Shown in pieces: positions 1 through 64,000 of a stretch of DNA of 64,000 nucleotides (positions are counted from its first letter, which is position 1; each line of letters begins with the position of its first letter). The position numbers were made by a program, and so were the translations under genes. The notes beneath the pieces are model-generated. The model was not told where the DNA came from, ran no database searches, and worked only from the letters and a program-made list of their open reading frames with translations. Source of the DNA: Schmidtea polychroa (taxonomy: Eukaryota); the NCBI GenBank assembly GCA_044892525.1, contig CM097886.1, forward strand, positions 62,062,001 through 62,126,000, read 5' to 3'.

Positions 1-49
1 TTTAAACTATATCTCTGTAGCACTTGATATTGATATTGAACCTTTACAA

Positions 50-260
50 TAATACGGTGTAATAAGGAGTTGAACTTGCTTGACGAATTTGGTTCACCAC
101 TCAAGATATTTCTATTGTACACTTGCGCATGATTAAAATTCATAAATCACCCTAAAGTTAAGATCGACCACAAATTGTCTAGTGAAAGTTTAGATTGAAA
201 ATGGCTGATTGTGATTGATAGAAGACATTGTTACATATAATCGAGCAAAGAGAGTAATAT
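50..260 (-). mobile_element. Possible Tc1-like transposase C-terminal relic
   Basis: Minus strand reads LSLDNLWSIL, resembling the Tc1 SPDLNPIENLWS motif, followed by a TA-ended terminus-like stretch. Short and degraded. Confidence 0.3.
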
Positions 261-1179
261 TAGTTTAAGCGATATTATTGATACAGATTATATACATACA
301 TACTTCACTATTCAAATCTATACAAATCTATTCTCGCACCAGTCATCAAACATCGAAGGCATAGTGTCCTGGTTACATAGTTAGTTTATTATAAAATATT
401 ATTATATCACTGTGACGATATTAAACCTTAAAATAAAGAATGTAAGAAGTTCAAAATTTTGTAAGAAATTTGCAATTAATAGCATGACGTTGATAATTAG
501 ACTAAATTTCTTTTCAAATTATTTTACAATGAATTCACACCTTTTAAAGTTTAATTTCTAGATTTTACAATCAATATTTAAAACTATTATATTAAATTAT
601 ATTTTTCTGTATTTTAACAATTTTGTCATTTCTCATGGTCAATGTGAATTAAATCTAGAAATATTTAAAAAAATAACATGAAAACATTTATCTACGCAAT
701 AAATATTTCATGTTTATAAAAAATATTGCATATGAAATTTTCTCAAAATTTAAAATATAATTAAATAAATTTGAAAAATGACTAATAATCTAATTTTTAA
801 TAATAATTGTAAATGTAGAAAAATACATAATGCATAGAACGAAAATTCATAATGTCACAGCAATGATGAAAGATGCTAAATTGTGCAATTACTTTCTGCC
901 ATTTTGTAGGTAAATTAAAAATTCCAAACGCCTAGACTTTTTTGGGTTTCTGGGTGAAAATTGTTCATTTCACATTCACTCAAAGATATGAAAGTTTTTC
1001 TTTTTGAATAATTTTGCAAAGATTGAAATAAATTAAAATCAGAAGGTGGCAGGTCGGGGGAATAGATGAATGAGGCAGAACATCCCAACAAAATTGCACT
1101 AATTTTTGTCGACTCGCTAAGGAGACATGGGGTCTAGCTTTATCTTAATGGGAAATTACTCCATAGTTCTGGACGCTTT

Positions 1180-1500
1180 TCATCGATTGTTGTCTTCAAA
1201 GAATTCAGTTTGGAGCAGTATTTAGTGGTATTAATAATTTTATTCGAAGAAAACAATTTGTAATATACCAATCCAACCATATACACAACATGACCTTTTG
1301 AGTGAATATTTTCTTTGGTGTTTTTCCTGTTTTCTCCATGACCTTTTGCGTTCTACATTATGATAAACAACCAACTTTTCATTACATTTTATCACGTGTT
1401 TAAGGACCGGCACCTTTTCATTTCTTTTGAGTAACAAATCACAAATAAACTTCTTTTCAGTTAAGTTGTGAGGTACCAAAATATCATAACGACTAATATC
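1180..1500 (-). mobile_element. mariner transposase relic
   Basis: ORF 1240-1479 begins VPHNLTEK (WVPHEL motif) and contains HVIKCNEKLVVYHNVERKRSW (IxTGDEKWxxYxN-like). Confidence 0.75.
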
Positions 1501-4500
1501 TTCAAATTTTAGTATACTCCAAACCTTTTATCTTACATTTTTACCTGAGTTCTTTATTTCATCTACTCACGGTGAGATTTAATAAAGTTATTTTCAAAAA
1601 TAGAAATTAAATAACAAAATCTTATAGTTTGTAAATTGAGTTTTAAGAAATTTAGAAATAAATATAACTCACAATTATACATAATTTTGTAAAATTTGAG
1701 CAACAAGTTTGCATTTTAATAAAAAAAAATAATTAAATATTTTTTTATTTAAATTAATAAATTTAAAATGCAATTGTTGTTTGAATGTTCAAAGAAATTT
1801 TATTGACAATATTTTCATTATCTATAAATTTTATTAAACCGTTTCATTAATTAAATAAATTTCCCTAAATAAAATTTTGAATTTGAAATATGGTAAATGG
1901 GATAATAAGAGATTTTTCACAGACTTATAAAATATAATTATTTTAATTACAGGATTAAACTTTGAAAATTCATATTTTAATCATTTATTAGATAGTTCGT
2001 GATTAGAAAAGAATGAAAGTAATTTATTTTTATTGGTAATTAAATGAAACAAAATTGTTATTTTATAATAAATCTATGAACACTTCAGACAGTCTCTAAG
2101 GACCAAAGTCCATTTGTATAAAAAGTAAAATTTTTGATATTATAATTATCTTATAAATCAAAAGTTTATTTCATTTTTAATGTTATAAATAATATTAAAA
2201 AAGTTTTTGATTATCAATATATTTATACAATTTTCAGGATTTTGACTGTTGAAAAAGATAAAAAGAAAAGAAAATTATATTGAAAGTAAAAAAAAACAAT
2301 AGTGAAAATAAAAGATTTTACTGATATTGCAAAAACAATTTCTTTTAAAAATTAAAAATATTTACAAGTGTTCAATGTAATAAAGATGCAGCAAAAAGTT
2401 AAATAAGTATATAACAAGATAATCATTTGCTGCAAAATATGTATTAAATGAGAGAATTTTCGATTGAGTTAATCCTTTTTAGAGATTGAATTTTTTCATT
2501 TAATACATTTTTTACAGCAAAGGCTTATCTTATCATTTATTTGTTTATACATAAAGATAATAATAATTATAAAATTAATACATTTTTGAATAATTTTTTT
2601 TGATAATTTAATTAGGCATATCGTGTAATAGTGATATTATTTTAATTTAATAGAATCAATAAAAAATATTAGTTATTAAAATATTTTGAAAAATACAAAA
2701 TAAAATTTGCAGAATTTCAATTTACTGCGGAAATTGAAATATTTCAAAACGCCATTAACTATTTTGGAAAAAAGAATTTTTCTCAGAAAATAATTAGAAA
2801 TATCTTATTTAATAAAATCTTTTTTGTCATTAGTCTATTTAAATATTTTGAGTAACTATGATTTTAAAACTCCCGTTATTTAAAACAAACTAAATATACA
2901 TAAAAATAAAAAAGAGAAGTTTTCAATTGAAACTGACCTATTGAGTTCAACAAACTCAGTTTGGATAAAAAATTATGTTTGTGTAATTCTTTTTTGAAAA
3001 CATTGAATGTCTTTTGGTTACCAAATTTGGCACTTAACCACTTATTGTTGATGAAACTTTTCTATAACTTTAGATGTATATGATTGAGCAGGATTTTAGA
3101 AATCCTTTCAAAGTTAACCTAATTTTTAGTTAAAAATAAAGGAGAAAGTTAGTAAGATCTTCACTGTCAAATTATTTTCCTGAAATTTTAACTTCATTGA
3201 TAGCTGACAACATAGTCTTAATATTCTTATAGACTGTATTTCTGTGAACGATGATTTCCATATACATTTTATAAGGCATCACAAATAATATCAACTGATT
3301 CATTTTGTGTTATTATATACGATGTAGATGTTTAGTATATATTTTTTCATTTATAGAGAAGATTTCAAGAGAATGAAGTAGAAGGTGTTCTATAATTTAA
3401 TAAAAATAAAAAATACAATTTTCACTTCATTAAAGAAAATGTACTCAGACTTCAAGATTTATTGCAAATAAGGAAATTTATTTTGAAAGAATATTTTGAA
3501 CTGAAATTTATAATTGTACGGGAAAAATTAAATGGCTTAGCGACACTTTTGTTGCTATTTTCTTTGTTCCATTTTGGATTTTTCGTATTTGTCATTCTGT
3601 ATAATACTAAAGAACGTTTTAAGCATCCAGTCTAGACAGTATTTATAAGTTTTACATTATGATAGAAATTAAAACAAAATATTAAAATTAATTTTAAAAA
3701 GGTCATTTAGGTGAGTTTCTAAAAATTGTAGCAGATTTGATAACTAGCGCACTAATAAATACAATTGAAGTTGTATAAGTATGGACTTCTGTGAAAGACA
3801 GAAATCTACAGTTTTAAGTATAAAGTGAGTTAAACGTAAAATAATTTCTAAATGTTTTTAAGGATTATAGTAAAACAAAATGTGAAAATAAGATATATAT
3901 ATATATTTTCTACAGTTAAAAAATTTTTATAAAATATGGCATAAAAACATGTTTTAATCACGGGTTTACAATGCAGATTTGAGGGAAAATTAGAAATAAT
4001 TATGTATATTACTGCTCGTAATTATTTATTCTCTAACAAAACAATTTAATATTTCAGTTTTTGATTAGTGTTAGATTTTAAATTTGATTGTATTTGTAAA
4101 AATAATTTAATCTAATAAACCAAGGAAAGTTATTTAAAAGCTTGTTTTTGAAACCCTTCTATGTTATAAAATCAGTTTAACCTAAATGGAAAATTACCTA
4201 ATATCGTAAATGCATTAACTCAGAGGTTTTCAATCCTTTTTAGCAGCACAGCACTATTTTGTATTCTTCGCAAATGCGGAGTCTCAATATTAAAAATGGG
4301 TTTAAAATAACAGATATTGATACTAAATACATTAATTTTTTATACCAAGATACACTGAATTTCAAAGTAAAAGTTTAATGAAGAAAGAGAGCACTTCAAT
4401 GAGAGCAATGATTTTGCTTTAAGACTTACAAGTTTTGAAATCTTAAAAATCCTTATTTATTTTGAGTTGTTATATTTATCTAATTATTAATATTATAAAA

Positions 4501-7500
4501 ACCATGGGCGTCTGCAGGAATTTTTCCAAGGGGGGGGGGCAAAAATATTTTTTACCAAGTAGACAATTTTTCTAGGGGGGAAGAGAGTTGAAAAAAAATA
4601 TGCATGTGTACAATAAATATTTGGAGCATTATACAAAATAGGACTTTTTTTCGTTTATTTACAAAATAGAACACTTTTTTATTAATTTACAAAATAGAAC
4701 TTTTTTTTCATTAATTTAGAAAATAGAACACTTTTTTAAAACCAGAACGTCAGTTAATATTGAAAGATTTTATACAAATAAGATGATTTAAAATCATTGA
4801 TTTCCAGATATAATTAATAACATTAAAGAAACAGATAAGAAACTTGATAAGAAACTTTTTCAATTGACATTATATTTATTAGAATTCGTTTTTATTATGA
4901 ATCAGTAAAGATATCGATGTTTTCTATATCTTTACTGATTCATAGTCAAAAATAATTATTAATAGAAAATAGTAAATTTATTAGACATCTGTTTTATTTT
5001 AATTCAAATCAGTGGTGTCTTGTGAAATTTGAAATATTATAAGGTGTCTTAAAAAATTGTGAAAATTTTAATTCAACATTTTTTATACATTAATTTAAAC
5101 AAAAATGATTATTTTATTATATTCAAGAATGCATCACCCATTTTACACAGTTAGCACAATGAATAAGACAACTCTGATTCAAATTAAACATTTATTTAAA
5201 CTATGTGAACACTGATGTATTCGTGAAAAATAAAATGATGAGATTAAAAAATTAATGAAATAAACTATTTTAATTTAATTAAAATTTAATTGAAAAAATT
5301 GTAAAGAATATTCTACAAACAAAAACAATATATATTATTTTGGAATGTAGATAAGTCATACTATTTACAATGGCCTTATTATGCAAAATAACTAACAACT
5401 GCAAAATAAATATTTATTTCTTGATAATGAATAAACTAAAAGTTTGTCTTTAGATTTATGTCCCAATAAAACATGCTTTTGCAAAATCATTGTCAAATAT
5501 TTCATTGTAAGTGAAGGCAAGGAAATATACATTATTAGGGTTTTTCATCATAGAAAATCATCGGTCAACATAAATTTTCAACATTGTTAATCACTCAAGA
5601 GAAAAATATCGTTAATGTTATAGCAACGATCAAAAATATATTCATAATTAAAAAAAAGAATTTTCACTAGAAATAATATATTTTAATTAATTTTGCGCAT
5701 CGTATGTTCTATGAATCAAATAATTAGAAAATTCATAGAAAAATATTTTTTTTCTAAACCGATGAAAAAATTCGTAGAAAATTCTTTATAAAATAAGTAG
5801 AATAACATAAGTCGAGGAAGTAGAATAACATCAGTCAAGAAGTTAAAAAAATATTTTTTATCTCAATATTTTGAAGATTTGGAACTTTTTTATTAGAATG
5901 TCGTACAATCATTACTTTTTCATGGAAAATTATTTCCTGTGTTAGTTTCAGAACATATAAAAATGTAAATTATATTGAAATATTTGTTTAACAGAATAAT
6001 ATAAAATTTTGTTTAAAATTTCTTCTTTATATTTGTACTTTTTAATATGATACTATAGAATTATTAAAAAAAACATATTAAAATTTCAAAAATATATTTC
6101 TAATGTATATTTTCTAAGACTTCTTTATTGAACTTCTATGTCTTAAGAACAAAAATATATGAGTTTTTTTCAAATAAAATAAGTAAATAGAAAATTTTTC
6201 AACTTACATCAACCTGCTCTCATTTTCAATTTAATTATTAACTGATAATTTGTTAGCTTGATTTTGTACAATTTGAAAGGTGTGAATTGTTGTATATTCA
6301 AAAGATAAATGAGATTATGTGTTTAATGTTTTGTTTAAATCAAAATTAGTTGAAAGCTTCAACTTGGGACACAAATTTAAAATAAAGTTAAATTATACGG
6401 TTTTATTATATAGTGAAGGTTCTTAAATAACTATTGTTTCTTGTATATTTTGTAAAATAAATTACAGAAAAGTAATAAATAATTGGGGATTTAATATTAT
6501 ATTCACTACTGGTACCATCAATTTAAACAAAAAAAATTATTTTAGTTAATGCCTTGTCAGATTTAGGTTACTCCTAATTTTTCTAATTTTTTATTTGATA
6601 ATTTCATTTTAATGTACTTTATTTTTATTTCCAGATATTGAAAATGAAACTAATATTTCCAAAACCATTTATAACTTAAATTAACAAAATATTGTAAATT
6701 AGTTACATTAAAGATAGTACACAAAAATATATTTTTCCTTTAATTTAATATTATAAGAATTACATGTATTCTCCAAATTAATTTCAGTTTGTTTTATCAC
6801 ATTGTAATGTAACAGAGGTATGTTTGATCATTCATGCAAATGTATTTATTCATTGATGATAATTTACGGAGAAATGCTCTCATTTTTCTTTTTATAATTA
6901 AATAGTAAAACACGAAATACTTTTCTTTGAAATCTAATACCGTGATATTTTAAAAACAAATAGAAATTTTGGAATTTTAAAATATCATTCTTAGTAAATT
7001 TAGTAAATGTCGGATTTTGCACTGAAAATGCGCTTTAAAAAACCAAGAAAAAACTATTTTGGATTATAATGTATCTAAAACATATTTATAAAAAATAGCA
7101 TCATAAAATTGTAATTAATTGTACTTTTATTTCATTACATATAAAAAATTATCAATTTAAAAAATATTTGTTAAATTGAGGAATTTTTAAAAACATTTGA
7201 AACAATTCCTATTGTTATTCTTCTCTTCGAATTAAAAATAAAAATGGTATTATTATGTACTTTCGGGTAATATATAGGTAATGTCAAAATATAAGCAGAT
7301 TTTCTTATGATTTTAATTGTTTTACTATGTTTCTATAAATGCGTGTGTGAAAATAATAAAATAGAATTAGTATTTAATTTCCAGCTTTTAATAGATTTAA
7401 ATAATATAATAAAAGTAGAAAATAAAATTATAAAATAATAAATTAAATATGAATATCGATGTTTTTAATTTGTATGACGGTAAATTAATTATATTTAAGA

Positions 7501-8289
7501 ATGATTGAAAATTAAAATATAAAGTATTTATTTAATGCTTGTGTACGAATATTCAATTATTAACTCATGCGTGTGAAAATATTCTCAAAGCTAAAAACAG
7601 AGATTGTTTAAATAAGAGAGATTTTGTGTTGTGTTTAAAAATATAGTTTTCTTTTCTTTTGAAATATTATGGATGTTATTAATTCAAGAAATCAAATTTC
7701 TAATAGCGTGAATAGTTATTAAAGATATTAAATTAATTGTTTTAAACTATAAATAAAAGTAGGAAGCTCTTGACTAAATTGGTGTCACTTTGTAGCTACA
7801 GAGATTAGTAAAAAGTATTTAACAATATTCTGAAAAGCAAAATAAAAACAAATTCTCCATGAAATAATAGAAGACATTTAATTAGAAATTGCATTTTAAA
7901 AAAAGAAGATATAGGAAAACTTGATTGACAAAAGCTAAAGAAGTTTGTATTATTTAGAAACACGGGAATGATTACAAGAACTATTCAAATACAACCCGAT
8001 TACTGGAGAAAATAAGATCATGTTTGACTGAGGAGTTTACATGTTTTCAAAAATTCTCGCAGTATTTTTATTTGATAAATAAATGAGTTTAGATTTATTC
8101 ATATTGTTAATTTTCTTTTGTAAATATTTTTAAGTTCTACTATGGATTTGTAAGGTTCTTTGGATGTTAAGAAATTAAATTTAAATAAAAAGTAAGTAAT
8201 ATTGGAGCACTTGAAGTAATGAGAAAATTTAGAAATTGTTTGGTTTTAAATAATATTAAGTAACAATTTTCAATAAAAATACAAAAAAA

Positions 8290-8480
8290 ATAAAAAATTA
8301 ATCAAACTTATATTCTGTTAACGTTATATTGAATTATAAATATGTTGTTAACAGCTTGTTATATTAATATTATGTATGTGAAGATGTGCTGTGTCAAAAA
8401 GATTGTTAGGCCCATTCGATTCACCGGTAAAATCTGTTTAGGAACAGCTGGGAGGCTTGTCGGTATATGTGTGTAATGCA
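8290..8480 (+). repeat. 5' conserved block of the Helentron/DINE-like repeat family, partial copy
   Basis: The block gcccattcgattcaccggtaaaatctgtttaggaacagctggg resembles the conserved block of the copies at 28.9, 33.4, 51.8 and 53.6 kb. Confidence 0.45.
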
Positions 8481-10011
8481 TAGGTTAGTGAATACAGTAA
8501 AAATGAAAAATATTTTTAAAATACAAAGTTTATTTAACCACAGGAAATAAAATACATAGATATCCAAAACATTTTTCATACTTTGAATTTTAATATCTTC
8601 TTTAAATCTTCATATTTCATAGTTTTATATTTCCTTCCACTTTGCAGTGTTTTAAATTATTATTTAACATTTTTTATTTTTATCTCTTTAGTAAATATTT
8701 GGTTTTCTTCTTTTTTTCGATGGGGATAGTAATAAATAAAATAAGAGTAACGTTAAATTCTCTTTAATTTCTAGAATGAATAACAAAACCATCCTTCGTA
8801 TGTTGATAACTAAATATAATTTTAATTAATTGCTTTCCTTTTTGAAGTTCACAATATTTTCTCAACTGTTTCTATTAATCAATCTGAACAGACTACGATT
8901 TATTCGAAACAATTTATTTTGATATTTTTAATTGTTTATTAAGTTAATTATTTTGTTAGTTAAGAATTTTTTGTTTAAATATATTTTTTTGTAATTTCAA
9001 ATTTCTGACTCTTCTGCCATTCATTTTATTTTTAACTGATTTTTCAAATTAAAATTCCCAATAATTAATTAATTTTTTTGCATTTACATCTTTTCGTGCA
9101 TTTTTACATTAGGTCAATTAATTTTTATCATATGTTTTATTCATGAGAATTTTCTCACATAAATTATTATTTTTATTTTTTACAAATGAAACAAAAATTA
9201 AACAAAATCCGTTATAATCCGAAATCAAAAGTATGAAGTAAGACGTTTTGAAGGATGAAATGTTCCTCAATTCAAACAAAGATAAAAGTAAGGAACAAAG
9301 AAATAGTTGTAAATTTAATAATTAAAATTTGATAAATTCAAAAAATTCAGAAATATTGTTAATATTATTTAAAAAATTTTCTTGCAAATAAAACAAGTAA
9401 TAATAAATATTTTTTCAAACCTAAAACATTGTATTTGATTGTATTTGATATATTGTATATTAAAAATGCTTCAAAAAATTATTTCGTTTATTTCTATAGA
9501 AAAAATATATCCAAATAAAATAACAACTTTTTCAAATTATCAACTCCCAAAATTTCTGTATAAATTGTTTTTTTTGTAATAATCATATTTTAATAGATAC
9601 CCAGCGGTTAAATTGACTTCTCTTTAACTTCGAAATTATTACTTTTGAATATTTAAGTTAAGTGTTTAAAACGCGTTAGGTCATTAAAACAAAAATCAAT
9701 GGTTGCCACAGAAATATTTCTCATAATGTTGTTTTAATTGCTTATAACTGCCAGTTAAATTATTCATGAGTAGTTGTTTTTATCGTTGAGCAGTTTCTGA
9801 TTGAAATTGCAGATTTATTTATATTTTAAGGAAAATATTTTTACATATTTTCTGTTATTTAAGTTAAATTTCAATATTTGACAACTAAATCTCCGCAATT
9901 TATAAAATTTGAAACCAAAACACTGAACAAAAAATTACGAATTACTCTTTTCGAAGGTTATTGAAAATCGAAAATAAAATTAATAAAATTTAAAGAAATA
10001 TATTAAATTTT

Positions 10012-10330
10012 TTAATTTAATACAACAATCAATACATACAATATACAAAAAAAAATTATTTAAAAAAATTTAAAATACAAGTATTCACTGCATTCTACAC
10101 ATTAATTTTCCGATTCAATGACAAATTTAGGCTCATCATCCTTGCTCACACTATTTAATTTATTTAACTCATCAGACTCATACACCTCAACAACAATTTG
10201 TGAGGCGTTGTTGATAAAGTCATTGATTACGAAAATTATTGTGCAGAATGCAGTGAATACTTGTATTTTAAATGTTTTTAAATAATGTTTTTTTGTATAT
10301 TGTATGTATTGATTGTTGTGTTAAATTAAA
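10012..10330. mobile_element. Foldback MITE with ~110-bp imperfect TIRs
   Basis: 10012-10122 (...tacaacaatcaatacatacaatatac...aaaatacaagtattcactgcattctacaca...) is the inverted copy of 10219-10330; spacer ~95 bp. Confidence 0.75.
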
Positions 10331-10823
10331 TAATTAATAAAATTTTTTAAATTATTAAATTAAATTCTAAATGCTGAAATATATTAAATGTTAATAATAT
10401 TTATTTAAAATTATATTTAACCATTACATTTATTTTTCACTCTTCAAAATTTTTAATCATTTTTATAATTACTATAATTTATATCTTACTAAAAGTTATG
10501 AGCTGTAAATGTGTTCTATTTTTCGAAAAGAAACTATTGGAAATTATTGCATTGGTATTCAGAACAGGTTTACAAATTTAATCAATATTTTTTAATTATT
10601 AAATTTAACTAATTATGATGCACTTATTTTAATTAGTTTAATAAATAATTAATTAATAATTAGTTAGCATATAGTTAGCATCTAGTTATGATCCTCATTA
10701 TTTTATGTTAATAAACGTTATTTTCAAAAGTTTGAGTAGGGACCTGTCCTTATTTCGAAAATTTTAGTATTAGATATATTACAATAATTGTTATTCTATA
10801 GTTTTTATTGTGAGCATTGTTAA

Positions 10824-11133
10824 CCACTTGCGCTATATTGACGTACCAGGCACGTCTTGATGATTTTTTTCAGAACTGCAAGTGACGTGTATACCACGTC
10901 GATAGTATTTGTCGCAAAAACAAAGACAAAAGTAGCTTATTGATTAATAAAATTTATTGTTGTTGTGAATAATTATTTATATTCGTGTAAATCTTTTATG
11001 TAAGACCCTACCCTCGCGCTAAGCACTGGTCAAACCTCTGAGCTTGCTGACGCGGTGAGGCGTCGATGCCTTACGATACTTTATATAGTAGAGCGCGGCT
11101 TGGCTACCGAAAATTAAATCATAGCGCAAGTGG
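10824..11133. mobile_element. piggyBac-like MITE (310 bp)
   Basis: 13-bp TIRs CCACTTGCGCTAT (10824-10836) and ATAGCGCAAGTGG (11121-11133), flanked by TTAA and TTAT. Confidence 0.7.
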
Positions 11134-11349
11134 TTATAAAACTAGAAAATCGTAAATTTGATTAACCTAAATTTAAAAATTAATATTTCTATAGATTTTT
11201 ATAATTTCGGGCGATTATTAAGAATTTGCAAAGAATCAATCAGAAATATAATTTATAAATATAAAAAATTTAATAAATTGTATTTGTTACTTAATTACTT
11301 AATAAAATAATAATAAAACTCACAATATTGCAATAATTCCAAATAATAA

Positions 11350-11900
11350 TAATAACATCTAAAACTCCTGAAAAATTAATTAAAAATAATTTATAATAAA
11401 AAATGTTGATAAAAAGTATTATTTAAGAGCTTGAATAATGATCTCATAACTATATGGATCAATATTCAAGCCTTAAAGTTTACTTTAAATAAAAATAAAT
11501 TACTTGAAAGCCATTTCTAAAATGGCTAAATACAAATAGTTAAAATATCTAAATAAAATAGCTAAATTAGTAGTTGAATGCATGTAGTTAAATTAACCAA
11601 ATGCATTCCAAAAACTTTCATTATACACCTAATTCCAGAAGTTAAAAGTCTCTATAATACATGTTGGTGTGTTCATCAGTCGATGACTCACCATTTATGA
11701 GAGTGTTTATTTCATTTTTTCATGTACAATTCAATTTTATTTTATGGTTTTAGATTCTAAAATTTAGAAGAAAGGTTTTTAAATTTAAGTATATTTTAAG
11801 ACTTGAATTTTGATTTTATATAATTATGAGATCATTATTCAAGCTCTTAATTATTACTTGATAATTAAATTTCAGGGTGTTTATTTAGGTATTTTACGAT
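11350..11900. mobile_element. Foldback element with ~170-bp degenerate TIRs
   Basis: Perfect 27-bp core ttaagagcttgaataatgatctcataa (11423-11449) is inverted at 11824-11850, and similarity extends on both sides. Boundaries approximate. Confidence 0.65.
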
Positions 11901-12489
11901 TTTCGAATTTTTTCTTTAATTCCAATGATGTCGATGGAACCTGTTGAATAAATTCACACAAAGGCGTTTGACTAGAAATATCTGATATGCTGTAAAATAT
12001 TTTAATTATTTGTAATTAAATGAAAAAATTCTTACATTGTCAGATCTTCACCTTCGCAAAATGGAAGTGTTTCCAAAGAAATATTTGAAAATCTAAAGAA
12101 ATATTAACTTCAAAAATATTTTGTAAATAGATCTTACGATGTTTTGTCGTCACTTTTATTGAAAACTTAAAGTTGAGTTGTCCAATTCAAAATCCAAATT
12201 TTTTTCAGCCATGAATTTTAATAATTTAAAAATAATGATATGTTAACAATACTTTCTATTTTCGGAATATAAAAAGCTATATTAAATTTGTGTGTATTTT
12301 ATATTATGTGTGCTGTGTTTGTATGTAAAATTATTTTTCTGTCACTTTCTCAATTCCTATAATAAAACTTTTAACTTTCGAAACATTAAATTTTTGCACA
12401 CAGGTAAGTTTGTGTGTTTTTATATTATAATTTAATCGATTTTTATTTTAGATTATGGAAACTTTTAACTTTCGGAATTAGGTGTGAAG

Positions 12490-12545
12490 AATGACGCATC
12501 TATAATTGGTTGTACATACCAACCCATATTATAGATGCGTTTATT
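12490..12545. other. ~56-nt hairpin just outside the Polinton left end
   Basis: acgcatctataat (12494-12506) pairs with attatagatgcgt (12528-12540), plus an inner ggttg/caacc stem and a ~7-nt loop. Confidence 0.6.
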
Positions 12546-12669
12546 CAGTGCAAACGGGTGTATGACGCTCATATACACGATTACTGCCAGGTTGATGTAT
12601 TTTAATTTGAGTCTTTTTATATTTAATCGATTGTTTTAAACCAATGACTTTCAAACTTCAAAAGCTCGG

Positions 12670-12876
12670 AGTAGTGGACGTATGGCCTTCACGGACCCAA
12701 CCCTCCCTAGCCGTCCAGCTTAAAAACTACTAATAATTAAACATTTTCATGTTTTTAACCATTTATTTTTACATCTTTTATTCATAAAAACCCCTAATTT
12801 ACCAACCCAAATCCTTAATCCCCTGACAGGAACCGAGGATCCAGGTTACATCCGTGAAGGCCATACGTCCACTACT
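12670..12876. repeat. 207-bp unit bounded by perfect 26-bp inverted repeats with Polinton-type AGTAGT...ACTACT ends
   Basis: agtagtggacgtatggccttcacgga (12670-12695) is the exact reverse complement of tccgtgaaggccatacgtccactact (12851-12876). No 6-bp TSD (gctcgg vs ataaaa). Confidence 0.85.
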
Positions 12877-12958
12877 ATAAAAAACTATAAAAATTTTAAA
12901 TATTAAAAACTAGCAATCGGCGCAATTTGCATACCCAATAAAAAAATTTTTTAAAAAA

Positions 12959-15900
12959 ATGAATATTGAAATTTTGAATATGTATAATTGTAACATGTGT
13001 AATAAAAGATTTAAAAATAGAACAGCATTAATATCACATGAAAAATCTAAAGAGCATTTATTAAAGACGGTTGGACTAAATGATACAAACTCAAAACTTT
13101 GTCCTAAATGTAAAGAAAGATATTTACTTTTAGGATATGATAAACATTTTAAAAACTGTATTGGGATTAAAAGAAATAGAAAAAAATTTGAATGTCCTAT
13201 ATGTAGATTGAAATTCACCACAGAATCTTATTATTTAAAACATTTAAAAGAATGTGCTATTGTTAAAAGAGATCCTGAAACTGAAGAAGATATAAAAGTT
13301 AGAGAAGAAGAAGAAGAATACGAAGAAGAAGAGATTGAAAAAGAAAAATATAATTGGGACAACTTTAACCATGTAGATAAATTTGAACAAACATTTATAT
13401 TCTCTTCATCTTTAGAGTATATAAATAAAAATAAAAAAAACATAAAAAAATCAATGGAAGATGCTATAAAAAAATTTGGTAAATCAAGATTTAATATTAT
13501 TAAATATAAAATTAGAATCCATTCAAGATATTGGAGAGGAGAAAATGTAAACACAACACCCTTGGATGCTATAATTGAAACATCTTATGATTATTTATTC
13601 TCAACCGATGGATTTAATAAAAAAATCAAAGAGATTATTCATAAAGTTGCAGATGAGCATAGAGTGGTTGAACAAGAATTAGGAGAGTCAAACCTAAAAT
13701 TCCTTTCATTTCAATCACTTGAAATTGAATATTGGAGAGGGCACCTCCAAATCCTAAATCATATATCCCTACACTCTTTACTTCTATTCATATTATAAAT
13801 GTTCGAAATAAGGATAATAAATGTTTCCAATGGTCAATCCTTGCACACTTACATCCTCAAGAAAATCATAAAGAAAGACCTGCAAAATATAAGCAATATG
13901 AAAATGAATTAATATATCCAAAAGGATTTGAACACCCAATGAAGATTGAATACATTCCAAATTTTGAAAAATTAAATAATATTAAACTTAACATTTATGA
14001 ATATATTTGCCAGGTGGGTGATAGGAAACATATTATTCCTATCCATGTTTCAGATAGAGAATTATCAGAACAAGATAAAAATAGAGAAATATATCTTTTA
14101 ATATTACAAGAACATAAAAGAGAACAAGTCTATAAGGAATATGATGATCTGGATGAGGAAGAACAATATTTAAATATTGAAGATGATCAAGAAGAAGACC
14201 TTGAAGAGGAAGATGAGGGGAAACAACATTATATTCTAATAAAAAACTTTCAAAGCTTTATGAGATCGAAAAATCACCACAGTGGTGGAACAACATGTAA
14301 ACGGTGTTTATATTATTCAGCTTCAGACATTGCAGCATTTAAACATGAAAGATTATGTTGTAAGAACTTGCCAGCATTAATTAAAATGCCGAGCAAGGAA
14401 ATGTCCACCATGCATTTTAAAAACTTTTCAAACCTGTTACAATCTTTAGGTGTAATATATGGAGACTTTGAAGCCATAAATATAAAACAGGATTTAGACC
14501 AAGAATATTTAAAAATAATAGAAAAAAATAATCTATTAGACTCTTGGAACCAAAGGACTGAAGGAATCTCCATGAAAAACGTTTTAAAATTAAATAATAA
14601 ATCATACACCATAAAACTAACAAAACGAGTAGCATCAACATATAAATTATTTTTTAAAAGTAATTACCCCGACCTCATAGACTCTGAAGAATTTTCATTT
14701 AGAGGATCCTCAGAAGAAGAAACTCTAAATCATTTTACTAAAGACATAAATGATTTAGAACATAAAATCTTTAAAACCTTAAAAACAAACTTCCCAATAA
14801 ACTTTTCAGACCAACAATGGGAAGAATATGAAGACTGCACAACTTGCTCGATGTGCAAACAGCCATTTGAGAATCAACTCTTTGAGGATGATATAAAAGT
14901 TCCTGACCATGACCACTTTAAAAAAGAAAATAATTATAGGGGAGCAGCCCATAAAAACTGCAATATAAATTGTAAAAGACCTGCATTTGTACCAGTTATA
15001 TTTCACAATCTTTTTGGTTATGACATCCACCTATTTATAAAACGTCTAGCTGTAAATGCTAAAAATTCCTTCAAAGTTATAGGACTGACAAAAGAAAAAT
15101 ATAAATGTGTTCAATACGGTCGATTAAAGTTTATAGATTCATTAAACTTTCTATCAATGTCCTTGGATGGAATAGCAAAAACCATGAAACCTGAAGACTT
15201 CACCCATACAATTGAAAAAGTATTAGTAAAAAATAATATTCCCCAGGAGGAATATAAAACCTGTTTGGCAAAAGGAATCTATCCTTATGATTACATCAAC
15301 TCATTTGATAGATATAATGAAACATCTTTACCCCCTCAAGACTTGTTTTTTTCAATATTAAATCAAACTGGTATAAGTGATCAAGAATATGCCCGAGGGA
15401 ATAAAATGTGGGAACTTTTCAAATGTAAAAACATTGGGGATTATACTGACATGTATTTATCCCTTGATGTTTATATCCTTGCAGATTGTTTTGAAGGATT
15501 TTGTAAGGCATTTGAATTAAAGCCTTATAATTATATAACATCTCCATCTTTAGCCTGGGATATTTTATTATATACAATGTGGACAACGGAGTCCTCTCGG
15601 ACTATAGAACTATTAACTGAAATCGACATGTTTAATGTACTTAAAGAAAATATTCGTGGAGGTGTTAGCTCCGTGATGGGAGATAGAAATATAACTGCAA
15701 ACAACTTTATATCTCTATACAAGAAATTCTTTAGTGAAGATCCTGAAGCAGACTTTATACAAATAAAAACAGAAGAGGATTCAAAATTAATAAAGGAAGG
15801 ATTATCAAATCCATCATAGATTATGTATATAGATGCAACAGCTTTATATTCAGGAATAATGACTCAATACCTTCCAATTGATAACTTCATTCAGGTTCCT

Positions 15901-17363
15901 GTCCCAGAGGAAAAGGATCTCCTAAGAAAACTTATGAATGAAATATTATCAACTGAAAAAGATTCAGAAGTGGGATATATAATAGAATGTGATTTAGAAT
16001 ATCCTAATGATATAAAATATGTAACTAGATACTTTCCATTTGCGCCAGTGAAAAGAAAAGTAGATTCTAATGAATTATCACCCCAACAAGATAGACCTAC
16101 AACTGTAAAACATTTATGTGATCAAACTGATAAACTTTGTATCTTTGTCATTATCGACTGTTACAATTTTATCTTTCTCATGGAATGAAAATAAAAAATA
16201 TACATTCTATAATAAAGTTTAGACAACTTCCATTCATGAAAACCTTTATAGAGGGAAATATTAAATCTAGGAATGAAGCAAAAAGAAATGGAAACGCTTT
16301 CCTCGATATGATTTATAAACTTTTAAATAATTCAGTCTTTGGAAAGACAATGGAAAATGTTGACAAATATACTCGAGTAGAATTATTGACAAATAGTTCA
16401 AAGGATTTTGCAAGGTATAATCGAATGCTTTCAAAACCTACATTTAAAAATGCAGAAATCTTTTCAGATAACCTAATAGCCGTTGAACTAAAAAATAGTG
16501 AAAAGACTTATAACAAACCAATCTTAATAGGTTTTACCATTTTAGAATTATCAAAACTTCAAATGTATGAAACCTATTATGATATTCTACTACCACATTT
16601 TAAAAATAGAATATCAATGCATGCAATGGATACGGACAGTATGTTTTTAAAAATATATACTAAAAACCTAAAAGAGGAAATATCTGAAAATGAAATCCTA
16701 AGGAATTTAATAAATTCATCTGGAGAATTATTCACCTTTAAAAATGAAAAACCTAATACACCAATAATTGATGCTGTATTTATTAGGTCCAAACAATATT
16801 CACTAGAAATGATTGAAGCCCCAAAGATTGAAACCCATTCAATTAGGATCGAGGATCAAACATTTTCGATACCAGTATTAATACCTCCAAACCTTGTAAC
16901 ATCTAAAGATAATAAAAATAAAGGTATACAGAGAGCAGTTTCTAGAACTATACCCCATCAAGACTATAAGGATATTCTAAATAAAAATCAACCAGATAAA
17001 ATAGTTGAGGTTCATCAACTTAAATCTGAAAAGCATAACATGTATTTAGAAGAATCAAATAAAATATCATTATCAAATTATGATGATAAGAGGTATATTT
17101 TATCAGATTTAAAAAAGACACTTCCAATTGGAAATGATATGATTCCACATATAAAAAATTTAAAGAACATTTCAGATCTTCAACTGTATGAACTTCGAAT
17201 ACTTTACCCTGAAAGAAGTCGAAATGACTATTTGGAATTACATCTTGAACAAAATCCTATAAACCTAAATGATTACATCTTAGACGTTAAAACCATACCA
17301 GCTTCAGTCATCAATGAAGGAAAGTCTCTGATAATAACTGAAAGTTTAAAAAATAAATTATAA
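12959..17363 (+). pseudogene. polB: Protein-primed family B DNA polymerase (pPolB) with N-terminal Zn fingers and an Endonuclease VII-like insert; 2 frameshifts and 1 stop
   Basis: ExoI YGDFEA, ExoII FHNLFGYD, ExoIII YLSLDV, motif A YIDATALYSG, motif B KLLNNSVFGK, motif C MDTDS; CSMC...DHDH...GAAH..CN insert. Frameshifts at ~13730 and ~16135; in-frame TAG at 15817-15819. Confidence 0.95.
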
Positions 17364-17478
17364 AATGACTGAAATACAATCAATTTTCGAAAACTTAAAG
17401 TCTTTAACAGATGATAAAATTTTATTAAAGTTTTGAATAAACCATCTGTTTCAATAATAAAAATTTTTTCTTTTATAG

Positions 17479-17766
17479 TTATAACATCTTTTTTATTTGC
17501 TCTTTTATTTTCTCTCGTTCTACCTTGGTTGAAGTCTTTCTGGCTTTAATCTTTTTATGGATTTTCATCAACCCTTGTTTCAGATGATCTCTTTCAGTCT
17601 CTATATCATTTATAATCCAAAGTAATACAGGCTCTCGAATAGCAAGTTGCGCAGCTTGCAGGGCTTTATCCTCTGAAGATTTCTCATTATATTCTTTTAA
17701 TGCAAGACTTGATTGCTTTTTAATAATAGGATTGCTTTTTATCAAATTTAAAACACGTTCATTCAT
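17479..17766 (-). CDS. Polinton hypothetical basic coiled-coil protein (95 aa)
   Basis: Intact ORF; its ATG overlaps the upstream stop (TATAAATGA). No recognisable family. Confidence 0.65.
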   Translation of the reverse strand: MNERVLNLIKSNPIIKKQSSLALKEYNEKSSEDKALQAAQLAIREPVLLWIINDIETERDHLKQGLMKIHKKIKARKTSTKVEREKIKEQIKKML

Positions 17767-18160
17767 TTATATTTGCTAAATAACAGGGTCTGGGGTCCGG
17801 AGGTTAAAGGTCCGGAGGTCAAAGGCTGTTGATCTAAAATATCTTCAACATCTTCAGGTCCGGAGGTCAAAGTTGTAGAGACTCCTGTCCCGGAGGCTAA
17901 AGGATCTTTCCTTTTATACTTCTTAGACTTGATGCATTTATGATTTTTTTCAACTACATTAGAACAATCATTACAATAAACACCCTTTTTCTCTATAGCC
18001 TTCCTCTTTTTAGTTGCATGCCTATAGGGAGAATCAATTCCTAAATCTTTTCTAATTCTTCTCATTGTAGAATCTGAAGTACCAATCATTTTACAAATTT
18101 GAGTCTGAGAAAAAGTAGGGTTTTCACTCTTTAATCTTGCAAATTCAAAGACTTTCTCTT
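17763..18160 (-). CDS. Polinton HTH DNA-binding protein with CxxC motif and LTSGP repeats; original start probably disrupted
   Basis: The frame is open upstream of the listed Met: FEFARLKSENPTFSQTQICKMIGTSDSTMRRIRKDLGIDSPYR is HTH-like. Also YCNDC...HKC. Confidence 0.65.
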
Positions 18161-18193
18161 TTTGTTGAATCTTGTTTAATCATTGAAAGTTGT

Positions 18194-18430
18194 TCAATTT
18201 TTTTTATAAAGCCATCCATTTATTAGTTGAGGAAATAAAGCAAAATAATATTCTCCTTTTCCAATTTGGTCTTGTATACTTAAAGATTTAAATTTAGTTA
18301 TTTTATTTAAATAATCAGGGTCATTAATTCCTACAAGATAAAAGATGTAACACTTTTCACCTATTCTAATTTTATCCTCTAATGATAAACTTCTAAAATC
18401 ATTCAACCTAGAGTTCATTATTTCTTCCAT
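18194..18430 (-). CDS. Polinton small protein with internal two-fold repeat (78 aa)
   Basis: FRSLSLEDKIRIGEKCY and FKSLSIQDQIGKGEYYF are repeated ~35 aa apart. Confidence 0.55.
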   Translation of the reverse strand: MEEIMNSRLNDFRSLSLEDKIRIGEKCYIFYLVGINDPDYLNKITKFKSLSIQDQIGKGEYYFALFPQLINGWLYKKN

Positions 18431-18456
18431 TTTTAAATTTAAAAATTATACAGGTC

Positions 18457-19020
18457 TTACGTCGAAGTCTTTAACCATTTCTCTCGTTGTAGTTTTTTAG
18501 AATATTCAGTCTTAGTTTTCAACTTTATAACTTCATTTTTAATATCCCTTATTATTTGATTTGATTTCATTATTTCATCATCTGTTAGGATTCCATCTTC
18601 CAAAGCTTTTAATTGAAATAAAAATAATTTTGATATCCCCAAGTCTATTGTCAAACAAACTTCACGATATAAACTTTTCTTTTTTGAAGTATAAGATAAA
18701 GAAAGTATTACAGTCAAGAAAGAATCTGCAACAGAAATACTTCCAAGTATTATAGGTGCAAGAGTAACAACTGGTAAAGTTATAGGTAAAACAATTGTAA
18801 GTATTGCAGATGTAAATCCTAAGGAGTAACCTATAATCTTTAAAGCTGTATTCCCTTTATTCCATCTTTTTTTAATTTTTTTATAATGCTTCAACAAGTC
18901 TTGTAAATGTAAAGTTTCTGATTTAAATTCTTTCACTCTCATGACTTCAAGTTCTGTAGGAGCTGATGGAGTCAATACTGGATAGACTACTTGACCTCCC
19001 GGACCTTTTGGACCTTCCAT
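18457..19020 (-). CDS. Predicted two-TM membrane protein, like the membrane-active (so-called GasderminX-type) ORF of adintoviruses
   Basis: HYKKIKKRWNK followed by two hydrophobic segments (IIGYSLGFTSAILTIVLPITLPVV; APIILGSISVADSFLTVILSL) and a helical tail. Family assignment from memory. Confidence 0.65.
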   Translation of the reverse strand: MEGPKGPGGQVVYPVLTPSAPTELEVMRVKEFKSETLHLQDLLKHYKKIKKRWNKGNTALKIIGYSLGFTSAILTIVLPITLPVVTLAPIILGSISVADSFLTVILSLSYTSKKKSLYREVCLTIDLGISKLFLFQLKALEDGILTDDEIMKSNQIIRDIKNEVIKLKTKTEYSKKLQREKWLKTST

Positions 19021-19028
19021 TTTAATAA

Positions 19029-19934
19029 TTAAAAAAATAAGACTTTATTATCTGGTACCAACGCTCGCATATTATAAGAAGCTCTTTTTGAGAGAATGTC
19101 TTTATACAATTCTATCAACGCTTTACGAACTTGATCAACATCAACCTTTTTTTCATAAAATATTAAATCTATATAACTTACAAGTGTGCTTTTAAAAATA
19201 ATATTCTTACTTTTAACTTTATGTGTTTTATGTGAATCAGTATTATCATGCCAATGTCCATGTGGTAAATCATAACCAGTTATTATAACTTCATCCTTTT
19301 CAAACATACTATTATAATCACATTTTACAAACCATTTCATTATTTCACCATCATCAGTAAATAAAAAGAAATAAGGATCAATAATCTTTACAACCATAAA
19401 ACAAGACCATTCTTTACTATTTGTTGTTATTAAAGTTGGTTCTATAAAATGTTTATATGTATGGGGTAATAAAGTTTTATTCTGTTCTAATTCAGCAGCT
19501 CTTTTTCTAATAATGTGTGTTGTATGAGACTCTAATTTAACAAGTCTTACATTAAATGATGCAATCATCTCATTTATTATATTATATATTGTATTAATTT
19601 TATTATCCATAAGTTTTTTATGCATAAGTCTTTTATTTTTTAAAATTGATATTGTGTCAGTTAACCTTTGAGTTTCTTTGGCTATCTTTAAGGCTTCTTC
19701 ATTTAATCGTTGTTCGATATTATTAAGCTTGGATAGCTTTTCATCTACATATTTTTTATTAGTTGCATCAAAGTCATCAATCGGAGGACCTAAATCTTTT
19801 ATCTTGTGAGCATTTAAATTTAAATGACCCTTCATTGAATCTCCTACTTCATTAACAAATCTTTTTTCTGTAAGGTTTATAACATCTTCATCTTTTAATC
19901 CATCATTATATAATCCTAATTTATTATAATTCAT
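19029..19934 (-). CDS. Putative fibre/receptor-binding protein (301 aa)
   Basis: GDSMKGHLNLNAHKIKDLGPPIDDFDATNKKYVD matches the phage tail-fibre-type GDxMxGxL...IxxLxxP...DAxxKxYVD unit. A coiled coil and a beta-rich C-terminus follow; adjacent to penton. Confidence 0.6.
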   Translation of the reverse strand: MNYNKLGLYNDGLKDEDVINLTEKRFVNEVGDSMKGHLNLNAHKIKDLGPPIDDFDATNKKYVDEKLSKLNNIEQRLNEEALKIAKETQRLTDTISILKNKRLMHKKLMDNKINTIYNIINEMIASFNVRLVKLESHTTHIIRKRAAELEQNKTLLPHTYKHFIEPTLITTNSKEWSCFMVVKIIDPYFFLFTDDGEIMKWFVKCDYNSMFEKDEVIITGYDLPHGHWHDNTDSHKTHKVKSKNIIFKSTLVSYIDLIFYEKKVDVDQVRKALIELYKDILSKRASYNMRALVPDNKVLFF

Positions 19935-19943
19935 TTTTATAGT

Positions 19944-20696
19944 CTAAACTTGTTTCAAATGTAAACACATTGAAATCTTTTCTCCATTAAAATTAATTAA
20001 TTCTCCATTTTCATCAACAATTTTAAAATGAATACTCATCAAGTTTTTTCTACATAAAGGTAAATAATTTGGAGGATTCATTCTTTCAACCATTTTATAT
20101 CCAACTCGAACAACATTAGAAGGAAAGGAATATAAAATATTTGCATGTTTACCATTATTATATGATCCCATTATACAATCACACTCTATATTTATAGAAT
20201 TTATATTTGTTATTTGTATAATATTTTTAGATTTAATAGTTGATGGTAAGTATTCTTTGACTTCAAAACCTAAAATAGTATGAAAGAAACTAGAAGCTCT
20301 AACATCAAGTCCAACTTCTTTTAAAGTTGCAATACATTTTGAAGTTTGAATATCTGCTTTTATTTCTATATTTCCATTTGTTTCTTTTAGAATTGCTTTA
20401 CCTAAATCTATTAATTCATATGCTCCTGGTTCGATTATTTTAGTGTAGTGGTCTTCAAATCCAGTATATTTCATCTCCCTCGTAAATATATTAAATTTAT
20501 TATTTTTAATATTTATATTAAAAATAGTATTAAAACAGCTAAACCACAAGAGTCCTAATTCATAATTTAAATTTTGATCTAAATTTATTGAATCTTCAAA
20601 ATTTATACTAAAATCTGTTTCATTTGAATTTATTAATAAACTTCTTGAATATTTATCTGACATTATGTTTACCATTTTTTTTAAATTATCTTCCAT
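19944..20696 (-). CDS. Minor capsid protein (penton, single jelly-roll)
   Basis: Typical Polinton mCP patterns: DFSINFEDSINLD..YELGL, INIECDCIMGSYNNG...LYSF, IHFKIVDENGELINFNGE. Confidence 0.85.
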   Translation of the reverse strand: MEDNLKKMVNIMSDKYSRSLLINSNETDFSINFEDSINLDQNLNYELGLLWFSCFNTIFNINIKNNKFNIFTREMKYTGFEDHYTKIIEPGAYELIDLGKAILKETNGNIEIKADIQTSKCIATLKEVGLDVRASSFFHTILGFEVKEYLPSTIKSKNIIQITNINSINIECDCIMGSYNNGKHANILYSFPSNVVRVGYKMVERMNPPNYLPLCRKNLMSIHFKIVDENGELINFNGEKISMCLHLKQV

Positions 20697-20698
20697 TT

Positions 20699-21139
20699 TT
20701 ATAATAGAGGTTTTAAATCTTTATAAATTTCTTGGATTATAGATTTAAAAGAGCAGTCTCCCTCTGAGGTATTTAATCTATACAAAACATATAAACTTAA
20801 AATACCACATATTTTAGTATTATTAGGTTGAACTTGTAAAGAATTAAAAATATATTGGGACTTCATCCAGTCTTCTACTTCTTTAGTACGTTTAATCCCA
20901 AAAGAATCAAAGTATATAGATTTATTATATATACAAACCCAATGAGATCCTTTTTCATTTGAATCTTGATAATTGATTATTATATTATCCTTTAGTCCTT
21001 TCAGACTTGACAATTCATCATTCATTAATATTTTAATTTTTAAATTTAAATAATCTGCATAATCTTTTAAATCAAAATTTGTTTTTACATTTATTCCAAA
21101 TGTTTTTAAAAAATCCAATATACTTGGAACAGCCTTCAT
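20699..21139 (-). CDS. Adenain/Ulp1-like cysteine maturation protease
   Basis: Catalytic H (GSHWVC), D (YFDSFG), oxyanion Q and C (QVQ...KICG). Confidence 0.92.
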   Translation of the reverse strand: MKAVPSILDFLKTFGINVKTNFDLKDYADYLNLKIKILMNDELSSLKGLKDNIIINYQDSNEKGSHWVCIYNKSIYFDSFGIKRTKEVEDWMKSQYIFNSLQVQPNNTKICGILSLYVLYRLNTSEGDCSFKSIIQEIYKDLKPLL

Positions 21140-21972
21140 TTTATATATTTATTAAATTTACTTTTTGAAAGCATTCCTTGTTTTAATAAATCTTTTGAAA
21201 TCTTTAAAATATCAGAATCTAAATTATTATGTCCTGCTTTTTTAGCAGCTAATAGTTTTCTCAATTCTATAAACTTAGAGATTGGATCTAGTTTGAAGGT
21301 CGTTCCGAGGCCTTCTTTAACAATATAGCCCCTTTCATTTTTATTTAAATAATTCTTTAAATCTTGAATATGTTTAGCTTTTGGACTACCTCTTACTAAT
21401 TTTATAAAATTTAAATATTTTTCAATTTCTTTAATATCATCTGAAGGATATCCACAAATTAATCTATAAAAATCATCTGTAAATTCATAGTCTAAATATT
21501 CATTATTATAAACATTTTGAGAATGAATATGATTTTTATTTTCAGAGTTTGTATATAAAGTAAAGTTTTGTTTATTAATTGTTATAATTTGATATCCTTC
21601 AGGAGTAATATTAAATATAGGTTTAATTGAATCAGATAAACCCTCTCTAATTTTAGGATCAACTTTAAGAGGTTTTGTATTTGAAAGTATTTCTTCTTCT
21701 ACACCTGAGAGTTTTCTACGTTTTCTTTGATTCCTTTCGGCGGTTGGTCCTTCTATGGCTTTAATACTTGGATTCTCTATAGTTTTAGGACCTTCAGTCT
21801 TTATGGCTTCTATCGCTTTAATTATCGGTTGTTGTTGTTGAGTCATTGTAGAATTTAATGCTAAAGATTCAGAGCGTTGAGTCGTATCTTTTATATTATA
21901 TGTATCTTGTTCTGATTGTAATTTTTTTAAAAGTGCTAATCTTTCTTCATATACCATTTTATATACCATCAA
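21136..21972 (-). CDS. Polinton conserved hypothetical protein (278 aa; probable start MVYEE at 21957)
   Basis: Intact ORF with C-terminal LRKLLAAKKAGHNN...LLKQGML helical motif of a kind recalled from Polinton ORFs. Confidence 0.7.
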   Translation of the reverse strand: MMVYKMVYEERLALLKKLQSEQDTYNIKDTTQRSESLALNSTMTQQQQPIIKAIEAIKTEGPKTIENPSIKAIEGPTAERNQRKRRKLSGVEEEILSNTKPLKVDPKIREGLSDSIKPIFNITPEGYQIITINKQNFTLYTNSENKNHIHSQNVYNNEYLDYEFTDDFYRLICGYPSDDIKEIEKYLNFIKLVRGSPKAKHIQDLKNYLNKNERGYIVKEGLGTTFKLDPISKFIELRKLLAAKKAGHNNLDSDILKISKDLLKQGMLSKSKFNKYIK

Positions 21973-22054
21973 TTTACCATTCTTCTTCTATTTGACCTTC
22001 GGACTCTTCTTCTTCTTCGGATTCAACAACTTGAAAATACAACCCTTTACCATT

Positions 22055-22507
22055 TTAAGTTTTACAGAGGCATCCATTCTTTAAAGATTTACATATTTTT
22101 TTTAAATCATCTTTATCTTTTGAAGATAAAGATTCAGATGTAGAAATTTGATTTTTTAAAAAATTATTTAAACCTCGACCTTTATAAGGATTGAGATATA
22201 GCCCCTTACCCTTCTTTTTCATTGAATCGATTTCAGTTTGTAATTTTTCTTTTTCTAGGTCTGTCTTTTGAGATTCTTTAGCTTTTTGAACTGTAGTTGC
22301 AATTCCTCCAGCTATTCCAGCTGCACCTGATAAACCTGTAATGATTGCAGGTATTAAAGCCATTAGGGGAAGAATCCCTCCAGTCTTCAGTCTTTCTTTA
22401 ACTTGTTCTTTTACATTTTTTCCAATAAAATATTTTTTTCCATCAATTACTACTGATTTATTTTTATTTGAATTTATGAATTCTTGTAAAGATTCTTCAG
22501 TTGTCAT
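22055..22507 (-). CDS. Adenovirus pX (pre-mu)-like core protein
   Basis: TGGILPLMALIPAIITGLSGAAGIAGGIATTVQ resembles the adenovirus pX tail GGILPLLIPLIAAAIGAVPGIASVALQ. Likely start MTTEE at 22507. Confidence 0.75.
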   Translation of the reverse strand: MTTEESLQEFINSNKNKSVVIDGKKYFIGKNVKEQVKERLKTGGILPLMALIPAIITGLSGAAGIAGGIATTVQKAKESQKTDLEKEKLQTEIDSMKKKGKGLYLNPYKGRGLNNFLKNQISTSESLSSKDKDDLKKICKSLKNGCLCKT

Positions 22508-22523
22508 TTTATAATAAATAAAA

Positions 22524-23309
22524 ATGGATACTTGGAAACCAATTTTAACTCGGCACAAGAGTAAATTTAATAATAAATTATTTCCTGATAATTTTAGATT
22601 ATTAATCGTTGGGTCTTCAGGTTGTGGAAAGAATGTACTTCTTTTGAGAATATTACTAGAAGAAGGGTTTTTAGATTATAATAATTTAATCTTTTATTCT
22701 ACAACCATAAATCAACCAGAGTTACAACTTTTGAAATGTGGATTTGAAAATAAATTAACTAAAAAAGCTATAATTGATATTTTTAAAAATCAACATAGAT
22801 GTCCTGATGAGGTTTTTCAACCTTGTGATATGATTGATTGGTACAAGGAAAAGATTTTAGAATCAGATATTGATAATAAAAATGATTATATTTATGAGGG
22901 TGAGGCAATTAAAGTTTTATTCTCTAATAAACCTGAAGATGTTTTACATTGTGATTTACTTCCTAAAGATGTAAAGAATCTAGTTATACTTGATGATGTT
23001 GTCAATATGAAAAACCAAGAGATTCAAAAGAGTTACTTTACACGAGGTCGACATAATAATTGTAATGTTATTTATATATCTCAAACTTATTATGCTTTAG
23101 ATAAAAACTCTATAAGAAATAATTCTAATTGTTTTATATTTTTTAAATTAGAAAAGCGTGATAAGAATATGATTTATAGTGATTTATTTTCAAATGTTGA
23201 ACCTGATAAGCAAATGTTTGATATGTTTGTAGATAATCATTGGAAAGAAAAATATAATTATATTTATTTGGATAGAGAAGAAGGTGAAATATGGAAATGT
23301 TTATTTTAG
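22524..23309 (+). CDS. A32/FtsK-HerA-type DNA packaging ATPase
   Basis: Walker A GSSGCGKN, Walker B LVILDD, and FTRGRHNNCNVIYISQ motif. Confidence 0.93.
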   Translation: MDTWKPILTRHKSKFNNKLFPDNFRLLIVGSSGCGKNVLLLRILLEEGFLDYNNLIFYSTTINQPELQLLKCGFENKLTKKAIIDIFKNQHRCPDEVFQPCDMIDWYKEKILESDIDNKNDYIYEGEAIKVLFSNKPEDVLHCDLLPKDVKNLVILDDVVNMKNQEIQKSYFTRGRHNNCNVIYISQTYYALDKNSIRNNSNCFIFFKLEKRDKNMIYSDLFSNVEPDKQMFDMFVDNHWKEKYNYIYLDREEGEIWKCLF

Positions 23310-23320
23310 AGCTTGTCGAC

Positions 23321-24060
23321 TTAGAAATCTGTTTTTTGTAGTTCATTATTATAAAATCTACCTAATATTTTTTCATTATTTAAATCAATGATGCTATATG
23401 TTATTGGAATTGTATAATGTATTTTATTTATAATAAAAATTTCATTTGTCCATTTTGCTGTGAATCCTTTTTCAAATTTATTTTTATATTTAAATATTCT
23501 TACTCGGTCACCAATTTTAAACTTTGGTTTTTCATTTACCACTTTAGCGGTTTCAGGATTTATAAGTTTTAAAGGATTCAAGGAAGCATTTAAAGGTGTT
23601 GATTTTATAGAACTATGTACATCATTATTATATTCATTTACAATCTTTTGTAACAATTTATTGTTCCATTTTTGTTTTCCAATAGCAGTAAAATATTTCC
23701 ACATTTTATTTTTTAATGTTCTATTTAATCTTTCAACCACAACTGCTTTTCCTTCGTTTTCTGTTGAATATAATTTAATATCATTTTCATTTAAAAACTT
23801 TGTAAAAACTTTGTTATAAAATTCTGTTCCTTTATCACACCATAAATATTTTGGAATTCTTTGATGTTCTTCAAATATATTTTCAAATGCTTCTGTAATA
23901 GAATATCCTGTTTTATTTTCTAAACATCTTGCAAAAGCAAATCTTGTATATAAATCTATTACTGTTAAAACTATTTTATATTTTTCAGGGTCTGATGATT
24001 TGGTTGGCATAAAGACTAAATCAGCGGACCATGTTTGATCTTTTTCATGTATTTGAACTT
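23321..24060 (-). CDS. Retroviral-type (rve, DDE) integrase domain; no chromodomain
   Basis: TWSADLVFM (D1, in frame just upstream of the listed Met), LWCDKGTEF (D2), VVERLNRTLK (E). Confidence 0.93.
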
Positions 24061-24220
24061 TTAAATATTTTTTATTTTTCTAAATTCATTGTGTAATTCA
24101 TTGGCATATTTTATTTGTGATTCTGTTGGGAATAATAAACTAGTCTTGGATGCACTCTCGAGTTGATTCTCAATCTCTGCTTGTTGAATAATCTTTTTGT
24201 TGGCAACATCTTTTGCTATT

Positions 24221-24700
24221 CTAGGGTGTCCAGCTCCAAAGGTGGCTCTGGCTCCAAAAAAAGATCTTACCTTTCATTGCTAATTTAACTAGAGCTCTTT
24301 GAATCTTTTCTTGGATTGATGGGTTTTCTATATTATTTAAATCATGTATTAAATTAACATCTGCAAGATGTCTATCCCTAAGGTCTTGAGAATTGTAAGC
24401 AATATCATGTTTTAAAGCTGCTTGATCAATTCTATTCACTGGTTCTTCTCCGGGTTTGGGATTATTATTTTCATCAAGTCTAATATCTAGACGGGTTCCA
24501 GGTCCAGTAAAATTGTGATCGAATAAATGTCTTTCACCTGGATATTTTTCAGTTGTAAAGGGTTTCAATATTGAAGATGTTGTTTTTGAAGATTGAAGAT
24601 CTCCTCCAATTCGAGATGTATGTTTTTTAGTTTTAACATGACTGGCTTTATGATGTTTTCTAACTTGACAATTACAAATTTCACATTTCCAATAAGACAT
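24221..24700 (-). CDS. Zn-finger plus parvovirus VP1u-type phospholipase A2 domain (PLA2X); frameshifted from the downstream integrase
   Basis: Ca-binding loop FTGPGT and catalytic DQAALKHDIAY; N-terminal CEICN...HVKTKKH finger. Confidence 0.88.
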   Translation of the reverse strand: MSYWKCEICNCQVRKHHKASHVKTKKHTSRIGGDLQSSKTTSSILKPFTTEKYPGERHLFDHNFTGPGTRLDIRLDENNNPKPGEEPVNRIDQAALKHDIAYNSQDLRDRHLADVNLIHDLNNIENPSIQEKIQRALVKLAMKGKIFFWSQSHLWSWTP

Positions 24701-24708
24701 TTTAAAAA

Positions 24709-25972
24709 CTATAAATTACCCCGTACATTTTCAATTATTGAAATCTTTCCACCATATAATTTCATTTCTATTTTCTTTTCTTCTAATATTAATGTATATA
24801 CTTTAGCTTTAAAATTAGAATCCTTTGTTATATGAAGTGTAACATCAACATTATTTATAGCTAGACGATCATCTTGATCGGAAACAAAATATAGAATATA
24901 AATTTTTGAAATCTTCTAAACTTAATTGTGGTTCAACTTTAAAATCATAACATGTTTCAATATAATTTAGATATGGGAATATGTTTTCATTATTTTCAAT
25001 ATTAAATTCCATTCTATTTATTGGATAATAAGAATTATTTAATTGAATTTGTATCGATTTTAAATTATCATCTCCAATCTTTTGAATAAACAAGTTGTTA
25101 TTTTTTTGGAAAGATGAATCTGTTTCTTTGAATCCAATTAAGATATATCTCGGTCGGTATGCAAAGTTTGCTACCTTTATAGAATATGTTGAACCCTCTG
25201 TCATACTAAATTCACTACAGATTCTATTTAAATAATTTACATTTATAGATTTGTTGGAATTTAATCTTTCAAGGAGTTTAATCTCAGAATGTGGATTTAA
25301 TGTCCATTCAGGTATATGTAATTCAAGTGTTGATAATTTTAATTTAGCTTTTGTATCTACAGCTCCATAGAACAATTTTTTATCACCTTCTAGTCTATTA
25401 CAGTTTAATTCTATAAAAACATTATGAAGTATACGATTATAGTTTTGAAGGAATCCAAATAAGTGTTTTAATTCAAAATAACCTTCAAATTTTTTAGATT
25501 TATAAAGTTCAACTCTTTTATAGTATCCAAAATTTACATCTAAACCATCTTTATCTAAATCCCCTTTATTAACATCAGGAATCCAACCTGTTAATTCTCC
25601 ATATTCATTTTTATAATCACAACTAGTTAATATAAAATTTAACATTGTAGAATATATTCCTGGATATAAAACAGTTTCAATTTCTGATGATCCTAGTTTT
25701 TATCTCATGTTGGAGAATAAATTTGGAAAGAAATTGTTTTCTAGAGTTATATCTTTGTTTGCTTCAATTTCTAATTCAATTTTATAATATAATTTAGCAT
25801 TACAAATATCTATAGGGTTTGATGTTTGAAGAGATTGAAAAACTATATCACCCCTACGATTTAAGTTTGCAATAGATCCTGAAGTTGGGGAGATTTTTAA
25901 AATATCAATTTTTTTAATTTCATGCATAAATTCTTTATTGTAATCAAGATTTAATTTATTTTTATTATTCAT
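24709..25972 (-). pseudogene. Major capsid protein (double jelly-roll), ~420 codons, with 1 stop and 1 frameshift
   Basis: In-frame TAA at 25700-25702 links the 90-aa and 258-aa ORFs. A frameshift near 24880 restores SDQDDRLAINNVDVTLH...LYGGKISIIENVRGNL*. Motifs include ELKHLFGFLQNYNRIL and RPRYILIGF. Confidence 0.85.
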
Positions 25973-26076
25973 TTTTTATATTACTAAATTAGCAATTGCG
26001 CAGCTTGCTAGTTTTTAAGATTTAAAATTTTTAGAATTTTATAAATATAAAATTTTAAAAAATGACAAAAATCCGA

Positions 26077-26159
26077 ACCCTAATAGCGCAGTGGGAATAG
26101 ACTGGCACTGTGGTTCAAATGGATAGTGGTTCAAATCCCAACTGACATTATTTTTTTTT
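26077..26159 (+). ncRNA. tRNA-like Pol III unit (degenerate; GTG at anticodon position) with oligo-T terminator
   Basis: A box TAGCGCAGTGG (26084-26094), B box GGTTCAAATCC (26128-26138) at canonical tRNA spacing, GTG at positions 34-36, T9 run at 26151-26159. Stems pair poorly, so not a functional tRNA. Confidence 0.55.
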
Positions 26160-26297
26160 CAACATAAAATAATATTAAAAATTTGAAAATAATATTGAAA
26201 ATAATTTTGAAAATAGTGTGGGTATCTTGTATATTTTATTTTTTTTATTAATTAATTAATTTTTAAACATAAATATGAAAAAAAAATTATTGAAATG

Positions 26298-26390
26298 GGT
26301 GTGGTGGCGAACCGGTAATTATCGCCACCAGTCTTTCGAACACCCCCCGGATCGATCCCATAATGTGCACATTTATTTCTTGGTTGTTTT
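26298..26390 (+). ncRNA. Second possible Pol III unit
   Basis: A-box-like TGGCGAACCGG (26305-26315) and B-box-like GGATCGATCCC (26349-26359), the same 44-nt offset as unit 1; TTTT at 26387-26390. Each box has a mismatch to consensus. Confidence 0.35.
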
Positions 26391-26859
26391 CGGACCTCTT
26401 TCGGATTCGCTTTCGAATTCATTTGTACTTTCGAGCAGCACGCTTAAAACCGAGAAGCTGCTATTATTGAATTGATTCTGATGTATGAGTCTGGCCAGCT
26501 TGTATATTGTAAGAGATTTGATAAACGAAAGAGGTTGAAATGATCCGGATCAAAAAAAACTGTTGAGAGGACAGTGAAAAAAAACAAAACAAATACCACT
26601 GTCCTCTCAGAGCAGATTTACTATTTCATAAATTTTTTTATTCTTCAAGGCATCAAGATTAAGATTTTTAAAATAAATAAATAATGATCCTAAAAAATTA
26701 AATTACAGTACACAGGATGGCAAAAATGAGGGACAAGACTTCTAAAACAATTAAGGAAAAAACCACTTCTTGACTAATCTAGTTAAAAATGGGCTTTCAA
26801 ACATTTGTCATTATTTTATAGATCATTTATTAACTATTATTAACTATTATTATCTTTAT

Positions 26860-27420
26860 CTTAGGAGTACACACAATTGTATCAATGATTCCAGATTTTA
26901 AGGAGGAACATCAAAGTTTGAATGAAGTAATTAGTGTTTGAGAGTCGTCCAATAATGACCAGACAGCTGGTGGATGCTCTCCAAGAAATCAATGAGACGA
27001 TTGCTACAAAACCCAACTTTTTATAAGGTCATCTAAGATTTCAATCTAAGGTTGCTTACTCTAGAAATGTGTACAGATCGACGGAAAGCATATTTTCATA
27101 ACCTTCACATTTATCACACTTATGGAACTAGGCTTCGACAAAATCTTATCACTGTTAATATGACACTTTTAAGTCTTCTTTGCCTAAATCGAGACGCAAT
27201 TTGTTTGAATGGCAGAAAATTTGGAAGGTGACTTCTGAAATCACACATCCACGTGATCTCATGTTGACCGTGTTTTGGAGCTACAATGGAGTGATTTTGA
27301 CTGACTTTTTTGAAAATTGGAAAAGAATACCATATCATGGCAATCCAGAGAAGTGTTTGATTCCAGTGGCAATCGGTTTATAAATAGTAAACCCGGTTTC
27401 GTCTTAGTTATTTTTTCAGC
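26860..27420 (+). mobile_element. mariner transposase relic
   Basis: RFKEEHQSL...RP-like N-terminal part and LMLTVFWSYNGVILTDF (KVMATVFWD..GVILIDF-like). Confidence 0.7.
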
Positions 27421-27483
27421 AATTTAAAATTAATTATCGCAAACTTTATTGTTAACATAATTTATTGAAAATTTAATAAAAAA

Positions 27484-27757
27484 NNNNNNNNNNNNNNNNN
27501 NNNNNNNNNNNNNNNNNNNNNNNNNNNNNNNNNNNNNNNNNNNNNNNNNNNNNNNNNNNNNNNNNNNNNNNNNNNNNNNNNNNNNNNNNNNNNNNNNNNN
27601 NNNNNNNNNNNNNNNNNNNNNNNNNNNNNNNNNNNNNNNNNNNNNNNNNNNNNNNNNNNNNNNNNNNNNNNNNNNNNNNNNNNNNNNNNNNNNNNNNNNN
27701 NNNNNNNNNNNNNNNNNNNNNNNNNNNNNNNNNNNNNNNNNNNNNNNNNNNNNNNNN
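27484..27757. other. Assembly gap (others at 35665-35801, 41870-42019, 43132-43302, 43422-43553)
   Basis: Runs of N. Confidence 1.
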
Positions 27758-28448
27758 TTAATTAATGTGGCTTGTTCAGTTTGTAAAAAATAATTGAGTT
27801 TTATGAAAAATGGCAAAAATGAAACTCTTTTTGTCATCTTGATATTGAGATATACTTAAGTTTTGGTGCAGGAAATAAAATGTCTATTCGAGTAGAAATG
27901 CCACAACAGGCAAAGCTGGATGCGATAATCGTATCCATTCCGTATCGGATATACAACTGAGTCGTATCAAACCAGTTGCGAATATGCAAATTTAAGTTAC
28001 GAAAGGATTTAAATACGAAAGTTTACAAGGAAATTTCTTACATTAGACTTGTTTTATTTTATAGAAAATTACAAAATCGATCCTTAAAACTGTTGTATAA
28101 CCGGAAATTCCTGACAAACTTTTATATTACTATGTGATTTGAGTTTTCTAACAGAAATGACAGTCCGTGACTGTAGTATGTTAGAGAATTTCCGGGATAA
28201 ATGAATATTTGATAAATTCTTCAAAGAGATATTATCATAGATTTGTAATGAAAAGGTCCATCATTTTGTTACTAATAGTATTAAAAACATAGCTTCAAAT
28301 AGTGAATGAAATTTCATTTCCTGTTTAATAATTACACCAATTTCTTTAAAAATTTGATTATGTTTTTCTTGAAATGCAATTTTTCCAATGCAATACTTTA
28401 GAAATGAGTTCATTCTTAAATAATAAATTAATAGGGATTGTAGTAGAA

Positions 28449-29030
28449 TGTTATATTTTTATCATAATTACGAGTCAAAACAAAACCTAATTGAGGTTCT
28501 GTTTTGACTCGTAATTATGATAAAAATATAACAAAATATAAAAAATATAAATTATGTAAAAAAAATATAAAAAATAAAAAAAAATAAATAATCAAAAGTT
28601 AATTATATAATTCAAAAGACAATTACCAGAAAATTTGCTATCTTACGAATTTTTCCATCTGAAATTTCGCCCCGATCTTCAGAAAATAATTCAAGGTATT
28701 TCTAGATTTATCTATCAAACATAACGAAGGATTACGAAAGATTTCTAAAATAAAATTCCTCGGAAGCTATTTTATACCAAACATTTTGGGTACATCCTCC
28801 ACTATAAGGTTTTGTACTTTTTATAAATAAAAGTTGTAGTTTCATTTTATTGTTATTATTATTTAGTTAAATTGTAATAATTTTTTTTAAACTTACATAC
28901 ATTCACCCCAGCTGTCCTGAGACAGTTTATTTACTGGTGACTCGGCTGAGCTCTTCAAATTTCTTTACACACGCACTCACTTACAAACACAAATAAAATA
29001 TATTCCATATAAACAGATATAATTAAGTAA
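28449..29030 (-). repeat. Helentron/DINE-like non-autonomous element with a long terminal hairpin
   Basis: 34-bp perfect arms at 28449-28482 and 28500-28533, then an A-rich tract and the family conserved block at ~28905-28970. Confidence 0.55.
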
Positions 29031-30589
29031 TAACACATTCAATACCCCCTTACACCTATCAGTGCCGCGTACGAACATACTATCGAACTCAACAATAGAA
29101 ATCATCAAAAACGCTAGTATAGGAAATTTTACAAAAGTGATATACAATTATATGCGAATAACATTTTACATAAAAAGATACATTCAAAATTAAAACCTTT
29201 ACTACTGTACAAATTTTTGTCAATTTAACTACATATTAATTTTGATATTATTTGGAATTCTCAGATTCCCATAATTTTCAACAACAGATTTGATACAATT
29301 GCTTGCCTTCTGATATTTATTTTTTCATCTTTGTTGTTGATGGGCTTCAATAAACTATTTTTACTCATAACTTTATCTTTATATGCCATAATAAATATTT
29401 CTATACTCATCTTTTTGATGGTCGCTCTTAAAATAATCGCTTTCATCATTGTTCGCTTATTTAATGTCCGCCTTTTTGATAAAATATTATAATGTTTAGC
29501 TAAGCGCAGGAATTAATTTTTCTTTAGAAGGTCGTATTTATGAAATTGTTTTGTTACAATAGACTTTTCTTACAAGAAATATTAATATTTTTTTATTATG
29601 TAAATTACCAATTGTCGAATGTTTAAAATTTATAATAAAACATTTAATCATTTTATAAATTTTGAAGATATTTCTGAAATAAGATTTTATTACCCAAATT
29701 ATAAAAATCAGGTAAAATAATGATGGATTTTGTTTTTAATGTTTTAATGAGTTAAATTTTTTATATATAATTAATCATTTTTGACTAAACTTTACTCAGT
29801 GGTCAATTTTTTTAAAATTTCTACGCAATAAAACTCTTTTTTAGCCAAAGAAAATCACACTACTACGAAGTTCCCAGTTCCCCAACCCTGGCTTAGTTAA
29901 AGGTTAGGCTATCCTAAAACCCTAAAAATTACGGTTTTAAAATATCAATTTTCATCAACAAATATTACCAAAGCGGTCTCAAATTTTTTTCATTAATCCA
30001 CACTGAAACGAACGCAAAAGACAAAAATGTAATTTACTCTAATTAAAAATAAAATTAACATATCTTAATGTTTCATTCTAATTAGAAAAAAAATGCTACT
30101 AAAATTAATTTTAAAAATTTCTTTATTAGACTTAAAATTTAAATAATTTAATTTATTAAATAAAAGTATAAAATAAAATTCATTAATAAAAAATTGAATC
30201 TTACAATTTAATAGATATATTTTATAAATATATTATTATTGAAAATTTGTTAAATATCATGAAATTTCGTTTTTGCGTTTAAAATATATAAAGAATAAAT
30301 TTATAATTTGTGAAATTGACTGAAACATTTGTTAATAAAATTGAAGACGTGAATTTTTATGATTCTAATCCTATTGTTCTTTTTCAACGCTTTAAAGTTC
30401 CGGTTTATCGCTTTTTGATTTCTCTCAATTTGTGACACTCTCAAGCAGACAGTGTATAAACAAAACGAAAACCTTTTTAGATATATTTTTACATTGAAAA
30501 CGTGTATACTGATTTTTTTCTGTTGCAGTTTTCTTAGAGACATATCTCTCTACCAAATGCTTGATAATTTAATAAATAACAAAGTGTTT

Positions 30590-30790
30590 AAATGTGATCC
30601 AAATGCAATAATATTTCCATTCCAAGAATCATCAACTGCACCAATACTGTCAAAACTAGCATCGGTATCTAAAACAAATGAACTTGAAAAATATGGGAAC
30701 TTCAAAATAAACACATTTATTAATTTATATTTAAGTTCGAGAAATGTCTTCTGACAATCATCATTTCTTTATTTTACTTCCACATAAATT
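30590..30790 (-). mobile_element. Gypsy RT/RNase H relic
   Basis: Reads ILKFPYFSSSFVLDTDASFDSIGAV...IIAFGSH, compared with LVFPDFRKEFILDTDASFDTIGAV...VIAYGSH in the intact element. Confidence 0.85.
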
Positions 30791-32990
30791 TTCTTTTATG
30801 AATTTCATATAATAGTTAGTTCTAAAAATTCTCTAATTTCTTTAAATATAAAGAAATGGTGAATTTTTGATAATGAATTAATCTAAATAATATTATTTAA
30901 TTAGGAAATAATAATAAATAAATATTATTTAAAATACAATATGAATACTAAAATCACTTTATTTGCAAAAAGTATTTAAATTTTTGTTTTACTAAGTGAA
31001 AATTCCAATGGTACTTTAATACTATAAAATGATAAATATTTAATAATTATTAATGCGTATTTTCATTTATTTATAAAAATTAATTAGATTTTATTGTTGT
31101 AATTTTAAATCCAGCTGTTTAATTTAGACGTGTACAGAATTCAGAAAATATGATAATGAAAATTTACGCAGCTGTTCCAATTATTTGAATTTTATTTAGA
31201 ATAAAATGAAATTGAACCGATTTAATGGCTATGGAAATCAAATTAATTAATTAATGTTAAAATGTAAAACTTTGATCATTAAAATTAAAATTTGAATAGG
31301 ATTAAGAGTTTTTTGATGTTTTGACATTATGATTATTTTATACAGAGTTTGCAAAATTTCAACTGATTCAAACAAAATTTAAATTATATTGTAAGAATTT
31401 AATTAATCTAAAATTGGAGCAAACTATAATAGTTATTTCTATGTGAAGTTTTTAATTAATTAATGTACATTATAAGTTATATAAACTACTTTTTTAATGA
31501 AAATTGCTTTTCCATATTTTTGTGTTTAAATGTAATTGTAAAATGAATAATTAAATATGATCAAAGTTTGTTTTAAAATTGTTTTAAAATTTCTGTTTAT
31601 AATAAAAATTTATTTTGTTTAATTTAAAATTAAATTTTTGTAAAAAATTTATTTTTCATTATAATTAAATTATTGATAATGATTAAACAACATAAACCCC
31701 ATTACATATAGAATGCAAGTAATTGACACCGAATATAAATTTCGCCCCGAATATTTTGACAGGCCTATTTCCTATAATCATGTTAATTTCTGAAATTCTT
31801 TCATTTTCACAAGGCCATTAATGGGTGGATGTGTCATTAAAAGAGCACATACGGATGAGCCTGTTTCACGCGTTCACATGGTTATAGAAGACATAAGGAT
31901 ACGGAGTACTGTTTCTGATAAAAAAGGATATTTGGCTTATTTTCTTACAATGAAAATATATCTTTACATTATTATAAGATTTTTTCTTTCTTCCAATTTC
32001 ACCACTGATTATTTTTTCATTGAATTTATTAAAAAGAGAGCTTGAAGACTATAAATCAGTAATATATCGATGTCTTTTGATACTCACGAATTTTCGGCAC
32101 TGTCTTTAAATTTTATTTATGATTTTATTTGTAAAAAGCAATGCCTTCGAGAACTCCTGAAAATTATGAGAGGACGAAACTTTCGCATTGAGAGCCTATG
32201 ATCTAAAAAAATTATGATTTTATACAAAGAAACATTGATTGTTTAATCGCAGCTGAATAATAATAAATAGTATATTAATTGAAATTTTTTAAAATAATTT
32301 CTAGTGAGAACATTCTGAACATTATTATATGATGTAACTAGATTATCATCAGTGCTCAAATATGACTTCATTCTAATAGTTTGTAAAGTTTTTGAAATAA
32401 TTTTAAAATCAGATATATTTTATTTTCGGTATTATGACAACTGCACAAATGATAAGAGCAAACAATATAACTGCATTTCTACATTTTTTGCAATTCTCGA
32501 GAAATCCCATTCATCACAACATGGAAATGCAAGGAAGGTACCATAAAAAATATTAAAAAAAATATTTAACATTCAATTTTATATTTTATATATTTCCAAA
32601 AATGTATACGTATATTTTGTTACTTCTTTTGAATTAATATTATTTTTGAGGGAGGAGGCAAATTAATGATCACTTAATTTCATAATCAGCCCAGTTTAAT
32701 TCACAGTTTACCTGCGGCCAGTGGTATTCTTATTCTGGATATTGCTGTATTATGTAATTGTGTCATAGAAGTAATAACTCAAACTCAAAATGGAAGAGAA
32801 AAGGTGAAAACGTAAACCTCAAAATGAATGTCCAAAGCCCAGCACAGATATTCTATCCCTTGAAAAGAACTATTGGCAATCTTTACATTTTGTAATGTAC
32901 AGTTATACATTTTATTCGTTTTTAAACAAGGTTTCATGATACCTTGTTATTCCATTGAGCGTATGTCACGTTTGGAAAGCAATAAAAAAA

Positions 32991-33530
32991 CTATATAGCG
33001 ATAATTTACTATGGTAAATTATCGCTATACAAAAATTGATCAAAAATTAAAATATCAATAAAGAAATTAGCAAAAATTAAATTCCGAACCTTCAACAAAT
33101 CTCAAGCGTATTATCCTACCTTATCTATCCGGGAAAGTTTTATTTGATAATCCACAGTTTAATCCTTGTTTAATCCTCAAGCAGCAAAGAAATCTTGGCA
33201 AATTATTTAGCAAGAACAGGTTCGCCGTAAAAAACGTCATCTCCATCCTCAAGGTTTTTAGAATTTCAATTAAATAAAGTTATTGTTACAATTGTTAATT
33301 TGTTAAATAGATTAATTTATTTTAATATTTTTACAACGATTTTATCTCGATAGTACTGTAATTTTATCAGAATTTTTTATAATAAAAAGTCCTTACACAG
33401 CACACACCCCGATTGTCCCGCCACATTTTTTAACGGTGACTCTATCGGGCTCTACAAATTTCCTCTCACACTCGCACATACCAACATAGTTTATATTATA
33501 GTCTGGAATAGAACATAATTATATAAAACA
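32991..33530 (-). repeat. Helentron/DINE-like non-autonomous element
   Basis: Terminal hairpin TATAGCGATAATTTAC-TATG-GTAAATTATCGCTATA (32994-33029); conserved block ccccgattgtcc...ggtgactctatcgggctctacaaa (~33407-33470). Confidence 0.6.
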
Positions 33531-34789
33531 ATATTAATAACCTAAAACCTCCAACCATAATACATTTGTTCTCTAATATACAAATTTTACCTTTGTGGAA
33601 ATTTTCTCGCTAAAAATAACCAACAAGAACTAAAATGATTTTACGATGAAATTTCTTCAAATACATCACATTTTTGTTTAGGAAAAGTGTAAGTAGAGGT
33701 TTGTTAAGACTATCATTTTGTGAACGATGTCAGTCACTTCATGAGAAACCTCAAAAGAAGAATCGTCATGTAAAGGTCTACAATGATGGTCTTGGAATCA
33801 TTGGTCATAATAGTCCTGATAAAGTATTATGCACACTGAAAAAGAAAGAAATTGGAATCTTTGCATAAAAAGATAAAATATTTTAATATCTGTAAAGGGA
33901 TTGCCAAAACGAGAACATATTTTAGACAATTTCTAATAACTCAAAAACAATCCGATATAAAGACAAATAATTTCAATGATTTTAAGGTATCTTAATGGAG
34001 GAAAATGTCTACATTTTGTATTGATACACTTCGTCTTTTTTTATTATCCAATGTTCTGTACGTATGTGAGGACATGAAGTTCATTAATAACACCAAAACT
34101 TTCCACGTTTTGTAGTGTCTTTATTCGTGTACTTACAATCTTTGCTATCCATTTCACATGTTGGTTTCCTGTTTGAAGTTCTTCGAATGTATTTGTTTTA
34201 TTAAATATTTCACAGAAAAAGTCCCACGTTACTTTAATTAATTTTATTTGAATCAGTTGCTCAATATAACTAGATTAGTGTACGTTACTTTTATGTAGAA
34301 GAATGACTTTCAAACTTAATTTTAATGAATTGATAAAGATTTTTCAAACAGAAAGCTATTCATTACGTGCAAAACGATGTTTGGGCAATTCTAAATTTGG
34401 AGAGACGATTTTAGAACGATTCTTCATTGAAATGTTTTGGTACTTATAAGGAATACTAATAAAACTTGAACAATAGAAATATTGCAAGATCGTAGAAATA
34501 TTAAACTTACTGTTAACATCAGTACATGAAAAAGACCATTATTTTGCATGAGGTGTTGAAGGCGCATTAAAAGAAGGCGCAGCAAAATAAATACCAATGA
34601 AGACAGAACGACGAAAAATAGAACAAAAAGCTAATAGCAACAGTCAAGAATGAATATGAAAGATATACATAGATACTTAATGAACAATATCCAGCATCAT
34701 TAATTAAGACCTATTGTTGAATGATTAAAACGCGGTATGAGTGAAAGCCGTGTTTATGTGAATGGTATAAATTCAATGATGAAAATAGG

Positions 34790-34995
34790 AGAAAATGTAA
34801 GATTTCTAGAAATTGTTATAAAAAGGAATTTTTTATAAAAGACAAATGAGATATTGGATATACGAATCTCAATGAGTACAAAATTATGACAAATGGAAAA
34901 CCGATAATGATAAAACTTAGAAGGTAACCAATAAGCATGAGAAGATAGAAGTAATAAGAAACTTCGAAAAGAATTAAATAATTAGGAAGTGTAAT
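34790..34995 (+). mobile_element. Gypsy pol (RT N-terminus) relic
   Basis: DK*DIGYTNLNEYKIMTNGKPIMIKLRR*PI matches DKWDIGCTNLIKHKIITKGEPIMIKPRRQPI of the intact element. Confidence 0.8.
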
Positions 34996-36573
34996 TAACA
35001 TTGTTATTATATGTATGAAAAATATATGTATAGAAAATAAAGATCAGAACTGTTGTTTATTTTTCATGTAGGCTCTTTTTGATATAATTTTTTTAATTGT
35101 GAGAAAACTATACAATATGGTCAGAAAAAATATTTCATTTTATTGCTTTTCTTTAGAAATATTCATTAAATTAATTTTTAGAATTCATTAAATTTGTACG
35201 AAAAGTTTATAAAATTCTGTTAGAGATGAATCTATTTAAACAAATGTTAAAAATAATTTATATCTAATTATTTCCTGTATATATATATATATATATATAT
35301 TCTTTTTTTATAATACTACAACTAAATTAAATTTGCATAATTGACTGCTATATTTCTTACCAAGGCGAAAAAAGATAAAATAACATTCCGCTAAAAATTT
35401 TTTTAATGATTATCTATTTTATTAACTTTTCTAAAAAATAAAATAAAAATTGGAATTTTTAATGTTTAATTAAAAATATTTTCGTACAAGTCTGATAATG
35501 GAATTGAAATAAAAAAAGCCAAGTGATTTAAAATTCCTTACGACTATTTGTAATTTTCATTTGATTTTTTAACAGTTTCAGTATTTATTTTTCGTCTTAT
35601 CGCAGTTGAATTGTAAATATTTGTAGAATTCTCAAATATGAAATTCTTTACATATGATTAAAACNNNNNNNNNNNNNNNNNNNNNNNNNNNNNNNNNNNN
35701 NNNNNNNNNNNNNNNNNNNNNNNNNNNNNNNNNNNNNNNNNNNNNNNNNNNNNNNNNNNNNNNNNNNNNNNNNNNNNNNNNNNNNNNNNNNNNNNNNNNN
35801 NATTAATAAAAGGTTATATAGTTTTCAATGTTTTTATTAGTCATGTCTTTGCTAATCATACCCTGGAATTATATCACTATTGATATTATTAATTTAACAT
35901 GCTTCTGAGTTACCATTTTACAAATTCATAGGTAATTTCATTAAAATATAGTCATTTTTAAACAACATTCAACAATTCATAAACCAATTTATGTGTATTT
36001 GAAATACATCGTTATTTGTTGTATCAAATACCAAATATTTCAATGATATAGCTAGAAACGCATGTTCATATAGGGTAACATTTAACAAAATCAAAGAAAT
36101 TAAAGTTTATTAGTCAGAAATACATGGCTATTTGTAGTAGCATCTGACCAATTCATAGGAAATTTATGTATCTTTGTGAGAAATACGTGGCTATTTAAGG
36201 AATCCTTAAATAAATTCTTAAGTATATTTGTTACAAATATATCCTTATTTGAGATAACATTTAACAACGATTTTAAATTATCAATAAAAACTTATTTTAA
36301 GTATATTTTAGAATATTTAAATAAAATATACTTTTTTGAAGGTTTTGACCCTCCAAGGCTGACCTTGTGAAAATGAAAGTAGTACGAATAAATAGAGGAC
36401 AGAAACCTTTATACACACAAATGTGATCAAAGATATTTAAATATATTTGAATAAATGGCATAGCCAAATTTTTGAAAAGTATTTGTCTCAAAAAAACTAT
36501 AGAGGATAAAAAAAATTTGAAAAAAAAGTCTATGTTAAAAAATACTTAAAAAATATATTAATAATATTATGAC

Positions 36574-36891
36574 TGTTAGAAGCTATAACATTTAATTCTT
36601 CTGTCATCAAAATAAATTACTAAGACTATTAAATCCAAAAATTATATTTCATTAAATCTGATTATATAAACAAATATTCTTGGGACATTTTCTAAATTTT
36701 AATTTCAACCAAATATCAACATACCATCGCATTCATACTTGAATTTCAATTTTATTAAAAATTATTTTATTTTAAAATTTCAATTATCATTTCAATTTTA
36801 ATATCTTAAAATAATTTAAGTTTCAATTAAAATTTTACAAATTTTAATCATGAACTAATTTAATTTAGTATTTTAATTTTAACTCCTCACA
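36574..36891 (-). repeat. 3' LTR
   Basis: tgttagaagc...aactcctcaca; matches 41316-41633. Confidence 0.96.
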
Positions 36892-39800
36892 TCCCCCTTT
36901 TTTAAAATGTTTGATCTTCTCAACATTTCTGACTACCATCTTCCCATTTTGATCTTTAAGTAAGTAGCTCCGTTCATGTATTTTCTTTATCACTTTGTAT
37001 GGCCCTTCCCACCTTGCATCGTCTTTATTTCGAATTTCTTGTTTGATCAAAACCAAATCTTCCATTTCAAAATCTCTCACTGTTTTGCTTATTTTTGGTT
37101 TTAGTGTTTTATCCTCTATTCTCTTTTCCATATTTTCTCTCTTTATTTCTTTATTCGAGTACCATTTCATTCTGTCGATTTTCCTCCCAAATATAATCTC
37201 TGCTGGGCTTACTCCCGTTGTTTTTTGAACTGTTGCATTTAAAGTATATTCTATTTCTGGCACTATATCAGCCCAGTTTTTCCTTCCTCCTTCATTCAAT
37301 GACGCGTTAATATACTCTCTGATTGTTCTGAATTGTCTTTCAATAATACCATTCGTGTTATGGTGATATGGGCTTGAGAAAATTAATTCAATGCCAGCTG
37401 CCTTCGCTAGTTCTTTTATACTTCTTGCTTCAAAGTTCTTCCCACAATCTACATGAAGTTCTTTTGGAGCTCCAAACTTTAATATCCATTTATTTAATAA
37501 CGTCTCACTAATTGTTTTTTCGTCTTGCTTGTTTATGGCCGTTAATGAGATGTATTTACTATAGTGGTCAATGATTCCGCAAATATATTTCTTTTTGTTG
37601 AACGTTTCTTTCAATGGCCCACATATATCCATATATATCTTCTCGAATGGTTCTGTACTCTTTATTGTTTGAGTTTCCTCCTTTGTCTTGGTTGTTATCG
37701 TTTTCATTTTCTGACATCTTTCGCAGTTCTCAATTACCTTTTTTACTTCCGTTGCTAAATTTTCCATGTCGCAGTTATTCTGGATATATTTCGTTACTTT
37801 CTGTGCACCTGCATGGCACAGCAATACGTGTACTTCTTTTATCATCCTCTGTCTATTATCTGACGGTATCCATATTTTACCTTGCTTAGTTAGTACCGTG
37901 TTGTTTTCCATTATGAACTTACAGTCTTTATTTTCTAACTTATTCTTTATTTCTTGGACCTCCATATTGTCATTTTGCCACTTGTTATATCCGCCTTCTG
38001 CTGTTACTGTTAATATTCTGGTTTTAATTTTGCCGGTTTTTGGGTCTTCGTGTTCCATCATACACTGTACACATGTTCCGCATGTTTTCCTGGATAGCAT
38101 ATCCGCGTTTGTATGGCTTGTTCCTTTCCTGTATTCCATTTTAATATCCAGGCTGCTTAAATAGTTGATCCATGTCTGGAATTGAGCAGTTATTGGTTTC
38201 TTAGTTGTTACCATAAACGTAATAGCTTTATGGTCCGTTCTCAGTACGAATCTCTTACCATATAAGTAATGGTTGAAATGTTTACAAAAATAGTATATTG
38301 CCAATAATTCTTTTCTGGTAATGCAGTATCCTTTTTCGTGGCTGCTCATCGCATGTGAACCATATGCAATGACATGTTCATGTCCTTTTTCATCCTTTTG
38401 CGAAAGAACTGCTCCAATAGTATCGAAGCTCGCGTCTGTGTCTAATATAAATTCTTTTCTGAAATCTGGAAATACCAATACTGGGGCGGTTATCAATGCT
38501 TCTTTCATTTCCCCGAAAGCCTTTTCACACATCTCTGTCCATCTTATTTTCTCATTGTTTTTTCCGCATATGCTTTCTAGTGCTCTTGCCTTCTTTGCAT
38601 AGTCTTTTATGAACCGTCGATAATAGTTACAGATACCCAGAAAGCTCCTCAGATTCTTTACACATTTTGGCTTTTGAAATGATTGTATTGCTTCTATCTT
38701 AGTATTATCTGTTTGTATGCCGTCTTTATTTATTATGTGTCCTAGAAACTTCACTTCTTTTCTAAATATTTGACATTTTTCCGGGTTCAATCTTAGTCCT
38801 GCTGTTGCGATCTTCCCTAGGACTTTTTCAAATATGTTATAATGGTCTTCTTCTGTCTTTGTGAATATTAGGATGTCGTCTAAATATACCATCACTCCAT
38901 CTTTCCACAAATCTTTCAATACTTTCGTCATTAATTCTTGAAATGTTCCTGGTGCCGCTGCAATACCGAACGGCATCCTGTTAAACAGAACTGTCCTTCT
39001 TTTGTTGAGAATACTGTTTTCTCTTGAGATTCTTTATCTAACTTCACTTGGTAATAAGCATTTCCCAAGTCGATTGAGCTAAAATATCTGGATCCGTGTA
39101 GGATGTCTAAAATTTCATCTACATTTGGCATTGGAAATGCTTGTCTTTCTGTTATCTTGTTTAATTGTCTGAAGTCTAGACAAAGCCTGATGTCTTTTTT
39201 CTCTTTCTTCCATACACAAACTAAAGGTGTGTTCCACGGTGAATTACACTTCCTAATTATTCCGTTGTTTTCTAGATTTTTTATTGCTTCCTCAATCTTG
39301 TCTTCCAAATTTATTGGCTGACGTCTCGGTTTAATCATTATTGGCTCTCCTTTCGTGATGATCTTATGTTTTATCAGATTGGTACACCCAATGTCCCATT
39401 TATCTGCCATAAAAACATTCTTGTTTGCCTGAAATATTTCTAACAGTCTCTTATTTCCGGTAACCTTTAAAACGTCGATGGCATGACGTAATCTTTCTTC
39501 ATCTGTTATAATCCGCCCAAATCTAGCTTCTATTTCGCAAATGAAATCACTACGTTTTTCATGTTCTTCTAGTATACATTTCAATTCTATACCAAATATC
39601 CTTTGTAGTTCTACTCCTCCAATAATTTCTGGTATTAAATTCTTTACTATAATGAATGTTACATTTCTTTCAATACTGCCCATTTTAACATTGATGTTTA
39701 TTTTACCCATAGTTTCTAATCTACTGTTGTTTGCACATCTTAGCGATTCCCTTGTTTCTAATATTTCGATATTTTCTAATCTATCAATTACAGATTTAGC

Positions 39801-40283
39801 CATCACATTAATTCGCGCTCCTGTATCCAATAAACAATCTACTTTCCGCCCTTGGATATCCAGTGTTGTACTCGGTCTACCTTGCATTATATTATATGTT
39901 ATTACTGGACTTTTTTGTTCTTCTACTGACAAAATATTCTGCTCTCTAGTATCTTCTACAATTTCATTAATACACACGTCTCCATTTTTCTTGAGGAATT
40001 TGTAAATTTTCTCTATAGTTCTTTCCTCGTGTTTTACTAATTCATTTGCTTTACACTCCTCTTTAAATTTTTTCTGAATTTCCTTATCATTCGACTTTTT
40101 GATTTCTACACTACTATTATTATTAATATCACGTTCAAAAACACTACAATCTTTATCAATCATACAATCATCATACATACTTAAATTACACATACCGTTA
40201 ACATTCATTCTTTGGTTGAAATCAATATTACTTAGTAAATTGCTCCGATCAATGTCCCGTTTGACGGAGCGTGCTCGTTTGGG
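36865..40283 (-). CDS. pol: Pol polyprotein (protease, RT, RNase H, integrase), one 1-bp frameshift
   Basis: LLDTGA protease, YLDD RT, LDTDAS RNase H, HVLLCH...CERC zinc finger, DDE core with IIERQFR, GPY motif. Frameshift at the AAA run 38983-38985 (QFCF-NRMPFG). Confidence 0.95.
36892..36903 (-). promoter_or_regulatory. Polypurine tract
   Basis: AAAAAAGGGGGA on the minus strand, directly before the 3' LTR. Confidence 0.9.
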
Positions 40284-41316
40284 TCATTCTCCCTGTTATA
40301 CTCGTCTGGCTGGCTTGACTGTTTTGTATTCATCATCTCATCATCAGACTCGATAGCTGCAATATCTTTTCTGTTATATTGTTGGTTTCCCCATTGTCTT
40401 TGATGTACGTTCCTTGATTGATACATATCTTCCCTTTGTTGATAGGTATTTCTTTGAATTCTTCCTCCTGACATCTTCCTTTGGTCTTGATCTCTTCCTT
40501 GATTTCGTCTTCCCATATTTGTGTAGCACTCTCTTTCTTTGTGTCCTCGTGCATTGCATCTATGACATTTGATTGTTGGGCATTCTCTTCGTATGTGACC
40601 TTCAACACCACATGCATAACATTGAAATCTTCTTTTTATATTACATTCTCTGCTACTGTGTCCCGGTTTTTGACACGTCCAGCATTCTATCACTTTAATT
40701 CTTGTCTCTGGTTTCCATTCGTTGATTTTTCTCTTCGTGGCTCCAACTTGTACTACATCTCTATAAGTTCTTCCTCCAGTTGTAGGTCGTATTGATCTCA
40801 CCGTGTTTACTTGTTCAATAACCTTGTTAACTTTTTCTATCTTCTTTATAGTTTCTTTAATTTGTTCCGCCGTTTTGAGATCTTTCATTTCGATTTCTTT
40901 CCTGACTTCTTTATCTTTTACACAATGTGTCAATAAACATTTCTGAATTTCTTCCTCATTCCAAGTGTGTGAGGCCAATTTTTTAGTCATTTTTGATATT
41001 TTCTCTATAAATATTTCCGCTGATTCGTTACCTTGCTCGTAGTTCAAGGCTTCTCCTAAGTCATCAATCAATGACGTTGGTCGATGAAAGCTGCTCTTAA
41101 TTTCTGTTCAACGGTTTTACCTTCTGCGGTTTCATATTCTTCAATCAAAGTTCTGTCCAGAAGTGTAATAACTAGTACCATTTGGGTCTTCACTGGTGTC
41201 TTCGTTATTTCAAAAAACCTCTGACATTCTTTGATAAATAATTCGAGGTCATCTCCTCTGTGGAATTTTTCTGGAAGTAATCTTCCAATAAGCAGATCCG
41301 TTGGAATGGTCGCCAT
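40232..41316 (-). CDS. gag: Gag with three CCHC zinc knuckles, one 1-bp frameshift
   Basis: CWTCQKPGHSSREC, CYACGVEGHIRREC, CHRCNARGHKEREC. Frameshift at the AAA run 41087-41089 (AAF-HRPTSLIDD). Confidence 0.9.
40242..40283 (-). promoter_or_regulatory. Programmed -1 ribosomal frameshift signal
   Basis: C CCA AAC heptamer in gag frame (40283-40277), 6-nt spacer, stem-loop gctccgtcaa...ttgatcggagc (40270-40242). The -1 frame stays open into pol. Confidence 0.75.
41307..41315 (-). promoter_or_regulatory. Primer-binding site (TGGCGACCA; tRNA-Arg(UCG)-like, inferred)
   Basis: Immediately follows the 5' LTR; complementary to a tRNA 3' end ...UGGUCGCCA. Confidence 0.75.
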
Positions 41317-41633
41317 GTTAGAAGCTATAACATTTAATTCTTCTGTCATCAAAATAAATTACTAAGACTATTAAATCCAAAAATTATATTTCATTAAATC
41401 TGATTATATAAACAAATATTCTTGGGACATTTTCTAAATTTTAATTTCAACCAAATATCAACATACCATCGCATTCATACTTGAATTTCAATTTTATTAA
41501 AAATTATTTTATTTTAAAATTTCAATTATCATTTCAATTTTAATATCTTAAAATAATTTAAGTTTCAATTAAAATTTTACAAATTTTAATCATGAACTAA
41601 TTTAATTTAGTATTTTAATTTTAACTCCTCACA
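41316..41633 (-). repeat. 5' LTR
   Basis: Same 318-bp sequence as 36574-36891; TSD ATGAC at 41634-41638 and 36569-36573. Confidence 0.96.
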
Positions 41634-42301
41634 ATGACTATGATGATTCTTTGTCTGTGTTAAATGGATACAGTCAAACTTTTGAATAAAACTGTTCAGG
41701 AGGTCTTGATTCTGACTGAAAAACTTTTGAAACAAAGTATGAGTCATCGAAACTTATGAAATATATTTAAATACAATTATGAAGTAATAATATTTAAAGA
41801 TTCTGATTTTTTGAAAAATAAGTGTTAATGTTGAATTTTTTAAGATTTTAGACGATAATGATTGCAATGNNNNNNNNNNNNNNNNNNNNNNNNNNNNNNN
41901 NNNNNNNNNNNNNNNNNNNNNNNNNNNNNNNNNNNNNNNNNNNNNNNNNNNNNNNNNNNNNNNNNNNNNNNNNNNNNNNNNNNNNNNNNNNNNNNNNNNN
42001 NNNNNNNNNNNNNNNNNNNAAATATTTATCTGACAATTAATTTTTTTCCGATAATTTACAATTCTTTATTATTAAGTCGTGATTTCCTAACTCAATTATC
42101 CCAGGTTTTAATTATTTCAATTATATATAATTATAATCAAAAACTTAAATTTTCCTGTCTCTTAGTGTGTAATATATTTTACTTAAGCCTTTAAAAATGA
42201 TGTTTCTAATTGACTAATAAATAAAAACATAATAATGAAAATTAATATATTTTGTATTAATTAAGTCAATTTAGAAATAATTTTCTCATTTCGAAAATTA
42301 A

Positions 42302-42985
42302 TTAGAATCGATATGTAGATCCAATTGATTTCAAATTTTCTCTTTCATTATCATTATCTATTCTCCATTCTCTTCGTGTTCTTTCCATTTGAAGTTCTCT
42401 TTCAAGTTTTTCAATTTCAAAGCGTCCAGTTAGACGAGCAGTAAGAAATGGAATTTTATCATCTTCACTTCGTTTTAAATTTCTTAATTGATTGCTACGT
42501 TTGCGAATAACTTTCACTTGGTGTAATATCACTCTATTTCGCAAGTATGAATTTAATGCAAAATCAGATTTATCCCACGCCAAAGTATCCAAATTGATTG
42601 TCAACTAAAACAAAAATAATATTTTAAAAAGAAAATCAACAAAAAAAATGTTTTGTCTCACTTTATGGATTTCTATTTCCAAAGTCAAAATAGTTTGAAA
42701 TAAATTGACAGGCTTTATGCAATCAAGCTTCTCCACCGGTTTCAAATCAAGCCATGTAATCTTTTGGCCTCGGGAAATTTGAAATCGAATCAACTCTTCA
42801 ACGCGTCTATGCGCAAGTTGGCGGATCAATTCAAACATTCTTCCGAATGTTGGAAGATTGACATCATCAGACATACATTTCATTTCAAGTTGACGATATC
42901 CTTGGCATAAGTGAAGCATACTGTTGACAAGTTTGCTAACTTGTATTTCAACTTCAGGAACTTCTATTATTCTTGTTAGAGACAT
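42302..42985 (-). CDS. Divergent ferritin-like protein, two exons (42662-42985 and 42302-42604), 208 aa
   Basis: DDVNLPTFGRMF, ELIRFQISRGQKI, LTLE and LHQVKVI...NLKR align with ferritin helices. The 57-bp phase-0 intron 42605-42661 (GTGAG...TTTTAG) joins the two ORFs. Confidence 0.8.
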
Positions 42986-45900
42986 TTGCTGTGTGTTATT
43001 GAAATGTTTTTAACTGTATTTATATCAAAATTCTTCAATTGAAGATACCGAAAGTTAAAGATAAGATATAAATGCTTTAAAATATTATCTATAAATTATC
43101 TATCAAGAAATAGTTGTTATTTTGTTAAAGANNNNNNNNNNNNNNNNNNNNNNNNNNNNNNNNNNNNNNNNNNNNNNNNNNNNNNNNNNNNNNNNNNNNN
43201 NNNNNNNNNNNNNNNNNNNNNNNNNNNNNNNNNNNNNNNNNNNNNNNNNNNNNNNNNNNNNNNNNNNNNNNNNNNNNNNNNNNNNNNNNNNNNNNNNNNN
43301 NNTAGTATTGATATTATTTAATGTATATAATATTTTAAATGAGAATAAAAAAAGTAACTTTTGAACATTTATATATTTCGAAGTACTATAAAAGTATTTT
43401 TAACGTAAATTCAGTAATTATNNNNNNNNNNNNNNNNNNNNNNNNNNNNNNNNNNNNNNNNNNNNNNNNNNNNNNNNNNNNNNNNNNNNNNNNNNNNNNN
43501 NNNNNNNNNNNNNNNNNNNNNNNNNNNNNNNNNNNNNNNNNNNNNNNNNNNNNTTGATATTATTTAATGTATATAATATTTTAAATGAGAATAAAAAAAG
43601 TAACTTTTGAACATTTATATATTTCGAAGTACTATAAAAGTATTTTTAACGTAAATTCAGTAATTATGCAGTTATACTCAACCCTTTTAGTGCTTAAAGT
43701 TGCATGGGAAAACCGGCTGAAAGAATGACAAGAATTTAAATCCCCATGTATTTGGTAGTAGATCACTGTTATTAAGTATTAAAATCCTCAATTTTTTTTA
43801 AATCTGAACGACCTATAGAGGAACCTTTACAGTGAACTTATTCCTTTTGGGATTCATTAGTATTCCATGAAGAAAGCAATAAAAGTTTTAACAAATAGGT
43901 TGCTTTTGTTTATATTTTCATGGTGCATATTAAACTGTTTGTCATTTAACACCGGATATTATATACATACAAAAAATAAAATAAACAATACAAAAAATTA
44001 CATTTAAAGTTTTCTATAATATTTGAAATCTTAAAAGTAAATTTTTATATGAAGCTTTGCATTGCATATTTGCAGCAACTTTTTCATATTTAGTTTCTTA
44101 TGATGTTAACGCTATTCGCTAGCATTATACTTTGTCAATCGTAGGCGATGTTTCATTTTTATGGCATTCTGTACGTGTATCAACTGCAAGATTCCGATGT
44201 TTACCAGATAAATTGTTTTTAAACCTAAACAACAAAATAAAACTGCGGGCAACTAACAGATCGCTGTTAACACGTTAAGCTATTGAGCTTAAAATGAACC
44301 ATCACAAATTCACTAAGGTTATTGAAGTTTATTTCTTTTCATATAACTTCAGCCACCGGATAGTCGTCTTCATTAACCCCTTCTCAAATTGGTGGTAATT
44401 AAGGAGTTGATCCAAGCACTTTAAAACTAGTGACAAAATTATACGGGAAAATCTTTTGTAGTATTAACATAGTTTCCTGTTAATTCTGATGATGTTATCG
44501 GTAAATTAGTTAGTTATCGCTTAACAAACTATTAATAAATTGACATAAATTTAATGTTTAAACAATGGATTCTTGCAGACAATGTTAAAATATTTTTATG
44601 TCTTTTGAATACATAAAACATTCCCATATTTGAAGATCATACCCTCAGAAGTTATGAAAAACAATGGAAAACAATGACATGACCTATTACAAATTGAGCA
44701 ACCTGCTTTCAAAGATTCACTGATGAAGTGATCATAAATCTTAGTCAATTTTACTAAATATTTCTTGCAAATGTGACAAAAAACTGCAAAGAAAAGAAAT
44801 AAGGTCTGCGTTTCTAAGATGTATGGTAAACTGTTTTCTTACCAAAGTCTTCAATTTAAATGTATATATAATTCTGCCCCTGTGAAGTTATTAGTTAACA
44901 AAAGACCTACAGAAATCGGAATGTGCCTTTAAAAGTAATTACTATCTGTAGGTATGATAACTTCAACGTTAGATTAAACTGCAAAAAGTAGGAAGACCTT
45001 TAAGATCAGTCTCTAAAATAAAATTTTTATTTAGTGGTAATGTATAGCACAGTAGAGGTGAGGGAGCACCTCTGATTATAAGAAAAATTTACGGAGGACT
45101 AAAATCATGAAATAAAATTTTATTTAACAATAAAATGTATAAAAATATTGCTTTTATTTATACAGGCTACAAAAATTAACTAAATAATAAATCTTTATAA
45201 AATAACCAATGTTTCATATTTGAAGAGCACTTGTAACATTGTTACGGATCACAGTTTGGGAACCCCTATTATAGAGGATTATCGTAAATTGATTTCTGTC
45301 ACATAAACTCTAATGTCTTTCCTGAGTATCAGGTATACGGGCACTGAATCTGAGTATCAGTAGGATTACGACAATTTAAAAACCTATCAAAATTATTGGA
45401 TATGTGATTATGGTATGTGATAGGATAACCACCATATTTAAAGTTATTATCATTAATTATTTCATCGTCAAAACACGGTTTTATATTTCCAATATACAGA
45501 AAAATATGTCATTGCATATAAAACAATAAAATTTAGAAATAAATAAATTTGACTTTTTAATTAGTAAAGTGTTCCCAAAATACAAAACCGTGATTTATGA
45601 GTTGACTAAAGATCAAAATACATTCATAAAAACAATTGCGGTATTTTTTAAAATATTATTTAAATTTTTTTTTCAAAAAAAATAAGAAACCCGCAATTTT
45701 TTAATTTTTATATTAACAAAAATATGAAATAAGATATTTCTAATTTCAGGTGGAGCTCAAATTGAAATTCTTATATCAAACGAAGTAATGGAAAATGGTT
45801 AATCAAATTGGTAAAGAGTATATTTCATTATTCTCTTGACAAAATCTTTACATTTTATAAATATTTTTGAATTATTTCAATTTAATATGAATTATTCAAT

Positions 45901-46324
45901 TAACAAATATGAATTTATTTAAAATTAATTTATTAATTTTAATAAATAAAATTAATTGATATTCCATTTGTTGTCATTATGAAAAATGATTTAATATTAA
46001 TTTACAACACTTGATAATTGTAAAGTCGAAATATTTTGTTGCATAGAAAATTAATTTTTGGTCTTTTGTCATAAATGAAAGTAAATGGAATATCGATATA
46101 AAAGAAAACAAATCAAATACAATAAAAATAGATTATTTAAGTGTTAATTTCGTCAACCAAATAGTTAATTTACGTACTATTAATAATAAATTTACAAATT
46201 AATTAAATATGTTTAATTGTCATTGAAATTTGAACCAAAGTTGATATCTCTGATGAAACTGAATAGCCTTATAAATGTCCACATCGCATTTCATCATGAT
46301 GTTATAGGTCGCTTCACGACCACA

Positions 46325-46627
46325 TCACATCATTGTAACTAATTGATTAACTGGAATTGGCTCTTGCAAAGTTAGCAAATAACGTTGGGCATTTAATTTC
46401 ATCTGACCTGAGAAAATATTAGCATATGATGTAATTCCAGCCAGTGGACATGAAATATCTTCGTTAACTTTGTAAATCTTTTCAGAGACGATTGTTTCAT
46501 CATCCTTCGTAACAATTCCGAAAACAGTACCATCATAATCCATAGCTTTCATTGCGTATTCAACTTGACATAAACTACCATTCGGAGAAAAAGTAGTTGT
46601 TCGATAATCATATCTTCGAACTCTCAT
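46325..46627 (-). pseudogene. PSMA4: Proteasome subunit alpha type-4 (alpha3/Pre9-like) pseudogene, intronless, internally deleted and truncated
   Basis: [46 protein letters not shown] and [18 protein letters not shown]; ~20 codons missing after KDD; stop at about codon 101. Confidence 0.85.
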
Positions 46628-46877
46628 ATATTTTCCCATAAATTTTAAACGATAAGAGAAAAACCTTGAAAAGAAAAAAAAATCTTCAATTGATACGACC
46701 AAACAACAACAACTCATAAAAATTCAGAATCCCCAAATAATCCAAAAAAAATATTCACAAAGTAATTCGATCAAACAACCAGATAAATTCCAGAATTCCA
46801 AGCAAAAACTCCAAAATTCACAAAATTCAATTCAAACTTAACTACTCGCGTCTGCACACAGAATTAATCAAATATTC

Positions 46878-47263
46878 GGTACTTCCGTGTTATCTTACCC
46901 CCAAAAATTAAATTATAAAATATAATTAAAATAATATATAAAAAATAATATAGAAAATGAGAGAATACATTATTGATGACGTTATTGAACATTATTGAAC
47001 ATGAATTTATTAAGGCTATCTGTGATTTATGTGATTATGTGATTATGTGAGTTTATGTGGCGCAAACGTGCTCTAAGCAACAGTGCCGATGTGTTTGACA
47101 CTATTCTCAACGACATTGTGGTTTTCTGGCCACCTGGATGACCATTTACAAACTCTTTACAAACATTTGCTGAGTTTGTAACTGTGATTTAGAAAATAAA
47201 TATAATAATTATATGTGTTCTTCTTTAATTTAATTTTTGGGGGTAAGATAACACGGAAGTATC
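46878..47263. mobile_element. Merlin-like MITE (386 bp)
   Basis: 38-bp TIRs starting GGTACTTCCGTGTTATCTTACCCCC (1 mismatch near the end); 8-bp TSD AAATATTC (46870-46877 and 47264-47271); GGNRM terminus. Confidence 0.8.
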
Positions 47264-48698
47264 AAATATTCAATTATTGTAACTATATTTGATTATATTA
47301 TTTAAAAGTTTAAACAGTTTTATTTTTCAAAAATCTTTTGTAGCATAAAGATGAAAGAGATTGCCAAAAAATAATTAAGTAACCGTAAAAACGTTATGAA
47401 AATAATTAATTTCAAATTTAATCTAAAGAAACACGAAATTATAAATGAAATTCGATTTTAATTCATAAATCAATATTTAATAAATAATTTGAATATTAAT
47501 AAATTTAAAAACATATATAAAAATTTTTATTCTGAAATATTGTTAATAAAGTATCATGCAATTTTGTTTCATTTGAATTGATTATTTTTAATTTGTATTG
47601 ATTACAATGTAAATAAATAAAAAATCGATAAACATCAAAAGTGCCGGAATTATAAAATCAATAAATTATTTGTACCGATAAATTTATTAGAGATAAATAA
47701 TTTTGATAATTATACATGATTATTACTGTCAGTAATATATTCCGACAGCATTAAATGGAATTTTGTTGTTTTGATGGTTTACCGAAATATTTTTTTTGAA
47801 AATATCGTAATTTTAATTTTTGATTGAAAAATTATATAGATTTTTTATCAGTCAAAAATTAATTGCATTTAGGTAAAAATTTTGTTACTTTTATAAATTT
47901 CCCTTTTGTGTCTATATATCTGTTGTAAATTTTTGTTTAAATCGTATGCCCTTTTGTGTTAAAAAGGAAAAAAATTGTCTTCTCGAGTAACAATTGGTAA
48001 ACGTAAAATATACTTTTAAAAAAACCTAATATATGTTTATAATACTTTTAATAATTTATGAGAAAATATTTTTTTGTTATTTTTTCTCCGTTCCCAAATG
48101 CAATAGGTGCACTAGTGGAAATCTATTTTTAATAATATACAAATATGTTATTAAATAAAAACAAAAAAATTATTTATTGGCCGAAAATTCAAGATGACTG
48201 TTTTTTTCACCAATGAGAAATAGTAAGTGAAAATCTATTATTATGGCTGTCGAAAATCGAAAGTCGTCGGTTGTAGCTTTTTAATAAGCAAGTTTGGGAA
48301 CTTTCACTATGTAACATTTGTATTGTATATTTTAAAGAAACTGACCGTATGTTGATGAGATGTTAAAAAGTTTACGTAAGCTGATCATGATTGAGATGTA
48401 ATATTTTAAATTAATTTCAATAAAATAATAATTTAATTAATTTCATTATAGAAATAATTCACGGCAAGCTTTTATAAAAATAAACAACTGTCCGAGATTG
48501 ATGAAGGTTTTGTAAGAGTTCATCTGTCTATTTTCTCTTGGATAATCTCAGAGTAAGAAAATGAAAAATTTTAAAAATTCATTATTAAATATTATTAAAT
48601 ACTTAGTAATTATTCATTTTATTTTGGGGAAAAAATTAATTATACGTAACATTTATTAAAAGTCAAAATAATTTAGAAAATTAAATCTTAACTTAGAA

Positions 48699-48796
48699 CA
48701 CGTTCATGACATTGTGCACCAAAAATCGCCCATTTACCACCAGTGGAGCATGATGTCCAAGTGTCAAAAAACTAAAAAATAAATGTCGTGAACGTG
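48699..48796. mobile_element. Tiny piggyBac-like MITE (98 bp)
   Basis: 14-bp TIRs CACGTTCA(T/C)GACAT; TTAA on the right, AGAA on the left. Confidence 0.6.
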
Positions 48797-48985
48797 TTAA
48801 ACAAAAGTATTTTTTTATTACATTTACAAATAAATTCGTCCATATTTTAAAATAAGTACATTCAAACTGGATAAAAATATATGTATCAATCAATGAGAAA
48901 AGTTGATTTTTATATAATATTAAAAGAAATATTTTATCAATTAAAATTAACGCAAAGATATAGTAAAATTTATATTAGATATATC

Positions 48986-49368
48986 TTGGATGACCGCCTT
49001 AGTTTTACAATCACCCGGAGTCTTTCATAGGAACCCTGATAATTTGAAAAAAACAGATAATTTATTTTCACTAATTTTTTCACATTTTATTCAAAATTAT
49101 AATTGGATAAAGAATTTAAAGAATTAAAATAAAAAAATTATTTATTAAATTTAAACGCATATTTTTACTCCTTCTGACTTCTTGTAAACGGTTCAAAATA
49201 AACAATAAATACCCTAAATGAATGTATAATTTCAAATTTCTGATTTAAAATATTTTAAGTCACTGTTAACAAACTAATATAAAAAACCGGAGAAATTCCT
49301 TGACCCATCCGGAGTTAAATTGAAAAAACTGGAGATCTTCGGGTGGAACCGGTGAGTTTGTCACCCTA
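48986..49368. mobile_element. Degenerate hAT-like MITE
   Basis: Right end tttgtcacccta, left end ttggatgacc (TAGGGTGAC-type), internal ccggag repeats. Confidence 0.4.
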
Positions 49369-50193
49369 GATGTATCTCATAATATAGTATTAAATTTCAT
49401 TTCTAAATAATTTTTAAAAAAAATTCATTTCGGCTTAAATTAATCAAGAAAAATTTCTTAGATATTTCTATAAATCAAGTTTTGTTAAATAATTTAAATG
49501 TTTTTCATCCAAAATAGTTGCCGGTCACTGACCAAAATATTATTTCAATTTTTCATATTTATTATTATTATTATTATTTGTTTTATAATGTGAATTCATT
49601 TCCTTAACGATGAATTCAGTCAACTGTTTAAATGTCATTTAACGTCATTTCAGTTGCATTATTTTACTTCAATTCCAATTCAATGAAGCGTAAGTAATTC
49701 AATTCCTCTGCACAATACAATGAAATAGAATTTAATTCCTAAAGATTTATCAGGTTTCCTCATCTAGATTGTACATCAAAATATTAATATTTTAAATAAA
49801 TTCCCAGACGATGATTAATTTAATATTTGGTTGCAAGCGTTTGTCAATTAAAACAAAATTTTGTAATATTTAATGCGTAATTGTTATACATTCAATGTGT
49901 AATTGTGAAAAAATAAAGTTAATAATAAAATAAAAACGTTTTATTTAGGATTTATTTTCTTTTCAAATTTGATAGTAGCATAATGTAGGATAAGGTTTGA
50001 AACAATTGCCCTAATGAAGCCAAGGCTTCATTTCACAATTATATCGGGAAGTGTTTCTAAATTTAATTGGTAGAATATAAATATAAATATTTTAGACCAT
50101 TTTAGTGTAGAAAATAATCTAAAATGGTAGATTAGTGTCTTACTTGTTGAATTTAGAATGCACTGTTATAACATACATTTTGATATTTATTAA

Positions 50194-50413
50194 CACGTTC
50201 ACGTCGGCGGTGCGTACCACCGGTGGGACGTATTTTAATGTGTTATTAGGCGTATATTAGACGTATTATTAGAAATTTTAACATATATTCATCACATTTA
50301 TTTTTAATTACAATTATAATTAATGACGTATTATAAACATAACTTTTGTTCAATAACATAAACTGCGCCGCCAGATGATGCTCTGCATAAAAATCAGCGC
50401 CGACGTGAACGTA
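50194..50413. mobile_element. piggyBac-like MITE (220 bp)
   Basis: 16-bp TIRs (C/T)ACGTTCACGTCGGCG with TTAA on both sides. Confidence 0.8.
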
Positions 50414-50429
50414 TTAATATGAATTTCAT

Positions 50430-50749
50430 GGTGCCGTAACAAAAGCGCGCAATGCTAAGAAACCCGACAAATGTGCGCAAGACAAAAGTGCACAGACTGT
50501 AAATTAAAAATTCCAAACCTAAAACTTGTTAATCTCAGTGACGCGGGAAACTCCGAATATGCACCCTGAGCAACAGCAATACATAGGCATCAATAGTTGA
50601 CTATCGAGTAAAGTTTGTTGAGATGACCGGTTGGTTGATCGTTCGCCGCCAAGACTGACGTGTCATAAAAGTTACACAATGAGAAAGAGGACACAGGTAC
50701 TATTTATTAATAATACTTTATTTGTCTTGCGCGCTTTTGTCGGGTCACC
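50430..50749. mobile_element. Mutator (MULE)-like MITE (320 bp)
   Basis: TIRs GGTG...ACAAAAGCGCGCAA; perfect 9-bp TSD GAATTTCAT (50421-50429 and 50750-50758). Confidence 0.85.
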
Positions 50750-51739
50750 GAATTTCATTATAAATTTGAGAATAAATATCGATGCACATTTTTATCTAAA
50801 TCTAGCGATTTATTTTGTAAAAAATAAATTGTTGTGAAAAAATGCATGTTTAAGTAAAGTAAGTGATAAAAAATCGAATGTTGTGTCAAGCCCAAATTCT
50901 TGTTTTTATTTTTTGATCAAATCCATAAAAATTAAGTTTCATTATTTTCAATAGGAGTAATGCAGTTATAAACATACGAAAATTTTCTGGTCGTGTTGGA
51001 CTATTTAAAGTTTTAGATGTGGATACCAAATCAAGTTTTAATCTTTTTATAATTTGTAATAAAACGTATTATAATATAGTTTATTACCGGTGTATATGGG
51101 TTATGTTTAAAAAAAATTTTAATTAACAAAAAATAAATATTTAAATTAATATTCAATAATTTTTTTATTAATATTTGTGAGACAACAGATCAAAATAATA
51201 TATATAAGCCACACAATAATTCAGCACAACCTTTACCAAGTGTATCAGGAAATCCACTTTGACGAAATATCATGCACGTTATTTATTGTTTAGATCTATA
51301 GTTTTACAAATATTAATATGAAAATTATTGAATTAAAAAAAGATCCAATATGATCCAATGAAAATTTGAATTTTATCTTGCTTTGAAAATCAATTTTTGG
51401 AAACTGGATTCAAAACCTTAGAAGTTCGTTGAAAATTATTTTATTTAATACCAAATTCTTAACTATAGAAAATATCCTATATGATGTAAATGTTTGGTAA
51501 ATTATATTAAGGTTGCGATTGATGATTTTTCAATAATTCTAGATAGGTCAAATGATATAAAAAATTTAGATTAAACATTATTTCAATTATTAGGTTAAGA
51601 GTTATTGTGGACGATCTTCAAAATCTCAAATATACAATCCTGGAATAGGATATTATGTGGAGGTTTCCAGATTTGTCTACCAAAACCCTATACATAAAAT
51701 TTGTTAAATGATTTGATATGTTTTCAGATGTTACAAGTT

Positions 51740-52320
51740 TTATATCTATATATGTAATTGTTTAGGTCTGTGATAGAGAATTTTGTAGAACCCAATAGGG
51801 TCACCAATAAAAAGTGTCAGGACAATCGGGGTGCCTGTATGTCAGGTATTTATATACAATTTATGACAAACGAGATAAATGTTAACTTTTTGAGAAAAAA
51901 ATATAAATAACAAAACTTAATTTAACTGACTGAACTTTTATTAAAACCAAAATTAAAGACCTTGTCTTGCCAGGGACTCAGTTCAATGAAGGTTCGAATA
52001 GAATAGTGCGCAGTTCTGAAGAATTTAATATCTAACATTTCTGATCTTCTTGATTTTTGATGATTCGGCCAGAATAGTCTGCGGATTCGGGTATTTGATG
52101 ATAATTTGCTCACAATAGAAATATCTTTTTCTTTATTTTCTTTCGAAGTTTTAAGTTTATTTTCTCTTCTTATTGATACTCGGGTATTTGATGATAAATT
52201 ACTCACAATAGAATTTGCTTTCAACTACTTTCTGTTTTGAATTTTTTATCGATTTCTTTTCAATTTTCATTTTGTAATTCCCTATAGTAATTTATTACTA
52301 TAGGGAATTACTATATAGAT
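51740..52320 (+). repeat. Helentron/DINE-like element
   Basis: Sub-terminal inverted repeats (atctatatatgtaatt / aattactatatagat), conserved block ~51785-51835, internal tandem duplication, 18-bp-arm hairpin 52274-52311, T-rich flanks. Confidence 0.6.
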
Positions 52321-53539
52321 TCTTTTTGTTGGGTTGCAGGGGACACTACTCAAATAAAGATAAATAGTACAGTTTGTAATTATTTTCAATTTTGTAATTC
52401 TGATTAATATGATAATTTTACAGTTTATCATATCATTTACTTGATCTTGGGAGTAATGGACATACTAAAAAGATCTAAAATTCGACCTCCAACATTATTC
52501 CAAACATAATGGGAGAAAATATAATAATATATGTGTTTAAATATTTTGCTTCACTCAGAATATCATATTTTCAATATTTATTAATTAAAATTTCCATTTT
52601 TTTGGTAAAAAAATGCGTTTTACTAATTGGTTGATAAATTAAAATCTTCATTTATTATATTGAATACATTTGAATAAAATATAAATTTAAAATTTAAAAT
52701 TTTTTGTATACATTGCCAAAAAAAAAGATATAATAACATACACCAAAATATATTTATTTATTTTTTCAATTATTTATTAATATTATTTTCTGTATTTATA
52801 TAATATTTTAAAATTATGAAGAATTTTTATTTTTTATCCACGGAAGATACGGATCAACATGTATATTTGTGAGAAATTTGGCAATGATCCGCAGTTTATT
52901 GACAAAGAACAACTCTTACGACAAGTGTATGGAGGTTTGTTAACATTTTAACTTACATCTTATTGTTACTAGTTTCTGAACCGCGGACACTTTTAAGTGT
53001 TCATCAATTTCTTAGCCTTAACATGATAAGTAAGAAAATGCAGCTGAGTGGCAAAATATATTTCATAAGGATCATGAAGTTCTGGGACAATTCAGAGAAA
53101 ATTTATTTTATGTAAATAAAGTCTAAATATGGAATAGAATCTGAAATATGGAGTCTAGGAATATGGAATACCAAAATAATAAAATTAATTCAATTTTAAT
53201 TTTGTTTAAGTGAATAGAAGTAGTATCTACATTTTTTTTGTAGAAAGAAAAAAAGAAAAGTGTCTAGTGAGAATAATATGTCAACAAGATCACAGTAGAA
53301 TTATAACATCACATCTTTCCAAGTCTGTACCACCCAAATTTGGCAAACTTTATAATCAACATTCAGATGGAACAGAAAATATGTGCATTTTGGAGTGAAG
53401 GTTGCGATCACTTATTTTAGAATATGACACTAATAATTTAATTAAATATTTTTGAATCACTGGCTATAATATTAATTTAATAGATTAATGTCTTTTTGTG
53501 TTTGTCTAGTTCCAATTCGGATTGATGAATGGTGTTAAG

Positions 53540-54165
53540 TGACTTATTCAGTAAAAAGGTGATATGGTTGTATTGTGTAGAGAAGAATTGTAGGAATTGT
53601 AGAAGCCAACAGAGTCTCAGCAAAAATAATTGTTTGGGACATTTGGCGTGCGTGTATGTTAACAAATATATTGTATAAGATAAATAAACAGAAACATTAA
53701 CCTCCACTTTTATTGAAATAAAATTAATTAATCAACCTTGTTTTCCTTTGGATACAAATAATCTCTTCAATGATATTCTAGTTTTCCAAGGATACAAATA
53801 TATAAATAATCTTTCTAGGATTTTATAGACAGATCTTTGATCGTCTTTTTTTTAATTCAAGGGATCTTCTCGGGAATATATAATTGTTAATATAAATATT
53901 CTTTTTAAATATATCTTGTTTTTCTTTGGATACAAATATATAAATAATCTTTCTAGGATTTTCTAAATAGATCAATGATCGTCTTCTTTTTAATTCAAAG
54001 GATCTTCTCAGGAATATATAGTTGTTAATATAAATGTTCTTTTCAGGTATATCTATAAATAATCTTTTCAATTTCTTAGTTTTGAATTTTTGATTGATTT
54101 TTATTTTTTTATTCAATTTTCTATAGCGATAATTTACTATGGTAAATTATCGCTATATAGTTTTT
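53540..54165 (+). repeat. Helentron/DINE-like element with internal ~135-bp tandem duplication
   Basis: Conserved block ~53590-53660; hairpin 54122-54157 followed by TAG and a T-run. Confidence 0.6.
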
Positions 54166-54477
54166 TTTTAAAAAAAGAAAAAATTCTTCTCCACGTGCAA
54201 CGTGCAAAATTGTAACTCACATTGGATTAGGACAAACAATAAAAAAAATAAAATATAATAATACATTACAAATGGATTGAACAATATGATCAAAATCGTG
54301 ATCCATCAATATAGAATTTAATGCATTTTATTAAAACATATAATACTTATGATGATAAATTTAAAAAGATTTTTTGTTTTAAATTGTAATTTAAATTTTA
54401 GTTATCTTTCTTGAATTGTTAATTCCGAATTGTCTGGTTACCTTTTTGCGTCTCGAAAAGTCACTTTGAACCAATTA

Positions 54478-55522
54478 CAATCGAACTCGGTTATAACGAA
54501 CTGCTTGGGACCAGTAAAAAAGATCAGTAAAAAAATAGAAATAAACGTTTTTTTTTAAATTATTATTAAAACATCAATAATGATAAGAAATGCAAGGCTT
54601 TTTATTATTGTTTTTTTATTTTTATTTCAGTCATTTTTTAATATAATTTAAAATACTAGTTTGCTTCATAGAATTCAACTTGATGTCTCTAATGTGCCCT
54701 CGATGATAGAGAGTGCTGTAAAAACAGATTCCGGTGTGTTGTTGTTCTTTAAAAATTGAGTCAAAATCTCCAAAGCTGCTTGAGCTTGTGAATACACTAC
54801 AATAGGTAGTATTTATTCGACACTTTCATCTTCATCTTCACTATCCTCTTGTTGAAGAACAGCTTGAAGGATGTCTTCCTCCGAGGGGATTCCAGATGTC
54901 ACCAAATCATCATCAATGGAAGCAAAGTCATCCAAGTCTTCAACATGCGCAAAGTTGTTTATTCTTTTAATCTTTAACCATTGCGACAAGGTAAGATCTT
55001 CCTCCTCTGAATATTCATAGGTGGAAACTGACTAGTCATTCAAACCAAATTTATTAAAACAGTGTGAGATAGTTAAAGGTTTGAAACTGTTGATTTTATT
55101 TTGAAAGATTGTATTTTTTACAAACCTGTGAATTTTTATCTCCGCTTTCCAATTCAAGAATAATTTCTACTTTTTCTTGAATTGAGAGGATCTTTCTTTT
55201 GTTTGTACCCATGTTCACAGAAGTTGATTTGATAATATAATACAAGGGCACAATTGTTTAAAATTTTTATTTAATCCTAAGATTAAATTGTTGAGATTGA
55301 ATAAAAAATATATTTTTTTGTGTTTAACAATAAAATTGATATATTAATTGATATTATTTAATTTGAACTTTTAAATCGAAAATTAAAAAAATCTTAATTT
55401 AGAATATTTTTAAAAAAAAAATATGTTCGTTGTAAGCATGAAAATCCTATGTTAAAATAGCTTGAACCAAACCATTTTTTTGTTCGCTATAAGCAGGAGT
55501 TCGTAATAACCGAGTTCGACTG
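54478..55522 (-). mobile_element. pogo/Tigger deletion derivative
   Basis: 24-bp TIRs CA(A/G)TCGAACTCGGTTAT(A/T)ACGAAC with TA flanks; minus-strand acidic C-terminal relic DDFASIDDDLVTSGIPSEEDILQAVL. Confidence 0.85.
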
Positions 55523-57089
55523 TATTTAACTGCAAAAGAAACATTTTAAATTCAACTCACATTAATCTCAACAATCAAACAATTAATGTCATTTATAAAA
55601 CGTAGAAAACAGAAATCAGACTTTCCATTGTTATTTTACATATATCTGTCACCGCAAAATGGAAGTTAATTATAATGCTAATATTTTGTAGAATATTTTT
55701 TTGAAATAACATTTATTATTCGAAATGACAATATAAATTTATATATAAATTTATATATAAATTTATATATGTATATCAGTTTATTTCCATCACATTTATA
55801 ACACTCAATTTCATCTTGAATATCATGACTAATTGACTCTTTTAAATAATTTGAAAAGCGAGAATTATAAAAATTATTTTTATTAATTAATAAAATAAAT
55901 AAATATAAGATATAAAAAGAATTTTAAATTATTATTTTTTTCATATTTTTAATGAATTGATTTGTTTAAAATTACAGATATTCGATAATGCAGACGATTG
56001 GGTTTGTTTGTTTTAATGAAATCGTATTTCTATTCAAAAATGTTTGAAAAAATTACAATTACTTTACTTTCATTTCCTGTTTTTTATTAAATTTATCGAT
56101 TTTTATTTTGTAATTAGTTAATCTTACAAATTATTTTAAAATTTTTAATCAAATATTTTCAATAATGGCTATTTAAATTTATTAATTATTAAAATTTGTA
56201 ACAATATAAAATATTTAATAATTATAATTAATAAATTAAAAAAACATCTCCAACCTGACGGAAGATTAATAATTGAAACTTTAATTTCTTTTAAATATTA
56301 AATAAACATATTTCACAAGAAGTTTTCAATAACTATTTATTCCCATATTTGAAATAATAAAGGCGGCTCGACATTTATTTCATGTAAAACTTGTAAATTC
56401 TTTATAATTTAAACAAATTATTTAATAAAACTTTGTCATCTCTCATAATAATTTGTCAACAAAAATATAGCTTTATCAATCATAGGCTCTGGCATGGGGC
56501 TCAGCGTGGCGAGACATTTATACACTGCAGAAATTTTTATACCGTATTCATTCCATCGGATAGTTTGTTTTATCTTTGTAATTAACATTTTTACTTTTAT
56601 TATTGCCTATAGCAGATTTAACACAAAATATGTGTCCGAGTGAACATAGCTTCCTTATTTTCTAACACATGACTTTGAACCTAGATCCGAATAAATAGAA
56701 GTGAATAAACATTTCATTGAGAGCATGCATTTTAATAAAAAGGTTGTTGACAAATACATTCAATGAAATACATTCAATGAATGAAATAGGAGTCAATATC
56801 ACAAGAATCAACCGAGATGTTTCAACAATTCCCAGTCCCTATTAGCAAAAGTAAATGATTTGTTAAATAAAATAGCACTGAATAAAGTCGGAGTCAAAAA
56901 TCTGTGTCAAATAGAAAAAACATTGATCTATAGTCGAAAGCTAAATAAAGAAAAATGAAAATCTAAATAAACATTTAGTGTATGCATTGTGTTATTAAGT
57001 CGATACATAAGTTTCTAACTCCTCATTTAAAAATTCATATTTAAAAAAAGTCCTTCAAAATAGATGAACTATTATTTTAAAATGGAGAT

Positions 57090-57545
57090 CGATAAGACGC
57101 CCATGTCACATTGCATTTTATTCATGTTCAACATGGGTAAAAGACATCAGAATAAAAGAAGAAATTTGGCAAATTTATGGATATATTGTCAGGTTCAAAT
57201 CTACCAAGGACTGGTAATCGAAGTTCAAGAGGTGTGAGTTGTGTTGAGAAGGCATGGTCAGATTAGGACGCCCGCAAAATACACAAGATGAGCAGCTTCA
57301 GGTACTACTGAATTACTTTGCTTAGTGACTCAATGTTAATCAATCGAATTAATCAATCAAAGCTTTGAGCTATTGGAAAAGTCTGCAAACCATATACATG
57401 TGTTTTGCAACAGGTTTCGCAAAGAAACAAGGATGACAGATAATCAGTTTCATTGTCTTATTTATGCAAGCATCAAAAGAAATCTTTCTTGACACACATA
57501 GTGACTTGGGATGAGAAGTTGGTGTATTATGATTGTAAGGAGTTA
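57090..57545 (+). mobile_element. mariner transposase N-terminal relic
   Basis: LGRPQNTQDEQL and FLTHIVTWDEKLVYYD (IVTGDEKWVYYD-like). Confidence 0.7.
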
Positions 57546-58039
57546 GTAAATCTCTATATAAAATTATTATGGTTAAATGGTAGAAGTGAGATCAGTTAGT
57601 AGAAATAATTATTTCTGTTAAATTTTATATTTAAATTCTATATTAAATTATATCATATTATATTAAATTATATCAATTAAATGTATGACCAGTAATTACA
57701 TTAATATAAATAATTATCACGCCTCGGTGTTTAAATACTCTAGTAAACGGCACAATTTTGAAGTTGTTATAAAAATAAATGCTTGAAGAAGACTTGAATT
57801 TAATTGCGTCTAACAATGATAACCCAGGGAGAATTAGATCATGGACAGGCTCAAGCATACCGCTGGCATTGACCTTAACCCTTTCGCACCGACTTTCCGC
57901 TAATGATACTATGCTAAATTTATATATTGGAACTTGTTAATATTGAACTAAATATGAAATATTCTCATTTTTGTAATCGTGGCGCTTCTGAATATCCTAG
58001 AAAGTCCTGGGATAATAATAAACTTTAACACCGCAAATT

Positions 58040-58250
58040 GCTTTGAAAATATCCCAGTAGGATCATGATGAAAGTTTCTGGGACGTATTGTCCCAATAGG
58101 GCGAAAGGATTAAAGCGTAATATCGATGTAAAAAAGGTTTTAATGTGTGTAGTGGACATAAAGTAATTCCTGTACTTCGAACTATTGCCACCAAATGTTA
58201 TTGCCATAAGGTATAGTAATCAGCTGTTATCGCAGAATAGTAAAATTAAG
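58040..58250 (+). mobile_element. mariner catalytic-domain relic
   Basis: KKVLMCV..DIK*FLYFELLPPNV matches KKVxLCVWWDxKGxxYFELL. Confidence 0.65.
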
Positions 58251-58346
58251 GAGTTAAAACTATATTCATTCCATACAAAGGTCTGACAGAACGCGTTACA
58301 GTTGATTTGAGATAAATTTAAGAATAAATGTACACTAAATTTATAA

Positions 58347-59059
58347 TCTTATATATAATCGTGAATGTGCGCCTGTCTGTCTGTATGTTCGCTATACAAA
58401 TCCAAATTTCTGAAGATTTCTCAAACAAATTTTGTACTGCTTCCTTTTTTACCTAAACCGAGATTATGTGCTACTTTCTACCCAAAAATTTGACCCTATG
58501 GGATACCTTATTTACTGATCCTGTTTTCTGGTTACAAAGCAAAGTAGTGACACGATTCAGAAGATTATCAGAAACAATAAGTGTTCCTCAAATGGGTTTG
58601 AATAACAAAATGTTCATGCTTTTTTACTATTCCCTACCCGAACTAGTTAAGTTACACCCCGATAAAACACCTTGTTTTTGCCATTTCCATGAACCAAGCT
58701 CAGGGACAATCACTGAAAGCTCTAGGAAATAACTTGGAGGAGCCCTATTTTTCACATGGTCAACTTTATGATGCTTGCTCCAGAATTTGTTCAGCCAAAA
58801 ACCTCTTCATCTTTGCACAACATGGCAGAACAAAAAACATTATCTATCAAAAAGCATTTTCTTAAAATGTCAGGTTGACAGGATAATTTTAAAATGTATT
58901 AGTATTATGCTTTCTTTTGTATTTTTGAAATGTTTATAATATGTGATAGATGTTGAAAATAAATAAATACTTTTAGAAAAATATGTGCGTTTTACTGAAA
59001 GAAAACAATTATACAACACAACTTATATTGCCCTGGGCAACGCTGGGTATCCCAGTTAG
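58347..59059 (+). mobile_element. Non-autonomous Helitron (713 bp) retaining the PIF1 helicase C-terminus
   Basis: A|TC 5' end with (TGTC)n; 3' GC-rich hairpin ccctgggcaacgctggg then TTAG|T; 58677-58865 encodes FAISMNQAQGQSL...FSHGQLYDACSR...KNIIYQKAFS*. Confidence 0.85.
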
Positions 59060-59671
59060 TATTACATATTAAATATTATTTGTATAATTAACATCGCTCA
59101 GAAAATGAAAATACTTTATTGAGTTTTCTACGTTTTATTCGAAGTTTTACTTATATAATTATACCGCTGCTACCATATTAGGATTCTCATCCGTCTTTAA
59201 ATCACTAAATAATTCCATAAATTTTATTTAATAAAAGATATCTCAAAAAACTTGTCTGTTCTTATTTTTGTTATTTAAACAAATTTCAGATTTTCTTAAA
59301 ATATTTCTTTGATAAAAATATTTTTTAAAATTGATAAATTTCTTCTTTTTAAAATATTTTTCAATAAAAATATTTTTAAAATTTTTACCAAATTTCTAAT
59401 TAATCTTTAAGAATCTTTTAACTTCCTCATAATAATATTTTGTGAAGATCGTGTGATTGTTTGGAAAATAAATAAAAATAAGAATTTGAACAATACTAAT
59501 AACTGATTATTAAGGAACGTAGCCAGTGATTGGATTCAGTCGTTACGCACCATAGGCCCGTACTGGTTCTTAATAAGTTCTAGTAAGTGCGTACGGATTT
59601 TTCATTTTACATATCAATAAAACTTTGGAAGAAGCAGGCCAACACGAGTGAAAGCAATATGTAGTCTAGAT

Positions 59672-60536
59672 CAGAGCTCCGCAACCTTTTCTCACCCGCG
59701 GCACACCTAAAGACTTAAAAAAATTTCGCGACACACCACAAACAAAAGTTTTTAAAAATTTACGTGATAAGAAATGCACAAACAGAAAATGTATTTTTTT
59801 GTTATTTGATAAATTTATTATCGCCGTTAACAACTATTTTTTATTTATAACTATAACTAATATGAACAATCACTAATGAGATACCTGTGCTTGTTTTAAG
59901 GAAAATAATAGTTTTATATTGGGCTCAATATTTGAAAGAGCAACTCGAAGTTCTTGGTCAAGGCCCTTCAAGCACGACCGCTTATCATTTTTTATTAAAA
60001 CTAGAGTTGAAAAACTTTCTTCACATATGTACGTGGTTGAAAATGGGAGCAGAACTTCAATAGCCTTTTTGGAAATTCGAGGATATTCTTCCTTAACCGC
60101 AATCCAAAACGTATCCAATGGAACGTCGGAAAATTTTATTTTTAGCGTCCCATCGTTCCTCAAGTCAAAAAATTCGTTTCGAATTTGAAGGGAAAGAGCT
60201 ACTGTAGAATTTTCGGCATTCGCTGAAAAAGGATTTCGAATCCAATCGTATTGGTCTGTATTAATTAAGTGAAAGTATTGATGAAATTTCTGTTGTAGCA
60301 ATGTTAAATGTTGTTCGGCCAAACAATATAAGACAATATAAGGAACAACCTGAAATGTAATTTTTTTAAACCATGTTTATTGACCGAATATTTTGTCAAC
60401 AATACAATTATTTGTAAACAAGATAGATATAAGCAAAACGCACGTGTCCGTCATAAACCCTATATTTTTTCTCGGGTAGGCATTGCGCCGCGGCACACCT
60501 AGCATCACCTCGCGGCACACCGGTTGCGGAGCTCTG
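59672..60536 (-). mobile_element. hAT (Buster/Charlie-type) deletion derivative, 865 bp, retaining the dimerisation domain
   Basis: Perfect 15-bp TIRs CAGAGCTCCGCAACC; perfect 8-bp TSD GTCTAGAT; ORF 59873-60322 with FW...EYP.ISKKA...LPFSTTYICEESFS; subterminal CGCGGCACACC repeats. Confidence 0.93.
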
Positions 60537-60551
60537 GTCTAGATTCTGAAG

Positions 60552-61993
60552 CAGTGTTTCACAATCGGCGTGTCAAAAATATTAAAAATTCCAAGGGTTT
60601 TTGATCTTGAATGTTTTTTTACTTCTAGAATTTTTATGACATTTGATATCAATTTTTATGTTTTATATTCGGTAGGTATGCACAATACTCACAATTAGTG
60701 TCAAATTAGTTAGATGCAATTAAAAATAAATTTAGAACAATAATATGAAATGGAAATTTAAATTATTTTTAATTTTGTTAAATATATAAATTTGAAAGAA
60801 ACAACAAAAGGACAAGATATTTTTGATCTAATTAATAAGAGTCTTCTGATTTTTAATTTGCACTGATAAAATTGTGTGAGCATTTCCACTGATGGATGTC
60901 CTTCAATGATTTAGAAGGAATAAAGGATTTGTTTCTTTGGCAAAACAAAAGAACTCGAAAATCTCAGGCGTTTACTGCATGATTCACCGAGAAGCTTTGT
61001 TTTTTGTTTCAAAATCATTGCCCGATAATATCAGTAATGGATCAAATAATTCAGATGGTGAATTTCATCAAAAGTCCACTTTAAACTCGAATTTTGGCTC
61101 AACTATGCGATGCTATGGAATCTGACTTCATATGTCTATTGTTCCATACTGAAGTTCGTTAGTTGTCAAAAGGAAAAGTTTTAAAGCTGCTGGTTCATCT
61201 TAAGATTGAAGTTATATCATTTTTTGAAACCGAAGTAACCGAATTCACAAAATTTCTTTATGACCAGATTTGGTGATTGAAAGTGCAGTTTCTAATAGAT
61301 CTTATTGAAAAATCTTTAACCAACTGAATTTAAGTCTGCAAGAATCAGCCGAGAATATCTTCAAAAAATCAAGTCTTGAGAAAACATTTTTACTTTGTGA
61401 GCAAGAATTTTCTCCGAAAAAAAATTTGAGTTTTTATCTGGTGTCAACAAATCAGGCCTAAAGACTAAAGTTTCCGAAGACATTAAATCCAATTTTCAAC
61501 CAGATTTCAACCAGTGATTCTGCGTTGGTTTTGAATCCTTTCGGAATCTATCAAATGAAGGATTTCCCTATAGAAGAAGAAGAGCAGCTCATTGATTTGA
61601 AAAATGACAGCCTTTAAAAAACTATATTTGACGAGAAAACTTTGGGTGAATTTTGGATATCTATTAACGACTCTTACTTTGAAAGCTTAAAAATTTCTTT
61701 TGTTTTTTGCATGGTGATAGCTGTGTGAGTTTGGATTCTAGGCTAACTGAAATCAAATCTAAGAGAAGAAAGATAAATTCGATTTGACTAGTAATTGCAA
61801 ACTTGTTTGTCGAACTTTGAACCTCGATTTGATTCAATTTGTGCAAAATAACAAGCCAAAATTTTTCACTGAATAAAACTTTTTTTTAAAAATATATTTT
61901 GTTCGTGGTCTTAGTTATAGAATTTTTGGTGTGTCGCAAACATTTTCAGGTTTGGATATTGTGTCACTAGGCAAAAAAAGTTGGGAAACACTG
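60552..61993 (+). mobile_element. Old Buster/Charlie-type hAT element with a degraded transposase
   Basis: TIRs CAGTGTTTC(A/C)CAA; YCMIHREAL motif and further hAT remnants with many stops; TSD not preserved. Confidence 0.8.
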
Positions 61994-63126
61994 CTATAGA
62001 CCAAGCTATTATACCAGGCATCAAAATTTATAAAACACCACTTGTAGAGCTACTACATCCGTAAATAAACGTTTTCTAATGAATATGTAGTATATGTAGT
62101 GTGCTACTCCCTTAAATATAAAATTTCAAAATTTGTAATATTGCTAACTTCATGTGCTACTACTAAGAAACTAGTACAATGTGCTACTTTCGTACAGCTT
62201 TCCGTCTCTCTTCCTTTTACTTCGCTGCGAAATGATTAATTATTGATACAATACTACTATACTAATTAATTTTACGCTTCTCGTATTAATATTAATTAAT
62301 TACCTAAAGAATTTAATGTTTTCTCTATAGTCACGTTGAAAATTATGCTGTAATATTCATAATAACTAAATAAAGCTATTTTCTACAAATATACGCAAAA
62401 TCCATGGACCCCCACATGCTAACAATTTAATTATATGTAAACGCCACTCAGTTTTCCTGCTATCGTCAGGTAGGATAGAATAACTATAGAAATTATAGAT
62501 TTTATGAACAAATTTATTAATTATATTTTTTAAATAAAAAGATTTTTAAAATTATAAAATTTTAATTTGTAACAAATATATAAAAAAATTTTAAAATATA
62601 AGTATTCACGGCATTTTGCACATTAAGATTCACAAATTACACGGTTCAAATAATTATTGAAATTTTTAATAGAATTTTAAAATTAGACATGCTAATTTTT
62701 CTCAAACAAATCTTATTTTGCTGTTCATGAGCTCGAATACAGAGATGACGGGAAGTTTTTCCAATGTATGTGACATTATATTTATTTATTTTTTATTTTT
62801 TGATATGTCGTTTAAAAACAATAAAAGAAAAAAAATCATTAAAGCCATTTGTGGATCATAAAATAATAATAAAATCTTGTACAGGACTGAAATATTTTGT
62901 GAATTCAGGTATAAAATTAAACACTCACCTTTTGGCTAATTTCAGAATAATAAAATATTCTTTATAAAGTATATTTTGCTTTAGAGTAAATATGTCACAA
63001 AAATAAATTTTAAGACAACATGAATCAATTTTAAACCAAAATAAATAACCAGTTTGATATGTAACATTTAATTTACAGGATTTAGGTCTGCTAATAATTA
63101 TTAAATTTAAAAATGAAATAATCTCT

Positions 63127-63428
63127 CAGTGCCAGTCTTGGGTACCTGGCCGTCCCTGTGAAAACTACATTTTTGCCGCTCTCTTATTTCATTAAAATGA
63201 GTTTTAGGAAAATACAAACATATTGATATTTCATGTAAGAGAATACGAACAAATATATTAATTTTGAATGTACTGTTTGTACAAAGTTCAATTTATTAAT
63301 TATATATTTACATACATATATATTAGCCAGGCTAAACTGTTATTAAAAATTAAAATTTTCTAGAATCGGCAGCCTCTGGAAATTGGCTACCCGTGTGTCC
63401 GCCCCCCCCCCCGCCAGAACTGGCACTG
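63127..63428. mobile_element. hAT-like MITE (302 bp)
   Basis: 10-bp perfect TIRs CAGTGCCAGT / ACTGGCACTG with GC-rich subterminal regions; no clear TSD. Confidence 0.55.
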
Positions 63429-64000
63429 AAGCTTCGTGTCATAATCCAAAGCCAGTTGATAATAGTGTTATGCTATGTCTCACAAAAATTTAGTTTAGCG
63501 CGAACTTTTATTAAATTTAAATGTTTATTTGGAATAAATAAACAATAACATTTTATTCTGACATTTCATTTGTTTTTAATCAGATAACAGTTCAAATCTA
63601 TTGCTTTATCCCACACAAATATTATTTATAATCGTAACTAAAATTAATGAAATATCAGAAGAAAACTAAAATATATCAAAGTTAACCAAAAAAGTAAAGG
63701 TTTGTACAGAAAATATCTGCCAATATAATGTCGTACTAGGATTTCTCATATCCGTTAACTAAAAAGCAAGTAATCTTTGACGTTAGTAATTGGTTTTATT
63801 AGAGGTTAAAGTTTTGTTTTGTAAAAGTATTTGAAATTTTATTTTATTAAAAATTGTTTTATTGACAGAAAATATCTTGAAAAGTGCATCTTTTATACAA
63901 ATTTTAATTTTATCAGAAATCTTTCTAGCTAGATCAAGCATGCACATATTCTAAATTTTAAGGTATGTAATATCATATTGTCACCAATCTTTTTAATTGT

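What the first reader, a model, noticed from the sequence alone, without database searches (positions are those of the whole stretch)
12670..26050. Endogenous adintovirus-like virus with a full virion and entry gene set
Seen: pPolB, ATPase, integrase, protease, MCP and penton, plus a fibre-like ORF, a two-TM protein, a pX-like core protein and a PLA2 domain, all in ~13.4 kb. Established: this gene set defines Polinton/adintovirus-type Preplasmiviricota. Inference: the host lineage, possibly a flatworm, has or recently had a particle-forming virus with two candidate membrane-penetration routes (PLA2 and a TM/amphipathic protein).
Basis: partly seen in the sequence, partly recalled or inferred. 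Interest (0 to 1): 0.7.

Follow-up and report, generated by a model that had tools for sequence, protein, structure and literature searches.

The report
Maverick with phospholipase fused to integrase
This is a broken copy of a well-known kind of virus-like jumping element (a Maverick/Polinton), but its membrane-cutting phospholipase is joined to its integrase in one protein, an arrangement shared by dozens of intact relatives, which would let the virus particle carry its own integrase into the next cell.

Summary
The gene set is real: pPolB, ATPase, integrase and PLA2 by Pfam, penton and major capsid by fold, protease by motif. But this copy is a fossil: pPolB, MCP and integrase carry seven breaks, the right end is missing and there is no target-site duplication. 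PLA2, pX-like and 2TM genes are already described in Alpha/group-2 Mavericks, so the set as posed is ordinary. 32 of 50 longer relatives carry both domains in one chain (best 86% identical), with intact catalytic residues and conserved Gly-Gly/Gly-x-Gly motifs on both sides of PLA2; the pX tail of the usual PLA2X is a separate gene. Likely mechanism: a packaged PLA2-integrase polyprotein cut at maturation (inferred; the strict adenovirus cleavage motif fits poorly). Four paper searches did not show this fusion. The flatworm host could not be tested. The scan noted other Mavericks in this genome before, but not this fusion.

The parts
12670..12876 (.). 207-bp left-end unit with perfect 26-bp terminal inverted repeats that begin AGTAGT and end ACTACT; no duplication of the flanks; either the element's own left end or a mini-element sitting on it
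   Evidence: (AGT)2//(ACT)2 is the commonest Maverick end motif (PMC8097293 section 7)
12878..12927 (+). left arm of a 50-bp inverted repeat (inner TIR remnant) leading into the pPolB start codon
   Evidence: (I7, 88%)
12959..17363 (+). protein-primed DNA polymerase B in four pieces: 12959-13798 (C2H2 fingers, acidic tract, presumed terminal protein), 13729-15819 (OTU-like Cys/His motifs by eye, endonuclease VII-like insert, exonuclease), 15820-16188 and 16134-17363 (palm motifs); two frame changes and one in-frame stop
   Evidence: zf-met E 4e-11; DNA_pol_B_2 E 1.5e-7; PF03175+PF02945 clusters, score 0.95
17479..17766 (-). 95-aa basic ORF, no family
17763..18179 (-). small helix-turn-helix-like ORF; first in-frame ATG lies inside the HTH match, so its start may be damaged
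   Evidence: HTH_29 E 0.07; DNA-binding PHROG E 0.0016
18194..18430 (-). 78-aa ORF with an internal near-repeat, no family
18457..19020 (-). 187-aa membrane protein; residues 62-112 are nearly uncharged, enough for a two-helix hairpin; SLATT/DUF4231-like as a lead
   Evidence: sequence; peak hydropathy 2.38; unnamed clusters 0.92; DUF4231 at 0.82, 16% of members
19029..19934 (-). 301-aa fibre-like ORF: one copy of a phage tail-fibre-type repeat, a helical stretch, an unassigned C-terminal domain
   Evidence: phrog_2710 tail fibre E 1.3e-5; repeat shared with L001 fibre ORF
19944..20696 (-). penton (single jelly-roll minor capsid protein), uninterrupted
   Evidence: (pLDDT 86.8)
20699..21139 (-). 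adenain-like maturation protease with His, Asp, Gln and Cys motifs, uninterrupted
   Evidence: sequence; (38% to L001 protease, E 1e-13); no Pfam or PDB sequence hit
21136..21969 (-).
   Evidence: 29% over 307 columns to L002, E 3e-17; C-terminal motif shared with L001, E 0.005
22055..22507 (-). pX-like basic core protein: Gly-Gly followed by a hydrophobic/amphipathic 18-mer, then Gly-x-Gly motifs; its tail resembles the X tail of a classic PLA2X
   Evidence: (Adeno_PX E 0.008), (40% over 35 aa to L001 PLA2X tail, E 0.004)
22524..23309 (+). A32/FtsK-type packaging ATPase, uninterrupted; the P-loop departs from the Walker A consensus at one position
   Evidence: Pox_A32 E 2.7e-10; sequence
23321..24700 (-). 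PLA2-integrase fusion gene in three pieces (24221-24700 PLA2; 24061-24273 linker and integrase N-terminus; 23321-24079 DDE core and SH3-like end, no chromodomain); two offsetting frame changes in the linker
   Evidence: P0062 residues 4-463 map to 24694-23324 in one frame, 80%
24709..25972 (-). double jelly-roll major capsid protein in three pieces (25700-25972, 24869-25699, 24709-24915); one in-frame stop, one frame change
25994..26043 (-). right arm of the 50-bp inverted repeat leading into the MCP start codon; no terminal motif beyond it

Best explanation
This is a decayed copy of an Alpha/group-2-like Maverick (Polinton) whose phospholipase A2 domain is fused in front of its integrase, and in intact relatives that polyprotein is likely packed into the capsid and cut by the element's own protease. 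Shown: the gene set, both jelly-roll folds, the seven breaks, the missing right end, the fusion in relatives, the invariant PLA2 His-Asp and integrase D-D-E residues, and conserved glycine motifs on both sides of PLA2. Inferred: (1) PLA2 is a virion core protein, as proposed for PLA2X, so it drags the integrase into the particle; (2) the adenain-like protease cuts at the Gly-Gly / Gly-x-Gly sites, as at similar sites in the pX-like core protein; (3) freed PLA2, helped by the amphipathic pX-like peptide, breaches the endosome, and the integrase arrives with the genome, so integration needs no new protein synthesis, as in retroviruses. Odds: Maverick 0.98; this copy non-functional 0.9; fusion ancestral to this copy 0.95; packaged and cut 0.45.
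For: Fusion: 32 of 50 hits of 280-2000 aa carry PF08398+PF00665 in one chain; P0062 covers both window ORFs in one frame; the middle piece has no ATG of its own. Breadth: 33 of the best 150 clusters at 50% identity hit both domain profiles, 32 with PLA2 first; Pfam confirms both domains in 25 of those 33. Constraint: PLA2 His 32 of 32, Asp 31 of 32; integrase D, D 32 of 32, E 31 of 32. Flanks: G-G-D before PLA2 (29, 27, 29 of 32 by column), invariant K and G after it, GG or GxG there in 28 of 32; GG/GxG in 3 of 122 control windows from the integrase part. The pX-like ORF has such motifs and resembles the PLA2X tail. PLA2X is proposed as a virion core protein and a related adomavirus core protein was found cleaved in virions (PMC8502044; 10.1101/341131 passages).
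Against: The strict adenovirus motif (M/I/L)xGG or (M/I/L)xGxG fits only 2 of 32 upstream and 7 of 32 downstream sites. The flanking glycines also occur around PLA2 in an unfused PLA2X (L001), so they may be inherited or structural. Fused and unfused integrases are interleaved in the tree (18 changes, at least 11 forced by well-supported branches), which fits easy gain and loss between neighbouring genes, or truncated gene calls. A core protein is needed in many copies and an integrase in few (general knowledge). No RNA, protein or particle data. The two breaks in the fusion gene lie near homopolymer runs of 7 and 6, so some breaks may be assembly errors; the other five do not.
Confidence: 0.55

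Rival explanations
1. The fusion stays uncut: PLA2 works while attached to the integrase, for instance helping the integrase-DNA complex across the endosome or nuclear envelope.
For: Poor fit of the strict adenain motif (2 and 7 of 32); both active sites are kept; linker length varies widely, as a flexible tether would.
Against: Glycine motifs are kept on both sides of PLA2 at 40-60% overall identity, far above background, and match those in the pX-like core protein.
Confidence: 0.2
2. The fusion is a near-neutral accident: PLA2 and integrase are neighbours, and the stop between them is lost and regained often; it only couples their expression, and the integrase is not a virion protein.
For: Scattered distribution on the integrase tree; one record has the reverse order (P0210); 117 of the best 150 clusters show no PLA2.
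Against: The window's own clade is 13 fused of 16 with support 99; the label is far more clustered than shuffles (18 against 29 changes); unfused rows include short, probably partial gene calls; a classic Alpha element has integrase and PLA2X three genes apart (L001).
Confidence: 0.2
3. One reading: this locus is an intact or nearly intact provirus with two separate membrane-penetration genes, and the breaks are assembly errors.
For: Penton, protease, ATPase, pX and fibre ORFs are open; MCP is 95% identical to an uninterrupted relative; a neighbouring Gypsy element with 300 of 300 identical LTR bases also has a frame change, so the assembly may hold indel errors.
Against: Two in-frame stops and three frame changes away from long homopolymers; right terminus and target-site duplication absent; TIR arms only 88% alike; PLA2 is not separate.
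Confidence: 0.05

Closest known systems
Alpha adintoviruses / group-2 Maverick-Polintons (Mayetiola class; Starrett 2021 PMC8502044; 10.64898/2026.06.19.733378)
   Same: pPolB, rve integrase, FtsK/A32 ATPase, adenain, hexon, penton, fibre, PLA2, SLATT-type gene; pPolB with an endonuclease VII-like insert as in the Spodoptera Mavericks (PMC5803895), which are mapped in the Alpha panel
   Different: PLA2 is fused to the integrase rather than to pX (no PLA2X); pX-like protein is a separate gene; integrase has no chromodomain; no direct comparison with the Mayetiola or Terrapene references was possible
PLA2X / CAP of insect Mavericks (example L001 from IMG/VR)
   Same: Parvovirus-type PLA2 with GPG loop and His-Asp (32% over 135 columns, E 1e-10); glycine motifs on both sides; X-like tail recognisable in the window's pX ORF
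   Different: In L001 PLA2X is a 195-aa stand-alone ORF and the integrase is separate and ends in a weak chromodomain match
Vertebrate Mavericks (Barreat and Katzourakis 2021, PMC8097293)
   Same: (AGT)2 end motif, 13-kb size, core genes; most copies (96%) are broken fossils like this one
   Different: 'phospholipase' does not occur in that paper's main text; gene order differs; intact copies have two TIRs and a 6-bp duplication
Retroviral Gag-Pol polyprotein (recalled, no call)
   Same: Works like it in the proposed model: integrase enters the particle fused to a virion protein and is freed by the viral protease
   Different: Unrelated capsid and protease, DNA genome, PLA2 as carrier; packaging and cutting are not shown here

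Membership tests
Maverick/Polinton (Polintoviricetes) | [quoted passage not shown] | tested here: met
   Pfam DNA_pol_B_2 above cut-off; PF03175+PF02945 clusters; gene is broken
Maverick/Polinton (Polintoviricetes) | retrovirus-like (rve) integrase | tested here: met
   rve E 1.8e-12, D-D-E present
Maverick/Polinton (Polintoviricetes) | double jelly-roll major capsid protein | tested here: met
   PF21738 E 1e-16; Z 21.8 PBCV-1, 20.7 Sputnik
Maverick/Polinton (Polintoviricetes) | single jelly-roll penton | tested here: met
   mavirus penton E 3.7e-11, adenovirus penton bases
Maverick/Polinton (Polintoviricetes) | A32-like packaging ATPase and adenain-like protease | tested here: met
   Pox_A32 E 2.7e-10; protease His/Asp/Gln/Cys motifs and 38% to L001 protease
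Intact (potentially active) Maverick, criteria of PMC8097293 | uninterrupted core ORFs | tested here: not met
   seven breaks in pPolB, MCP, PLA2-integrase
Intact (potentially active) Maverick, criteria of PMC8097293 | two TIRs with end motifs and a 6-bp target-site duplication | tested here: not met
   end motif on the left only; 50-bp 88% remnant; flanks differ
Adintovirus as defined in 10.1101/2024.03.25.586562 | integrase with C-terminal chromodomain | tested here: not met
   no chromo hit, protein ends 5 residues after the last integrase motif; 24 of 32 fused relatives end likewise; chromodomain in 6 of 33 distant fusions
Adintovirus as defined in 10.1101/2024.03.25.586562 | PolB with N-terminal OTU-like domain | tested here: inconclusive
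   Cys and His motifs seen by eye in 13729-15819, consistent with PMC11161782 section 8; not folded or profiled
Adintovirus as defined in 10.1101/2024.03.25.586562 | hexon recognisable by BLASTp against known adintoviruses | tested here: inconclusive
   25%, E 7e-17 to the hexon of unnamed Alpha-type L001; named references not available
Alpha class (Mayetiola) versus Beta class (Terrapene) | PolB, hexon and penton cluster with the class reference | not testable with these tools
   reference sequences lay in a cut supplement; indirect signs favour Alpha: PLA2, endonuclease VII insert, best viral fold hit a Cotesia bracovirus protein
PLA2X gene class (Starrett 2021) | PLA2 domain followed by a pX-like C-terminal domain in one ORF | tested here: not met
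   PLA2 continues into integrase; X-like tail is in a separate ORF
Animal-associated element | integrated in an animal genome | tested here: inconclusive
   gene-poor 23-26% GC flanks with a ferritin-like exon, hAT and Gypsy pieces; phylum not determinable

The most novel reading that the evidence does not exclude
A broad, unrecognised group of Mavericks uses a retrovirus-like trick: the entry phospholipase doubles as a packaging tag that loads the integrase into the capsid as a polyprotein, and the capsid protease frees both at maturation, so the incoming genome can breach the endosome and integrate at once without prior gene expression.
Probability: 0.4. Interest if true: 0.7.

Novelty: new variant of a known kind. 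Interest (0 to 1): 0.42.

Why it matters
Whether animal Mavericks make infectious particles, and how their integrase reaches a newly entered genome, are open questions. A covalent join between a predicted virion entry enzyme and the integrase, kept with both active sites across dozens of diverged families, is indirect evidence for a particle stage and gives a simple single-protein test (activity, cleavage, presence in natural particles). The locus itself is an ordinary fossil; the value lies in the architecture it reveals.

Tried and rejected
No genome is held for the window, so copy number and other copies of the ends were not examined; no read data were obtained on the breaks. Viral-contig scans found nothing with ATPase, penton alignment A2, P0062 or the terminal 18-mer and one distant locus with A1; the metagenome scan gave one 2-kb locus. 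PDB sequence searches failed for penton and protease. My first guess of a Beta-class polymerase was dropped. No TBP-like gene, noted in other Mavericks of this genome, was found among the 20 ORF pieces scanned. An intron reading of the pPolB breaks was not tested. I recalled that mavirus packages its integrase; searches did not confirm it, so it is not used. No flatworm entry was found in the readable part of the Starrett supplement. No complex prediction was run.
Full report
Observation. The stretch 12670-26043 is slightly richer in G+C than its left flank (0.27 against 0.23) and is packed with ORFs, while 1-12600 has a single ORF of 80 aa or more. Of 20 ORF pieces scanned, Pfam names C2H2 fingers, DNA_pol_B_2, Pox_A32, rve, Phospholip_A2_4 and DJR-like above their cut-offs and Adeno_PX weakly. 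The penton, folded with 26 relatives (pLDDT 86.8), matches mavirus penton (E 3.7e-11) and adenovirus penton bases. The MCP, read with X at its stop and folded with 20 relatives (pLDDT 81.8), matches PBCV-1, Sputnik, faustovirus and mavirus capsid proteins at Z 18-22 against an unrelated background of about 5. The protease has no Pfam or PDB sequence hit but keeps His, Asp, Gln and Cys motifs and is 38% identical to the protease of another Maverick, L001. The fibre call rests on one tail-fibre-type repeat. The 2TM protein has a 51-residue nearly uncharged stretch; its nearest Atlas clusters are unnamed, with DUF4231 as a lead under 0.9. So the gene list is right.

State of this copy. pPolB lies in four pieces (frame change near 13730-13800, stop at 15817-15819, frame change near 16134-16188), MCP in three (stop at 25700-25702, frame change near 24885), and PLA2-integrase in three. 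Two of the five frame changes lie by homopolymer runs of 7 and 6 (3% and 7% of random windows reach that); the other three do not. A neighbouring Gypsy element with identical LTRs also has a frame change, so a few indels may be assembly errors, but not two stops plus a lost end. The left end starts with AGTAGT, the commonest Maverick end motif (PMC8097293 section 7), but its first 26 bases recur inverted at 12851-12876, and the 18-mer occurs nowhere else in the window. A 50-bp, 88% inverted repeat (12878-12927 / 25994-26043) is all that pairs the two ends, and no 6-bp duplication flanks them. By the criteria of PMC8097293 (passages), where 96% of loci are fossils, this is a fossil. The family is less decayed: P0031 is an uninterrupted 431-aa MCP at 95% identity, in a cluster of 9 of which 7 are full length.

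The PLA2 ORF and the integrase ORF are in the same frame, with the piece between them shifted and lacking an ATG. A search for longer relatives of the PLA2 ORF (280-2000 aa only, so stand-alone PLA2 could not appear) gave 50 hits; 32 carry PF08398 and PF00665 in one chain, and the other 18 are Lottia gigantea gene models. The best, P0062 (86% over the PLA2 part), maps residues 4-463 onto 24694-23324 in one frame. A profile of 25 fusions run over 1.84 billion representatives returned 150 best clusters at 50% identity; 33 hit both domain profiles, 32 with PLA2 first, and Pfam confirms both domains in 25 of the 33. None of 20 such clusters looked up carried an organism name. In the 32 closer fusions PLA2 His is kept in 32, Asp in 31, and the integrase triad in 32, 32 and 31. 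PLA2 is bracketed by G-G-D (29, 27, 29 of 32) and by invariant Lys and Gly, with GG or GxG in 28 of 32, against 3 of 122 control windows. The window's pX-like ORF has the same kind of motifs before an amphipathic stretch, and its tail resembles the tail of L001's PLA2X (E 0.004). The usual PLA2X thus appears split here: PLA2 on the integrase, X alone.

Mechanism. PLA2X is proposed as a membrane-active virion core protein of Alpha adintoviruses (PMC8502044, parts 1-4 of 6 read), and a related adomavirus core protein was found in virions in a cleaved form, with glycine-containing adenain motifs (10.1101/341131 passages). If PLA2 is packaged, the integrase fused to it is too; cutting at the flanking glycines would free PLA2 for endosome escape and leave integrase beside the genome. 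Each of these steps is inference. Against it: the strict adenovirus motif fits 2 of 32 upstream and 7 of 32 downstream sites; the glycines also flank unfused PLA2X; and on a FastTree of 148 integrase domains (139 of the 150 representatives, 11 short ones left out, plus 8 closer fusions and the window) the fused label needs 18 changes (29 in shuffles; at least 11 forced), though the window's own clade is 13 fused of 16 at support 99 and some 'unfused' rows are probably partial gene calls. I give packaged-and-cut 0.45, uncut tether 0.2, neutral join 0.2.

Comparison with what is known. [quoted passage not shown] The polymerase resembles PF03175+PF02945 clusters, as do the Spodoptera Mavericks placed in the Alpha panel, so Alpha/group 2 is the likely class, untested against the references. 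The stated adintovirus definition includes an integrase chromodomain (10.1101/2024.03.25.586562 passages), which is absent here, so I file it as a Maverick/Polinton that works like an Alpha adintovirus. A PLA2-integrase fusion did not appear in the listings of four full-text searches or in the passages read from PMC3671162, PMC4028283, PMC11161782 (passages and section 8), 10.1101/2023.08.22.554363 (passages and section 8) or 10.1101/068312. Repbase, subscription papers, most of the Starrett supplement and the supplements of the preprints were not visible and may show it.

Host and earlier notes. The flanks look like an AT-rich animal genome (ferritin-like exon, hAT, Gypsy), but 'flatworm' could not be tested. 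Earlier notes of this scan record many Mavericks in this genome, some with a mini-TBP, spliced polymerase or rearranged ends; no TBP was found here, and look-ups for the fusion or this stretch returned nothing relevant.

Verdict. As posed, an ordinary, broken member of a known group. As corrected, a new variant: a widespread PLA2-integrase polyprotein that makes a sharp, testable prediction about Maverick particles. Interest 0.42; 0.7 if packaging and cleavage hold.

Noticed in passing
window 12670-12876: 207-bp unit with perfect 26-bp inverted ends starting AGTAGT, abutting the inner TIR remnant; the right-hand TIR homology stops just where this unit would begin. Possibly a non-autonomous mini-Maverick or a self-inverted end; no other copy in the window.
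   Followed up: partly
window 12878-12961 and 25970-26043: The inverted repeat runs up to the start codons of pPolB and MCP and shares an 18-base GC-richer motif found at only these two places and one looser match: a likely duplicated promoter driving both inward-pointing modules. Nearly all ORFs start after an A-run.
   Followed up: partly
window 36574-41615 (- strand): Ty3/Gypsy LTR retrotransposon with 300 of 300 identical repeat bases, yet a frame change inside reverse transcriptase near 38975-39005: very young broken copy or an assembly indel.
   Followed up: partly
window 42605-43009 (-): Divergent ferritin-like exon (best PDB ferritin E 3e-7; no Pfam hit), next to N gaps.
   Followed up: partly
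window 46325-46723 (-): Proteasome alpha-subunit fragment, intronless and diverged, inside a 56-bp inverted repeat pair (46865-46920 / 47221-47276 nearby); looks like a pseudogene or captured piece.
   Followed up: no
window 59873-60376 (-): hAT transposase C-terminal remnant.
   Followed up: no
P0074-P0109 (Lottia gigantea gene models): 18 limpet gene models begin with this same PLA2 domain; two run on into the integrase-linker motif, one into an integrase C-terminal piece and four into fibre-like sequence, so they look like mis-spliced models over Mavericks of this type in a mollusc.
   Followed up: partly
P0210: An integrase-chromodomain-PLA2 protein, the reverse order of the common fusion.
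   Followed up: no
window 9984-10357, 11401-11872, 2400-2547, 51151-51333: Several short inverted-repeat pairs typical of MITEs in the flanks.
   Followed up: no

Follow-up and report, generated by a model that had tools for sequence, protein, structure and literature searches.

A short stretch of the Schmidtea polychroa genome, close to a viral-type capsid gene, carries the promoter signals of a tRNA gene without folding like one, which raises the question of whether it belongs to a mobile element and, if so, what it does there. A first-pass annotation of the surrounding 64,000 nucleotides (the window, i.e., the whole stretch of DNA analyzed here) had read it either as a Pol III unit borne by a Polinton, perhaps analogous to adenoviral VA RNA, or as a pseudogene of host tRNA-His that marks where the element integrated. 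In type 2 promoters, TFIIIC binds the A and B boxes and positions TFIIIB upstream. We refer to the unit in the window as gamma, to distinguish it from two related unit types, alpha and beta, that occur in sibling copies of the element.

The tRNA-like observation at 26077..26159 was confirmed. The A and B boxes of gamma lie 44 nt apart, compared with 43 to 44 nt in host tRNA-Cys, -His, -Lys and -Arg, so the spacing is that of a tRNA, and a T9 run follows as annotated; on sequence alone, this is a type 2 Pol III promoter with a T-run terminator, as in VA RNA. A strict A/B/T pattern, composed after the site had been seen, matched once in the window and never in 200 simulated 64-kb windows with the same dinucleotide make-up. 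The ATG of the capsid N-terminal ORF lies at 25972 on the minus strand, 105 bp from 26077, which agrees with the earlier estimate of ∼100 bp. The cloverleaf stems are indeed broken: in tRNA register, gamma forms 8 of 21 pairs (acceptor, 3/7; D, 1/4; anticodon, 2/5; T, 2/5), while the same count gave full or near-full stems for host Cys, His and Lys tRNAs. ARAGORN predicted no tRNA in the 64-kb window, and no Rfam match at an E value of ≤1 was obtained between 24000 and 28000. Gamma is thus not recognized as a tRNA gene (RF00005) by cloverleaf, ARAGORN or Rfam, and among its paralogues only beta scores. Its predicted fold was no better than that of shuffled sequences (z of −0.3 to −1.4). GTG does occupy tRNA positions 34 to 36 (26110-26112), but its status as an anticodon did not hold up. 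The 11-nt word GTGGTTCAAAT occurs twice in gamma, at 26110-26120 and, 16 nt later, at 26126-26136, where it is the B box; since GTG opens the first copy of this word, the "anticodon" is better read as a piece of a local duplication. A BLAST match at 55868-55953 was weak and covered AT-rich flank only.

Table 1. Coordinates of gamma, its parts and the carrier element in the window
Feature	Position	Strand	Basis or remark
Left terminus of element, begins AGTAGT	12670..12876	+	No Pol III unit at that end in the window copy
Polinton/adintovirus core genes: zinc finger, pPolB (in pieces), A32-type ATPase, rve integrase, PLA2-like protein	12959..24700		ORFs and Pfam
Major capsid protein gene (double jelly roll), split into two ORFs here	24869..25972	-	PF21738, E value of 1.4e-16; head-to-head with gamma
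Gamma, degenerate tRNA-register type 2 Pol III unit	26077..26159	+	Faces outward from the element; pattern matches and sampled Polinton-borne copies
A box TAGCGCAGTGG	26084..26094	+	9/11 positions invariant among alpha, beta and gamma (read from alignment)
First GTGGTTCAAAT copy, duplicate of B-box word	26110..26120	+	Contains the "GTG anticodon"; two-word pattern
B box GGTTCAAATCC	26128..26138	+	Same letters as host tRNA-Cys B box
T9 run, predicted Pol III terminator	26151..26159	+	T-run 3' of the B box in alpha, beta and gamma
Strongly folded stretch accompanying gamma (candidate RNA or single-stranded DNA structure)	26294..26620	+	z of −5.3 on +, −3.6 on −

The carrier has the gene set of a Polinton/Maverick element according to Pfam, namely, pPolB, an rve integrase, a packaging ATPase, a jelly-roll capsid protein and a PLA2-like gene. 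PLA2 is reported to be typical of Alpha virion modules (PMC8502044), and the PLA2-like gene therefore leads us to classify the carrier, on gene content, as a Polinton of the alpha-adintovirus type. A first look with the capsid N terminus gave 2,562 candidates in the 781-Mb genome, indicating a huge family. The window copy is damaged, with a fragmented capsid gene and polymerase gene and with foreign sequence taking over the right end after ∼26714. Gamma had been placed at the viral right end, which is correct for sibling copies, but the window copy is cut off at that point and has no right terminus; any further units there are also missing.

Several features of the elements and their surroundings were observed along the way. 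The terminal ∼207 bp (12670-12876) are flanked by a perfect 26-nt inverted repeat starting with AGTAGT, so that a panhandle could form at each end of the element. Terminal sequences differ between sibling subfamilies, several of which have the same inverted-repeat layout. Another inverted repeat in the window (25994-26043 and 12878-12927) is subterminal; it was rejected as the element end, as siblings extend beyond it to AGTAGT termini. At ∼26706-26760 the element stops shortly past the folded stretch listed in Table 1, and the next sequence begins with CAGTAC after TA, resembling a Tc1/mariner end. Elsewhere, elements directly abut one another, head-to-tail or nested (L017, L224, L058 and L270), and internally deleted copies (L147 and L203) still hold the gamma module. 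Many copies have a small lysine/glutamate-rich ORF just upstream of gamma (L061 at about 1050-1270, L075 and L077), which sits between beta and gamma where beta exists and is missing in other copies. The window also contains a Gypsy-type LTR retrotransposon on the minus strand (36574-41615), whose identical 300-nt LTRs mark it as young.

Gamma recurs with the element throughout the genome. Thirty of 40 scored best DNA matches to the window site were fetched, and 29 were other copies, 28 of which continue into the capsid gene; 17 of the 29 reach the right terminus within 1.5 kb. An exact gamma 22-mer had 307 genome matches and a two-word gamma pattern at least 1,959 (control, 0), i.e., about 2,000 copies. 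We drew 40 copies that had not been fetched before from the initial 100 entries in the list of 22-mer matches, which all fall on contig C1, and all 40 lay in Polinton sequence (28 by the capsid gene, 11 by left-end genes and 1 by the integrase/ATPase). For beta, an exact 28-mer gave 1,329 matches; 28 of 30 fetched loci adjoin Polinton ORFs, and the other 2 contain the same beta-gamma module. Siblings have zero to three units of the three types, at one or both ends, each type with an A box, a B box and a T-run, and relaxed scans found no fourth type. Every mapped unit points outward, head-to-head with the first gene, which is the capsid gene at the right end and the zinc-finger/polymerase genes at the left end.

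Eight of 11 tested end pairs had perfect 6-bp target duplications and 1 had 5/6, the right end not being reached in the remaining 2, so that siblings have the inverted termini and 6-bp target duplications of Polintons, while the window copy itself has no right end. Six of the eight perfectly duplicated pairs enclose gamma, and two are unit-less at both ends. As all 40 sampled gamma copies were in Polinton sequence and gamma lies inside the 6-bp duplications, we conclude that the unit is part of the element and belongs neither to the flank nor to a free SINE. The first-pass reading of a Polinton-borne Pol III unit is thus supported with regard to location and promoter anatomy. It had also named two outcomes that would speak against this reading, absence from siblings and dispersed copies unlinked to Polintons, and neither occurred: other Polinton copies do have gamma within their duplication-bounded span, and none of the 40 sampled copies was unlinked.

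The frequency of the unit was assessed in samples chosen by capsid. Among 30 elements picked by a 55%-identical distant capsid, blind to the unit, gamma was present in 28, the arrangements being alpha-beta-gamma (14 elements), gamma (8), gamma-gamma (6) and none (2); gamma was the type found in every unit-bearing element (28/28). In a window-biased sample of 50 loci, chosen with the capsid N terminus of the window copy, 12 had no right-end unit and 5 had gamma-alpha-beta. Nineteen left-end stretches were examined, 4 of which did not get to a left end, and gamma was found at 4 of the 15 ends reached. The complete, duplication-bounded elements L054 and L076 have no unit at either end; given these two and the 12 of 50 capsid-picked loci without a right-end unit, we conclude that the Pol III unit is not essential, that is, not required in cis. 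In this genome, all 101 matches scored in the search with the 55%-identical capsid belonged to the same family. Two scans of viral contigs found no relatives. A metagenome scan returned nine contigs with 24 to 53% identical capsids and no convincing unit; in L182 and L184, the two inspected, the capsid gene lies in the interior and neither contig showed a recognizable terminus, which makes the lack of a unit uninformative.

Only beta retains a clear trace of its source. Two of the three beta loci with an Rfam tRNA hit reach the cutoff of 29 bits (34.4, 32.0 and 26.7), beta retains GCA at the anticodon position, and its inter-box part matched host tRNA-Cys better than any of 500 shuffles, with 145 to 261 of 500 shuffles scoring as high for Lys, Arg and His. 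Beta thus appears traceable to host tRNA-Cys. Between the boxes, neither gamma nor alpha matches any of the four host tRNAs compared (Cys, His, Lys and Arg): against Cys, 109 and 160 of 500 shuffles, respectively, scored as high, and against His, the figure for gamma was 134 of 500, so that gamma does not qualify as a tRNA-His derivative. Gamma and alpha have in common with beta the register, AATAG after the A box and, mostly, GGT before the T-run, and we infer, within the four host tRNA types compared, that both probably descend together with beta from a Cys-like tRNA. Alpha is without the B-box C61 and has internal T4 runs and TTA at the anticodon position (e.g., L075:584-662) and may be weakly active or no longer functional. 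The host genes for tRNA-His (about 1,900 motif matches), tRNA-Cys, tRNA-Lys, tRNA-Arg and 7SL lie in long tandem arrays, found at G000:C4:64268781, C1:269250378, C4:76658343 and C2:31932512, each onward.

Promoter signals, i.e., the boxes and their spacing, are conserved while the fold of gamma is not. In 98 gamma copies from loci that had been selected without regard to gamma, variants that recur in at least three copies affected 2 of 20 box columns versus 29 of 63 other unit columns (Fisher P = 0.003, a rough value like the other column P values, given that columns depend on one another and that the alignment of AT-rich flanks is poor), and the A-box change was a permitted A/G. Restricted to box versus inter-box columns within gamma, the difference was not significant (2/20 versus 10/32; P = 0.10). 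When alpha, beta and gamma were compared, with positions counted by eye, 17 of 20 in the boxes were invariant versus 7 of 33 inter-box positions (P = 9 × 10−6), with an A-to-B spacing of 43 to 44 nt throughout and an inter-box identity of 12 to 16 of 33. Eleven gamma variants folded at z values of −1.5 to +0.3, no two-sided change was seen in the consensus fold of 18 recurrent gamma variants, and the gamma cloverleaf, with 44% of its pairs formed, was no better than shuffles (490/500). Beta folds at z values of −2.3 to −2.9 with an intact T-stem (5/5), three pairs of which differ on both sides from host Cys, and acceptor-like pairs number 5 to 6 of 7 in alpha, beta and the commonest gamma and 3 in the window variant. 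The beta T-stem and the acceptor-like pairs are hints of constraint at the RNA level.

The ∼330-nt folded stretch next to gamma travels with it at either element end and was present in 162 of 180 loci. It starts 135 nt past the T9 of gamma, two T-runs separate it from the unit, and no convincing A or B boxes were seen within 26294-26620. Twelve of its 86 consensus pairs are G-U, and none of the 86 had a two-sided change in 40 aligned copies (of 66 distinct full-length ones). Its 5' end bears what we took to be a resemblance to 7SL; a 7SL origin was rejected, with 107 of 300 shuffles scoring as high against host 7SL. If the family has a VA-like RNA, 26294-26620 would be a better candidate than gamma.

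Two explanations would detach gamma from the element. One takes gamma for the head of a separate, tRNA-derived SINE that inserted into Polintons. This would account for a tRNA-like sequence with A and B boxes in about 2,000 copies, but the invariable Polinton context of the 40 gamma copies, the beta loci, all by Polinton ORFs or in the same beta-gamma module, and the fixed position within the element largely refute this reading, which we consider highly improbable. The other, which sees in gamma a pseudogene of host tRNA-His at the site of integration, drew on GTG at positions 34 to 36 of the window copy. This half of the original interpretation was not borne out and its probability is negligible: gamma lies inside duplication-bounded elements at unrelated sites, its inter-box part is unlike host tRNA-His by the shuffle comparison above, 15 of 18 recurrent gamma variants have A at position 33, and the GTG itself is part of the duplicated B-box word.

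For a unit that belongs to the element, we tentatively favor, at a probability of roughly 45%, a genuine Pol III/TFIIIC unit that would exert its effect in cis, next to the first genes of the element. A host tRNA gene would have been captured, tRNA-Cys for beta and, by common ancestry, for alpha and gamma, and then duplicated inside the element. TFIIIC would bind the gamma boxes, with TFIIIB placed upstream, in the ∼100-bp gap ahead of the capsid start, and with Pol III occupying the unit, transcribing it and stopping at the T-run to yield an ∼80-nt oligo-U RNA. The result might be an open patch or barrier, occupied by Pol III, that adjoins the promoters of the first genes and keeps the element ends open. 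A fission yeast tDNA barrier has been reported to require both TFIIIC and Pol III (PMC2040200). Because decay has affected the fold but not the promoter, and because the unit invariably stands just outside the first gene, we place most weight on a role in cis. The published tDNA barrier is orientation independent, which would leave the fixed outward direction of gamma unexplained. It is possible, if rather doubtful, that the units instead make trans-acting small Pol III RNAs, VA- or TMER-like in role, as abundant 5'-triphosphate oligo-U RNAs titrating La, Dicer/Argonaute or tRNA-sensing factors and blunting host silencing. The A box, the spacing and the T-run straight after the tRNA 3' position in all three types exceed the needs of a bare TFIIIC site, beta folds better than shuffles with its T-stem pairs changed on both sides, and unit-less elements could be supplied in trans; VA RNAs have themselves been hypothesized to derive from captured tRNA genes (PMC6599070). 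Yet gamma, the type in all 28 unit-bearing distant-capsid elements, is without conserved structure, neither a VA nor any other Rfam match was obtained, and no hairpin lies between its tRNA-like part and the terminator. Of the 12 sequencing runs listed, 7 cover part of the stretch and none is recorded as RNA, which speaks neither for nor against expression. An unlikely further reading makes the unit a passenger, a tRNA gene captured once subterminally, copied through slippage and recombination and multiplied along with its carrier, with box conservation reflecting ancestry or past selection. The number (0 to 3), order (alpha-beta-gamma or gamma-alpha-beta) and side of the units vary freely, unit-less elements integrate normally, internal duplications are frequent, and the contrast of box and inter-box columns within gamma is not significant. 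However, units decaying neutrally to such low inter-box identity would not have retained their spacing and 17 of 20 box positions, and gamma is kept in 28 of 30 elements despite heavy surrounding rearrangement.

We conclude that gamma, as judged from its copies, is element-borne and real, and its function in cis is a proposal. Polintons are annotated almost solely by their proteins; a cassette of degenerate Pol III units that escapes tRNA finders and recurs thousands of times gives them a non-coding layer as well. About 2,000 added B boxes could draw on the host TFIIIC pool. Natural copies with zero to three units, at one end or both, coexist in this genome and allow a direct test of the question. 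A more far-reaching picture, which we regard as quite improbable, is that of an animal Polinton with its own small-RNA cluster, in which up to three diverged tRNA-derived Pol III RNAs and the ∼330-nt structured RNA, made from thousands of copies, would disarm host RNA defenses. If true, the VA-RNA strategy would have arisen independently in an integrating adenovirus relative, with the steps from an intact tRNA-Cys (beta) to a fold-less gamma still visible. By title and the start of the abstract, we found no degenerate outward-facing Pol III cassettes in animal Polintons in the literature, where subscription papers, Repbase and supplements could hold cases.

Known systems resemble gamma in different respects. 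The tDNA chromatin barrier is likewise an A/B-box unit at a boundary near Pol II genes, whose RNA product may be irrelevant; it was shown for host tRNA genes of fission yeast (PMC2040200), whereas gamma consists of degenerate copies on a mobile element, with barrier activity as a proposal. tRNA genes have been reported in polinton-like viruses and virophages (558 hits in 8,300 genomes; PMC12220804), and predicted tRNAs have been reported in MELD viruses (PMC8502044). Like gamma, these are tRNA-type sequences inside Polinton-related genomes and are thought to be host captured; however, they are recognizable tRNAs of protist or other non-animal elements with a proposed role in aiding translation, while gamma has no cloverleaf and is a repeated, outward-facing subterminal cassette (PMC12220804, PMC8502044). 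The TMERs of MHV68 form, like alpha, beta and gamma, a cluster of diverged viral tRNA-like Pol III units, but TMERs have pre-miRNA hairpins cotranscribed ahead of their terminator, where gamma has its T9 directly after the tRNA-like part (PMC4378190). That run starts 12 nt past the B box, with no hairpin between, which sets gamma apart from the TMERs. Adenoviruses belong to the same lineage of jelly-roll, protein-primed DNA viruses as Polintons. Their VA RNAs I and II have an internal A/B-box Pol III promoter, several paralogues and a proposed tRNA origin, as does gamma, but they are about 160 nt long, with an apical stem, a central domain and a tetrastem, and inhibit PKR (PMC4378190, PMC6599070). 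Gamma, at about 80 nt, has no stable or conserved fold, no covariation and no Rfam match, and the suggested analogy to VA RNA is thus not supported for this unit. What the two would share is a history, as a host tRNA worn down into a viral Pol III element is the very route proposed for the VA RNAs.
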